Source: Promethearchaeota archaeon (GTDB taxonomy: Archaea > Asgardarchaeota > Lokiarchaeia > Sigyniarchaeales > SOKP01). Taken from it: 25,034 bases of DNA. The DNA lies in contig JAHLWP010000048.1 of NCBI GenBank assembly GCA_019057865.1, forward strand, positions 1 to 25,034. The letters are read 5' to 3'. Position 1 is the stretch's first letter, and each line of letters begins with the position of its first letter. The notes beneath the pieces were generated by a model. It ran no database searches and was not told the origin of the DNA. It saw only the letters and a list, made by a program, of their open reading frames with translations. Positions 1 through 25,034 of the stretch are shown here, in pieces. The position numbers were made by a program, and so were the translations under genes.

Positions 1-43
1 TATTGAATTCAACCAGCTATAATCACTATGAAAATGTGATTAA

Positions 44-1552
44 ATGAAACATAAGAAATTTTTAGCTTTTATTGCGATAATTGTAATAATTTCTATGATA
101 TCTATAGTTTCTTTGTATATAATAATAAATACTCCAGGTAATATCCCACCAGATAATATTCCACCAATTGTTAATATTACGAAACCGACTGAAGGGGAGA
201 GTCTTTCTGGAACTACTACAATTACTTTTACTGCAACTGATCAGCAAGGGTTTATAAAAGAAAGACAGATTTTAATTGATGGAGTAATTGTTCAAACTTC
301 CTCCTACTCCTATATCTGGGATACGATACAAGAAGTAGATGGCTCACATACTATTCTCTGTAAAGCCAAAGATAAAACTGTCTGGGGATATGATGAAGTC
401 ACTGTGACTGTTGATAATGGTGGAGAGCCAGATACTACACCACCAAATGTTACTATTACTTCTCCTATCGAAGGTTCAACTGTTTCGGGTACCGTAACAA
501 TTACTATGGACGCTACTGATGCTAATGGAATCAGTTCTTACGCAATCTTTATTGATGGTACATTTAAATCTGATACACAATCTTATTTTTGGGATACAAT
601 TCAAGAATTGAATGGTTCTCACACTATTCTTTGTGAAGCTACTGATCTTTCTGCTAATACAGGCTCTGATTTAATATCCATAACTGTAAATAATACGGGT
701 ATTGAGCCTGAATCTCCTGTAATTTTTAAATTGATGACATTCAATATAAATGAGAGTGGAGAAAATCCTGATTGGAAATCAGTAGTAAAAGAAGAGAATG
801 CAGATATAATTATGTTTATAGAAACTGGATATTGGGATGACAATAGCAATGAAAAGCTAAATCAATATGTAAATGAGTTTAACACCTATTTTGCTGATGA
901 AGATCCTTATATTGGATATTGTACTCAAGGAATAACATATGGTACTGATGGAGCGGCAATTATGAGCCGCTATCCTGTTATTGCCTCTAATCAAATAACC
1001 CATGTTCCACTCGATAATAATACTAGTTATGATGTTACTCATGATTTCTTTGATGTAAAAGTAAATGTAAGCGGGACATTGATGCATATTATTGGTTCCC
1101 ATTTAAAAGCATTTACTGGATCTCAAAATGAACAAATTAGAGAATGGGAACAAGAAGGTATTATCAATTATATGGATAATTTAGGAAATATACCTATAGT
1201 TTATTTGGGTGATTTGAACTCCTTCTCTCCTGAAGATTGGGGCCTTAATACTCTTCAGAGTGGGCTTGGCTATGGTCCTTTAAGTATGATGGTCCCCCCT
1301 TATAACAATCCTGAAACTGGTGGTGATTATAGTGCTTATTCATCTGCAATTCATAATTGGACCGATATTCATCGAACTTTGAATCCTACTGATTGGGGTG
1401 TAACTTATCCAAGTGAAGATTCCCGTATCGATTTTATTTATGTCAATCAATTTTTATTTTCCAATATTATCAACTCTACCACTGGAGATACTGCCCATGC
1501 AATTTCTGGATCAGATCATTTCTCTGTTGATGTTTTCATTAATCTTACCTGA
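44..1552 (+). CDS. Membrane-anchored/secreted endonuclease/exonuclease/phosphatase (EEP) with two bacterial Ig-like domains
   Basis: N-terminal basic+hydrophobic segment (KHKKFLAFIAIIVIISMISIVSLYIII). Two Ig-like repeats (PPxVxITxPxEG...WDTIQExxGSHTILCxAxD). EEP motifs MTFNI, DIIMFIE, SHL, GDLNS, RIDFIY, SDH. Many N-x-S/T sequons. Confidence 0.9.
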   Translation: MKHKKFLAFIAIIVIISMISIVSLYIIINTPGNIPPDNIPPIVNITKPTEGESLSGTTTITFTATDQQGFIKERQILIDGVIVQTSSYSYIWDTIQEVDGSHTILCKAKDKTVWGYDEVTVTVDNGGEPDTTPPNVTITSPIEGSTVSGTVTITMDATDANGISSYAIFIDGTFKSDTQSYFWDTIQELNGSHTILCEATDLSANTGSDLISITVNNTGIEPESPVIFKLMTFNINESGENPDWKSVVKEENADIIMFIETGYWDDNSNEKLNQYVNEFNTYFADEDPYIGYCTQGITYGTDGAAIMSRYPVIASNQITHVPLDNNTSYDVTHDFFDVKVNVSGTLMHIIGSHLKAFTGSQNEQIREWEQEGIINYMDNLGNIPIVYLGDLNSFSPEDWGLNTLQSGLGYGPLSMMVPPYNNPETGGDYSAYSSAIHNWTDIHRTLNPTDWGVTYPSEDSRIDFIYVNQFLFSNIINSTTGDTAHAISGSDHFSVDVFINLT

Positions 1553-1715
1553 GTGTGAAGTTATAAAACAGCTCCCTCTGCTAATATAATTAATTTTCAA
1601 ACCTATTTTTTTAAGGATTCACAAACAAATAATAAAATAAATCATATCTCCAATTTATTTATTAATTCTAATTGACAATATTTCAATAAAGAGTATGAAA
1701 TTATATGCTTGAATT

Positions 1716-1731
1716 CTTTTCTTGAGAAAAG
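1716..1731. promoter_or_regulatory. Inverted repeat CTTTTCT-TG-AGAAAAG upstream of MNT gene, possible TA operator
   Basis: Perfect 7-bp arms with a 2-nt spacer, about 25 nt before the ATG at 1756. TA operons commonly autoregulate through palindromes. The function is inferred. Confidence 0.3.
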
Positions 1732-1755
1732 GAGTTTTTAAAAAAGGTCATAAAA

Positions 1756-2052
1756 ATGGTACAGGATAAAGAAGAAATTCTCAAAATGCTTAAAAAATTA
1801 AAAGCTGAAATTAAGAAAAATTATAAAGTGAAAAAAATTGGATTATTCGGGTCATATGTAAATAATAAGCAAAAAGAGACAAGTGATATCGATTTTTTAA
1901 TTGAATTTGAAGATGATGCTGATTTATTCCATTATATTGGGTTATCCCTCTTTTTAGAAGATCATTTTAATAGAAAGGTTGATGTGATATCAAAACCTAC
2001 ATTGAAAAAAGAATTAAGGGAACAAATTCTTCAAGAGGTAATATATGTCTAA
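1756..2052 (+). CDS. Minimal nucleotidyltransferase (MNT) antitoxin
   Basis: 98 aa with GLFGSY...SDIDFLIEF and C-terminal RKVDVI. Overlaps the start of a DUF86-like gene, the standard MNT-HEPN arrangement. Confidence 0.92.
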   Translation: MVQDKEEILKMLKKLKAEIKKNYKVKKIGLFGSYVNNKQKETSDIDFLIEFEDDADLFHYIGLSLFLEDHFNRKVDVISKPTLKKELREQILQEVIYV

Positions 2053-2410
2053 AAATTTTACAATTTACTTAAATGATATTAGAGAAGCAATAAATAGCAT
2101 AGAAATTTTTGTAGAAGGAATGACCTTTGAAGAATTTAAAAATGATGATAAAACTTCGAGTGCAGTTATTCGAAAATTTAGAAAAAATCTACATAAACTC
2201 ATTGAAGAAATTAATAATTACAATCAGATTTTTATAGAAAAGCGATTAAAAAATTATTCTTCCTTTTTAGATGGAAAAGATGATGGATTAAAGTATCCCT
2301 TAGATGAAGAACAAAGATTAGCCGTAATAAAAGATGATAAACATAACCTTGTAATTGCGGGAGCTGATTTCTTTAATATTTTATTTAATTTCTTATTCTT
2401 ATTATTATAA
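2045..2410 (+). pseudogene. Chimeric remnant: truncated HEPN/DUF86 toxin N-terminus fused in frame to a fragment of a UvrD/helicase IV-like protein
   Basis: aa 1-45 (YLNDIREAINSIEIFVEGMTFEEFKNDDKTSSAVIRKF) are typical of DUF86, but the EIIGEA and RxxxxH motifs are missing. aa 46-107 (PLDEEQRLAVIKDDKHNLVIAGA) match the SF1 helicase Q-motif and start of Walker A, broken before GSGKT. Confidence 0.8.
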
Positions 2411-2479
2411 AATAAAATTTGATCAAAAGTTATAGTTTTTATTCTAAAGGAAATTTACCAAATATACTAACATATTAAG

Positions 2480-2517
2480 TGTGATTAATTGGAATTATTT
2501 ATGCCTAAAGTTAAGAT
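2480..2517 (+). repeat. Intergenic element, intact copy (TGTGATTAATTGGAATTATTTATGCCTAAAGTTAAGAT)
   Basis: 2480-2503 matches 19365-19388 at 23/24 nt. 2501-2517 matches 24890-24906 at 16/17 nt. Confidence 0.7.
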
Positions 2518-2563
2518 ACAACAAATACTTCCAGATATAAAAAATTGCGTCGTTTTGTAGAAC

Positions 2564-3880
2564 CTAAAAATTTTTTTGATTATATCTTCTTACTTCTTTA
2601 TCAACAATTTTAGTTTTAATTTCGCTTGTTAACATTTCAAAGTTTTCATATTCTATCCTATCAAGACCTTGTAGATCAGCGGGAATCTTTTCTCCTCGCT
2701 TATGAATTATGTAAAATAGCTTTTTTGCGCCTCTAGCTAACCCTAATTCTAATGTTACATTTGGATTACTATTTGTTATATCATAAATCCCAAATTGCGT
2801 AGTAGATATCATATGTTCAATTTTATCTAATATATGAGTTCCATTTCCCATGAGCTCCAAATCTGCATAATAACCGTTTAATTCAGTCTCTTCAAATGCA
2901 TGCTGAATAGACTGGGTAAGTTCACTTTTATCGCCACGACTAAAATCATAGGCAACAAAAAAATGATATTTTTTCTTCTTAATTCTTTGACAATATTTCA
3001 CAACCTCTTGTGGATTAGTCACTGCTCCAGATTCATCAAACCCACATAAATCATTAATAATTGTGGATAAAATAGGAGTTTGATCAATAAATAGGGTCTT
3101 TAAGTTTACTAATTTTTCCAATCCTTTAATTTGAGTTATATTATTTCCTTTTAAGTTAAGGATCTCTAAATTTTTGAGATTTTCTAAAGATTTTATTTCC
3201 GAAATATAATTTTCTTCTAAATTTAATTCATTTAAAGTTATAAGAGATTCTAAACCTGCCATATCTTCTATACTGTTCTCATACAATTCTAAAACTTCTA
3301 ATCTCTTGAGATTTTTAAGACCTTTTATATCTTTAATATAATTCTCTCTTAAATTTAGAGTTTCTAAATTCATAAGAGAATCAAGTCCCTGAATTTTAGA
3401 TAATTGATTATAACTAAAATCTAAAACCCATAACTTATTTAAAGAATCAAGCCCTTTAATTTCAGATATCGAATTATTTGATAAATAAAATTCTTCTAAA
3501 TGCGTAAGATGATCCAGTCCTTTAATTTCAGTTATTTGATTACCATTTAAATTAAGAATTTCTAGAAATGTAAGATTTTCAAGCCCTTTAATCTCATTTA
3601 TTAGATTTTTCGCTAAGTTAAGTACTTCTAAATGTTCCAGTGTATTTAACCCGTTTATTTCTTTAATTTGGTTATCACTCAGGTCTAATTGTTCTAAATT
3701 AATGAGCTTTTTTAGACCTTTGATCTTGGAAATATTATTTCTACTTAAGTTCAAGACAGTTAGATCTGTAAGCTTAGTTAAGCCCTTAATTTTAGTTATA
3801 TCTTCTATATTTTTTGAACTTAAGTCTAATTCCCCTGATTTTAATTCATATTTAATTCCCTTATAAATTACATAAGTCAT
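2564..3880 (-). CDS. SDS22/internalin-type LRR protein with C-terminal nucleoside-deoxyribosyltransferase/TIR-like domain
   Basis: About 11 22-aa repeats LxxLxLxxNxIxxIxGLxxL. C-terminal FFVAYDF...QFGIYDITNSNPNVTLELGLARG...IPADLQG, where NPNVxxELGxA is the NDT-like catalytic motif. Confidence 0.85.
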   Translation of the reverse strand: MTYVIYKGIKYELKSGELDLSSKNIEDITKIKGLTKLTDLTVLNLSRNNISKIKGLKKLINLEQLDLSDNQIKEINGLNTLEHLEVLNLAKNLINEIKGLENLTFLEILNLNGNQITEIKGLDHLTHLEEFYLSNNSISEIKGLDSLNKLWVLDFSYNQLSKIQGLDSLMNLETLNLRENYIKDIKGLKNLKRLEVLELYENSIEDMAGLESLITLNELNLEENYISEIKSLENLKNLEILNLKGNNITQIKGLEKLVNLKTLFIDQTPILSTIINDLCGFDESGAVTNPQEVVKYCQRIKKKKYHFFVAYDFSRGDKSELTQSIQHAFEETELNGYYADLELMGNGTHILDKIEHMISTTQFGIYDITNSNPNVTLELGLARGAKKLFYIIHKRGEKIPADLQGLDRIEYENFEMLTSEIKTKIVDKEVRRYNQKNF

Positions 3881-3928
3881 TTTAATATAGGGTTTGTTTT
3901 CTTAAAGAAAAATTATTTAATATAGAAA

Positions 3929-6031
3929 TTATTCATTTTTCTCGGGATTAATTAATCTTAAAACCTCTTTGCCGAAAATTTCACTAAAAATGTCCTTCAT
4001 TTCGGGAGTTAAGTTATAAACACCTAATCTTTGATTAGTTTGGATTAATTCACTTCCTAACTCTTTTTCAACTTTCTTTATATATGTGAATATCTTCTGG
4101 TTTAGCCAATCAGATGGCCTATTTTTAAGGAAAAAAATTACTTTGAACCTGTTTCCGCAGATAAAATCGCCCATAACAAAACGTTTTTCATAACTTATCG
4201 ATAAGTTTTTCCCAGATTTAAATTCAGTTGCTATATCATCTAAAGCTTTAAAATATCCACCAAGAACATTGACATCAACATCTCCTATTGTTTGCATAAA
4301 TTCTTTATGAAAAATTACAGTACCACTTTCTGCATTTTGAATTAATATCAATTGGAGATTATCAATGTCAGGATCTTTTATATATGGGAGAGAGATAAAA
4401 TTGTTAATTTCTTTATCAGAATTTTTAATTATTTTATATAAATAATAAGGCTTTTTAATGTACTTCGCGTCTAGGATACTTTTCCAGAGTGGATCTTTAA
4501 TAAGTTCTGAAATAGCACCTTGAGAATCCTCTATCAAACATAATGGTACTCCAAATGCGATAGCAATGTAATATTCTAAAATATTTATATAATTACCATC
4601 AATTCCAATCATTTTTATTTCATTTAACTTAGCTGGAGAATTTAATATATCAAACCAATATTGAAAAATGATCGCTAAACATTCATCTAAAAGCACTGGT
4701 TTTTTGCGTACAATTTTTCCGATTATCTGTTTAAATTCAGTTCTTTGTGGTTCATATAAATAAGCTTTATAATTAGAGGTAAATGTATAAAAACCTAATA
4801 TTAATTTTTCTATATCATCGTTGTTGCAACCAGATATTAGGACTCCATCAAATTTGTTAAAAACATTGCTTAAATTCGTAATTAATTCGTTCAATTTGAG
4901 AGAACCATAGCTAGAAACACCACCTGCAGATATTACTATTGAATTTTCTAATTTAGGTAAAGTTACGTTAAGTTCTTCATTAATTAACTTATCTTTAATT
5001 TCTTTCCATTTATTAGTATTTTGGATCCCTAATTTTTTTAGAAAGAATCCTATACTTAATAAGAATAGAACTCTAACTTGTTTAAATCCAGGAATTTCCT
5101 CTTGAACTACTGTGGCTAATTCTAATGTTTTTAACGTAGTTTCTATAGTCCAAATATCTGGACTATCTCTTATTCCTAATAAAAAATAATAAAAACCTAA
5201 TTCAGTATTACCTAAAAACAAATGGAGGGTTCCTAAATCATAGAAAGCCCAAGGAATGTCTTCAGATTTTTTTATTTGCTCTTTTCTCTTTTGTATAGCT
5301 AGTTCTATATATTTCATATAACGTTTAATTGGCTTTATCTTTTTCTTAAGAGCAATTTCCAAAAGAATTACATTAACTAGCGGATAAGAGTAATCGCGAG
5401 CTAATTTCCATGCTTCTAAATAATAATTACAGGCTTTTTTATTGTCAATATATTTCCATCTTCCTCCTAAAATGGAATATGCATCAGAATCTTTTGGGTT
5501 TATTTGAATGGCATTTTCTAAGTAATCTAATCCCTCATTATATTCCAAAAAGGAATCAATAGATAATTTTGTTTTATAAAATCCTAGTTCTCTATATATT
5601 CGTGCTTTAATTTCTGACCTTGATTCTTTTTGGATATTTTCTTTTAAAACTCCTTCTAAAATTGCTACTGAATTTTTCCAATCCTCCATTCCTGAATATA
5701 TTTTAGCAATTTCAAGGGCTATTTCAATCTTTTCATTATTATTCTGAGATTTGGCATAGTTTGATCTTAAGGTATCGATTTCCTGATATTTCTGATAAGG
5801 ATCTCCATAGAGTGTGAAACCATATTCATATTCTTTAATTTTTCTAAAGATTTTATTCATTTGAACATTAAAAAGATTAAAACTTTCAAATAAATTATTC
5901 TTAATTTTTTCAAAAACTATAGATCTCTCTACTTTTTCAGTATCCTCGTAATATCTCTTTTTAAGTTCTTTTACTCTCTCTTCTAATAGTTTATTAAATT
6001 CCTCATAAGAACATAATTCTTTCTCATCCAT
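3929..6031 (-). CDS. TPR + degenerate SLOG + C-terminal longin-like domain protein (paralog of 6063-8072 lacking the synthetase domain)
   Basis: TPR motifs (IYRELGFY, DAYSILGGRWK, DIPWAFYDLG) are collinear with the neighbouring gene. SLOG-like region (SIVISAGG, GVLISG, IGIDGN..LEYYIA). The last ~140 aa (LILIQNAESGTVIF...GYFKALDDIATEF...RPSDWL...VEKELG) resemble Asgard longin-like domains. Confidence 0.7.
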   Translation of the reverse strand: MDEKELCSYEEFNKLLEERVKELKKRYYEDTEKVERSIVFEKIKNNLFESFNLFNVQMNKIFRKIKEYEYGFTLYGDPYQKYQEIDTLRSNYAKSQNNNEKIEIALEIAKIYSGMEDWKNSVAILEGVLKENIQKESRSEIKARIYRELGFYKTKLSIDSFLEYNEGLDYLENAIQINPKDSDAYSILGGRWKYIDNKKACNYYLEAWKLARDYSYPLVNVILLEIALKKKIKPIKRYMKYIELAIQKRKEQIKKSEDIPWAFYDLGTLHLFLGNTELGFYYFLLGIRDSPDIWTIETTLKTLELATVVQEEIPGFKQVRVLFLLSIGFFLKKLGIQNTNKWKEIKDKLINEELNVTLPKLENSIVISAGGVSSYGSLKLNELITNLSNVFNKFDGVLISGCNNDDIEKLILGFYTFTSNYKAYLYEPQRTEFKQIIGKIVRKKPVLLDECLAIIFQYWFDILNSPAKLNEIKMIGIDGNYINILEYYIAIAFGVPLCLIEDSQGAISELIKDPLWKSILDAKYIKKPYYLYKIIKNSDKEINNFISLPYIKDPDIDNLQLILIQNAESGTVIFHKEFMQTIGDVDVNVLGGYFKALDDIATEFKSGKNLSISYEKRFVMGDFICGNRFKVIFFLKNRPSDWLNQKIFTYIKKVEKELGSELIQTNQRLGVYNLTPEMKDIFSEIFGKEVLRLINPEKNE

Positions 6032-6062
6032 TTTATAAAAAACCTTTATTTTTCAATTGTTA

Positions 6063-8072
6063 TTAATATTTTGTTATAAAAAATTCAATATCCTTTTCTG
6101 TGTTTTCTAATAATTTCAACCGGGGCTTTTTGCCAATTTGAAAATCTTTCCAATTGGGATCTTGAATTAAAAGATCTGCACTACGTCCACTTCCTTCTAA
6201 TATGCCTAATTTTGCATTAAAAATTAATGCTATATAATATTCTAACCTTGCGATGTTTCCTCCACCAATTCCTAAGACTTTAACAAATTTACTTTGAATA
6301 TTACTTCCCCAGATATCTAACCAATAAGAAACTGCTTCCTTAATAGTAAAACCTAATCCATCAGTGTGCCTAATTTCACAATAACGATTGTCAATCTTTT
6401 CACTATCAGGTATTTCCTTTGGCACGTATCCTATGCTTTTAATTTTTTCACTATATAATTCTTCAAGCTGACCTCCAAAAGCACTTACACCTGCTAAGGT
6501 TCCTCCAGAGATTAAAGTCCCTTCATATTTATTAAATCCACTAAGAACATTTTTTTGATATTTTTCAATTAATTCCTCATCCTCATTTCTGGTAGAGCCA
6601 ATTATTATAACAACAGGAGGTTCAATCTTACTATATGATGATTTATAATATGATTTTAATCTATTTATTGCAGGCTCATCATCATATTTAAATGCAAGAC
6701 TTAATAATAGTAGGTTTTGGATCAAATCTAATCCAGGGAATAAATCTTTGAAGTTAGAAAGCAAATTTAATGTTTTAAATGTAGTTGATATCATCCAATC
6801 ATGATTAGAATATCGTACACCAAGAAGATAATTAATAAAGCTGTTCTGGAAATTACCAAGAAATAAATTAAAAAGACCTATATTATAATATGCCCATGGA
6901 ATATCAATTTCCAATTCAATTTGAGTATTACACCTTTCAATAGCATCTAAAATGAAAGGTTTTGATATTGTGATTAGATCTAGATTCCTCAATTTCCTTA
7001 ACTCATAAATTAAGTAGTTACCTAAAGAATATGCGTCGTGCGGATTTATCGCGAATGCTTTTTCATAACAATCCCGAGCTTTATCCTCATCAAAATCTTT
7101 ATAATAGCCTCCTAAAATTGCCATCGCATCCCAATCTAATGGATCCAATTGAATGACTTTCTTTAAATAAGATTCTGCTTTTTGGTATTCTTGGCTATCT
7201 TTTTTGTAATAACGTCTTATGGCAAAACCTAATTCTCTAAGTATAGGTGCTTTATCTAAATGGGCATATTTAGATAGTAAATTCACGACTCTTGACCAAT
7301 CTCCTATGTTTCTAGCCAATAACGCCATCTTATAAACAGTATCCACATTCTCAGTGTCAGCCTCATGAATAATCTGAAGAACTTCGAGTTTTTTAGTGAT
7401 TTCTTTTTCACTCAGATATCCACCAAAATTGGTTTCATAATCTTTTATTATCATTTTTATTCGGGAAATAGATTCGTCAATTTGTTCTAGGAGTGCTGCA
7501 GATCTATGAAACTCTCTTTTCCACTGATCCTTTAACTTATACGCTCCTTTATATCCTAAATCATGATATATGGAAGCATATGCATGTTCATTTATTGTAC
7601 GGACTTGAATCTCTGCTTTCTGCGACAAATAAGATTTAGGGATGTTCAAATCCTTATATAATGGAGAAGTTTCTTTTAAAGTAATTGAATAGGAATCAGT
7701 TCGATATCCAAACTCTGATACTGCTAAACTATCAACTTTATTCTTGCCTATGCTAGGATCAATTATAAAATTTTCTTTAATTAGCATAGATGCTCTTTTT
7801 ACGTCATCTATAGTTGGTAAAATAAGCCGTATTCCACATATATCTGTCATTTCTGTTATGGGATCTTTATAGTGTGGCTGACGTAGGATTTTTTCTGCAA
7901 AACTTGTTAACGATTTTACTCTAGTTTGTATTATATATTCTGTTGCGATTTGTTTGCCTATTCTATGCAGAATTTTTTTCAGGATTTTGTTGAATTTAAT
8001 GAATTGTGAATATCTTTCTTTATATAAATTTAGTTGTTCTTTAATTAGCAATTTTCTCTCTTCTTTCATCAC
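6063..8072 (-). CDS. RelA/SpoT-type alarmone synthetase domain + TPR + SLOG fusion
   Basis: Synthetase motifs RVKSLTSFAEK, DICGIR, FGYR, EIQVRT, HAYASIYHDLGYK. Central TPRs (ILRELGF, DAMAILGGYYKD, IPWAYYNIG). SLOG motifs VVIIIGST, LISGGTLAGVSAFGG, VLGIGGGNIARLEY. No HD hydrolase, TGS or ACT domain. Confidence 0.85.
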   Translation of the reverse strand: MMKEERKLLIKEQLNLYKERYSQFIKFNKILKKILHRIGKQIATEYIIQTRVKSLTSFAEKILRQPHYKDPITEMTDICGIRLILPTIDDVKRASMLIKENFIIDPSIGKNKVDSLAVSEFGYRTDSYSITLKETSPLYKDLNIPKSYLSQKAEIQVRTINEHAYASIYHDLGYKGAYKLKDQWKREFHRSAALLEQIDESISRIKMIIKDYETNFGGYLSEKEITKKLEVLQIIHEADTENVDTVYKMALLARNIGDWSRVVNLLSKYAHLDKAPILRELGFAIRRYYKKDSQEYQKAESYLKKVIQLDPLDWDAMAILGGYYKDFDEDKARDCYEKAFAINPHDAYSLGNYLIYELRKLRNLDLITISKPFILDAIERCNTQIELEIDIPWAYYNIGLFNLFLGNFQNSFINYLLGVRYSNHDWMISTTFKTLNLLSNFKDLFPGLDLIQNLLLLSLAFKYDDEPAINRLKSYYKSSYSKIEPPVVIIIGSTRNEDEELIEKYQKNVLSGFNKYEGTLISGGTLAGVSAFGGQLEELYSEKIKSIGYVPKEIPDSEKIDNRYCEIRHTDGLGFTIKEAVSYWLDIWGSNIQSKFVKVLGIGGGNIARLEYYIALIFNAKLGILEGSGRSADLLIQDPNWKDFQIGKKPRLKLLENTEKDIEFFITKY

Positions 8073-8104
8073 TAAATAACCTTATTCTTTGAATTTTATT
8101 AAAA

Positions 8105-11100
8105 TTATTCTCTAGATAATTCTTGTAATATCCTTTCTGTTTTATGAACAAAACGCCTGTATTTTTTTGGATCTATTTTCTCTAATTCTTTATTTAATTC
8201 AAGAACTTCATTAAATATAGTTTTTGATAGATTTAATCTGCCAATCTTTCTGTATAAGTAACCTAAATTACTCTTGATTATTGCTTTAAATTTTAACTGG
8301 ATTTTAGATTTAATATTTATTAATTTATCATTATTATTTAATGCTTTTAGATACATTTTTTCAGCTTTATCATAGATTCCTAAATCCTCAAATGATAATC
8401 CTACATAATTTTCAATCTTCATGAGTTCTTCTCTATATAAATAAGAATTTGATACTGAGGGAAAATCAATTAAATCTACTGAAATCATGGGGGTTATCTT
8501 AACCATCTCTAATTTATCAAAATTCTGATAAAAGAGCCTTATATCGTCAAAAATATCGTTAATATATTTTAGTTGCTTTCCTGGGTTATCTTCTTCTAGA
8601 TCTAATATATAGTCTAAAGCTAATGCGAAATTTCTTTTGGTACTCATGAACTTTTTAAATTCTGATTGTATTAATGCTCTTTCATGATGAAGACAAGCAA
8701 GATACTTTGAACATTTCTTGTATATCTTTGCCTGTTTAAAAACCTCAATTGCGTTATGATTACTGATCAAAGCTTCATTTTTTAAATTGAATTTAAAATA
8801 AAGGTGTGAGAGAACTAAATGTACCTTAGCTAAAGATATTAAGTAAAATTCAGGATTAAAATCTGCCAATTCTTCATAATCTTTTTTGCTTTTAAATAAA
8901 GCTTCTTCTGCTTCATTAAATTTGTCTAATTTATTGTAAAGACTTCCTAATTCTTTTTTAACTTTAGCTAAACGAGGAAAAAATATTTTAGGATTGATTT
9001 CTGCTATTCTTTGGTATATTTTTAAATCTAATAATTTTGCTCTAATTGCTTTATCATAGTGGTTTAGATCCATATAGAATTTACCAAGTTGATCTGTATA
9101 TATCTCAACATAGTGTAGAAAAATCTCTGGATATCTAAAAGCTAACCTTTTTCTGACTTTTTTTGCTGTTAAAAAACAAATCTCTGCGTCTTTTAATTTA
9201 TTTTGATTCAAATATATTTTAGCTAGATCATTATAAGTGGTATCTACATAATACAAAAATAATTCTGGATTCTTTTTTGAAAGTTTTAAGTTAATCTTCA
9301 ATGCTTCTTTATATGCATTTTCAGCTTCGAAAGGCTTATTTAAGCCACGGTAGAAATTACCTAATCGATTTTGTATATCCGCGACATTGTTTTCAAATAA
9401 ATCAGGATAGTATAAGGCTAGTTTTTGGGCTTTACTTAATGCTTTTAAAAAAGATTCTTCTGCTTCTTCAAATTTTTTTGATTTAGAATATAATGTTCCT
9501 AAATTACGATGAGACCAAAAGATACTTTTATCTATTTTGAAGGGCTTGCTTTTGCTAAGTAATTTCTTTATTTTTAATGATTCTTTGAATAATCTTTCGG
9601 ATTCATCGAAATCTTTCAAATTTATAAAAAGAAGGGCAAGTTGGTCCCATGTCCAAGCTTTGTAATATAAATAATATTCTGGATTTTTAATTGATAGATC
9701 TTCATAAATCTTTAATGCTTTTAAATGCATTTCCTTAGCAAATTCATATTTTTTCAGTTTTTTATAAATTGCGCCTAAGTTATTTTGTATCCACGCTAAA
9801 TCAGATAAATAAGTCTCAGGATCTCTCTCTGCTAATTTTTCTCTAATTTTTAAAGCTTTTAAAAACTCTTTTTGAGCTTTCTTCTTCATTTGTATCTGAT
9901 TGAATAATAATCCAAGATTTCCCCGCGTCCATGCTAAATCTGCTAGATAATCATTACGATCCGTCAATGTTAGTTCTTTTCTTATCTCTAAAGCTCGTTT
10001 AAATGAATTTTCTGACATTTTATAGCTTTTTTTTGCTTTATATAAAAGTCCTAAATTACCATAAGTCCATGCTAAATGTGGTAGGAATATATTGGGTTCT
10101 TTTTTAACTAAATTTAATTTGGCACTCAAAGCTAAATTATGAAAATCTTCCGCCTTATCATATCTTCTTAATTTCATACACAAGGTTCCCAATTTGTCAT
10201 GTACGTCAGCAATGTTATCTTGGTACAAATTAGGACTTAATTCTTCTAAATTAAGATAAATTTTTAATGCTTCATTGTAGGAATCCTCTGCCTTAGAGTA
10301 TCTTCGCGTAGTATAATAAAAAATTCCAAGCTGATAATATATTTTAGCTTTTAATTCACCTTCAAAAAATTCTTTTAATTTCTTTCCAAGCGTAACCAAC
10401 TTATTTAAGCTATATTGCTTTAATAATTCTGGGTTCTCGATACTTAAAAAATTTAATGCTAAATCTTCAGTAGTCTCCAATAATGAATTATGGTACATTA
10501 ATTCTGTAAAATCTTCCGGATTTTCACCGTATATTTCTTTCTTTTTGTTATAGTAATTCACAGCTAGCTGATGACTAATGGTGTCTACATCAAGTCCTAA
10601 TGACTCTTTTATATGATCATATATGAATTCATATGCCTCCTCTTGAATATCTTTCTTCTTTAAAAACCCAGCATTTATCAACTTTTTAAAGCTTGATTCA
10701 AAATCATTATCTTGATAAAGAGTTTCAATAACTCTTTTGTTAATATTATTTTCAATATCTGAATTTATAATTGACAAATTCTTTAATAGCTCGTACTCTT
10801 CATCAGAGAGAATTTCCATAACAATTCTGTTTAAATATTCCTCAGTTTTTTCAGAATCAACATTCAATATAATATTTGGATCAAAGATCTCCATTTTATC
10901 AACATTAATATGGTCATAGTTTCTCACAATTAACTCCATTGAAATAGGATGTCCTTCTGTTATATTACTTATCTTTTCTTTGTTCGAATCACTTATATTT
11001 TTATGAAAACGTTCGCTTAACATTTCGATATAATCAATTCTATCAACTTCATCTAATCCCTTGAGATGATGAATTCTTCGGGTATTACCAATCGACTTTC

Positions 11101-12097
11101 GCGAAGAGCAAATAACAAAATCTAAATATTTCACTAAATTTCTCACATCTGAATCAGCAAGATGAAAATCATCAATGAGCAAATGAACTTCTCTTTTTTC
11201 AATTAATTCTGAAATTTTTTTAAACTTAATTTCTTTAACTTCTTGTTTAAGCTCGTTGGTATCAGGAATATATCTTGATAATGCATCAATCACATCATCC
11301 AATATTATCTCATTTCTAAAAACTCTATGATATACATCCCGACATTTATTTTTAAAGATTTTATATCCTGAGCCTGTGATGTAAAATTGTCTAGGGCCTA
11401 AAGCAATTATTTGTTTTCCTCTTAATTTCTGCAATAATAATATCACCTGAATTAGAGAAGTTTTTCCAATACCCCCAACACCATAAACCTCAATACTCTC
11501 ATCTAAATTGTTCATTAAATATGCAATTGATGATCTTCTATTGTAAAAATCTTCCAGTTTCAACTGTCCTTTTGAGTACCATTCAACAATATTATTTACT
11601 AAATGATCAGTAATTGTATTTACGATTCCAGTATCTTCAATATTTTGTATTTTAAAATAATTCTCTTTACCAACTTCTTCAAGAAATTGTTTCACTTTAT
11701 CTTCGATATTTATTTCATTCGATATTGTTGAAGTAGTTTTGACCTTAGAGTACTCAGGAATAAAGTAAGATTGATGTAATATCCCTTCTGCTTCAGTTAC
11801 TTTATATTCGCAGTGGGTATAGGATATTGGTTCATTTTTTATCTTCAGTGGACAATTTTCTGCTTTGCAATCTTCAATATTACACTCGTTCAATAAAGTA
11901 CCATAAAAAGGAGTTATTAAAAAAATTACGATATCACTTTTCCTAATCTCCCTTATACTCACATCTTGCGAGTAATTGCCATTTGGAATAAAATTTTCCA
12001 TCCCCACTCCATCAATGCTTTCATTTAAAGCATCAAGTATCAATTCCCTAAAATTTTCTAGATCTTTTGAAGTGGAACTTAAAAAAACTCTAAGCAT
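8105..12097 (-). CDS. NLR-like STAND NTPase: DUF4062 (TIR-like) - NB/AAA - TPR array
   Basis: N-terminal RVFLSSTSKDL...SDIVIFLITPFYG...SYTHCEY (DUF4062). Walker A GVGGIGKT, Walker B LLIDDFH, GHP motif and a wHTH-like region. About 15 TPR units of ~46 aa (LAxxxxNLGxLY...ALxI). Confidence 0.9.
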   Translation of the reverse strand: MLRVFLSSTSKDLENFRELILDALNESIDGVGMENFIPNGNYSQDVSIREIRKSDIVIFLITPFYGTLLNECNIEDCKAENCPLKIKNEPISYTHCEYKVTEAEGILHQSYFIPEYSKVKTTSTISNEINIEDKVKQFLEEVGKENYFKIQNIEDTGIVNTITDHLVNNIVEWYSKGQLKLEDFYNRRSSIAYLMNNLDESIEVYGVGGIGKTSLIQVILLLQKLRGKQIIALGPRQFYITGSGYKIFKNKCRDVYHRVFRNEIILDDVIDALSRYIPDTNELKQEVKEIKFKKISELIEKREVHLLIDDFHLADSDVRNLVKYLDFVICSSRKSIGNTRRIHHLKGLDEVDRIDYIEMLSERFHKNISDSNKEKISNITEGHPISMELIVRNYDHINVDKMEIFDPNIILNVDSEKTEEYLNRIVMEILSDEEYELLKNLSIINSDIENNINKRVIETLYQDNDFESSFKKLINAGFLKKKDIQEEAYEFIYDHIKESLGLDVDTISHQLAVNYYNKKKEIYGENPEDFTELMYHNSLLETTEDLALNFLSIENPELLKQYSLNKLVTLGKKLKEFFEGELKAKIYYQLGIFYYTTRRYSKAEDSYNEALKIYLNLEELSPNLYQDNIADVHDKLGTLCMKLRRYDKAEDFHNLALSAKLNLVKKEPNIFLPHLAWTYGNLGLLYKAKKSYKMSENSFKRALEIRKELTLTDRNDYLADLAWTRGNLGLLFNQIQMKKKAQKEFLKALKIREKLAERDPETYLSDLAWIQNNLGAIYKKLKKYEFAKEMHLKALKIYEDLSIKNPEYYLYYKAWTWDQLALLFINLKDFDESERLFKESLKIKKLLSKSKPFKIDKSIFWSHRNLGTLYSKSKKFEEAEESFLKALSKAQKLALYYPDLFENNVADIQNRLGNFYRGLNKPFEAENAYKEALKINLKLSKKNPELFLYYVDTTYNDLAKIYLNQNKLKDAEICFLTAKKVRKRLAFRYPEIFLHYVEIYTDQLGKFYMDLNHYDKAIRAKLLDLKIYQRIAEINPKIFFPRLAKVKKELGSLYNKLDKFNEAEEALFKSKKDYEELADFNPEFYLISLAKVHLVLSHLYFKFNLKNEALISNHNAIEVFKQAKIYKKCSKYLACLHHERALIQSEFKKFMSTKRNFALALDYILDLEEDNPGKQLKYINDIFDDIRLFYQNFDKLEMVKITPMISVDLIDFPSVSNSYLYREELMKIENYVGLSFEDLGIYDKAEKMYLKALNNNDKLINIKSKIQLKFKAIIKSNLGYLYRKIGRLNLSKTIFNEVLELNKELEKIDPKKYRRFVHKTERILQELSRE

Positions 12098-12322
12098 AAT
12101 TTAAAACCCTCAATTATAATTTATATTAATAAAAAGGATCTCTACCTAGTTAAGAATACACCTAATTAGTTGATTTCAAAAATTTTTTACAAAATTGAAT
12201 ATATAATTAAATTAGATTTTTCTCTATTTATATCTTTTAATCAAAAAATTTCAAACTCAGATCATTAAATACTTTGTTTTTTAAGTAGAGTAATTCTAGT
12301 TATGTGAAGTATTTATGATTAA

Positions 12323-13656
12323 TTATTCATGTAAAACAATTTCTCTCCAATTTGGCTCAATATCACTTAAAATAAAATCCAGGATCTCTTCGGCAACAGG
12401 TTTTATGAGATCCTCCCCTGTTAAAGAAACATCAATCAAAAAATCAATAGTAGTATATCCAATATTGATCAACTCAAAGCGTATTTGTTCGTGTTTTCTT
12501 TCAGAATCATACATATCTTCTGGAGAAACAAATCTTAATTGATAGTAATCATGAATTAGATCATTAATTCTAGTAATTAATTTATCATCCCTCTCTCCGA
12601 ATTCAAATTCGAACTTAGGTAATTCAACATCAATATTATCATGAATTGATTTCAACCTTTCTATTATAAATCGTGTTTTTAAATCTGGATCGTGATCTAA
12701 TAGATTTTCTGCTAAATCAATCTCACCAGCATCTATTTCCAAAAAGGAGAAGGGAAGAGTACTTAAATTATTATCTGATAAAAACAAATATTGAAATTCC
12801 ATACGACCAAATGATTCTGGGAGACTTGAAATTATATTATGGCTTAAATCTAAAATTCCAAGATAATTTAAATCTACAATAGAATCAGGCAAAAATTCTA
12901 TTTTATTATTTGATAAACTTAAAAAATCAAGATGTTTTAACTCATCAATCCATCCTGGAAGTGATTCTAGATTAACGTTATCTAAAATCAATGCATTTAA
13001 GTTCTCAATTTTCCTTAAAGATTCAGGTATTCGTTCTATATTACAATTACATATTCCAATTCCGTCAATTGCATTATTTTCATTTATTAATAAAGCAAGT
13101 TTTTCAAAATCATAATTAATTCTTCAAAAGATTCCAAATAAATGAAGAATTCACCAGTTATAGATTCAATTTCTTCAAGAACTTCAACTTCTTGTTTTGG
13201 CAAGTACACACCCCTAAAAAATCTGCGTTCAACTTTAGGTTTAGGTGGAGTTTCACTTTGAATCAATTCTAAAATTAGTTTAATATGGTCTAGTAGTTTA
13301 TTTAAATGATTTTCTAAAGAAGCACCAATCGCGTTATACCACTGTATATCACCAAGATAATATTCGAACTTTCCACTCGGCTCGACATCTTCAATTCTAA
13401 ATGGGATGATATTAATCTCATTCTTTCCTCCTATAGTCAACTCCCTTCCTACATGTTTTGATAAATTAGCTTGTTTTGAGAAAACAAGTAAAATTAGATT
13501 GGAATTTTTAATTGCATTTACAATTGAATTTTCCCATTGACTTCCAGGTGTAGCATCACGATGATCGATCCAACACTTAATATCATGCGTCTCTAAATAA
13601 TCGCAGAGTGTATTAGCTATTGAATCATCTTTACTTGAATGGCTTATAAAAATCAT
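12323..13656 (-). pseudogene. Frameshifted TIR-LRR-CTD gene (ORFs 13087-13656 and 12323-12991 are one gene), paralog of 20846-22180
   Basis: Changing frame near 13114-13121 gives NYDFEKLALLINENNAIDGIGICNCNIERIPESLRKIENLNALILDNVNL, which runs without a stop into ORF 12323-12991. It is collinear with the paralog's NNEFKNLGLLLSEENTVEGIGILDCNLEEMPESMRNIDNLNVLILDNTNL. Confidence 0.9.
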
Positions 13657-13791
13657 ATCATATAATAATGGATTTTAATTATGATTAAGTAGATATTATT
13701 TTTAAGGATTTCCTGTATTAGAAAAGCTCACAAAAGTATATTAAAATTGTTTTCTCATTTTTAAATATCAAAAGGAAATCAAAAAAATAAA

Positions 13792-14016
13792 GTGACTAAA
13801 ATCGAAAACCAATTTGTAATTGTTAATGGAGAGAAAATCTTCGTAGATAAGGAAGGATATCTTGATTTAACAAGGGAAAAAATTACTGATATGGATGAAA
13901 TTATCGGACTTGAAAATATTGAGGGTTTAAAAGTACAATTTAAATCTCGAATTGTAAATTTTGAGGATTTTATGATTAAATTGATTAAAATAATAAAAAA
14001 TGAAAGGTATCGATAG
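13792..14016 (+). pseudogene. Truncated LRR gene stub (N-cap and first repeat only)
   Basis: FVIVNGEKIFVDKEGYLDLTREKITDMDEIIGLENIEGLKV resembles the N-terminus of 2564-3880 (YVIYKGIKYELKSGELDLSSKNIEDITKIKGLTKLTDLTV). The LRR pattern then stops. Confidence 0.65.
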
Positions 14017-14034
14017 TCAAATAAATAATTGACT

Positions 14035-15486
14035 TTAGATCGAATTTTTTAATAAATCAAGTATTAATTGGTTAAAATATCTATTAGGATTTGTTTTTTC
14101 ATTAATCATTGGTTCAGAAGGTTTATAAAAGGATAATATCTTAAAAACAAGTCCGGAGCTTAAAATAATATTCCCAACTGTTTCTAATCCATGAGAATCA
14201 CTTCCAATTGTAAAAATTGGTTTTTTATCTGAGATGTTATATTTTGCATATTCTTTTACCATATTAAAAAAGAGTTCAATAACCTCTTCTAAGGAGTTTT
14301 TGGCATAATGGTTATAATTTGTATATTTTAAGTTGAAAATTTCGATTCCTTTTAGCCCTTTTTCTAATAATTCTGTAATATTTTCTTTTGTTTCATAATT
14401 GTAATAACCTACATGTGCTAATATGCTTATTCCAGAATGTTTATCTGCCCATTTAATAACCTCTTCAACAGGGACATTTCCCCAGAATTTCTTATCGTGG
14501 ATCCTATCTGTTGCTTTATTAAGAAGTTCATTTGTATATAAATCAAATCCTTTTAGCGCCCATCTTTGAAAATTGTCCAATTCAGGAAAATATACCAATA
14601 TATCTCTTCTATCATCAATCCAATCATTAGATTTTTTTATTCCGGTTGCCACTTCTATTCCCGGGATTACATCAATATTGAATATTGTACCAATCTTTAT
14701 TGCTTTACAAACACCATCAAAATTGTTGTGATCAGTAAGAGAAATTGTTTTTAGTCCAATTTCCTTAGCTTTACATAAAATTTCTCCTACAGATTGACTA
14801 CTACAATCAGAATAATGTGAATGAATGTGTAGGTCCATTAGAATCTGAGATTCACAAATATTTTTTGAATGCTTTTTAGGTATACTTGAAGTTACTAACA
14901 ATTTCTTTAGGCAATCCAATGCGATATCCACTAAGAAAGTTAAGATCTTGTCAAATAATTCATCAGAATAAAGTTTGATATCCTTAATAACTTCAAGATC
15001 GATTTTTTTTGAAGATTTATTTAAAACTCGGTCCTTAAATTCATATATTTCGAGGAATATATTCAGTCTTCTTAAATTCCTTATTATATTTGAAATTTTA
15101 TTTGAGTTATTTACTTTTTCCATGCAATAATTTATATACTTTAAATAATCGTTTTGGATAATATAATCTATAAGATCTTCTTTTCTAATCCTCCTTGCTT
15201 TATGCTTTATCTCCAAAAGACCATCAATGCCATATCCTTTTTGATGAATCTCTTTTCCATTAGAAAAATCAGGGTATTTTCCTTCAATTTTATGATTAAA
15301 TGGCTTAATTTTACGATTAAAACCCCAAAGCATTTCTTTAATCTGTTCTGAGGTCGTTAAAGTGTCACACCAATTTTTAAAAATAAGAAAAATTCTCTTT
15401 AATAGATTTTTTAGTGGTTTTTTTTGACTTTTTAAGATTTCATTAACCCTATCAGTTATATCTTCGCTATAATAATTGATCGACAT
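14035..15486 (-). CDS. PHP-family phosphoesterase with unknown ~215-aa N-terminal region
   Basis: DLHIHSHYSD, SLTDHN, IPGIEV, ILAH, GIE and GSDSH metal-binding motifs (TrpH/YciV-like). Confidence 0.88.
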   Translation of the reverse strand: MSINYYSEDITDRVNEILKSQKKPLKNLLKRIFLIFKNWCDTLTTSEQIKEMLWGFNRKIKPFNHKIEGKYPDFSNGKEIHQKGYGIDGLLEIKHKARRIRKEDLIDYIIQNDYLKYINYCMEKVNNSNKISNIIRNLRRLNIFLEIYEFKDRVLNKSSKKIDLEVIKDIKLYSDELFDKILTFLVDIALDCLKKLLVTSSIPKKHSKNICESQILMDLHIHSHYSDCSSQSVGEILCKAKEIGLKTISLTDHNNFDGVCKAIKIGTIFNIDVIPGIEVATGIKKSNDWIDDRRDILVYFPELDNFQRWALKGFDLYTNELLNKATDRIHDKKFWGNVPVEEVIKWADKHSGISILAHVGYYNYETKENITELLEKGLKGIEIFNLKYTNYNHYAKNSLEEVIELFFNMVKEYAKYNISDKKPIFTIGSDSHGLETVGNIILSSGLVFKILSFYKPSEPMINEKTNPNRYFNQLILDLLKNSI

Positions 15487-15565
15487 TTCATGCTCTTAAC
15501 ATATATTTTAAATCAAGAATATCTTAATAAAATCTTATTACATAAGAACAATTGCAAATATGTAT

Positions 15566-15580
15566 AAAAAACTTTAAATA
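15566..15580 (+). promoter_or_regulatory. Archaeal-type BRE/TATA candidate for 15630 gene
   Basis: AAAAAAC-TTTAAATA about 50 nt upstream of the ATG, with GTGAGG (SD-like) at 15611-15616. The AT-rich background lowers specificity. Confidence 0.4.
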
Positions 15581-15629
15581 TTGACTTTTTAATTTAAAGA
15601 GAATTTTTAAGTGAGGAAATCATTTAATA

Positions 15630-17402
15630 ATGGCTTATATCTTTATAAGTTATTCTATTGCAGATTCAAACAAGTTTCAAATATCTAAAATTGCTGAAGA
15701 TTTGACTAAGTTTCCGGAAATTGAAAATACACTTTACTGCGAAGAAGACGCCAGAGAAGATTTTATTAAATATATGAATGAATACATAGAAAAATCTGAT
15801 ATTATGCTCCTTTTTTGTTCTCAAAACTCTAAAAATTCCAAATTTGTAAGTTTGGAATGGAGAGTCGCATTGAGTTTAGAAAAGAAGATTATTCCTGTTT
15901 TCATAAATCCGAAACATGTTCCGCCTTTATTATCTTCGATGATAGGAGCTGAATTCAATGAATTTGATTATAATTCTACATTAAAAAGTATTTACCATTT
16001 AATTTTAAAAAATTTAACCAAATCAGAGGATGAGCTCAAAATTCAAGCTCAAATTCTAACTAAACCTAAGGCAGCTTTTAGGGGAAAACTAGTAAATAAA
16101 AAAGAAATTGAGAATCTAAAGAGAATGCAGTGTGAATTAAATAATTTAATTGAAAAATTTGAAGTAAATGCAGATGGATCAGTAATTTCATTAGATCTCT
16201 CGTCAATTTATTTACAAAAGATTCCTAAATCCATTTTATTTTTTCCAAATTTAATATATATTAATTTTTCTGAAGATTCTTTTGAGAATGATAAAGGTAT
16301 TCGTAGACTGGTATATAATGGCGTAATAGTAAAAATTGAAGGGAAACCTTATGAAGATGGTCAAGTAGAAGCAAGAAAAAAAAGAAGAGAGGAATTAGAA
16401 AAAATTGGTAAAGAAAATCAAGATATAGTTAATCAAGCTCAAAGTTTTATTACGTCGGGAGACTGGGACACAGCTATAAAACTCTTAAAGCGATCAAGAG
16501 AAATATGTGTGCATCAAGGATGGTCTTCAGGTGTAGACTACGCATATAAAATGATTTTAGAATCTGAGAAATATAAAAAAGAAGAAACTGAAAAGAAAGT
16601 GAAAAGAAGAGAAAAGATGTTAATCACATTAAAAAAAATTCCATTAGAAGAAGAAACAGCACTATTTGAATTAGAGAAATTATTAAAAAGAAAATTTAAT
16701 TTGTTCATAGAACCCCAACTGAATAAAAGTATGACTTTCACTATAGAAAATAATAATATTATAGCATTAGATCTCTATAAATGTAAATTAAACAATTTCC
16801 CCGAAGAAATTTTTATGTTTACTAAGCTCAAGTATTTAAATTTAAAACGTAATCAAATTGTTAAACTTCCTAAGTTAATTGGTCTATTTAAATCCCTTAA
16901 GTTATTACGTTTGTCAAATAATATGTTAAATTGTATCCCTAAATCAATATCAAAATTAAAAGCCCTTAAAACTCTAGATTTAAGTAATAATAAACTGAAA
17001 ACTCTCCCAGAATCCTTATCTGAATTGAGATCCCTTGAATATCTCGATTTGAATAACAATGAATTTTCTGATTTTCCTAATTCTATACTTTACATTTCAA
17101 CACTTAAAACTTTATATTTAAATTTTAATAATATTTACACAATTCCAGAGTCTATAGGAAATCTGTCTTCATTAGAAACCTTATACTTAAACTTTAATAA
17201 CATTAGATCAATTCCCGAGTCAATAGGCAAATTAAAATTTCTACAATATCTTAATTTACGTGATAATTATTTATCAGATTTACCCTCTTCCTTAACAGAA
17301 CTAAATTCTATCCAGACATTAGTACTAAGTGGGAATAACTTTAAAACCATCCCCTGGCAGGGGACTTTTTTAGAACGTAGAAACGTAGAAATCATCATAT
17401 AA
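15630..17402 (+). CDS. TIR + short capped LRR + helical/TPR-like linker + LRR array
   Basis: IFISYS...DIMLLFCSQNSKNSKFVSLEW...KIIPVF (TIR). GDWDTAIKLLKRSREIC helical hairpin. About 9 23-aa LRRs (LxxLxLxxNxLxxLPxSIxxL). Confidence 0.9.
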   Translation: MAYIFISYSIADSNKFQISKIAEDLTKFPEIENTLYCEEDAREDFIKYMNEYIEKSDIMLLFCSQNSKNSKFVSLEWRVALSLEKKIIPVFINPKHVPPLLSSMIGAEFNEFDYNSTLKSIYHLILKNLTKSEDELKIQAQILTKPKAAFRGKLVNKKEIENLKRMQCELNNLIEKFEVNADGSVISLDLSSIYLQKIPKSILFFPNLIYINFSEDSFENDKGIRRLVYNGVIVKIEGKPYEDGQVEARKKRREELEKIGKENQDIVNQAQSFITSGDWDTAIKLLKRSREICVHQGWSSGVDYAYKMILESEKYKKEETEKKVKRREKMLITLKKIPLEEETALFELEKLLKRKFNLFIEPQLNKSMTFTIENNNIIALDLYKCKLNNFPEEIFMFTKLKYLNLKRNQIVKLPKLIGLFKSLKLLRLSNNMLNCIPKSISKLKALKTLDLSNNKLKTLPESLSELRSLEYLDLNNNEFSDFPNSILYISTLKTLYLNFNNIYTIPESIGNLSSLETLYLNFNNIRSIPESIGKLKFLQYLNLRDNYLSDLPSSLTELNSIQTLVLSGNNFKTIPWQGTFLERRNVEIII

Positions 17403-17524
17403 ACTCGGTAGCTCTCTTAAATCTTATAAATTTAAACTGCCAAAATTAAATATGTAATTTGGGCTATCTTTTTAGAATATTGTTATTGATAAATTTAATA
17501 TTATAGAATAACTAAATCCATCAC

Positions 17525-19288
17525 ATGGGTATAATAGTTTTTATCAGTTATGCTATAAAAGATTCAAGAATTTTCAAAGTATCAAAACTAGCCAAATTAC
17601 TACTTAATTATACTGAAATTGAGGATGTATTATATTGCGAAGAGTACGCCCGTGATGATTTTATTAAATATATGAATGATTATTTAGATAGATGCAATGT
17701 CCTTCTTCTTTTTTGTTCTCCGAATTCATTGAGATCGGAATTTGTAGCAATGGAATGGAGAGCTGCGATAAGTTTGAAAAAAACGATTATTCCAGTCTAT
17801 TTAGATCCAAAATATATACCTCCATTGCTCTCTCCAAGAATAGGTGTGCAATTTGATGAAAAAGATGTTGGTTTAACCGTAGATAATATAATTCTAACAA
17901 TAAAAAAAAATATTAGTAGTAAAAATTCTGCAATCACTCATTTAGAAGAGAAGATCCCTTTTAGAGGAAAAATAGTGAGGTATAGTGAATATGAAATTTT
18001 AAAAGAACTCCAAGAAGAAATAAATAATTTAGTAGAAATTTTTGAAGTAAATGAGGATGGATTCGTAGTTTCTTTAGACTTTTCTTCAATTTACTTAGAG
18101 AGAGCTCCTAAAACAATAAGGTTTTTTACCAAACTTATGGAAGTTAATTTTTCTGGATACTCTTTTACTTCTGATGGGATGTTGATGAATATAAAATTCG
18201 ATGGATTGATAATCAAATTCGAAGGAAGGCCATACCAAGATGGAGAAGTGAAAGTCAGAATTGAAAGAGAAAATGAGTTATCACGAATAGGAGAAAAAAA
18301 CGCAAAAACAATTGAAGCCGCTAAAGGGTCCTTCTGTTCAGAAGATTGGGATAAGGCCATTAAATTATTTCAGCGTTCCAAAGAGATTTGTTTGGAGCAA
18401 GGGTGGTTTGGAGGTTTTAAATTTGCTGAAAGAATGATTATAAAGGCAAAAGAAGAATTTAGAAAAGAAAATGAACAAATTAAGAAAGGAATAAAAGTAA
18501 GAGAAGAAATATTTAAACTGCTACCAGATCATGAAATAAAAATACTTCAAAATATTGAGAAAAATTTAAATAAACCTTTTATTTTAGTAGAAGAGATAAA
18601 AGATAATACTAGAATGGCTTTTACTGTAAAAAATAACCACATTTCAGGTATAAGCCTTTACAAAGAGGGAGCTATTCAGTTTCCAGAAGAAATATCGCAA
18701 TTAACATATCTTAAGAAATTAAATTTAAGGCGTACGTATAATTTGATTACTCTCCCTGAAGTTTTTGGAGAGATAACCTCTCTTGAAGAACTATATCTAC
18801 AAAACTGTAAAGTAACACAAATCCCAGATTCATATCAGAATCTAACTTCTCTTAGAATTCTTGAATTAAATAGAAATAATCTTGAAAGCTTTCCACCCTT
18901 TCTCGGTAAATTGCAATCACTTGAATTTCTTGATTTAAGAGGAAACTTATTGTCTGAAGTTCCAGATTCTATTGGAGACCTCAAATCACTTCATACATTA
19001 TATCTAAATTTCAATAAGTTAAGAAGACTTCCAGAAACTATTGGCAACCTAACTGCTTTGAAAACCCTTTATCTTAATTTTAATATGTTAATTACTCTTC
19101 CAGATTCGATTTGTGAGTTAAAATCACTCGAATACCTTAATTTGCGCGATAATTTTCTTACAATATTACCAGAAAAATTAGCAGATATTATATCGCTAAA
19201 AAAACTTGTCATATATGGAAATAACTTTAAAGAAGTTCCAAGACAAGCTTATTACTTAGAAGATAGAGGAGTAGATGTTCTTAAATAA
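17525..19288 (+). CDS. TIR + short capped LRR + helical/TPR-like linker + LRR array (tandem paralog of 15630-17402)
   Basis: Same architecture and collinear along the full length (YCEExARxDFIKYMN, EGxPYxDGxV, YLNFN twice, NLRDN). TIR motif SEFVAMEW. Confidence 0.9.
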   Translation: MGIIVFISYAIKDSRIFKVSKLAKLLLNYTEIEDVLYCEEYARDDFIKYMNDYLDRCNVLLLFCSPNSLRSEFVAMEWRAAISLKKTIIPVYLDPKYIPPLLSPRIGVQFDEKDVGLTVDNIILTIKKNISSKNSAITHLEEKIPFRGKIVRYSEYEILKELQEEINNLVEIFEVNEDGFVVSLDFSSIYLERAPKTIRFFTKLMEVNFSGYSFTSDGMLMNIKFDGLIIKFEGRPYQDGEVKVRIERENELSRIGEKNAKTIEAAKGSFCSEDWDKAIKLFQRSKEICLEQGWFGGFKFAERMIIKAKEEFRKENEQIKKGIKVREEIFKLLPDHEIKILQNIEKNLNKPFILVEEIKDNTRMAFTVKNNHISGISLYKEGAIQFPEEISQLTYLKKLNLRRTYNLITLPEVFGEITSLEELYLQNCKVTQIPDSYQNLTSLRILELNRNNLESFPPFLGKLQSLEFLDLRGNLLSEVPDSIGDLKSLHTLYLNFNKLRRLPETIGNLTALKTLYLNFNMLITLPDSICELKSLEYLNLRDNFLTILPEKLADIISLKKLVIYGNNFKEVPRQAYYLEDRGVDVLK

Positions 19289-19364
19289 ATGTAATTTTTA
19301 CGATATTGTATTTTAGATAAAAGAGAATTAAGTGGCTTTTAAAAAATTATTCACATTTTTTAAT

Positions 19365-19388
19365 TGTGGTTAATTGGAATTATTTATG
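19365..19388 (+). repeat. Left half of the 2480-2517 element
   Basis: TGTGGTTAATTGGAATTATTTATG, 23/24 identical to 2480-2503. Ends 2 nt before the stop codon of 19391-20746. Confidence 0.7.
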
Positions 19389-19390
19389 GT

Positions 19391-20746
19391 TTAAATAAAA
19401 AAATCTTCACGCGTTACTATCTCTTTCCAGTTTGGTTCTATGTCACATAATATAAAACGCAATATCTCTTCAGCGACATATTGAATTTCAAGATCACCTA
19501 ATAGAAATTCATCATCTAATAACCTATCTATGCTCGTATACCCTATTTCAATTAATTCATAACATATTTTATCTTGCCATCTCTCGCTTTCTAAAAATTC
19601 TTCAGATGTGATTGAATATAAGCTATAATATTCCTCAATTAATTTGTTAATTTTATCAATCTTATCTTTATCTCTCTGTTCAAATTCAAATATAAATTCT
19701 GGTAATTCTATATCAATCAGATATGGATCAAATTTGTGAATCACTTCAATAATATATCTAGTTTTCAAATCTGGCTCCCTTTCCAACGGATTTCCATTTA
19801 AATAAATTTCGTTTGCTTTGATATTTAAAAAAGAAAAGGGTAGTGTAGCTAATTTATTACCATTTAAAAAAAGAATCTGAAATTCCATAAACCCAAAGGA
19901 TTCTGGTAGAAAAGAAATATTGTTATTGCTTAAATCTAAGATATCCAGATAATTAAGATCTACAAATCTTTCAGGCAATTTGCTTAAATAATTGTCACTC
20001 AAACATAAAAAACCAAGATGATTAATGTCTGTAATCCAATCTGGTAGATCTTTTAATTCAACATGACTTAAAACAAGTGTGTTCAAAGTTTTAATATTTT
20101 TTATGGAATTAGGCAAATTTTCTAATTTACAATTTTTAATTCCAATTCCTTGGACAGAATTTTCTTCATTGAGTAAGAATGCAAGGTGTCTAAAATTCTC
20201 GTTTATTAGAAATTCATTATCCTCTAAAAACTCAAACGATTTTTCTGTTATTGATTCAATTTCTTCCAGTGTTTCTACTTCGTTCTTTGGTAAATGAATA
20301 CCTCTAAAAAACTCACGTGTAATTTCTTTTAGATCTTGTTCAATTACTCTTATATTGCAGATTTTTAAAATAATACCATATATTTCTTTTACTTTTCCCT
20401 CAAGATCTTCTTTATTAAATTTAACTCGTAAATGACCTCTCAAGGGAATTGGCACACTATCCTCATTTTCAAAAATAGGAATAATTTTTTTACCAATATC
20501 TAAGGCGCCTTTCCACTCCATTTTTACATATTTATTTTCAATAGAATTCTCAGAACAAAATAAGATCATAACATCAGATTTTTTTACATATTCTTGGATG
20601 TATTCATAAATATCTTCAAATGAAATCTCTTGGTAGTAATAAACATCCTCAATTTCAGAATATCTTTTCAAAAGATTTGCCATATGACCTATTTGAAAAG
20701 TAGATGTATCTTCACTACAATAACTAAAAAAGAGGTTAAGCACCAT
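19391..20746 (-). CDS. TIR-LRR protein with acidic helical C-terminal domain
   Basis: LFFSYC...DVMILFCSENSIENKYVKMEW...KIIPIF (TIR), about 5 LRRs, and a C-terminal PDLKTRY...ELIEIGYTSID...DIEPNW domain. Confidence 0.9.
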   Translation of the reverse strand: MVLNLFFSYCSEDTSTFQIGHMANLLKRYSEIEDVYYYQEISFEDIYEYIQEYVKKSDVMILFCSENSIENKYVKMEWKGALDIGKKIIPIFENEDSVPIPLRGHLRVKFNKEDLEGKVKEIYGIILKICNIRVIEQDLKEITREFFRGIHLPKNEVETLEEIESITEKSFEFLEDNEFLINENFRHLAFLLNEENSVQGIGIKNCKLENLPNSIKNIKTLNTLVLSHVELKDLPDWITDINHLGFLCLSDNYLSKLPERFVDLNYLDILDLSNNNISFLPESFGFMEFQILFLNGNKLATLPFSFLNIKANEIYLNGNPLEREPDLKTRYIIEVIHKFDPYLIDIELPEFIFEFEQRDKDKIDKINKLIEEYYSLYSITSEEFLESERWQDKICYELIEIGYTSIDRLLDDEFLLGDLEIQYVAEEILRFILCDIEPNWKEIVTREDFFI

Positions 20747-20845
20747 TTATAATACAAGAAAAATTATGTTCTGTCCTTACTAAAAATTAAGGTTTTCTCT
20801 ATTAAAAATATTTAATATACTATTGTATATAAGATAGACATTTTT

Positions 20846-22180
20846 TTAATTCTCGTTTAATATGATATCTTTCCAGTTTGGTTCAATATCAACTAAAATT
20901 AAATCTAAAATCTCTTTAGCAGTACGTTTTATATCATGTTCCCCTCCTAAAAAAACATCAATTAAATGGTCTATGCTGGTATATCCAATAGTGATAAGTT
21001 CGAAGCAAATCTGTTCCTGTTTTCTTTCAGAATCAAACATATCTTCTGGGGAAACAATATTCAGCTGATAATAGTCATAAATTAGGTCATCAATTCTCTT
21101 AATTACATTCTCGTCTCGTTCAAAATCAAATTTGAATTTCGGTAAGTCAATATCGACATTATCATACCTTCTTTTTAAACTTGATAATATATATCTGGTT
21201 TTCAAATCCGGATTCTCTGCGAGGGGATTCTCGCTCAATTCAATTACCCCAGATATATTTACAAATGAAAAGGGAAGTGTTTGTAAATTATTATTAGAGA
21301 GATAGAGGTATTGAAAATCCATATTCCCAGTTGATTCAGGGAGAAAAGAAATATTATTATGACTTAAATTTAGAACCTCCAAATAGTTAAAATCTACAAA
21401 ATTTTCTGGTAAATTTTTTAAGTTATTTTTATAGAAACTCAAAAAATCAATATGTTTGAACTTACTAAACCATTCTGGGATTGATTTTAAATTGGTGTTA
21501 TCGAGGATTAATACGTTTAAATTATCAATGTTCCTCATAGATTCAGGCATTTCCTCTAAATTGCAATCAAGTATTCCTATCCCCTCTACAGTATTTTCTT
21601 CGCTTAATAACAAACCAAGATTTTTAAATTCATTATTAACAATATTAATAAAATCTTCCACATACTCAAAGGATTCACCGGTTATTAGTTCAATTTCTTC
21701 AAGAAATTCTACTTCTTTTTTTGGCAAATATATTCCTCTAAAAAATTCACGTTCTATTGGTGGTCTTGGCAAAGTTTTACCTTTAATCTGACTCAAATAT
21801 TCATTAACATAGTCTAAAAGTTTATTTAAATGGTTTTCCAAGGGAACACCAATTGCATTATACCACTGGATATCCACAAGATAATATTCAAACTTTGAAA
21901 TAGGATGGAATTCCTCGATTTTGATTGGAATAATATCAATTTCATTTTTAGCAGCTAGAGTTAACTCTCGACCAACATGTTTTGAAACGTTAGCATGATT
22001 AGAAAAAACAAGCAACATTAGATCAGAATCCTTAATCGCAGATACGATTGAATCTTCCCATTGACTCCCCGGTTTCGCATCACGATGATCAAGCCAACAT
22101 TCAATATCATTATTCTCTAGATATTCGCAAATTAGGTTAGCAGTCGGATCATCCTTACTTGAATGGCTAATAAAAATCAT
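20846..22180 (-). CDS. TIR(TIR_2-type)-LRR protein with acidic helical C-terminal domain
   Basis: IFISHSSKD...CWLDHRD...PG..WEDSI..AI..S...SKHVGREL...IIP (TIR), about 5 LRRs, and the same C-terminal domain as 19391-20746. Confidence 0.9.
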   Translation of the reverse strand: MIFISHSSKDDPTANLICEYLENNDIECWLDHRDAKPGSQWEDSIVSAIKDSDLMLLVFSNHANVSKHVGRELTLAAKNEIDIIPIKIEEFHPISKFEYYLVDIQWYNAIGVPLENHLNKLLDYVNEYLSQIKGKTLPRPPIEREFFRGIYLPKKEVEFLEEIELITGESFEYVEDFINIVNNEFKNLGLLLSEENTVEGIGILDCNLEEMPESMRNIDNLNVLILDNTNLKSIPEWFSKFKHIDFLSFYKNNLKNLPENFVDFNYLEVLNLSHNNISFLPESTGNMDFQYLYLSNNNLQTLPFSFVNISGVIELSENPLAENPDLKTRYILSSLKRRYDNVDIDLPKFKFDFERDENVIKRIDDLIYDYYQLNIVSPEDMFDSERKQEQICFELITIGYTSIDHLIDVFLGGEHDIKRTAKEILDLILVDIEPNWKDIILNEN

Positions 22181-22406
22181 GAATAAACAATAAAAGGTTT
22201 CTAATTAAGAATACGATGCTATTTTTTTTAAGGATCGTTACGATTTTTCTACAAATTTATCAGAATCATCCTTATAATATTAATTTAATGAGAAATGAAT
22301 TACTCAAGGTTTTAACTATTTCATTTAAATAAAAAACTTTCAATAATATTAATAGTAAATATTGAATATTATTTTATTTTAAATTATAGATAAAACCAAA
22401 TATTTT

Positions 22407-24890
22407 ATGAGCCCTACCAAACCTAATGTAAAACCTGATCATTTGAAAGTCATTAAAGAATTGGAGGAAATTACAAAATCTTCAATTAGTGTTCGTGAAG
22501 TGACTACTCTAACAAATCATTTACTTTATAATGTTAAACAATTTGGTATTTTTATTCAAGATTCTGAAATAATTGGTATAAGATTGCCTGAACATAACTT
22601 TGTGAAAATTCCAGAATCAATAGAAAAACTAAAATCGCTTAAGTTGTTAGATTTAAGCAAAAATCAATTGGAAGAATTACCTGATTCTTTAGGATCTTTA
22701 ACATCACTTAACACTCTTAATTTAAATAATAACCAACTAAAAAACTTACCTCAATCTATTGTTAAACTCAAAAATTTAAGATACTTGAGTTTGAGAGGGA
22801 ATAAATTAGAGCATATTCCTGATTGCATTAAAAACCTAGATTTTCTCAATACTCTGGAAATAGAACATGAACATATTTTAATGCATGAACATGCTCAGAT
22901 TATCAATAAAATAGAAAGAAATTTGGGGAGAATAATTCCTTATCGAAAGGAAATTGGTATGACGTATACACGGGAAGGCGTGATAACCAATATGAATTCA
23001 AATGAGTTTGAGGGATTTCCTATTGAACATGATATTGGAATTAAAGCAGAGAATGGACTTGTTATTGGATTGGGATTAAATGATTGTGGTTTAAGAGAAG
23101 TAAATGAAGAGATTGGAAATTTAAAGACGCTTAAGGAGTTATGGCTTGGTAACCTTGATTACCGATCCTATGGTAGAGAGGCTGAAGCTAATAATTTTAC
23201 ATCTCTTCCAGATTCTATCGGAAATCTTAAGGCACTTGAAATTTTAAATTTAAGCCGAGTCTCGGATTTGAACGTCTTACCTGAAAGTATTAGTGAATTA
23301 GAATCACTAAAAGATTTGACTATAATTGATTGTAGTTTAGCGGCTTTGCCTAAAAACTTAGGAAATTTAACCTCACTTGAAATTCTTTATTTAGTGGCTC
23401 CAAGTAAAACTTTTTTTAATAGACCTCCAGATTCGATAAAAAGATTGAAATTATTACCGGAATATATCTGTGAATTAATCCACCTTAAAAAATTAGATTT
23501 AGACAATCACGATTTACTAATGTTGCCTGAAAATTTTGGCAATTTAACTTCACTTGAAACATTATTCTTGAATGAAAACAACATCTCATCACTACCAGAA
23601 TCATTTGGGAATTTAAGTTTTCTAAGAAAGCTTTTCCTAAAAAATAATAATCTAACAAATCTACCTAATATATTTGGAAACCTTAATTCTCTTAAAGAAC
23701 TTGATTTGGATGGTAATAATTTAATTAAATTACCCGAAAACTTTGGAAATTTGAGTTCTTTAGAGACATTACAAATTGGCAATCTAAAAATGAAAGTAAC
23801 ATCGGTTAAAATCGATTCAGATATGAGTAAGGTTTTTCCCGGTCAGGGAAGATTTGAAAATGACGTGAAGGTGGATCTAAGACCCAATACTTTACTGTCA
23901 CTACCAGAGTCCTTTGGCAATTTAAAATCATTAAAGGATCTATATTTAAGAGGAAATCAATTAGAAACACTTCCGGATTCTTTTAGAAAATTGAAAAAAT
24001 TAGAGACGTTGGATATTCGCTATAATAAATTTAAAAAATTACCTCTCTCATTAGGAGGTTTAGAGAACTTAACGAAACTTCAAGTTGATGACAATCCTTT
24101 TGAAGGAGAAACCAAGAAGTTTTTTGAACGGTATGATAAACGTGAAAATGTATCTACATTTGAAAAATATTTAGAGAAGCGAGATATTCCTGTTTTATTG
24201 AAATTTTTAAGGAAACAAGAAAAGAAAGAGGAAGAAAAGAAGGAAGAAGAACAGATAGAATTAATTCGTGAAAAAGGCAGGGAGATAGTCAAAAAATTGC
24301 CAAAAATTTATAAAGAAATAACTTTTGAGAGACTGAGCTCAAGAACGGGTCTAAAGAAGGATATTCTTGAGAACTTACTAGAAGAAATGATTTATAAAGA
24401 AGAGATAAATGCTAAAATTAGAAAAAATGTCTTGGTATTTGAGATGGAAACCCCTCCAGCTTTAGCAACAACAGAACTTTTAGTTGATATAGGATTCAAT
24501 ATATTCTTAAGCTATTCCACTCTAGACTCCGAGCATTATCAAATTCCAATGGTTGCAAGTGAATTAGAGAAAGATCCATTGATAGATAAGGTCAATTATT
24601 GGGAAGAAAACAGTGGAGAAAACATTGTTGATTTTATGGAAAGAATTCTTAGAATAAGTAAGGTCTTTTTACTTTTCTGTTCGCAAAACGCATTAGACTC
24701 TCAATCTGTTGAGGATGAGTGGCAAGCAGCCTTTCAATTAAGGAAAAGGGGTAAAATGAAGATAATTCCTGTCTATGAAAATGAAGAAGATATCCCGCGG
24801 CTCTTATGGCCTATGTTGAATGTCGAGTATACTAAAAATGACTTTAATGGGTTCCTTAAAAATCTTAAAAAAGAGATATATCGGGAATAA
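22407..24890 (+). CDS. LRR - PCI-like winged helix - C-terminal TIR protein
   Basis: Two capped LRR blocks (23-aa LPESFGNLxSL type) and a charged coil. PCI-like IYKEITFERLSSRTGL..DILENLLEEMI...EINAKI...LVF. C-terminal IFLSYS...VFLLFCSQNALDSQSVEDEW...IIPVY TIR. Confidence 0.88.
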   Translation: MSPTKPNVKPDHLKVIKELEEITKSSISVREVTTLTNHLLYNVKQFGIFIQDSEIIGIRLPEHNFVKIPESIEKLKSLKLLDLSKNQLEELPDSLGSLTSLNTLNLNNNQLKNLPQSIVKLKNLRYLSLRGNKLEHIPDCIKNLDFLNTLEIEHEHILMHEHAQIINKIERNLGRIIPYRKEIGMTYTREGVITNMNSNEFEGFPIEHDIGIKAENGLVIGLGLNDCGLREVNEEIGNLKTLKELWLGNLDYRSYGREAEANNFTSLPDSIGNLKALEILNLSRVSDLNVLPESISELESLKDLTIIDCSLAALPKNLGNLTSLEILYLVAPSKTFFNRPPDSIKRLKLLPEYICELIHLKKLDLDNHDLLMLPENFGNLTSLETLFLNENNISSLPESFGNLSFLRKLFLKNNNLTNLPNIFGNLNSLKELDLDGNNLIKLPENFGNLSSLETLQIGNLKMKVTSVKIDSDMSKVFPGQGRFENDVKVDLRPNTLLSLPESFGNLKSLKDLYLRGNQLETLPDSFRKLKKLETLDIRYNKFKKLPLSLGGLENLTKLQVDDNPFEGETKKFFERYDKRENVSTFEKYLEKRDIPVLLKFLRKQEKKEEEKKEEEQIELIREKGREIVKKLPKIYKEITFERLSSRTGLKKDILENLLEEMIYKEEINAKIRKNVLVFEMETPPALATTELLVDIGFNIFLSYSTLDSEHYQIPMVASELEKDPLIDKVNYWEENSGENIVDFMERILRISKVFLLFCSQNALDSQSVEDEWQAAFQLRKRGKMKIIPVYENEEDIPRLLWPMLNVEYTKNDFNGFLKNLKKEIYRE

Positions 24891-24906
24891 TGCCTAAGGT
24901 TAAGAT
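24890..24906 (+). repeat. Right half of the 2480-2517 element
   Basis: ATGCCTAAGGTTAAGAT, 16/17 identical to 2501-2517. Begins on the last base of the 22407-24890 stop codon. Confidence 0.6.
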
Positions 24907-24980
24907 CCGGCGAATTTTTGAGATTTCTTTTTAACAATTGTGATAGGAGGAAAAATAAACTTTTATTACTCTATTACTCC

Positions 24981-25020
24981 TTTTTTTTTATTTAGTATTC
25001 AAGTATTTATTTTTTTTTCT
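24981..25020 (+). terminator. T-rich tract, possible archaeal terminator
   Basis: A T9 run at 24981 and further T runs, about 90 nt after the 24890 stop. Could equally be intergenic AT-richness. Confidence 0.25.
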
Positions 25021-25034
25021 ATTATTTTCCGTGT

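Follow-up and report, generated by a model that had tools for sequence, protein, structure and literature searches.

Four closely packed genes of a Promethearchaeota archaeon raised the question of whether NAD-cleaving sensors and a RelA/SpoT-type enzyme act together in one immune module. We analysed these genes in their window, that is, the whole 25,034-nt stretch of contig JAHLWP010000048.1. An earlier note on the same DNA had proposed such a module from the letters alone, and its interpretation was partly borne out: the domains, gene B as receiver plus effector and the link to NADase genes held, whereas the fixed four-gene unit did not. With a probability of roughly 0.5, we interpret the locus as an immune module that signals through NAD products in the manner of Thoeris and has an effector of the alarmone-synthetase type, so that a NADase-made signal read by TPR-S/SLOG would switch on a pyrophosphokinase.

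Gene structure and domain composition of the locus

ORF reading gave four same-direction ORFs (A, B, C, and D) on the minus strand at 2564-12097, with intergenic gaps of 32, 31, and 48 nt, in agreement with the coordinates and gaps given previously. Every earlier domain call for the four genes was upheld by Pfam, by Foldseek searches of AlphaFold2 models, or by the two together. AAGGT-like motifs precede the start codon in two of the internal gaps (gaps 31–48 nt). Upstream of gene A, direct reading of the sequence revealed an AT-rich spacer of 225 nt (12098..12322, minus strand), the only long non-coding gap ahead of genes A–D and likely their promoter region. No alarmone hydrolase or small antitoxin gene was found in the operon among the ORFs or by Pfam, which sets it apart from toxSAS, and no GTPase gene was found within the window.

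Gene A (8105..12097, minus strand, 1330 aa) comprises a DUF4062 (TIR-like NADase) domain, a STAND NTPase, and a TPR array. The DUF4062 domain (residues 3–99, nt 11801-12091) scored 51 bits in Pfam against a cut-off of 24.7 and is the only strong DUF4062 match in the genome. The STAND NTPase (about nt 10418-11545) was identified by its Walker A (GVGGIGKT, 206–213) and Walker B (LLIDD, 306–310) motifs and by sub-cut-off Pfam scores for AAA_16 and nSTAND6, and the TPR array (nt 8108-10360, residues 580–1330) by Pfam TPR families. The order of N-terminal effector domain, P-loop STAND NTPase, and C-terminal repeats is that of Avs proteins, and gene A matched none of the curated Avs profiles of PADLOC. 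A profile of A-type N-termini matched the solved DUF4062 domain of TEP1 (11gz_A, E 6e-13) and “KpSwz TIR/DUF4062” (10wc_A, E 3e-5), and gene A retains VTEAE (E102, E104), aligned to SVTEME of TEP1. Family membership and this conserved acidic motif place gene A in the DUF4062/NIR TIR-like NADase family; hhalign of DUF4062 against TIR gave a probability of 16%. DUF4062 cleaves NAD+ into ADPR and nicotinamide (10.64898/2026.05.01.722283, 10.64898/2026.09.04.749371). Gene A is a candidate NADase sensor of the module, but since DUF4062-STAND-TPR proteins have been described (2026 preprints) as Avs sensors that deplete NAD on their own, it may act alone and need not signal to gene B.

Gene B (6063..8072, minus strand, 669 aa; the true start is likely the ATG one codon past the GTG) encodes a RelA/SpoT-type pyrophosphokinase (nt 7425-8015), TPR-S (nt 6663-7397), and an LSDAT-type SLOG domain (nt 6066-6617). 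Pfam scores were 54 bits against 27 for RelA_SpoT (residues 50–176), 28.5 against 25.4 for LSDAT_prok (residues 486–638), and 26.2 for TPR-S (residues 258–355), marginally below the cut-off of 27.6. Gene B is the sole RelA_SpoT match in the genome. Among solved structures, its synthetase comes closest to RelQ/YjbM and RelP, both small alarmone synthetases (E about 1e-9), and the motifs of such enzymes for ATP, Mg, and the catalytic Glu (RVKS, DxCGxR, and EIQVRT) are present. Residues R51, K53, D77, R82, K152, E154, and Q156 were invariant among 24 family members, as were the glycine (nucleotide) loops of SLOG. The acceptor motif GYRSxH is canonical in many relatives, reads GYRTDSY in the clade of gene B, and is degenerate or lost in 855-aa fused forms; because of these changes, B may make a product other than (p)ppGpp, and some members could lack activity.

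By Pfam, gene B thus combines one enzyme with two ligand-sensor domains and lacks a recognisable threat sensor, an architecture that suggests a signal receiver joined to an effector. The synthetase had previously been called SLOG-gated, with SLOG/TPR binding the signal; the SLOG call itself stands on its score and invariant loops, and TPR-S may equally be the sensor. In ThsA, 3'cADPR is a ligand of SLOG, and cADPR sensing is presumed for the TPR-S-type TPR in the effector of type VIII Thoeris (10.64898/2025.12.03.692087).

Gene C (3929..6031, minus strand, 700 aa) is a paralogue of B that has no synthetase domain (BLASTP of C 57–547 with B 201–667: 29% identity, E 6e-47). Its TPR-S, located by homology to B (nt 5012-5863), retains the core motif. 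The SLOG domain (nt 4391-4954; alignment, model, and Foldseek) has both glycine loops degenerate (SGGT to SGCN, GIGGG to GIDGN), as do close orthologues in the alignment; the L008 gene and P0034, both divergent C-type rows, retain the NGG of the second loop. In the AlphaFold2 model of residues 340–700 (pLDDT 79.8), Foldseek identified a predicted SLOG/LOG fold (1rcu_A and TRPM2 8srk), consistent with the SLOG assignment made before, followed by a Roadblock/LC7 fold. The modelled tail (nt 3932-4390) shows the alpha-beta-beta-alpha-beta-beta-beta-alpha order of the Roadblock/LC7-longin sandwich and matched MglB, LAMTOR, and Rag C-terminal domains with target TM values of 0.55–0.66 and probability 1.00. 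Matches to longin were weaker, and the former “longin” label is better replaced by Roadblock/LC7-like. Pfam gave no Robl_LC7 match on this tail and none for the SLOG of gene C. The 855-aa fused proteins, which contain all four domains, align end to end with gene C, and the C clade was monophyletic with 100/100 support.

Gene D (2564..3880, minus strand, 438 aa) carries ten LRRs (nt 3071-3832; Pfam LRR families) and a C-terminal NDT/MilB/TIR-like domain (nt 2582-2980) that was recognised from its AlphaFold2 model (pLDDT 90.5) with Foldseek. The modelled fold resembles the MilB CMP N-glycosidase (TM 0.67), NDT, DNPH1, and SPARTA/STING/MyD88 TIRs, and a cut piece of gene D scored 24.6 bits against CAP12-PCTIR_TIR (cut-off 24.7). 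The domain has 880 relatives, and E378 (LELG) is the one Glu invariant in 42 sequences; the domain has a predicted NDT/MilB/TIR-like N-glycosidase fold with a conserved catalytic-type Glu. It is closest to effector-type TIR/N-glycosidase domains and is perhaps a candidate signal maker.

Beyond the spacer lies an array of TIR_2 + LRR genes on both strands (12323..24890; Pfam), comprising an apparently split gene (12323-12991/13087-13656) and genes at 15630-17402, 17525-19288, 19391-20746, 20846-22180, and 22407-24890, with a PHP-domain gene (14035-15486) among them. This 25-kb contig holds six of the seven TIR_2 matches of the genome together with its only RelA_SpoT gene and only strong DUF4062 domain. 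When the six TIRs of the window were aligned with three from other loci, one Glu proved invariant, and its column, read from the S..V..E motif, is probably the catalytic position. Two array TIRs weakly matched the ThsB models of PADLOC. From family-wide adjacency, described below, the array genes are candidates for extra NADase sensors feeding gene B.

Distribution and neighbourhood of the gene B family

The gene B family is present in 270 species genomes of bacteria and archaea and is common in Chloroflexota, Planctomycetota, and Asgard archaea; its patchy distribution looks like the result of horizontal transfer. We sampled 78 species-level genomes, picked by homology to B alone, and inspected the genes up to three places away from the B homologue. 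A TIR gene was found within this span in 27 of the 78, a small NUDIX gene in 28, and an RyR-domain protein in 20. The NUDIX gene (~143 aa) directly adjoined and was co-oriented with the B homologue in 27 of the 28 cases. The largest neighbour cluster, of mixed TIR/TPR/STAND composition, was drawn from unrelated phyla, and 43 of its 46 genes were co-oriented with B. Only about a third of the B homologues have a detectable TIR neighbour, which is therefore not obligatory. Five of these genomes, selected for TIR genes beside their B homologue, contained 21 TIR_2 genes (2–8 each, and hence a low genome-wide background), of which about 15 adjoin a B homologue. The linked TIR and DUF4062 proteins bear threat-sensor-type repeats (TPR_MalT, LRR, NACHT/STAND, and WD40), and a DUF4062-NACHT-TPR gene, the architecture of gene A, lies directly upstream of the B homologue in a Calditrichaeota genome. 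These observations support a genomic tie between the B family and NADase-type sensor genes across phyla.

The expectation that all four genes form a syntenic unit failed: a relative whose B homologue is 83% identical has A-B followed by an unrelated third gene, and others have B-C-D with the DUF4062 gene located elsewhere. Genes C and D are confined to a narrow Asgard clade, and close relatives carry the genes in reshuffled sets, one of them without C and D. Such shuffling would suit an island of independent defence genes, in which A is a self-contained Avs-type NAD+ depleter, D and the TIR-LRRs are self-contained sensor-effectors, B (with or without C) is a separate one-protein sensor-effector, and no small molecule is exchanged. 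PsAvs2, also a DUF4062-STAND-TPR protein, gives protection alone via NAD+ depletion, and the TIR signalling catalogue left out TIRs in Avs proteins, as effectors. The locus also adjoins an MNT/HepT pair whose MNT member matches a PADLOC candidate, and the RelA part of B itself matches the single-gene candidate PDC-S33. Nevertheless, we consider independent action unlikely, because NADase genes adjoin B homologues in the same orientation in unrelated phyla against the low TIR background given above, a NUDIX gene accompanies B in 28 loci, and B couples two small-molecule sensor families, TPR-S and SLOG, to an enzyme and lacks a threat sensor of its own.

Proposed signalling route and its alternatives

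For the Thoeris-like module we infer the following route, from ligand and product to the direction of signalling and the role in defence. An invader would be detected by the repeat domains of the NADase sensors, namely gene A, the adjacent TIR-LRR genes, and possibly gene D, which would then cut NAD+ to yield ADP-ribose or a cyclic or modified derivative. Gene B may bind this product via TPR-S, SLOG, or both, and binding would free its N-terminal RelA/SpoT-type pyrophosphokinase. The kinase might then produce a toxic alarmone or pyrophosphorylate another acceptor, such as tRNA, leading to growth arrest. Gene C, in which the enzyme and the nucleotide loops of SLOG are lost but the core motif of TPR-S is retained alongside a tail of Roadblock dimerisation type, could be a regulatory or scaffolding partner of B. 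The module is also favoured by a Tad2-like sponge that an Asgard virus encodes, although its putative hosts yielded no Thoeris (PMC13700489).

A broader version of this scheme is quite speculative. It envisages a two-tier Asgard immunity resembling that of plant TNLs, in which NLR/TLR-like NADase receptors (DUF4062-STAND-TPR with NPHP3/TEP1 architecture, and TIR-LRR) would make ADP-ribose-type messengers for a heteromeric receptor of B and the enzyme-dead, Roadblock-tailed C, and so control the alarmone-type pyrophosphokinase. The tail would couple nucleotide immunity to small-GTPase platforms that were later eukaryotic, and TRPM2-type SLOG, NUDT9-type NUDIX, and RyR would derive from one prokaryotic ADPR-sensing immune module.

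The locus might instead serve physiological signalling, with B as a NAD/ADP-ribose-responsive stringent-type regulator that tunes growth or dormancy to redox, NAD status, or cell-cell cues, the TIR/LRR proteins as general receptors, and the Roadblock tail as a link to small GTPases. The family is common in bacteria of complex lifestyle (such as Chloroflexota and Planctomycetota) and in Asgard archaea; several homologues adjoin large PKD, Ig, beta-helix, or laminin-G surface-type proteins instead of defence genes; TrkA_N-RyR proteins are among the neighbours; and Roadblock domains are small-GTPase platforms (Foldseek: MglB, Ragulator, and Rag). We regard this role as improbable in view of the patchy, apparently horizontally acquired distribution, the locus content that differs between close relatives, the paralogous sensor arrays typical of conflict systems, the adjacent toxin-antitoxin pair, and the enrichment of DUF4062 genes near defence genes. 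A reversed polarity, in which SLOG/TPR-S of B sense a metabolite and RelA/SpoT makes an alarmone-like messenger that activates D, the TIRs, and DUF4062 as NAD/nucleotide-degrading effectors, is also improbable: although the domain of D is nearest to CAP12/Pycsar effector TIRs in sequence and to MilB and DNPH1 N-glycosidases in fold, and messenger synthesis has been proposed for the RelA-type domains of other conflict systems (PMC7159879), D and the TIR and DUF4062 proteins bear LRR/TPR/STAND threat sensors and no known nucleotide-messenger receptor domain, receptor-type domains are found on B, which has no threat sensor, and an ADPR-type input suits the NUDIX partner at least as well.

If the Thoeris-like module is real, it would extend TIR/NADase immunity by a new class of effector, the ligand-gated RelA/SpoT pyrophosphokinase, link NAD-derived signalling to alarmone-type growth control, and indicate that Asgard archaea, for which no Thoeris is annotated, use TIR/NADase logic as well. 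With 270 species genomes in the family, the biochemistry of a single member would serve to annotate many genes. The locus also bears on the prokaryotic roots of eukaryotic modules, because its LSDAT-type SLOG, NUDIX, RyR, DUF4062-STAND (NPHP3/TEP1), TIR-LRR, and Roadblock families recur in eukaryotes, in channels that respond to ADPR/cADPR, in NLR-like proteins, and in GTPase platforms.

Comparison with known systems

The combination is not a named system, as had been supposed: its sole PADLOC match was the candidate PDC-S33, in the RelA region of B. The 29-type Thoeris catalogue lists neither RelA/SpoT nor LSDAT in its supplementary tables, the searchable literature yielded no description of the B family, and the three DUF4062 preprints do not mention SLOG, with no mention of RelA/SpoT turned up by searching. 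The locus shares with Thoeris-type systems TIR genes encoded with an effector gene (six TIR_2 on the contig), an effector that carries a small-molecule sensor domain of the SLOG, Macro, or TPR-S type (gene B), and a TIR Glu kept at the presumed catalytic position, read from the S..V..E motif. Current PADLOC defence models do not recognise it as such, with no ThsA match for B or C and the two weak ThsB matches.

Type I Thoeris (ThsB TIR and ThsA SIR2-SLOG) is similar in that TIR-type NADase genes adjoin a SLOG effector that putatively reads an ADPR signal, with several sensor paralogues per locus. By contrast, the effector enzyme is of RelA/SpoT pyrophosphokinase type here and SIR2 there, the SLOG here belongs to the LSDAT (TRPM) type and follows TPR-S, and the TIR proteins bear LRR, TPR, or STAND sensors. 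With type VIII Thoeris (TIR and ThsI, a cADPR-activated CMP-hydrolase-TPR) and BcTir/BcTpr, the locus shares an Aravind-type sensor TPR (TPR-S) beside TIR genes and, in the enzymatic domain of D, the MilB/CMP-hydrolase fold. Here, however, one protein joins TPR-S to RelA/SpoT and SLOG, and a separate LRR protein carries the MilB-like domain.

Gene A has the same DUF4062-STAND-TPR order as Avs2 with the NIR/DUF4062 effector (PsAvs2), Swarozyc, and Evangelion, and retains the acidic motif aligned to the active human TEP1 domain, but differs in being archaeal, in matching no PADLOC Avs family, and in that a B-type gene recurrently comes after it. The N-terminal domain of B is nearest to RelQ/YjbM and RelP and keeps their ATP-binding, Mg-binding, and catalytic Glu motifs; unlike RelQ/RelP, toxSAS, and CapRel, it is joined to a 450-aa TPR-S + SLOG module, has an altered acceptor motif, and has no antitoxin-like neighbour, in place of which bacterial relatives have a NUDIX gene.

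In gene C, as in the fused Asgard forms, the tail has the predicted fold of the Roadblock/LC7 proteins MglB, LAMTOR2/3, and the Rag C-terminal domains, but is fused to SLOG instead of being paired with a GTPase. The TRPM2 channel, gated by ADPR through an LSDAT SLOG in MHR1/2 and a NUDT9-H NUDIX domain, contains the same SLOG subfamily as B (Pfam LSDAT_prok; Foldseek chanzyme 8srk), and bacterial B relatives pair this SLOG with a NUDIX gene and an RyR domain. In TRPM2 the output is a channel, whereas here it is an enzyme, with ADPR binding putative in the prokaryotic proteins.

Genome setting and arrangement of genes A–D

The contig (C38) belongs to a genome of 4.26 Mb with 99.7% completeness, which is archaeal since it encodes ribosomal protein S8e. 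The closest homologues of the studied genes were found in Promethearchaeia/Promethearchaeota (Asgard) assemblies and in the Loki's Castle sediment metagenome. ORF calling placed four co-oriented minus-strand genes, in transcription order A to D, exactly where the earlier note had put them: A at 8105–12097 (1330 aa), B at 6063–8072 (669 aa), C at 3929–6031 (700 aa) and D at 2564–3880 (438 aa). The intergenic gaps were 32 (A/B), 31 (B/C) and 48 nt (C/D), as claimed, and an AT-rich spacer of 225 nt lies directly upstream of A. These ORFs and their domain matches established that the feature is real and had been correctly described. B as called opens with GTG, directly followed by ATG (window 8067–8072); because homologues begin with M-K-E, the ATG is the likelier start, giving 668 aa and a gap of 35 nt to A.

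The proposal that the four genes form a conserved syntenic unit was not borne out by close relatives, which keep either A-B or B-C-D. At locus L001, whose B is 83% identical, A and B are followed by an unrelated 358-aa gene, and an NDT-domain gene lies upstream of A. Loci L003–L005 (82% identical) carry B-C-D behind the end of an A-like gene, and at locus L008 (55% identical) B-C-D is preceded by two TIR-LRR genes and a DUF4062 gene, of which two lie on the opposite strand. Given these three differing arrangements, A–D do not make up one fixed set. In L001, the closest full relative, the 358-aa gene following B was rejected as a counterpart of C, to which BLASTP showed no relation; it matched no Pfam family, and the language-model atlas returned only low-scoring leads.

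Domain composition of the four proteins

Protein A comprises DUF4062 at residues 3–99 (51 bits, Pfam), Walker A (206–213) and Walker B (306–310) motifs, and TPRs from residue 580 to the C-terminus. A profile of A-type N-termini matched, in the PDB, the solved DUF4062 of human TEP1 (11gz_A, E 6e-13), chains labelled “KpSwz TIR/DUF4062” (E 3e-5) and, at a weak E of 0.035, the plant TIR 7xoz. An alignment profile was required, as the N-terminus of A used as a single-sequence query against the PDB gave no match. The VTEAE motif is retained in A and aligned with SVTEME of TEP1. Profile–profile comparison of small DUF4062 and TIR alignments gave a 24-column match with 16% probability; on the basis of the PDB profile matches and the DUF4062 preprints, the domain is probably TIR-like. 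The class of gene A is already known. The DUF4062-NACHT/STAND-TPR order of A (window 8105–12097) and of its Calditrichaeota counterpart (L075 1111–4320) is that of human NPHP3, and both proteins match the Pfam models for the TPR and the helical domain of NPHP3.

Protein B, the sole RelA_SpoT match in the genome (54 bits), also matched TPR-S slightly below the Pfam cut-off (26.2 bits) and the LSDAT_prok SLOG domain above it (28.5 bits). RelQ/YjbM and RelP, both small alarmone synthetases, are the closest relatives of its enzyme part. An alignment of 24 B-family members revealed that the ATP-binding, Mg-binding and catalytic residues R51, K53, D77, R82, K152, E154 and Q156 are invariant, as are both SLOG glycine loops. 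The acceptor motif is GYRTDSY in the clade containing the window's B.

Protein C lacks the synthetase domain, and its residues 57–547 align with B 201–667 at 29% identity (E 6e-47). In C and its close orthologues, the SLOG motifs SGGT and GIGGG are replaced by SGCN and GIDGN, respectively, and the IPWA motif of TPR-S is retained; the second-loop NGG is kept in two divergent C-type sequences, the L008 gene and P0034. An AlphaFold2 model of C 340–700 (pLDDT 79.8) matched the LOG/SLOG structures 1rcu_A and the TRPM2 chanzyme 8srk. In the structure model, the last 150 residues, previously called a longin tail, matched the Roadblock/LC7 domains of MglB, LAMTOR and Rag C-terminal domains (target TM 0.55–0.66); longin matches were present but weaker. 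This Roadblock tail is restricted to Asgard-type loci, with a RyR tail in its place in bacteria.

RelA/SpoT, TPR-S, SLOG and the Roadblock tail occur in a single chain in 855-aa Asgard proteins, with which C aligns end to end. The acceptor motif is degenerate in these fused forms (P0018–P0023, P0035, P0036), where GYRSxH is replaced by SLGHFQTY or FLDHxQTY and the catalytic motif EIQ(V/I) is kept; judged from these motifs, they may use a different acceptor or be inactive. In an unrooted maximum-likelihood tree of the shared region, C-type proteins form a separate clade (100/100) outside the clade of the window's B, so that, as far as an unrooted tree indicates, the paralogues B and C separated long ago. 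The clade and the tail held in common with the 855-aa forms rule out C as a recent tandem copy of B.

Protein D consists of ten LRRs followed by a C-terminal domain, of which the representative library contains 880 relatives. The model of this domain (pLDDT 90.5) matched the CMP N-glycosidase MilB (TM 0.67), NDT and DNPH1, then TIR domains, and E378 (LELG) is invariant among 42 sequences. Relatives are fused to receiver-plus-phosphoesterase, SIR2-death-domain-caspase and other conflict-type modules. The D-type NDT/TIR-like domain also occurs with other partners near B homologues, in a 296-aa protein upstream of A at a closely related locus (L001 4885–5775) and in 347-aa proteins of two Gemmatimonadota loci (L037 5484–6527, L044 871–1914).

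Neighbours of the B family and the rest of the contig

Scanning one genome per species yielded 270 loci with B relatives, spread over many phyla of bacteria and archaea. ORFs were called in 80 of them, searched with custom HMMs, and the neighbours were clustered without prior labels; counts cover the 78 loci having a B-type gene and distances up to three genes. TIR genes were found at 27/78 loci, NUDIX genes (~143 aa) at 28 (27 immediately adjacent, all co-oriented) and RyR-domain proteins, often TrkA_N-RyR, at 20, with at least one of the three at 52 of the 78. Representative neighbours in Pfam were TPR_MalT-TIR_2, TIR_2-TPR, nSTAND1-TPR, WD40, NUDIX, TrkA_N-RyR and DUF4062-NACHT-TPR, the last being the architecture of A. 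Five genomes picked for TIR genes adjoining a B homologue had 2–8 TIR_2 genes each, ~15/21 of them beside B, a count biased upward by that selection. Because this background is low, TIR adjacency in a third of loci is very unlikely by chance (binomial p ~3e-26, background assumed at 2%).

The adjacent co-oriented NUDIX gene of ~143 aa was seen at L021, L063, L020, L018 and ~40 other loci, bacterial and some archaeal, many also with a TrkA_N-RyR or RyR protein, and a C-terminal RyR domain is frequent in the B homologue itself. The families LSDAT-type SLOG, NUDIX and RyR are those found in two animal channels that respond to ADPR/cADPR, TRPM2 and RyR. At L010, L012, L056, L070, L015 and L006, the B homologue lies beside very large beta-helix/NosD, laminin-G, PKD, Ig or CBM proteins, and the beta-helix protein of L010 and L012 additionally carries TIR_2.

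The remainder of the contig encodes six TIR_2 genes with LRRs, one seemingly split, a PHP-domain gene, an MNT/HepT pair and a gene that combines Ig-like with Exo_endo_phos domains. Six of the seven TIR_2 matches in the genome lie here (window 12323–24890), and in each of these the catalytic-type position is still Glu. The remaining one, on contig C11, matches both TIR_2 and DUF4062; the genome has no strong DUF4062 match other than A. The minus-strand genes at 12323–12991 and 13087–13656, which lie 95 nt apart and encode proteins of 189 aa (TIR_2) and 222 aa (LRR), respectively, look like one TIR-LRR gene broken in two; the paralogues at 19391–20746 and 20846–22180 are each a single TIR-LRR gene. 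Within this array, 14035–15486 (minus strand) encodes a PHP-domain protein of 483 aa in which one stretch is weakly DnaB_C-like. On the plus strand, 1756–2052 and 2045–2410 (8-nt overlap) form an MNT nucleotidyltransferase/HepT-like toxin–antitoxin pair, whose MNT member matches the PADLOC candidate system PDC-S09 (E 1e-32).

Specific to the window are the receiver divided between two proteins, B with the enzyme and C with a Roadblock tail but no enzyme, the DUF4062-STAND-TPR and LRR-NDT genes within one transcription unit with B and C, and the location of almost every TIR gene of the genome beside B.

Candidate signalling route and known systems

From its domains, B looks like a receiver-effector, with two small-molecule sensor domains and one enzyme and without a threat sensor, and the TIR and DUF4062 proteins linked to B resemble threat sensors headed by a NAD-cleaving domain. 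The earlier note had proposed that a TIR/NDT-made nucleotide signal is read by SLOG/TPR and activates a pyrophosphotransferase. This interpretation is plausible and is strengthened by the recurrence of the gene linkage across phyla; it appears only partly specific to A–D. We give a probability of about one half to what we regard as the most economical route, in which activation of the NADase would raise ADPR or a derivative, this ADPR-type signal would be read by the TPR-S/SLOG of B, and the pyrophosphokinase of B would then stop growth. C might tune or scaffold B, and the bacterial NUDIX protein could reset or buffer the signal or product. LSDAT and TPR-S were reportedly defined by Burroughs et al. 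2015 and Burroughs & Aravind 2020, the latter (J Bacteriol 202:e00365-20) being said to predict a TPR scaffold that recognises NAD-derived signals.

The SLOG of ThsA binds 3'cADPR, and canonical cADPR is presumed to be sensed by the Aravind-type TPR in the effector of type VIII Thoeris (10.64898/2025.12.03.692087). DUF4062 converts NAD+ to ADPR and nicotinamide (10.64898/2026.05.01.722283, 10.64898/2026.09.04.749371), and, placed at the N-terminus of an Avs2 protein as its effector, it provides protection via NAD depletion (DUF4062 preprints). The main rival holds that A, D and the TIR-LRR proteins are self-contained and have only an island in common with B; weighing the varied gene order of close relatives against the cross-phylum linkage, we consider it unlikely. 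Signalling outside immunity is improbable and reversed polarity of signalling slightly more so, both ranking below this rival as well as the NADase-to-B route.

PADLOC reported no named system at the window genes. RelA, SpoT and LSDAT are all absent from the supplementary tables of the 29-type Thoeris catalogue; the three DUF4062 preprints do not mention SLOG, and searching them found no mention of RelA/SpoT. Full-text literature searches returned no description of the system, and the two papers said to define LSDAT and TPR-S, which lay outside these searches, may list RelA/SpoT-TPR-S-SLOG. The Asgard-infecting virus JinchiV3 carries a Tad2-like Thoeris sponge, and prediction found no complete Thoeris system in the genomes of its putative hosts (PMC13700489); the target of this sponge could be an unannotated TIR-signalling system such as that of the window. 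The proposed system would resemble Thoeris in its overall logic and differ from it in the B-family effector enzyme, the combination of sensors and the receptor-like TIR proteins.

What the first reader, a model, noticed from the sequence alone, without database searches (positions are those of the whole stretch)
3929..8072. Tandem paralog pair: active-looking enzyme plus pseudo-partner that traded its synthetase for a longin-like domain
Seen: the two proteins align from the end of the synthetase helix (IKDYETNFGGY / IKEYEYGFTLY) through the TPRs (DIPWAYYNIG / DIPWAFYDLG; YLLGVRYS..WMISTTFKTL / FLLGIRDS..WTIETTLKTL) to SLOG (LEYYIA in both). In the second copy the glycine-rich ligand loops are degenerate (ISGGTLAG to ISGCNNDD; GIGGG to GIDGN), the synthetase is gone, and a ~140-aa longin-like domain is added (about 3960-4360). 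Established: longin domains are eukaryotic-signature GTPase-regulating modules expanded in Asgard archaea. Inference: a heterodimeric inhibitor/adaptor that couples the effector to small-GTPase signalling, or an integrated decoy.
Basis: partly seen in the sequence, partly recalled or inferred. Interest (0 to 1): 0.72.

Follow-up and report, generated by a model that had tools for sequence, protein, structure and literature searches.

The report
Synthetase-less longin partner of RelA-SLOG enzyme
Two neighbouring, related genes in an Asgard archaeon encode an intact alarmone-synthetase-type enzyme with a nucleotide-sensing (SLOG) domain and a conserved non-catalytic relative with a eukaryote-like longin domain. 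They most likely work together in an undescribed TIR-linked immune-type signalling system.

Summary
The 669-aa and 700-aa minus-strand genes are paralogs (29% identity over 502 aa, E 6e-47).

- **Upstream gene:** an intact RelA/SpoT synthetase domain, TPRs and a canonical LSDAT-type SLOG domain.
- **Downstream gene:** no synthetase. The SLOG glycine loop is lost in all seven partner-type sequences aligned. The ~150-aa C-terminus folds confidently (pLDDT 91) as a longin-type domain; all 50 listed structural matches are longin or roadblock proteins.

The interpretation needs correcting. The longin domain was not gained in exchange for the synthetase. Sister species carry one ~850-aa chain, RelA-TPR-SLOG-longin. 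The partner nests inside that clade (100/99 support), and an AU test rejects a local duplication (p 0.0075). So the partner is a four-domain protein that lost its synthetase.

It is not a relic. dN/dS is about 0.3-0.4, and it lies directly downstream of the enzyme gene in all five other contigs that carry it whole. The family repeatedly sits beside TIR or DUF4062 genes, so a Thoeris-like conflict system is the best reading.

The longin-coding block alone has been swapped between near-identical strains (47-64% against 92-97% nucleotide identity). Physical pairing and small-GTPase coupling remain unshown. This scan had already found the single-chain form in other genomes; the split pair and the cassette swap are new.

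The parts
8105..12097 (-). Upstream operon gene (1330 aa): DUF4062 (TIR-like) N-terminus, weak STAND/AAA_16 NTPase match, long TPR array
   Evidence: Pfam DUF4062 51 bits, TPR_12 149 bits; AAA_16 and nSTAND6 are below their cut-offs. A 78%-identical ortholog lies upstream of the enzyme gene in L008, and its C-terminus is present in L010.
6063..8072 (-). Enzyme gene (669 aa): RelA/SpoT synthetase + TPR-S-like TPRs + canonical SLOG
   Evidence: ORF; Pfam; it is the only RelA_SpoT match in the genome.
7473..8072 (-). RelA/SpoT nucleotide pyrophosphokinase domain (residues 1-200), catalytic motifs intact
   Evidence: PF04607 54 bits. Aligns to the small alarmone synthetases 3l9d, 2be3 and YjbM, E 2e-9. 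RVK..S..EK, DICGIR, EFGYR, EIQVRT and H..YK are kept. This block is only 71-77% identical in DNA to L010 but 93-97% to L004.
6663..7472 (-). TPR region of the enzyme (residues 201-470)
   Evidence: TPR-S 26.2 bits, just under its 27.6 cut-off; TPR_2 and TPR_1 matches are also under their cut-offs.
6066..6662 (-). SLOG (LSDAT_prok) domain of the enzyme (residues 471-669) with family-typical glycine loops
   Evidence: PF18171 28.5 bits, cut-off 25.4. ISGGTLAG, and its close ortholog P0033 reads the same in the motif alignment. GIGGG and SGRS are present, and these glycines are invariant in the enzyme-centred alignment.
6032..6062 (-). 31-nt spacer between the two genes (the genes overlap in orthologous loci)
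   Evidence: ORF coordinates. In L003 the partner start overlaps the enzyme end by 23 nt, and in L004 by 1 nt.
3929..6031 (-). Partner gene (700 aa): short helical N-terminus + TPRs + pseudo-SLOG + longin-like domain; no synthetase
   Evidence: ORF. Orthologs at 79, 69, 47 and 44% identity and 80% in L010. dN/dS 0.30-0.38.
5864..6031 (-). N-terminal ~56 residues with no detectable similarity to the synthetase
   Evidence: hhalign of the partner N-termini against the Rel domain alignment matches only the linker helix (residues 53-77 against 197-221).
4997..5863 (-). TPR region of the partner (residues 57-345), its most constrained part
   Evidence: TPR-S 18.8 bits, below cut-off. Aligned with the enzyme's TPRs. 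dN/dS 0.20-0.23.
4388..4996 (-). Pseudo-SLOG (residues 346-548): Rossmann-like fold kept, glycine-rich motif 2 lost
   Evidence: Homologous to the enzyme's SLOG, but no Pfam match. Motif columns. AF2 pLDDT 83; Foldseek matches include the small Rossmann-fold protein TM1055 (1rcu) and the N-terminal part of TRPM2/4/5/8 at E 4e-4 to 1e-2, mixed with other Rossmann folds.
3932..4387 (-). Longin-like C-terminal domain (residues 549-700)
   Evidence: AF2 pLDDT 91. Only longin or roadblock matches, top Z 10.6. The nearest ESM Atlas clusters are mostly Promethearchaeota proteins.
3930..4410 (-). Swapped allele block that coincides with the longin domain
   Evidence: DNA identity to L010, L011 and L004 is 47-64% here and 92-97% over most of the rest of the two genes; both flanks resume at 87% or more. 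dS is 1.5-2.0 here against 0.17 in the TPR part of the same gene.
2564..3880 (-). Downstream operon gene (438 aa): LRR array + C-terminal TIR-like domain (CAP12/PCTIR type)
   Evidence: LRR_4 161 bits; CAP12-PCTIR_TIR 24.6 bits against a 24.7 cut-off; PADLOC TIR effector and PycTIR models match weakly. Orthologs directly follow the partner in L003 (72%) and L010 (88%).

Best explanation
**Shown**

- The organism is an Asgard archaeon (Promethearchaeota, Loki-type). The two genes sit inside a four-gene minus-strand unit: DUF4062-STAND-TPR, enzyme, partner, LRR-TIR-like. The unit lies in an island of TIR-LRR genes.
- Gene 1 is an intact RelA/SpoT-type nucleotide pyrophosphokinase fused to TPRs and a canonical SLOG nucleotide-binding domain.
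- Gene 2 is a diverged member of the sister lineage, which normally carries RelA/SpoT, TPR, SLOG and longin in one chain. It has lost the synthetase completely and its SLOG glycine loop has decayed. It keeps constrained TPRs and a longin-fold domain.
- Gene 2 is under purifying selection and is tightly coupled to gene 1.

**Inferred mechanism**

- TIR proteins of the island make an NAD-derived signal on sensing an invader.
- The SLOG and TPR part of gene 1 receives that signal and switches on the RelA/SpoT domain. Its product (an alarmone-type nucleotide, or pyrophosphorylation of a target) arrests the cell or the virus.
- Gene 2 is a non-catalytic regulatory subunit. It associates with gene 1 through the shared TPR-SLOG core and supplies in trans the longin module that sister species carry in cis.
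- The longin module is the exchangeable interface (assembly, target or trigger recognition), because it alone is swapped as a cassette between near-identical strains.
For: **Paralogy and domains.**

**Longin fold.**

**Single-chain relatives.** About 850-aa RelA-TPR-SLOG-longin proteins occur in Heimdall- and Promethearchaeia-labelled assemblies and in 7 complete copies (plus one frameshifted) among sampled species of the same family.

**Origin of the partner.** Its core nests in the longin clade (100/99), on a stem of 1.24 substitutions per site. The alternative 'enzyme + partner are one clade' is rejected, p-AU 0.0075.

**Co-occurrence.** The partner is always immediately downstream of the enzyme gene: window, L003, L004, L005, L010, L011. 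Starts overlap in L003 and L004.

**Selection.** dN/dS is about 0.2 for the enzyme and 0.30-0.38 for the partner (TPR 0.20-0.23, pseudo-SLOG 0.30-0.48, longin 0.23-0.31).

**TIR or DUF4062 neighbours.** Found in the window, L003, L008, L010, L029, L034, L035, L038 and L039.

**Accessory distribution.** Matches in 16 of 301 genomes of the phylum, and in 8 of 21 other sampled species of the same genus.

**Cassette swap.**

**Precedent from the literature.** The SLOG domain of ThsA binds TIR-made 3'cADPR. A TPR of this kind is proposed to perceive cADPR in newer Thoeris types (bioRxiv 10.64898/2025.12.03.692087).
Against: - No direct evidence that the two proteins bind.
- The enzyme type occurs without a partner gene next to it: L008/L009 at 83% identity, with the same upstream gene, and more distant copies in G243, G255 and G123. 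The partner is therefore not indispensable to it. The L008 assembly does carry a single-chain longin form elsewhere.
- Several single-chain longin-clade proteins have decayed synthetase motifs. That lineage may therefore act without catalysis, and possibly independently of any enzyme.
- TPR-S matches are below the Pfam cut-off.
- No signal, product or defence phenotype is known for any member.
- The clade tested in the AU test was defined after the tree was seen, and the partner sits on a long branch.
Confidence: 0.55

Rival explanations
1. GTPase adaptor. The partner's longin domain binds a small Ras/Arf/Rag-like GTPase and couples the synthetase to GTPase signalling, as longin and roadblock platforms do in TRAPP, Ragulator and MglB.
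For: The fold matches GTPase-regulating longin and roadblock proteins, including Asgard roadblock and longin structures. The genome has 69 Ras-family matches. Of 21 ORFs in this genome matching the domain profile, 4 are within 1 kb of, or overlap, a Ras-family match, against 0.97 expected (P about 0.016). One 376-member Atlas cluster fuses a similar fold to Arf/Roc/Ras. A Ras-family gene lies directly upstream of the single-chain form in L035.
Against: No Ras-family match lies on the window's 25-kb contig. None of the partner loci has a GTPase gene next door, and among the single-chain loci only L035 does. The four GTPase-adjacent ORFs are among the eight weakest matches to the profile (E 3e-9 to 4e-4); the closest in-genome relatives are not adjacent. 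With about one GTPase gene per 60 kb, a single adjacency can be chance. A shared fold does not show a shared function.
Confidence: 0.12
2. Independent sensor or decoy. The partner does not bind the enzyme. It acts alone, for example as a longin-shaped bait for viral proteins that target host longin or roadblock machinery, or as a TPR-based receiver with a non-enzymatic output. Linkage reflects only a shared defence island.
For: The longin block is exchanged as a cassette between strains whose flanks are 92-97% identical, as expected for a surface in conflict with invaders. The host has about 20 other proteins with related domains that could be mimicked. Single-chain relatives with decayed synthetase motifs suggest the lineage works without catalysis. 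An LRR-TIR-like gene directly follows the partner in the window, L003 and L010, and a truncated partner plus an LRR fragment persist together in G177 and G129 without the enzyme.
Against: Every intact partner found is immediately downstream of, and often overlaps, the enzyme gene. The only enzyme-less copies are truncated. The window's longin allele has no BLASTP match to any other host ORF at E 1e-3, so no specific mimicked host protein is identified. Within the swapped block dN/dS is 0.23-0.31, not above 1.
Confidence: 0.2
3. Antitoxin-like inhibitor. The RelA/SpoT enzyme is a toxic small alarmone synthetase of the toxSAS kind, and the partner's essential role is to hold it inactive until a trigger arrives.
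For: RelA/SpoT toxins with adjacent or fused neutralisers are known defence modules (CapRel and FaRel-type toxSAS; from my own knowledge). The PADLOC candidate PDC-S33 matches the synthetase domain, E 5e-14. The two genes are tightly, apparently translationally, coupled.
Against: An 83%-identical enzyme gene exists without any partner next to it in L008/L009, and other enzyme-only loci exist. The enzyme is therefore tolerated without an adjacent neutraliser. The enzyme carries its own TPR-SLOG regulatory module.
Confidence: 0.1
4. Decaying relic. The partner is a degenerating duplicate with no function.
For: It has lost the catalytic domain and the SLOG motifs and sits on a very long stem branch. 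Truncated remnants exist in G177 and G129.
Against: The 700-aa frame is open. Orthologs down to 44% identity keep the full architecture. dN/dS is 0.30-0.38 overall and 0.2 in the TPRs. Both domain models are confident.
Confidence: 0.03

Closest known systems
Single-chain Asgard RelA/SpoT-TPR-SLOG-longin proteins (~840-870 aa; e.g. P0013, P0014, P0020, P0044/P0080)
   Same: Homologous TPR-SLOG core and the same C-terminal longin-type domain (E 1e-17 to 1e-23). They form one clade with the partner (100/99) and have TIR or DUF4062 neighbours.
   Different: They are one polypeptide with a synthetase-like N-terminus, decayed in several, and a canonical SLOG motif 2. The window splits the functions over two genes: an intact enzyme from the sister clade, and a synthetase-less, SLOG-degenerate longin protein.
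Thoeris anti-phage systems (type I ThsB TIR + ThsA SIR2-SLOG; type III multi-TIR + SLOG effector; types VII/VIII with the TPR-containing effector ThsI)
   Same: TIR-domain genes sit next to an effector that carries a SLOG and/or TPR signal-receiving module. Several TIR genes occur per locus.
   Different: The effector domain is RelA/SpoT, not SIR2, Macro or the others. The host is archaeal. There is an extra pseudo-paralog with a longin domain. No signal molecule or defence phenotype is known here.
RelA/SpoT-TPR-SLOG-RyR proteins (sister branch, e.g. P0041, P0043 from an Altiarchaeales archaeon, P0045-P0054)
   Same: Same three N-terminal modules in the same order; clear homologs (E 1e-60 to 1e-135).
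   Different: The C-terminal module is a RyR domain (PF02026), not longin. They form a separate clade (100/100).
Toxic small alarmone synthetases in defence and toxin-antitoxin modules (toxSAS: CapRel, FaRel, PhRel)
   Same: A RelA/SpoT synthetase domain used as an effector with an adjacent or fused regulator. The PADLOC candidate PDC-S33 matches the synthetase domain.
   Different: toxSAS proteins are small and lack TPR-SLOG. Their neutralisers are unrelated small proteins or a fused C-terminal domain, not a paralog of the enzyme's own sensor part. (The toxSAS features are from my own knowledge.)
Longin/roadblock GTPase platforms (TRAPP Bet5/Trs23, AP sigma/mu N-terminal domains, Mon1-Ccz1, LAMTOR, MglB, Asgard roadblock and Roadblock-Longin proteins)
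   Same: Same fold and, for the longin group, the same order of elements including both C-terminal helices; Z 7-10.6.
   Different: No sequence-level match to any Pfam family. Here it is fused to a nucleotide-sensor scaffold. No GTPase partner has been identified.

Membership tests
RelA/SpoT (RSH) synthetase domain - gene 1 | Profile match above the curated cut-off | tested here: met
   PF04607 54 bits, cut-off 27, residues 50-176. phmmer finds the small alarmone synthetases 3l9d, 2be3 and YjbM, E 2e-9 to 3e-8.
RelA/SpoT (RSH) synthetase domain - gene 1 | Catalytic and substrate motifs (R.K..S..K; D..G.R; GY.; EIQ.RT; H..YK) | tested here: met
   RVKSLTSFAEK, DICGIR, EFGYR, EIQVRT and HDLGYK are present and conserved across the enzyme clade. 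The GYRSxH segment reads GYRTDSY.
RelA/SpoT (RSH) synthetase domain - gene 1 | Pyrophosphate transfer from ATP, and the identity of the acceptor | not testable with these tools
   Needs an enzyme assay.
RelA/SpoT (RSH) synthetase domain - gene 2 | Any detectable synthetase domain | tested here: not met
   No Pfam match. The local Rel HMM gives no hit. hhalign matches only the linker helix.
SLOG / LSDAT_prok - gene 1 | Profile match above cut-off and glycine-rich loops | tested here: met
   PF18171 28.5 bits, cut-off 25.4. The translation reads ISGGTLAG, GIGGG and SGRS. These glycines are invariant in the enzyme-centred alignment, and the enzyme orthologs read the same in the motif alignment.
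SLOG / LSDAT_prok - gene 2 | Homology to, and fold of, a SLOG domain | tested here: met
   Aligned with gene 1's SLOG inside the 502-aa BLASTP match. AF2 pLDDT 83 with a Rossmann-like fold. Foldseek matches to 1rcu and TRPM N-termini are weak (E 4e-4 to 1e-2) and mixed with other Rossmann folds. No direct Pfam match.
SLOG / LSDAT_prok - gene 2 | Glycine-rich ligand loops | tested here: not met
   Motif 2 (SGGTxxG) is replaced in all seven partner-type sequences aligned. Motifs 3 and 4 are partly replaced. Only the first-strand GG and one later G stay invariant.
TPR-S (PF20308) - both genes | Profile match above cut-off | tested here: inconclusive
   Gene 1 26.2 bits and gene 2 18.8 bits, cut-off 27.6. 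Relatives score 20-27 bits.
Longin domain - gene 2 C-terminus | Fold and order of elements (two strands, helix, three strands, two helices) | tested here: met
   DSSP order E15-22, E28-33, H43-59, E67-69, E74-80, E85-91, H97-123, H132-150 at pLDDT 91. Longin matches span residues 11-147: TRAPPC1 Z 10.6, Bet5-type 3cue_C Z 10.3, AP mu/sigma and VAMP7 Z 8-9.
Longin domain - gene 2 C-terminus | Sequence membership of a curated longin or roadblock family | tested here: not met
   No Pfam family matches even at E 10. The relatives found are only Asgard-type proteins without Pfam domains in that region.
Longin domain - gene 2 C-terminus | Binding or regulation of a small GTPase or SNARE | not testable with these tools
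   Gene neighbourhood gives only weak hints.
Thoeris-like TIR signalling system | TIR-domain gene(s) adjacent to the effector | tested here: met
   Window: six TIR_2 genes (46-78 bits), a TIR-like LRR gene and a DUF4062 gene. TIR_2 or DUF4062 genes also lie next to relatives in L003, L008, L010, L029, L034, L035, L038 and L039.
Thoeris-like TIR signalling system | Effector carries a signal-binding SLOG, Macro or TPR module | tested here: met
   LSDAT_prok SLOG above cut-off in gene 1.
Thoeris-like TIR signalling system | TIR makes an NAD-derived signal that activates the effector and protects against viruses | not testable with these tools
   Needs biochemistry and infection assays. TIR catalytic residues were not examined here.

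The most novel reading that the evidence does not exclude
In Asgard archaea a TIR/SLOG nucleotide immune signal is read by a two-subunit receiver whose exchangeable longin module docks onto the host's eukaryote-like small-GTPase or roadblock machinery, or baits viral proteins that attack it. This would be a prokaryotic forerunner of eukaryotic longin/roadblock signalling platforms wired to innate immunity. The pseudo-paralog would be an early case of the enzyme-plus-pseudoenzyme pairs common in eukaryotic signalling.
Probability: 0.12. Interest if true: 0.85.

Novelty: new variant of a known kind. Interest (0 to 1): 0.58.

Why it matters
If the reading holds, Asgard archaea run a Thoeris-like TIR-to-SLOG signalling pathway with an alarmone-synthetase-type output, an effector class not reported in the Thoeris studies I could read. 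The pathway contains a longin-fold module, otherwise a hallmark of eukaryotic GTPase regulation.

The split pair is a natural dissection of the four-domain protein. It separates the catalytic, ligand-binding half from a non-catalytic half that carries the longin domain. That gives a direct experimental handle on what the longin module does.

The domain-precise swap of the longin block between otherwise near-identical strains marks that module as the polymorphic, probably conflict-facing, surface. My full-text searches found no paper that mentions Asgard, longin and RelA together.

Tried and rejected
- **Complex prediction.** Complex prediction of the two TPR-SLOG cores (469 + 492 aa, with alignments): no verdict, score 0.00, controls not run. 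This counts neither for nor against binding. Full-length proteins exceed the size limit, so longin-to-enzyme docking was not tried.
- **RNA evidence.** No RNA run is listed among holders of the stretch, so nothing can be said on expression.
- **Laying metagenome contigs** from two other studies (X6, X7) on the operon. Relatives at 88% or more cover most of it but leave about 3980-4330 nearly uncovered, and two X7 contigs run into unlike sequence at 4397. This fits the cassette swap, but missing cover is not evidence. The swap rests.
- **Pfam** on the C-terminal domain, the pseudo-SLOG and the N-terminus of the partner: nothing useful.
- **PADLOC:** only PDC-S33 on the synthetase and weak TIR models on the LRR gene.
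- **Profilin** as an Asgard marker: no match here or in any control genome, so uninformative. The 69 Ras-family matches, the archaeal SSU rRNA and the named relatives were used instead.
- **Donor of the window's longin allele.** No nucleotide match elsewhere in the genome and no BLASTP match to other host ORFs. It is about equally far (41-47%) from all partner-type alleles, so the donor is unsampled.
- **Literature.** The paper that defined TPR-S (Burroughs and Aravind 2020, J Bacteriol) is not held. What I say about it comes from memory and from citations.
- **Rejected reading.** The pair is not a recent tandem duplication.

Full report
**What is there.**

The window is contig C38 of a 4.26-Mb genome. 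The genome is archaeal: its SSU rRNA scores 1454 bits on the archaeal model and 1116 on the bacterial one. It has 69 Ras-family GTPase matches. The closest named relatives of these proteins come from Promethearchaeia, Promethearchaeota and Heimdallarchaeota assemblies and from the LCGC14 marine-sediment metagenome. I read it as an Asgard archaeon of the Loki type.

Four genes lie head to tail on the minus strand:

| Window position | Length | Domains |
|---|---|---|
| 8105-12097 | 1330 aa | DUF4062 + weak STAND NTPase + TPRs |
| 6063-8072 | 669 aa | the 'enzyme' |
| 3929-6031 | 700 aa | the 'partner' |
| 2564-3880 | 438 aa | LRRs + TIR-like C-terminus of the CAP12/PCTIR type |

The rest of the window holds six TIR_2 genes, most with LRRs, and a HepT-like toxin gene. 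This is a conflict island.

**Checking the observation.**

- The enzyme and partner align over 502 residues (29% identity, E 6e-47), from the helix that ends the synthetase domain to the end of the SLOG domain.
- The enzyme has RelA_SpoT (54 bits) and LSDAT_prok SLOG (28.5 bits) above Pfam cut-offs. Its TPR-S match is just below (26.2 against 27.6).
- Its synthetase aligns with solved small alarmone synthetases and keeps the ATP, metal and catalytic motifs. It is the only RelA_SpoT match in the genome.
- The partner has no synthetase. Its first ~56 residues match nothing, and a profile-profile comparison recovers only the linker helix.
- In the SLOG region the family motif IISGGTxxG is conserved in the enzyme clade and in most single-chain relatives. 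It is replaced in every partner-type sequence. The later NGG and SGRAA motifs are partly replaced.
- The pseudo-SLOG still models as a Rossmann-like domain (pLDDT 83). Its weak matches to TM1055 and TRPM N-termini are mixed with other Rossmann folds.

**The C-terminal domain.**

It has no Pfam match. An exhaustive HMMER search found it in 24 representative clusters. With that alignment AlphaFold2 gives pLDDT 91 and pTM 0.86, with the order strand-strand-helix-strand-strand-strand-helix-helix.

All 50 listed Foldseek matches, and all 50 listed VIA-align matches from a Foldseek-independent search of 48,161 chains, are longin or roadblock proteins:

- The best are TRAPPC1 (Z 10.6, 128 residues) and the TRAPP subunit in 3cue_C (Z 10.3).
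- Longin matches cover both C-terminal helices. Roadblock matches stop before the last one.

The nearest ESM Atlas clusters are mostly Promethearchaeota proteins. So 'longin-like' is correct at the level of fold. It is not a member of any curated sequence family.

The domain was not added in exchange for the synthetase. Among the proteins carrying it, P0013, P0014, P0016, P0018, P0020, P0023 and P0044 are single chains of 840-870 residues with RelA_SpoT, TPRs, SLOG and this domain. Seven sampled species of the same genus or family carry a complete single-chain form, and an eighth carries a frameshifted copy. A sister branch carries a RyR domain in the same place.

A maximum-likelihood tree of the shared TPR-SLOG core gives three groups:

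- RyR forms.
- The enzyme clade, which has no C-terminal tail (98/88).
- A longin clade (100/99). It contains the single-chain forms and, on a stem of 1.24 substitutions per site, the partner clade (100/100).

Forcing enzyme and partner clades together costs 24 log-likelihood units (p-AU 0.0075). Two caveats apply: I named that group after seeing the tree, and the partner sits on a long branch.

The partner is thus a four-domain protein that lost its synthetase. It is not a recent copy of its neighbour. Several single-chain members of its clade already show decayed synthetase motifs, so complete loss is the end of a trend. An earlier follow-up in this scan had said the same (e1-5453175), and I confirmed it on my own alignment.

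**Is the partner functional and linked to the enzyme?**

- Orthologs at 80, 79, 69, 47 and 44% identity keep the whole architecture.
- In every contig that holds an intact partner, the enzyme gene lies directly upstream. The contigs are L003, L004, L010 and L011, plus L005 where the upstream enzyme gene is in two pieces. In two of them the genes overlap.
- dN/dS against three orthologs is about 0.2 for the enzyme and 0.30-0.38 for the partner. The TPRs are most constrained (0.20-0.23).
- The reverse does not hold. An 83%-identical enzyme gene, with the same upstream DUF4062-STAND-TPR gene, lacks a partner in L008/L009. That argues against an obligatory antitoxin role. The same assembly carries a single-chain longin form at another locus.
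- The only enzyme-less partner copies (G177, G129) are truncated to SLOG + longin and are followed by an LRR fragment.

**Context and mechanism.**

TIR_2 or DUF4062 genes lie next to family members of all three architectures in nine loci. The family is patchy: 16 of 301 genomes of the phylum, and 8 of 21 other sampled species of the same genus.

In Thoeris systems, TIR proteins make ADP-ribose-derived signals. These are bound by a SLOG domain (type I) or, as proposed, by a TPR of the Aravind type (types VII/VIII) (bioRxiv 10.64898/2025.12.03.692087).

The best-supported model is therefore a Thoeris-like pathway. Its receiver and effector is the RelA/SpoT-TPR-SLOG enzyme. The partner is a non-catalytic subunit that contributes the longin module. 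The signal, the enzyme's product and the physical pairing are all inferences.

**A new observation.**

Against L010, L011 and L004, the window is 92-97% identical in DNA over most of the enzyme and partner genes. Identity drops to 47-64% between about 4410 and 3930, which is exactly the longin domain. It returns to 87% or more on both sides, including the next gene. In the same gene pair dS is 1.5-2.0 in that block and 0.17 in the TPRs.

The window's allele is about equally distant (41-47%) from all known partner alleles, and it has no donor elsewhere in the genome. This is a domain-precise allele replacement.

The synthetase block of the enzyme shows the same kind of mosaic against L010 (71-77%) but not against L004. 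Module shuffling of this kind is typical of conflict systems. It singles out the longin domain as the variable interface.

**The GTPase idea.**

The genome has 21 ORFs matching the domain profile. Four of them lie within 1 kb of, or overlap, a Ras-family match, against about one expected (P about 0.016). One Atlas cluster fuses a similar fold to Arf/Roc/Ras. One single-chain locus has a Ras-family gene directly upstream.

But the window's contig has no Ras-family match. None of the partner loci has a GTPase gene next door, and among the single-chain loci only L035 does. The GTPase-adjacent ORFs are among the weaker matches to the profile. I keep this reading as a low-probability rival.

**Verdict.**

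This is a new variant of a known kind: TIR-linked SLOG signalling, with a RelA/SpoT effector and a longin-bearing pseudo-paralog.

This scan had already reported the single-chain form in at least six other genomes. What this finding adds:

- the split enzyme/pseudo-partner arrangement,
- its origin by synthetase loss,
- purifying selection on the partner,
- the cassette swap.

Noticed in passing
window 7450-8072 (synthetase part of the enzyme gene): This block is only 71-77% identical in DNA to L010/L011 but 93-97% to L004, while the rest of the gene is 91-97% identical to all three. It is a second domain-sized mosaic block in the operon.
   Followed up: partly
own genome: C66:68665-74370, C71:7978-10269, 25938-28214, 28365-30644, 30783-33071, C19:7245-8546, C3:89168-90484, C54:42767-46321 and others: About 20 further ORFs carry a domain matching the partner's longin-type profile (E 5e-22 to 7e-5). 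They include four paralogous ~760-aa proteins on C71 and a 1901-aa protein. Nine of the ten scanned have no Pfam domain above its curated cut-off.
   Followed up: partly
own genome: C54:84150-86765, C52:35028-36869, C25:13124-13555, C24:9460-10359: These four longin-profile ORFs lie within 150 nt of, or overlap, a Ras-family GTPase match. That is 4 of 21 against 0.97 expected by random placement, P about 0.016.
   Followed up: partly
L035:9131-9691 (G147): A 186-aa Ras/Roc-family GTPase gene lies directly upstream, on the same strand, of a single-chain RelA-TPR-SLOG-longin gene. A 1689-aa NosD/beta-helix-TIR_2 gene lies on the other side.
   Followed up: no
L039:2255-6054: Next to another single-chain form lie a 555-aa TIR_2 gene and a ThiF (E1-like), Prok-JAB and UFC1-like (E2-like) gene set, a ubiquitin-type conflict module.
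   Followed up: no
window 12323-12991 and 13087-13656 (minus strand): A 189-aa TIR_2 ORF and a 222-aa LRR ORF lie head to tail, 95 nt apart. They look like one TIR-LRR gene split by a frameshift or stop.
   Followed up: no
window 14035-15486 (minus strand): A PHP-domain (phosphoesterase) protein sits inside the TIR-LRR array. It could be a signal-degrading or processing enzyme.
   Followed up: no
window 1756-2410 (plus strand): A 121-aa HepT-like ribonuclease ORF overlaps a preceding 98-aa ORF. It looks like a HEPN/MNT-type toxin-antitoxin pair at the edge of the island.
   Followed up: no
L031:7668-8711 (G177) and L032:4153-5034 (G129): Truncated partner-type genes (pseudo-SLOG + longin only, 49-51% identical to the window's partner) are followed by an LRR fragment related to the window's 438-aa gene. 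No enzyme gene is nearby, so the locus looks decayed.
   Followed up: partly
relatives P0041, P0043, P0045-P0054: The sister branch of the family ends in a RyR domain (PF02026, up to 62 bits) where the longin domain sits in the Asgard branch. One member is from an Altiarchaeales archaeon.
   Followed up: partly

Follow-up and report, generated by a model that had tools for sequence, protein, structure and literature searches.

The window analysed here is a stretch of 25,034 nucleotides from a Promethearchaeota archaeon (assembly GCA_019057865.1, contig JAHLWP010000048.1). On its minus strand, at positions 6063..8072, it carries a gene for a protein that joins a RelA/SpoT-type synthetase domain to a TPR-S-like TPR region and a SLOG domain of the LSDAT type. 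The reading frame is free of stops on translation and gives 669 aa from a GTG codon (8070-8072). The ATG at 8067-8069 is the more probable start, as homologs begin with MK, and this would give a product of 668 aa. The full-length AF2 model of the 669-aa protein has a pLDDT of 89.7 and a pTM of 0.84.

The synthetase domain occupies residues 1-220 (7413..8072). The RelA_SpoT (PF04607) match covers residues 50-176 (Pfam core 7545-7925), with an E-value of 2.5e-14 and 54 bits against a cut-off of 27. Pfam returned no match in the 669-aa protein to the features of long RSH enzymes, namely an N-terminal HD hydrolase or pseudo-hydrolase and a C-terminal TGS or ACT domain. Residues 226-475 (6648..7397) form the TPR region, which is all-helical in the model. 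It has a TPR-S (PF20308) match at residues 258-355, slightly below the cut-off (26.2 versus 27.6 bits), and a weak MAP3K_TRAF_bd match (E 3.9e-4). Precomputed TPR-S matches are present on several homologs. The SLOG domain, residues 476-669 (6066..6647), is matched by LSDAT_prok (PF18171) at residues 486-638 with 28.5 bits against a cut-off of 25.4. The LSDAT type and the TPR-S scaffold were reportedly defined by Burroughs et al. in 2015 (NAR) and by Burroughs and Aravind in 2020 (J Bacteriol). The Gly-rich loops SGGTLAG and GIGGGNIARLE are intact, and a motif census found their general forms, SGGTxxG and GxxGGxIxxxE, to be kept across the family. The SLOG model has a pLDDT of 95, and its best fold matches (E ~1e-6) are the MHR1/2 regions of TRPM2/4/7/8, MCP and LOG. 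The PDB titles of these matches include ADPR-bound entries of TRPM2 and an ATP-bound entry of TRPM4. The RelA/SpoT-TPR-SLOG fusion proposed from the sequence alone was thus recovered by Pfam, with the two terminal domains above cut-off and TPR-S just below it.

The gene lies in a block of genes on the minus strand. Directly upstream is a DUF4062 - STAND NTPase - TPR gene of 1330 aa identified by Pfam (8105..12097), which ends 32 nt short of the RelA/SpoT gene's GTG; a TIR_2 gene does not hold this position here. No sequence relative of the DUF4062 N-terminal domain was found in the PDB. DUF4062 is a putatively TIR-like domain. The pairing of the two genes recurs in a second locus (L001). Downstream is a 700-aa paralog (3929..6031) composed of TPR-S, a degenerate SLOG and a C-terminal domain with no Pfam match. 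It contains no synthetase domain, aligns with the RelA/SpoT protein at 29% identity over ~500 aa (BLASTP, E 6e-47) and has replaced the conserved Gly residues of the SLOG. The last gene of the block (2564..3880) encodes 438 aa of LRR and a CAP12/PCTIR-type TIR-like C-terminal domain, the latter scoring 24.6 bits against a cut-off of 24.7. Both downstream genes are conserved in two further loci (L004 and L005). An array of six genes with Pfam TIR_2 domains, mostly TIR plus LRR, occupies 13087..24890 on both strands. The whole genome has seven TIR_2 matches, of which six fall within the window, and one match each to RelA_SpoT and LSDAT_prok, both of which are the gene described here.

A Pfam scan of 18 ORFs of the window, each at least 98 aa long (three short ORFs nested antisense in other genes lie outside this set), gave no match to HD_4 or NUDIX, in agreement with the earlier observation that the window contains no hydrolase or SAH gene. 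The RelA/SpoT operon itself has no antitoxin-like, NUDIX or hydrolase gene. The absence of an SAH holds for the window only and is false for the genome, in which the single HD_4 match is a stand-alone, SAH-like ORF of 176 aa on another contig (C71). This SAH-like gene is unlinked to the RelA_SpoT gene and is not co-inherited with it: HD_4 occurs in 5 of 29 RelA_SpoT-positive genomes, compared with 43 of 151 overall.

The catalytic motifs of the synthetase domain, read from the DNA, are RVKSLTSFAEK, DICGIR, FGYRTDSY, EIQVRT, HAYA and HDLGYK. The sequence-only reading had described them correctly: RxKxxxS, DxxGxR, EIQxRT and HDxxYK are intact, the G-loop is without its His, and HxWA reads HAYA. 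Residues R51, K53, K61, D77 and E154 are invariant in 170 relatives and S57, R82 and Q156 are nearly so; all are present here. Also present is Y123, the base-stacking Tyr of the G-loop (Tyr308 in Rel(Seq), Y128 in FaRel2), which is retained in 165 of the relatives. In the family alignment the HAYA motif (7575..7586, minus strand) has Tyr165 where HAWA is usual. Tyr fills this column in 14 of the 170 relatives, and in every member of the close Asgard clade. The dN/dS of the domain is 0.11-0.14, a sign of purifying selection.

By sequence, the synthetase domain appears nearest to the non-toxic housekeeping enzymes RelQ and RelP and not to the known toxSAS. This placement was obtained from profile-to-PDB E-values, which are a rough guide, and from a maximum-likelihood tree restricted to family members. 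The family profile matches RelQ at 5e-25, RelP at 4e-22, CapRel at 2e-12 and FaRel2 at 8e-3, with Tas1 undetected. In Foldseek comparisons the RelQ structures gave TM scores of 0.72-0.74, and RelQ and RelP together 0.68-0.74. Two short homologs of ~370 aa (P0028 and P0029) were considered as CapRel-like and rejected, with E-values of 6e-4 for CapRel and 1e-16 for RelQ.

The G-loop, FGYRTDSY (7689..7712, minus strand), has Ser127 (codon TCC, 7692-7694) in the position that is His elsewhere in the family, the fourth residue after the Tyr in GYxSxH. The family alignment places this Ser in the canonical His column. The pairwise HMMER alignment to RelQ puts a 2-residue insertion at the site instead; there is no His either way. 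Of 170 relatives, 162 have His in this column and three have Ser, namely the 669-aa protein itself and two relatives with 93% and 83% identity. In the tree of family members the three Ser sequences form one shallow clade inside His-bearing orthologs, and the nearest sisters (67-82% identity) read GYRTDHY. A substitution unique to this genome, through decay or error, had been named as a refutation of the altered enzyme deduced from it. The His loss is not unique, and neither decay nor sequencing error accounts for it, since the change from His requires two nucleotide changes (CAT to TCC or TCT), is found in three assemblies and is accompanied by a dN/dS of 0.14 between two Ser-bearing sequences. 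The Ser codon also differs synonymously, TCC versus TCT, across a dS of ~0.46.

The substitution had been read as a marker of an altered acceptor. Under this explanation, loss of the His together with T125, D126 and Y165 would retarget the enzyme from GDP/GTP to an acceptor with fewer 5' phosphates or to tRNA-CCA, and would set it apart from its His-bearing orthologs. In Rel(Seq) the equivalent residue, His312, hydrogen-bonds the beta-phosphate of the acceptor GDP and not the base (PMC9143738, PMC13299517). The base is stacked by Tyr308 and read by Asn306, Lys304 and the backbone of Ala335 (PMC9143738, PMC13299517). Tyr165, when aligned by motif, adjoins the Ala that reads the acceptor base through its backbone (PMC13299517), and in FaRel2, which targets tRNA, the positive patch of the acceptor site is smaller (PMC11782079). 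These contacts, and the retention of Ser as a two-nucleotide change with a synonymous difference, would favour a new acceptor. However, Ser is confined to the one shallow clade, the base-stacking Tyr and all other residues of the site are unchanged, and the His-bearing sister P0006 has the same operon partners, a context shared in part by the Ser-bearing P0007. In addition, Kurata et al. report no clear sequence signature for the use of tRNA by toxSAS (10.1101/2021.04.30.441581). The ortholog comparison, which had been suggested as a check, gives the refuting result, as the His loss is no family trait. The switch of acceptor deduced from it is unsupported, because the Ser clade is shallow, the operon of P0006 is the same, the contact in Rel(Seq) is to phosphate, no clear signature of tRNA use is reported and decay is excluded. 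A changed acceptor is considered improbable. From the sequences, the change from His to Ser is best described as a recent substitution, tolerated or fine-tuning, at a presumed acceptor-phosphate contact, which would not define a separate enzyme class. The missing His matters little, although the shallow, lineage-specific substitution may be of use as a naturally occurring variant with which to examine the role of the phosphate contact.

Loss of a substrate-contact residue could also indicate a pseudo-enzyme, that is, a weakened or catalytically dead domain that only binds nucleotide. Decay of the domain does occur in the family: in a related Asgard subfamily of 856 aa the G-loops are truly degenerate (SLGHFQTY, FLDHAQTY) and HDxxYK is gone. 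In the 669-aa protein, however, none of the donor-site or catalytic residues is lost, the stacking Tyr is kept, and the low dN/dS extends to the Ser-bearing pair. This explanation is therefore very improbable.

A search for related loci, with a 10-sequence alignment as the query, found 341 loci with the architecture in species-representative genomes, spread over many phyla of bacteria and archaea. Within the class, 29 of 151 genomes carry the RelA_SpoT gene, all of them in a single family, and within the genus 17 of 49 other genomes do. This patchy distribution is typical of defence genes. In related genomes the gene is always fused to sensor modules. Recurrent neighbours across the loci are TIR, NUDIX and TrkA_N-RyR genes. 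In all four orthologous 669-aa Asgard loci the gene is preceded on its own strand, at a distance of 49-63 nt, by a TPR-TIR_2 gene, TIR_2 genes are nearby in seven of eight loci of the 856-aa subfamily, and a TIR linkage exists in 14 of the 15 related Asgard loci examined; TIR genes are also found in the window. For a distant homolog (P0015), on a contig whose housekeeping genes are of bacterial type, a TIR-TPR gene comes next after a gap of 4 nt. In a set of 80 loci from bacteria and archaea, at least 26 contain TIR and 39 contain NUDIX ORFs. The NUDIX hydrolase is the commonest gene neighbour of the family. In sequence searches these NUDIX partners match only generic MutT and ADPR-pyrophosphatase. 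Some family members have a fused HD_4 hydrolase (P0027 and a 1106-aa ORF of genome G083).

It could be argued that the gene encodes a housekeeping, metabolite-regulated alarmone synthetase, part of a response similar to the stringent response in archaea and located in a defence island by chance. The top sequence matches are indeed housekeeping SAS, and the genome encodes an SAH-like hydrolase elsewhere. Set against this are the presence of the gene in a minority of the class and genus, its constant fusion to sensor modules, its TIR linkage in the related Asgard loci and the lack of co-inheritance with SAH, all of which render a housekeeping role highly improbable.

A further explanation is that the protein generates a second messenger and is not itself a terminal effector. 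The product would be an alarmone-type nucleotide, non-toxic in itself, which is read by other proteins or reprograms the host. The proximity of the domain to the (p)ppGpp-making RelQ and RelP, the HD_4 hydrolase fused in some members, the existence of an SAH-like gene in this genome and the NUDIX neighbour in half of the surveyed loci, which fits turnover of a soluble product, are consistent with this. The NUDIX could equally quench an input signal of the ADPR type, however, and SAH and RelA_SpoT are not inherited together. The operon shows no dedicated reader of such a nucleotide. Its one other SLOG, that of the paralog, has lost the conserved Gly loops. A role restricted to messenger synthesis is unlikely.

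The explanation we favour, and hold to be somewhat probable, is that the product of this gene, a ligand-gated RelA/SpoT pyrophosphokinase, acts as the effector in a TIR-linked immune signalling module that resembles Thoeris. Neighbouring sensor proteins would detect the invader and produce a nucleotide derived from NAD+ or ADP-ribose. These sensors may be TPR-TIR or LRR-TIR proteins, and in this operon the DUF4062-STAND-TPR protein would take the place of the TIR protein. The nucleotide is predicted to bind the C-terminal SLOG (LSDAT) domain, the TPR-S scaffold or both, and binding would free the N-terminal RelA/SpoT domain. With ATP as the donor, the latter would then pyrophosphorylate an acceptor, adenosine or guanosine in type, at its 3'-OH. 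The candidate acceptors are ATP/ADP, giving (pp)pApp, GTP/GDP, giving (p)ppGpp, and tRNA-CCA, and the outcome would be growth arrest. The alternative raised from the sequence alone, a tightly autoinhibited enzyme, fits this arrangement, as control by the fused sensor domains is consistent with both the anatomy and the gene context. The analysis itself shows the domain anatomy, intact catalytic motifs, purifying selection, a SLOG fold and the recurring TIR and NUDIX neighbours, from which the ligand, gating, acceptor and immune phenotype are predicted. Several observations speak against this explanation: DUF4062-STAND-TPR in place of a TIR_2 gene directly upstream, a TPR-S score slightly under the cut-off, a synthetase domain nearest in sequence to housekeeping RelQ/RelP, and an operon with neither antitoxin-like, NUDIX nor hydrolase gene, the SAH-like gene being unlinked.

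The arrangement that defines a Thoeris-type system, a TIR gene beside an effector with a sensing domain, is seen in the four orthologs; the gene's own upstream neighbour is DUF4062. In Thoeris of type I (the TIR protein ThsB and the SIR2-SLOG protein ThsA), the SLOG of ThsA senses the product of the TIR. In type VIII Thoeris (TIR with the CMP-hydrolase-TPR protein ThsI), an effector with an Aravind-type TPR responds to cADPR (10.64898/2025.12.03.692087). The loci described here similarly place TIR sensor genes beside an effector in which SLOG and/or an Aravind-type TPR is fused to an enzyme, and both include loci with multiple TIR genes beside one effector. What differs from Thoeris is the predicted effector enzyme, a RelA/SpoT pyrophosphokinase in place of SIR2, Macro-TM, SLATT or a hydrolase, together with a SLOG of LSDAT/TRPM type, an Asgard archaeal host and, in the window, a DUF4062-STAND-TPR gene instead of a TIR gene directly upstream. 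The text and supplements of a 2025 systematic survey of TIR systems, as far as consulted, contain no effector of the RelA/SpoT or pyrophosphokinase kind. The only mention of RelA domains in Kaur et al. 2020 is as a rare nucleotide-generating component of vWA-MoxR systems.

RelQ and RelP, the best matches in sequence and fold, share the RxKxxxSxxxK, DxxGxR, GY, EIQxRT and HxxYK motifs with the domain. They are stand-alone homotetramers of ~210 aa which make (p)ppGpp, whereas the domain here is fused to ~450 aa of sensor modules, is missing the G-loop His and lies in an archaeal immune island. The toxSAS are known to serve as immune or toxin effectors (PMC11782079, 10.1101/2021.04.30.441581). 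As in CapRel SJ46, FaRel2, FaRel, Tas1 and PhRel, a RelA/SpoT synthetase is predicted here to act as a growth-arresting effector that is off until triggered, and as in CapRel the regulatory or sensor part is C-terminal in a single chain. The differences are the distant sequence similarity, a regulatory part of TPR-S plus SLOG in place of a pseudo-Zn-finger or separate antitoxin, and a predicted trigger that is a small nucleotide and not a phage protein.

It is possible, though slightly doubtful, that these loci represent a so far undescribed pathway of the Thoeris type, distributed across Asgard archaea and many bacterial phyla. TIR or TIR-like sensors would make an ADP-ribose-derived nucleotide that gates RelA/SpoT through TPR-S/SLOG, with alarmone synthesis, ATP depletion or tRNA inactivation as the output. 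In most bacterial versions a NUDIX hydrolase would define the threshold or remove the product. If this is the case, the pathway would join TIR/NAD+-derived immune signalling (Thoeris, plant TIRs and TRPM2-type SLOG sensing) with RelA/SpoT alarmone and toxSAS chemistry, two fields which have so far been separate. It would also add a new class of effector to TIR signalling and provide a role for RelA/SpoT enzymes in archaea, which are generally not known to have a (p)ppGpp stringent response. The family members are soluble single-chain proteins of ~670-860 aa and are directly testable by standard assays.

A parallel can also be drawn with TRPM2, in which the MHR1/2 region (an LSDAT SLOG) is combined with the NUDIX domain NUDT9-H. 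Unlike TRPM2, the proteins described here are soluble, the predicted output is enzymatic instead of an ion channel and the window is without a NUDIX. The best structural matches of the SLOG model are nevertheless to TRPM MHR1/2, and the NUDIX neighbour of the family echoes the pairing of SLOG with NUDIX.

The gene at 6063-8072 on the minus strand is an open reading frame of 669 codons that begins GTG-ATG, and its probable start is the Met codon at 8067-8069, since close homologs begin at Met. Pfam assigns a RelA_SpoT domain to residues 50-176 of the product (E 2.5e-14), a TPR region with a TPR-S match at residues 258-355, near the cut-off, and a weak MAP3K_TRAF_bd match, and LSDAT_prok (‘SLOG in TRPM, prokaryote’) to residues 486-638, above its own cut-off. 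These domain families are curated in Pfam and stem from the comparative-genomic work of the Aravind group. The AlphaFold2 model of the whole protein is confident (pLDDT 89.7, pTM 0.84), the sole poorly defined stretch being residues 110-121, just ahead of the Gly-Tyr of the G-loop. Its N-terminal part superposes on RelQ and RelP with a TM of 0.68-0.74. The SLOG domain, modelled separately as residues 476-669 (pLDDT 95.1), has as its top structural matches the MHR1/2 domains of TRPM2, TRPM4, TRPM7 and TRPM8, some of these entries with ADPR or ATP bound, together with the Moco carrier protein and LOG enzymes (all E about 1e-6 to 1e-5). The Pfam matches, the superposition and the structural matches thus establish the RelA/SpoT-TPR-SLOG architecture proposed in the sequence-only reading as real.

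The gene is the second of four minus-strand genes arranged head to tail with gaps of 31-48 nt. Upstream lies a DUF4062-STAND-TPR gene (8105-12097), the stop of which is 32 nt from the GTG and 35 nt from the ATG. Downstream are a paralog (3929-6031) and a gene (2564-3880) for an LRR protein whose C-terminus is a borderline match to TIR-like CAP12/PCTIR. Residues 201-667 of the RelA/SpoT gene product align with the paralog (29% identity, E 6e-47), which is without the synthetase and carries an additional C-terminal domain, the ~150 residues of which (548-700) are matched by no Pfam family. With several family-conserved glycines gone from its SLOG (SGCNNDD, GIDGN), the paralog may be a partner or regulator that does not bind. 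Elsewhere in the window there are six TIR_2 genes, most of which also encode LRRs, out of seven TIR_2 matches genome-wide, and the sole LSDAT_prok match of the genome is the gene at 6063-8072. Beside the operon, at 1756-2410 on the plus strand, the genes of a minimal nucleotidyltransferase (NTP_transf_2) and a HepT-like HEPN protein overlap at their ends and form an MNT-HEPN toxin-antitoxin module. A Big_7 plus endonuclease/exonuclease/phosphatase protein (44-1552, plus strand) and a PHP-domain protein (14035-15486, minus strand) are found at the edges of, and inside, the TIR-rich island.

Much of this arrangement is repeated in Asgard relatives. Among the closest of them, loci L004 and L005 again have the synthetase-sensor gene together with the paralog and the 438-aa LRR protein, and L001 has the DUF4062-STAND-TPR partner. 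Among the more distant ones, at the loci of four 669-aa orthologs (L117-L120), a TPR-TIR_2 gene of ~720-840 aa lies directly upstream on the same strand at 49-63 nt, in the slot held in the window by DUF4062-STAND-TPR; L120 has three such genes in tandem. A further Asgard subfamily of ~856 aa (L121-L127, e.g. L121:7515-10088) keeps TPR-S and SLOG, has lost HDxxYK and has a degenerate G-loop (SLGHFQTY, FLDHAQTY) with no Gly-Tyr. TIR_2 genes stand one or two genes away in seven of its eight loci. The end domain of the paralog is fused C-terminally at seven of the eight (E 1e-15 to 1e-27), the eighth ORF having just 616 aa. As this subfamily bears the paralog's C-terminal domain in one chain, the tandem pair of the window may have come about by the splitting of a four-domain protein, with sub-functionalisation of the parts. 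In several of the effector-linked TIR proteins (L123:6079-8580, L125:10341-12401, window 22407-24890), a PCI domain is weakly matched just ahead of the C-terminal TIR_2.

The gene itself appears to be mosaic. Compared with its relative P0006 (L004:227-2233), dS is 1.6 in the synthetase domain and about 0.2 in the TPR-S and SLOG parts; compared with P0007 (L001:10001-12004), it is about 0.4-0.46 in all three parts. This pattern suggests recombination between lineages near a domain boundary.

Beyond Asgard archaea, relatives were found at 341 loci in species-representative genomes. The bacterial phyla include Gemmatimonadota, Chloroflexota, Bacteroidota, Planctomycetota, Verrucomicrobiota, Actinomycetota and Proteobacteria, and the archaeal groups Bathyarchaeia, Thermoplasmata, Methanomicrobia and Hodarchaeota. 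Among the best 80 of the 341 loci, a same-strand NUDIX hydrolase of 130-160 aa directly adjoins in 29 (29 of 76 in another count), RyR-domain proteins occur in 18 (12 being an adjoining TrkA_N-RyR protein of about 600 aa) and TIR_2 proteins in about 10. Home-made HMMs applied to the 8 kb on either side found TIR ORFs at 26 or more of these best 80 and NUDIX ORFs at 39. Many of the RelA/SpoT-TPR-S-SLOG relatives at these loci have a RyR domain of their own.

The SLOG of ThsA is a sensor of an NAD+-derived nucleotide. In the cADPR-responsive type VIII Thoeris effector ThsI, an Aravind-type TPR has been proposed as sensor (10.64898/2025.12.03.692087). The product of 6063-8072 likewise has a SLOG and a TPR region with a near-cut-off TPR-S match, and the TRPM2 MHR1/2 entries matching its SLOG model are ADPR-bound; by analogy, the protein would combine an enzyme with two modules of the kind that senses NAD+-derived nucleotides. 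The reading with most support, given these sensor-type modules and how tightly and repeatedly TIR sensor genes are linked, is a Thoeris-like cascade with a RelA/SpoT effector, for which we infer the ligand, gating, acceptor and phenotype. The sensor-TIR proteins, or in the window the DUF4062-STAND protein, would produce a nucleotide signal to be bound by TPR-S/SLOG. The RelA/SpoT domain would then be set free to pyrophosphorylate its acceptor, leading to growth arrest.

PADLOC returned a sole match for the protein, its synthetase domain against the candidate family PDC-S33, and a literature search gave no experimental study of a RelA/SpoT enzyme fused to SLOG or TPR-S. A 2025 systematic survey of TIR systems describes 29 effector types, and the terms RelA/SpoT, ppGpp and pyrophosphokinase are absent from its text and from the portions of its supplements that were covered. 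On this reading the system would be TIR-to-sensor-to-effector signalling of a known kind, and what is new, as far as that coverage extends, would be the toxSAS-like output.

A profile of 18 family domains searched against PDB sequences matched RelQ (E 5e-25) and RelP (E 4e-22), followed by CapRel SJ46 (E 2e-12), RelA (E 5e-5), Rel(Seq) (E 1.6e-4) and FaRel2 (E 8e-3); Tas1 was not matched. The sole NCBIfam match of the synthetase domain is YjbM, sub-threshold. The motifs read from the DNA (RVKSLTSFAEK, DICGIR, FGYRTDSY, EIQVRT, HAYA, HDLGYK) agree exactly with the earlier transcription, and in the family alignment Ser127 (TCC, 7692-7694) occupies the canonical His column of the G-loop. A phmmer search with residues 1-230 against 1.84 billion cluster representatives gave 5059 matches at E <= 1e-3 and 105 at E <= 1e-30, and the TPR-S-SLOG C-terminal part is common to 162 of the 176 sequences collected. 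Across 170 alignable synthetase domains the column holds His in 162, Thr in five, all from a subfamily with the entire G-loop degenerate, and Ser in three: the gene under study, P0005 (93% identical) and P0007 (83%). Next in identity come P0006, P0008, P0009 and P0010 (67-82%), with GYRTDHY or GYRSDHY. A search of 150 other genomes of the class gave no Ser variant among 21 ORFs recovered from 28 RelA_SpoT-positive genomes, the 669-aa orthologs there reading FGYLSHHY. In a maximum-likelihood tree of the domain the three Ser sequences form one clade (support 100/99) nested within His-bearing sequences. The missing His, the conservation of which in orthologs had been put up for checking, is not a property of the family. 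Nor is the residue unique to one genome through decay or error: besides recurring in three sequences, the change takes two nucleotide substitutions (CAT to TCC/TCT), the Ser codon differs synonymously between the two Ser lineages, and dN/dS between them is 0.14 at dS 0.46 in the domain. By these substitution patterns the change is real and maintained, an ordinary shallow substitution. HAYA for HAWA is a trait of a slightly larger Asgard clade (P0005-P0010), with Tyr at the Trp position in 14 of the 170 domains.

The loss of the His had been read as a possible sign of an altered acceptor. The equivalent residue of Rel(Seq), His312, forms a hydrogen bond to the beta-phosphate of the acceptor GDP, the base being stacked by Tyr308 and read by Lys304, Asn306 and the backbone of Ala335 (PMC9143738, PMC13299517). 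The tRNA-modifying FaRel2 has a smaller positive patch at its acceptor site (PMC11782079), and according to Kurata et al. the toxSAS that use tRNA are not set apart by any clear sequence signature (10.1101/2021.04.30.441581). The loss therefore amounts to one phosphate contact fewer and gives no ground for a change of acceptor class. A functional switch is further argued against because the His-bearing sister P0006 has the same operon. Sequence alone permits no choice between (pp)pApp, (p)ppGpp and tRNA as acceptor outcome.

The absence of a hydrolase from the window, also noted in the sequence-only reading, is upheld. The genome (4.26 Mb, 99.7% complete) has a single RelA_SpoT match, the gene at 6063-8072, and a single HD_4 match. 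The latter, the genome's one RSH-type hydrolase, is a stand-alone ORF of 176 aa that resembles SAH/Mesh1 and keeps the HD...ED motif intact; it lies on contig C71 (L007:1465-1995, plus strand), unlinked to the synthetase gene. This SAH is not a dedicated partner of the synthetase, as only five of 151 genomes of the class have both genes (RelA_SpoT in 29, HD_4 in 43). The frequent NUDIX partner and occasional fused HD_4 of the wider family would fit either clearance of a soluble 3′-pyrophosphorylated product or quenching of an input signal of the ADPR type; the operon of 6063-8072 has neither domain. The HD_4 fusion is seen in P0027 (933 aa) and in a 1106-aa ORF of another genome (G083:C475), where the hydrolase domain lies behind the synthetase domain, an order opposite to that of the long RSH enzymes.

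Follow-up and report, generated by a model that had tools for sequence, protein, structure and literature searches.

The array of TIR- and LRR-encoding genes in the window (the whole stretch of DNA analysed, 25,034 nucleotides) probably supplies the cytosolic sensors of a nucleotide signalling system that is TIR-based and Thoeris-like and whose role is most likely in immunity or conflict. The host, on whose Asgard identity the initial annotation had made part of its interpretation depend, is confirmed to be a Loki-type Asgard archaeon. Six of the seven TIR_2 matches in its 4.26-Mb genome fall within the 12.6-kb array stretch. The clustering of TIR genes on the contig is therefore not due to chance. 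Both SLOG genes of the genome, its only two SLOG-receiver matches, lie on the same 25-kb contig as the array.

Composition of the array

Six TIR+LRR genes of three architectures had been described between positions 12323 and 24890. The six loci, their coordinates and their architectures hold, but one copy is frameshifted, which leaves five intact. All six carry both TIR_2 and LRR Pfam domains, the TIR_2 E-values ranging from 8e-22 to 7e-12. The TIR-LRR-CTD architecture is represented by three copies on the minus strand: an intact 444-aa protein (20846..22180; TIR_2 8e-22 and LRR_8) composed of a clade A TIR (residues 1-125, motif SKHVGRE(72)L), a cap, five LRRs and the CTD; an intact 451-aa protein (19391..20746) with a clade B TIR, a cap, LRR and CTD (LRR444 2e-36, CTD444 2e-32); and a frameshifted clade A paralog (12323..13656), split into ORFs 13087-13656 (TIR) and 12323-12991 (LRR and CTD). 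Two plus-strand genes, one encoding 590 aa (15630..17402) and the other its 46% identical paralog of 587 aa (17525..19288), share a TIR-cap-miniLRR-helical-LRR architecture, with which AlphaFold2 models concur; according to Pfam and the model, the clade B TIR of the 590-aa protein is followed by a cap, a mini-LRR, a three-helix module, a second cap and eight LRRs. The third architecture is found in a single 827-aa protein (22407..24890, plus strand), where two LRR segments (LRR_14 6e-54) precede a PCI-like winged helix (PCI 7.4e-6; 26.5 bits, cut-off 22) and a C-terminal clade B TIR (residues 696-827; TIR_2 3.2e-13).

The claim that none of these proteins has a transmembrane segment or an NB domain agrees with our data. 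The maximal 19-residue Kyte-Doolittle mean does not exceed 1.34 in any of the six, compared with 3.01 for a membrane-anchored nuclease on the same contig, and no N-terminal signal-like segment was found in the six proteins. They also have no STAND/AAA Pfam match and no Walker A motif, the latter being present in the neighbouring 1330-aa STAND protein (GVGGIGKT), which served as a control. The AlphaFold2 model of the 444-aa protein has pLDDT above 90 across residues 150-444, and its LRR, which is of the 23-residue Roco/SHOC2/Leptospira type, has a Roco LRR as the best structural match (Z 18.8). For the 590-aa protein the mean pLDDT is 81, and its middle region consists of a mini-LRR and helices. 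The LRR is followed by the CTD, a helical orphan domain with seven matches among 1.84 billion representative proteins, and the TIR-LRR-CTD and 590-type architectures (as judged by the CTD and the 590-type middle region) are confined to one of 400 Asgard species genomes. We detected no excess variability on the concave face of the LRRs.

TIR domains and turnover of the array

Every Glu motif quoted in the initial annotation is present, so that all array TIRs keep the catalytic-position Glu. Across the window and related loci both this Glu and the S-x-x-V-x-x-E motif are invariant (36 of 36 TIR domains), and in alignments the array Glu coincides with the Glu in the S-x-W-x-x-x-E helix of TLR6, oyster TIR-STING and Cat1. 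The TIR tree is divided into two clades, each with 100/100 support: clade A comprises the 444 type, and clade B the 451, 590, 587 and 827 types. Judged from its sequence, the 451-aa gene is a domain swap, in which a 444-type LRR-CTD body carries a TIR of clade B. The TIR has the lowest dN/dS of all domains (0.10-0.25 versus 0.3-1.0 in repeat parts, values that rest on few substitutions) and is under purifying selection; between the 590-aa gene and its counterpart in the sister locus L113, dN/dS is 0.12 in the TIR and 0.45-1.03 in the sensor parts.

The array evolves through gain and loss of cassettes. The frameshifted copy, 74% identical in DNA to 20846-22180, lies in a 1,554-bp cassette (12303..13856; delimited by blastn and junction read-out) that is missing from sister loci L113 and L115, the flanks being otherwise 90-92% identical. 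We attribute the frameshift to a small indel near position 13100, because the two frames overlap there and their summed length equals that of the intact paralog; an intron of about 30 nt was ruled out on the same grounds. Between close relatives, genes are present in one and absent from another, one copy is frameshifted, a remnant of 66 aa is left and divergence is mosaic. Variation of this kind is typical of conflict genes, not of housekeeping genes. The constrained TIR joined to faster-evolving repeats, with copies gained, lost, frameshifted and domain-swapped among close relatives, supports the earlier idea of a diversified cytosolic sensor set.

The same observations make it very unlikely that the array proteins are non-enzymatic adaptors or regulators of some housekeeping or developmental pathway with no bearing on defence, in which the TIR would provide protein-protein scaffolding, as it does in TLR/MyD88 signalling. 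Such a role is hard to reconcile with the invariance of the Glu and of the S-x-x-V-x-x-E motif, with the TIR being the most constrained domain, with the conflict-like variation described above or with the MNT/HepT pair and the STAND NTPase on the contig. It is true that the top solved structures for the clade A-weighted TIR profile are the TIR domains of animal TLR6 (the best, at 4.8e-11), TLR1 and TLR2, but the weight of this match is limited by a structure library strongly skewed to animal TIRs. The best solved match of the clade B TIR is a bacterial-type TIR-TPR protein. Asgard genomes are also rich in LRR proteins, which would fit a role outside defence.

TIR genes and their putative receivers

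Two genes near the array encode candidate receivers. The first (6063..8072, minus strand) codes for a 669-aa RelA/SpoT-TPR-S-SLOG (LSDAT_prok) protein of a tail-less clade, which we propose as a receiver and effector based on Pfam matches, motifs and adjacency. Its RxKxxxSxxxK, DxxGxR, GYR and EIQVRT motifs align to RelQ/RelP-type enzymes, and the predicted RelA/SpoT catalytic motifs are intact. The SLOG domain is of the TRPM type (LSDAT_prok 28.5 bits, cut-off 25.4), and it weakly matches the N-terminal domain of TRPM2. The second gene (3929..6031, minus strand) encodes a 700-aa paralog without the synthetase, consisting of an unknown N-terminal part, TPR-S, SLOG and a C-terminal tail; it matches residues 202-667 of the 669-aa protein (4e-43). 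The 700-aa receivers form a separate clade whose nearest entries are tail-bearing receivers, a tie derived from path lengths and the common tail and not from a supported node.

Whether the TIR proteins signal to the adjacent SLOG-synthetase, as had been suggested for this locus, can be addressed by comparison. Of 21 related loci with a usable upstream flank, 18 have a TIR gene no more than 3 kb away from the RelA/SpoT-TPR-S-SLOG gene, although these loci, selected by the presence of the receiver, are kin that come, with few exceptions, from one archaeal family, and the fraction therefore overstates the number of independent events. In 15 of the 18 the TIR gene immediately precedes the receiver gene in the same orientation, 48-677 nt separating the two. 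By comparison, the 393 TIR_2 matches in 135 genomes of the family amount to about 0.8 per Mb, and the expected chance of finding one in a random 6-kb window is about 0.5%. The receiver loci without a nearby TIR are L006, L030 and L032. The sensor part of the TIR partner differs between loci, being MalT-like TPR, NosD beta-helix, ArnB_C/winged helix or LRR. The same pair is found in a bacterium: in an Anaerolineae MAG (JARYMM010000050.1, locus L033) a RelA_SpoT-TPR-LSDAT_prok-RyR gene is followed directly by a TIR gene, and among bacterial matches to the clade A TIR from the window its TIR ranks first (39%). The pairing in related loci and its recurrence in a bacterium lend strong comparative support to the proposed signalling. 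We found no publication on the RelA/SpoT-SLOG and TIR module or on its bacterial gene pair.

TIR and receiver clades also correspond to each other. Clade A TIRs occur in nine loci, all with a tail-less receiver, and clade B TIRs in 14 loci, all with a tail-bearing one; three loci have both receivers, and both TIR clades are present there too. This correspondence suggests two signalling channels. The window locus itself contains a receiver with RelA_SpoT, TPR-S and LSDAT_prok together with a clade-matched TIR partner.

We propose the following mode of action for such channels. The LRR parts with their caps, and the helical module, winged helix or CTD, would bind an invader-derived ligand; ligand binding would then promote TIR assembly, and the TIRs, acting as NADases, would cleave NAD+ to a messenger presumably derived from ADP-ribose. 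The TPR-S/SLOG modules of the two neighbouring receivers would bind and read this messenger. In the 669-aa receiver, the RelA/SpoT pyrophosphokinase would respond by alarmone-type synthesis or toxSAS-like pyrophosphorylation leading to growth arrest, with a presumed antiviral role, while the other receiver would act with no enzyme domain of its own. Through the TIR swap, the same LRR-CTD body would have been wired onto both channels.

Alternatively, each TIR-LRR protein could be a self-contained sensor and effector that depletes NAD+ directly through its TIR, like SARM1, TIR-APAZ/SPARTA and TIR-bearing Avs, the SLOG genes being a separate system that happens to occupy the same island. Every gene does combine a recognition part with a catalytic-Glu TIR, and at locus L114 a PHP gene and 590-type cassette has no receiver within 7.5 kb. 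Moreover, unrelated defence systems often cluster, and in the window 7.5 kb lie between the RelA-SLOG gene and the closest intact TIR gene, a distance that takes in the broken copy and the STAND gene, the latter parting the array from the receivers. Given these intervening genes, we consider the tight operon of other loci to have been loosened here. The close, mostly co-directional adjacency in 18 of 21 loci, the bacterial pair and the one-to-one match of TIR and receiver clades all speak for signalling to the receivers, and we regard self-contained action as rather unlikely.

Comparison with known systems

The locus agrees with Thoeris in gene content, having a catalytic-Glu TIR with a co-encoded SLOG/TPR-S effector gene, but its sequences place it in none of the named types. 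In type I, ThsB is paired with ThsA (SIR2-SLOG). None of the known Thoeris models scored above threshold; ThsB of PADLOC gave matches of 3.7e-6 to 7e-4, no match to a ThsA-type effector was found, and the NCBIfam model of type III ThcB4 reached 29 bits against a cut-off of 220. The resemblance lies in catalytic-Glu TIR proteins encoded beside a SLOG and/or TPR-S module of the kind that reads TIR-made ADPR derivatives, and in several TIR genes per island accompanied by one or few effectors. A recent survey (bioRxiv 10.64898/2025.12.03.692087) describes Thoeris islands in which six or seven TIR genes accompany several effectors, type III systems that combine multiple TIRs with a SLOG effector, and, for type VIII, an effector (ThsI) bearing an Aravind TPR sensor, whereas an output of the kind seen here, a RelA/SpoT-family pyrophosphokinase, is absent from it. 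The array locus further differs from Thoeris in its TRPM/LSDAT-type SLOG, joined with TPR-S in one protein, in its large TIR proteins with LRR, TPR or beta-helix sensors and in its archaeal host. A Tad2-like anti-Thoeris protein is reported from an Asgard virus in whose putative hosts canonical Thoeris was not found (PMC13700489).

The Anaerolineae pair represents the same two-gene module, its receiver being 32-40% identical over RelA, TPR-S and SLOG. However, its TIR is attached to a propeller-like sensor instead of LRR, the receiver has a RyR tail and the receiver gene precedes the TIR gene. The predicted output resembles toxSAS/CapRel, where a conflict system likewise acts through a RelA/SpoT-family synthetase with intact catalytic motifs; the RelA domain of the 669-aa receiver matches PDC-S33 of PADLOC (4.7e-14), a candidate system only. 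In contrast to these systems, the array-locus enzyme shares its polypeptide with two ligand sensors, TPR-S and SLOG, and has TIR genes as partners, and it has no regulation of the CapRel type, in which a fused antitoxin senses a capsid protein.

Relation to eukaryotic receptors

The initial annotation had considered the array relevant to the origin of eukaryotic innate immune receptors, but our results leave that link weak. Animal TLRs have an ectodomain and a membrane helix, their TIRs being scaffolds, and plant TNLs have NB-ARC. Array proteins are similar to TNLs in having an N-terminal catalytic-type TIR and C-terminal LRR (five of the six copies) followed by a post-LRR domain, in being cytosolic and in forming gene clusters with fast turnover. 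They are unlike TNLs in having no NB-ARC/STAND module or P-loop, in the orphan helical nature of the CTD and in the 23-residue type of LRR. With TLRs they share LRR and TIR in one chain, in the LRR-then-TIR order only in the 827-aa protein, but a signal peptide, an ectodomain and a membrane helix are all missing from them, and in the 827-aa protein the PCI-like winged helix takes the place of the membrane span. The likeness of the TIRs to those of animal TLRs goes no further than the generic TIR fold.

It would be possible to view the array as the vertically inherited archaeal ancestral state of eukaryotic TIR+LRR receptors, either TLRs or TNLs, considering the Asgard host and the fusion of both domains in one polypeptide. 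LRR-TIR fusions also recur in Loki-type genomes: the 827-aa protein is a member of an Asgard-only clade B family, whose 70 proteins differ in their N-terminal sensors; 14 of these sensors are LRR and about 29 beta-helix, with SPFH and propeller types also represented. We nevertheless find this origin extremely improbable. Besides the occurrence of the CTD and the 590-type middle region in one Asgard species genome of 400 and the absence of membrane helix, signal peptide and NB-ARC, the clade A TIR has its closest kin outside the lineage in bacteria (30-45% identity), in one case together with the same receiver partner, indicating horizontal movement of the module. Sensor parts are freely exchanged on the same TIR, and independent fusion is therefore the simpler reading. 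The analysis revealed no marks of direct ancestry to animal or plant immune receptors.

Neighbouring genes

A PHP-domain phosphoesterase gene (14035..15486, minus strand; 483 aa; Pfam PHP 6.6e-11, metal motif HIHSHYSD) sits within the array as a conserved partner and not as an interruption. It is divergently oriented to 590-type genes in five loci (the window, L113, L114, L115/L116 and L117), and in genus g2 the PHP gene adjoins a SLOG gene similar to that of the 700-aa receiver. The N-terminal 210 residues of the protein are family-specific. Going by these gene neighbourhoods, the phosphoesterase is probably part of the clade B channel, where it would either generate the output or process the signal.

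The 1330-aa DUF4062-STAND-TPR protein encoded between the receivers and the array (8105..12097, minus strand) is conserved in L002, L003, L113 and L115; comparison of its DUF4062 with TIR by hhalign gave a probability of 8% over 25 columns, with a profile of four sequences only. The contig also encodes an MNT/HepT pair and the membrane-anchored nuclease in addition to this STAND NTPase. A seventh LRR gene is situated outside the array (2564..3880, minus strand) and is conserved downstream of the 700-aa receiver gene; its 438-aa product has a CAP12/PycTIR-like C-terminal domain, and its ortholog is found at L002:13453-14769.

Gene content and protein architecture

The TIR and LRR gene array at 12323-24890 is real and biologically coherent; judged from its gene context, it is the putative sensor arm, expanded and LRR-bearing, of a Thoeris-like TIR-to-SLOG system of an Asgard archaeon, a system so far undescribed. 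Gene order on the window, a complete 25,034-bp contig of a 4.26-Mb archaeal MAG with 29% G+C, was derived from an ORF listing combined with Pfam scans. On the forward strand, the contig begins with a membrane-anchored protein joining Big_7 to an endo/exonuclease-phosphatase (EEP) domain (44-1552) and an MNT/HepT toxin-antitoxin pair whose genes overlap by 8 nt (1756-2410). These are followed on the reverse strand by a 438-aa LRR protein with a CAP12/PycTIR-like C-terminal domain (2564-3880), a 700-aa protein made of TPR-S, SLOG and a C-terminal tail (3929-6031), a 669-aa RelA_SpoT + TPR-S + LSDAT_prok (SLOG) protein (6063-8072) and a 1330-aa DUF4062-STAND-TPR protein (8105-12097). TPR-S was reportedly defined by Burroughs and Aravind in 2020 (J Bacteriol). 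We refer to the 669- and 700-aa proteins as receivers, that is, proposed readers of a TIR-made signal. The array itself comprises a broken TIR-LRR-CTD gene (12323-13656, reverse), a 483-aa PHP phosphoesterase gene that sits within the array (14035-15486, reverse), genes for a 590-aa (15630-17402) and a 587-aa protein (17525-19288), both forward and both with N-terminal TIR and C-terminal LRR, two reverse-strand TIR-LRR-CTD genes encoding 451 (19391-20746) and 444 aa (20846-22180), and a forward gene for an 827-aa LRR-LRR-PCI-like winged helix-TIR protein (22407-24890). Rfam models found no RNA genes on the contig, and the DNA repeats detected on it are the gene paralogs themselves and the 69-nt LRR period.

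The initial annotation had described six TIR+LRR genes in three architectures. All six loci stand, since each TIR domain passes the TIR_2 Pfam cut-off, each gene has LRR matches, and AlphaFold2 models made on family alignments agree; the description has to be amended for one copy, which is frameshifted. A seventh gene combining LRR with a TIR-superfamily domain lies on the contig outside the array, at 2564-3880. The six products had been described as free of membrane helices and NB domains, and both statements hold: their highest 19-residue hydropathy mean is at most 1.34 vs 3.01 in the nuclease anchor, and a Walker A motif is found in none of the six while being present in the adjoining STAND protein. 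The catalytic-position Glu motifs quoted for the six are likewise all present, and this Glu is invariant in the six copies, in 13 family members and in 36 TIRs of related loci. A profile search against solved structures pairs it with the Glu in the S-x-W-x-x-x-E helix of TLR6, oyster TIR-STING and the bacterial Cat1 NADase, which is the established position of the catalytic Glu in TIR NADases. These TIR matches came from profiles; single-sequence PDB searches returned no matches for two TIR domains or for the PHP protein.

In the predicted structure of the 444-aa protein, the TIR is followed by a cap made of a beta-hairpin and a helix, by five LRRs of 23 residues each and by a CTD of six helices, with pLDDT above 90 from residue 150 on. 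The model of the 590-aa protein starts with a TIR and a cap; a mini-LRR of two to three strands comes next, then a set of three long helices, and finally another cap with eight LRRs. The best structural match of the LRR part is the Chlorobium Roco LRR (Z 18.8); Leptospira LRR proteins, SHOC2 and Rsu1 come next, and as modelled the LRR part is of the cytosolic 23-residue type. The CTD had no Pfam match even at E-values up to 5, and its Atlas feature scores of about 0.8 are at chance level; Foldseek and VIA result lists for the CTD-bearing model were filled by the LRR part, so that the CTD was barely probed. A minimal metagenomic protein of 256 aa (P0223) contains TIR and CTD without LRR, which ties the orphan CTD to the TIR and not to the LRR. 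The three-helix module of the 590-aa protein (aa ~245-350; window 16362-16700) is found again in further Asgard proteins (among the places is G175:C261:3178-3966), in one case as three tandem copies in a 1597-aa protein. It carries a GDWDxAIKL...GW motif, has weak TPR-like Pfam matches and seems to be a mobile helical domain.

Host

An Asgard host, which the initial annotation could only suppose, is now well established. The genome has an archaeal SSU rRNA (1454 bits), a full-length actin-family gene (444 bits) and VPS28-family matches, the last being found in 0 of 14 control genomes. Named relatives of the array proteins are labelled Promethearchaeota, Lokiarchaeota, Thorarchaeota, Odinarchaeota or Hodarchaeota, the G+C content of the contig (28.1%) is in line with the genome, and many genomes of its family contain homologous loci. 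Taken together, these observations identify the host as a Loki-type Asgard archaeon.

Linkage of TIR genes to SLOG receivers

If the TIR genes were scattered over the genome with no enrichment near SLOG genes, the proposed link to the adjacent SLOG protein would lose its ground. They are instead concentrated: six of the seven TIR_2 matches of the genome fall in the array, and both SLOG receiver matches, the only two in the host genome and both on this contig, lie 4-8 kb away. We searched the 669-aa receiver against 400 Asgard species genomes and obtained 28 near-full-length homologs, almost all in the host's family; up to 20 kb was fetched around each of them, and the loci were annotated with domain queries and a TIR HMM. 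The suspected co-occurrence was evident, with a TIR gene at most 3 kb from the receiver in 18 of the 21 loci having usable upstream sequence, a count over kin genomes and not over 18 independent events. In 15 of these 18 loci, the TIR gene immediately precedes the receiver gene on the same strand, at a distance of 48-677 nt; three loci (L006, L030, L032) have no TIR gene within 3 kb of the receiver. For comparison, the family total is 393 TIR_2 matches in 135 genomes (about 0.8 per Mb), and a TIR is expected in about 0.5% of random 6-kb windows.

The pairing persists across changed gene order, sensor type and receiver clade. The same gene set as in the window is found, reordered, in the three closest metagenomic loci (L002, L003/L004 and L113), and receiver-adjacent TIR proteins include TPR(MalT-like)-TIR, NosD/beta-helix-TIR (880 to 1900 aa), ArnB_C/winged-helix-TIR and LRR-TIR types. 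A database search with the winged-helix and TIR part of the 827-aa protein gave 70 proteins, all named ones being Asgard; LRR is present in 14 of them and beta-helix in about 29, and the rest include SPFH, propeller, TPR or resolvase domains. Such a combination of one constant signalling domain with swappable repeat scaffolds is the pattern expected of sensors.

Several neighbouring genes recur as well. The DUF4062-STAND-TPR gene accompanies TIR-LRR genes in all closest loci (L002:1838-4840, L003:1971-4961, L113:4015-8016, L115:1-3498), and in L002 and L003 it is adjoined by a B12-binding radical SAM gene. Comparison of DUF4062 with TIR gave an hhalign probability of 8% (25 columns, 4-sequence profile). 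The 438-aa gene (2564-3880) is kept just downstream of the 700-aa receiver gene, with a counterpart at L002:13453-14769; its product has internalin-type LRRs, and its CAP12/PycTIR-like domain scores 24.9 bits vs the cut-off of 24.7. The island is flanked by the MNT/HepT pair and the Big_7/EEP nuclease, and L115 has an MNT-like gene after the array as well.

Two TIR clades and two receiver types

In a maximum-likelihood tree of 36 TIR domains, two clades are resolved with 100/100 support each. The 444-aa gene, the broken copy and their orthologs group in clade A, together with TPR-TIR proteins; the 451-, 590-, 587- and 827-aa genes group in clade B, along with the TIR proteins of beta-helix and winged-helix type. 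Three groups of receiver can be distinguished: tail-less (including the 669-aa protein), those with a C-terminal tail of about 160 aa, and the synthetase-less 700-aa type, which has this tail and to which the tailed clade is nearest by path length. A tail-less receiver is present in 9 of 9 clade A loci and a tail-bearing receiver in 14 of 14 clade B loci, and the three loci with both receiver types all have both TIR clades. On the basis of this clade correspondence, which represents few independent events, we consider the existence of two signal channels possible, at slightly less than even chances. The 451- and 444-aa proteins have linker, LRR and CTD in common and TIRs from different clades, indicating that one recognition body has been wired to either TIR.

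The module is not confined to archaea. Scanning the 444-aa family against one genome per prokaryotic species gave matches in the TIR domain only, all of them bacterial (24-45% identity). The best one, in an Anaerolineae MAG (JARYMM010000050.1; L033:7486-13000), is a TIR directly downstream of an 829-aa RelA_SpoT-TPR-LSDAT_prok-RyR gene. The 829-aa protein is 32-40% identical to the window's receiver, and the adjoining TIR protein has a propeller-like sensor. TIR and receiver thus cross the boundary between the domains of life as one module.

Receiver and PHP enzymes

The synthetase motifs of the 669-aa receiver are intact in the alignment to RelQ/RelP-type enzymes. A SLOG profile searched against PDB gave weak TRPM2 matches only (E 0.3-0.6). 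The PHP protein retains the HxH metal motif. The NCBIfam models closest to it match just the first 70 residues of the domain and represent nucleoside bisphosphate and cyclic-phosphate phosphoesterases as well as RNase RNM; the N-terminal domain of PHP gave no lead in Atlas. PHP homologs lie at L113:8400-9857, L114:6058-7440, L115:3882-5339, L117:1-1326, L118:1927-3378 and L119:8326-9777. In L113, L114, L115/L116 and L117, a homolog 67-93% identical over its full length, including the family-specific N-terminal 210 aa, forms a divergent pair with a 590-type gene, which together with the window makes five loci. In two genomes of another genus, the PHP gene lies about 0.8 kb from a gene whose 293-347-aa product shares 50-52% identity with the SLOG and tail portion of the 700-aa receiver, and no TIR occurs within 14 kb of this pair. 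That PHP belongs to the signalling system is, in our estimate, an evenly balanced proposition; it may serve the enzyme-less receiver as output or process the signal.

Relation to Thoeris systems

A recent survey (bioRxiv 10.64898/2025.12.03.692087) lists eleven Thoeris types and describes islands in which six or seven TIR genes occur with several effectors; type III combines multiple TIRs with a SLOG effector, and the type VIII effector has a TPR domain for which Burroughs and Aravind had predicted sensing of TIR products. In contrast to all eleven types, the system considered here would couple TIR-to-SLOG signalling to a RelA/SpoT-family output, and the text of that survey makes no mention of RelA/SpoT, ppGpp or LRR. 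With PADLOC and NCBIfam models, the array TIRs gave weak ThsB-type matches only, and the receiver synthetase domain matches the untyped candidate PDC-S33. Should our reading be correct, Loki-type archaea possess a TIR-to-SLOG pathway with LRR, TPR or beta-helix fusion sensors and with a RelA/SpoT-family enzyme as output, a combination new to the Thoeris catalogue. Three to five genes would then make a testable system for finding which nucleotide archaeal TIRs produce, and a test case for orthogonal signals of two TIR clades.

A more elaborate scheme, which we regard as rather unlikely, would have a working archaeal innate immune repertoire of soluble LRR pattern-recognition proteins, subject to birth-and-death of cassettes, produce two orthogonal TIR nucleotides for two SLOG receivers, with a RelA/SpoT alarmone-type or toxSAS-type enzyme and PHP as the respective enzymes. 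If true, this would be a new Thoeris type with new output chemistry and the first LRR-TIR receptor system shown outside eukaryotes. It would also be a plausible target for the Tad2-like proteins of Asgard viruses. Two Asgard defence surveys contain no such system and no Thoeris-like pathway, and in one of them (PMC13700489) a Tad2-like anti-Thoeris gene is reported from an Asgard virus whose putative hosts are without known Thoeris. The simpler pathway described above, if real, would likewise be a candidate target of such proteins.

Relation to eukaryotic receptors

TIR signalling is common to bacterial, plant and animal immunity. The suggestion that the array bears on the origin of eukaryotic innate immune receptors did not fare well, as both the CTD and the 590-type architecture are narrowly distributed and other clues point to independent fusion. 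Of 400 Asgard species genomes, a single one has the CTD, and 7 of 1.84 billion representative proteins contain it, in every case together with a TIR. Among those genomes, the complete 590-type middle region is confined to that of the host, its helical module being the part that is shared with further Asgard proteins. Fusions of LRR to a clade B TIR at the C-terminus are commoner in Loki-type genomes, amid many other sensor fusions on the same TIR. A clade A-weighted profile does place TLR6 at the top (45.9 bits vs 39.6 for bacterial Cat1), in a set of solved structures biased towards animal TIRs; the clade B profile has a TIR-TPR protein at the top and no TLR among its matches. The evidence favours independent and recent fusions on a horizontally mobile module. 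The TIR+LRR pairing looks like recent, lineage-specific shuffling, which would make it a case of convergence with TLRs/TNLs and poor evidence of their ancestry.

Turnover and selection in the array

In the broken copy (12323-13656), the TIR frame stops at 13087, the LRR-CTD frame can be read from about 13105, and the two meet in an AT-rich run. A tRNA-type micro-intron of about 30 nt at this break can be ruled out: the frames overlap and their summed length equals that of the intact paralog within about one residue, which points to a small indel, as read in the assembly. The copy forms part of a cassette of 1,554 bp (12303-13856), which is cleanly missing from L113 and L115. Synteny with L115 ends about 43 nt past the 587-aa gene (~19331), the 451/444/827 block is missing there, and the last 140 bases of the contig have no match to L115. 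In L117, the 590-type gene is reduced to a 66-aa remnant.

In comparisons with sister loci, the TIR has the lowest dN/dS (0.10-0.25); values range from 0.3 to 1.0 in caps, helical module and LRRs, and the closest comparison involves few changes. Excess variability of the LRR concave face was not seen (entropy 1.19 vs 1.07, and 0.72 vs 0.96). Between window 3929-8072 and L113:1-3982, the two receiver genes are just 42-70% identical in loci otherwise 90-94% identical. The PHP and 590-type genes of window and L113 differ by a dS of 0.03-0.2, the receivers by one of 1.1-1.7. The comparison of the two loci suggests that the receiver module was replaced allelically by recombination. Judged from these alignments, the array pattern is one of birth-and-death with allele exchange, as in defence islands.

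A small ORF of about 75 codons (13790-14020, forward) lies between the broken copy and the PHP gene and spans the right edge of the 1,554-bp cassette. Its C-terminal half alone is common to L113, where a 35-codon gene is called.
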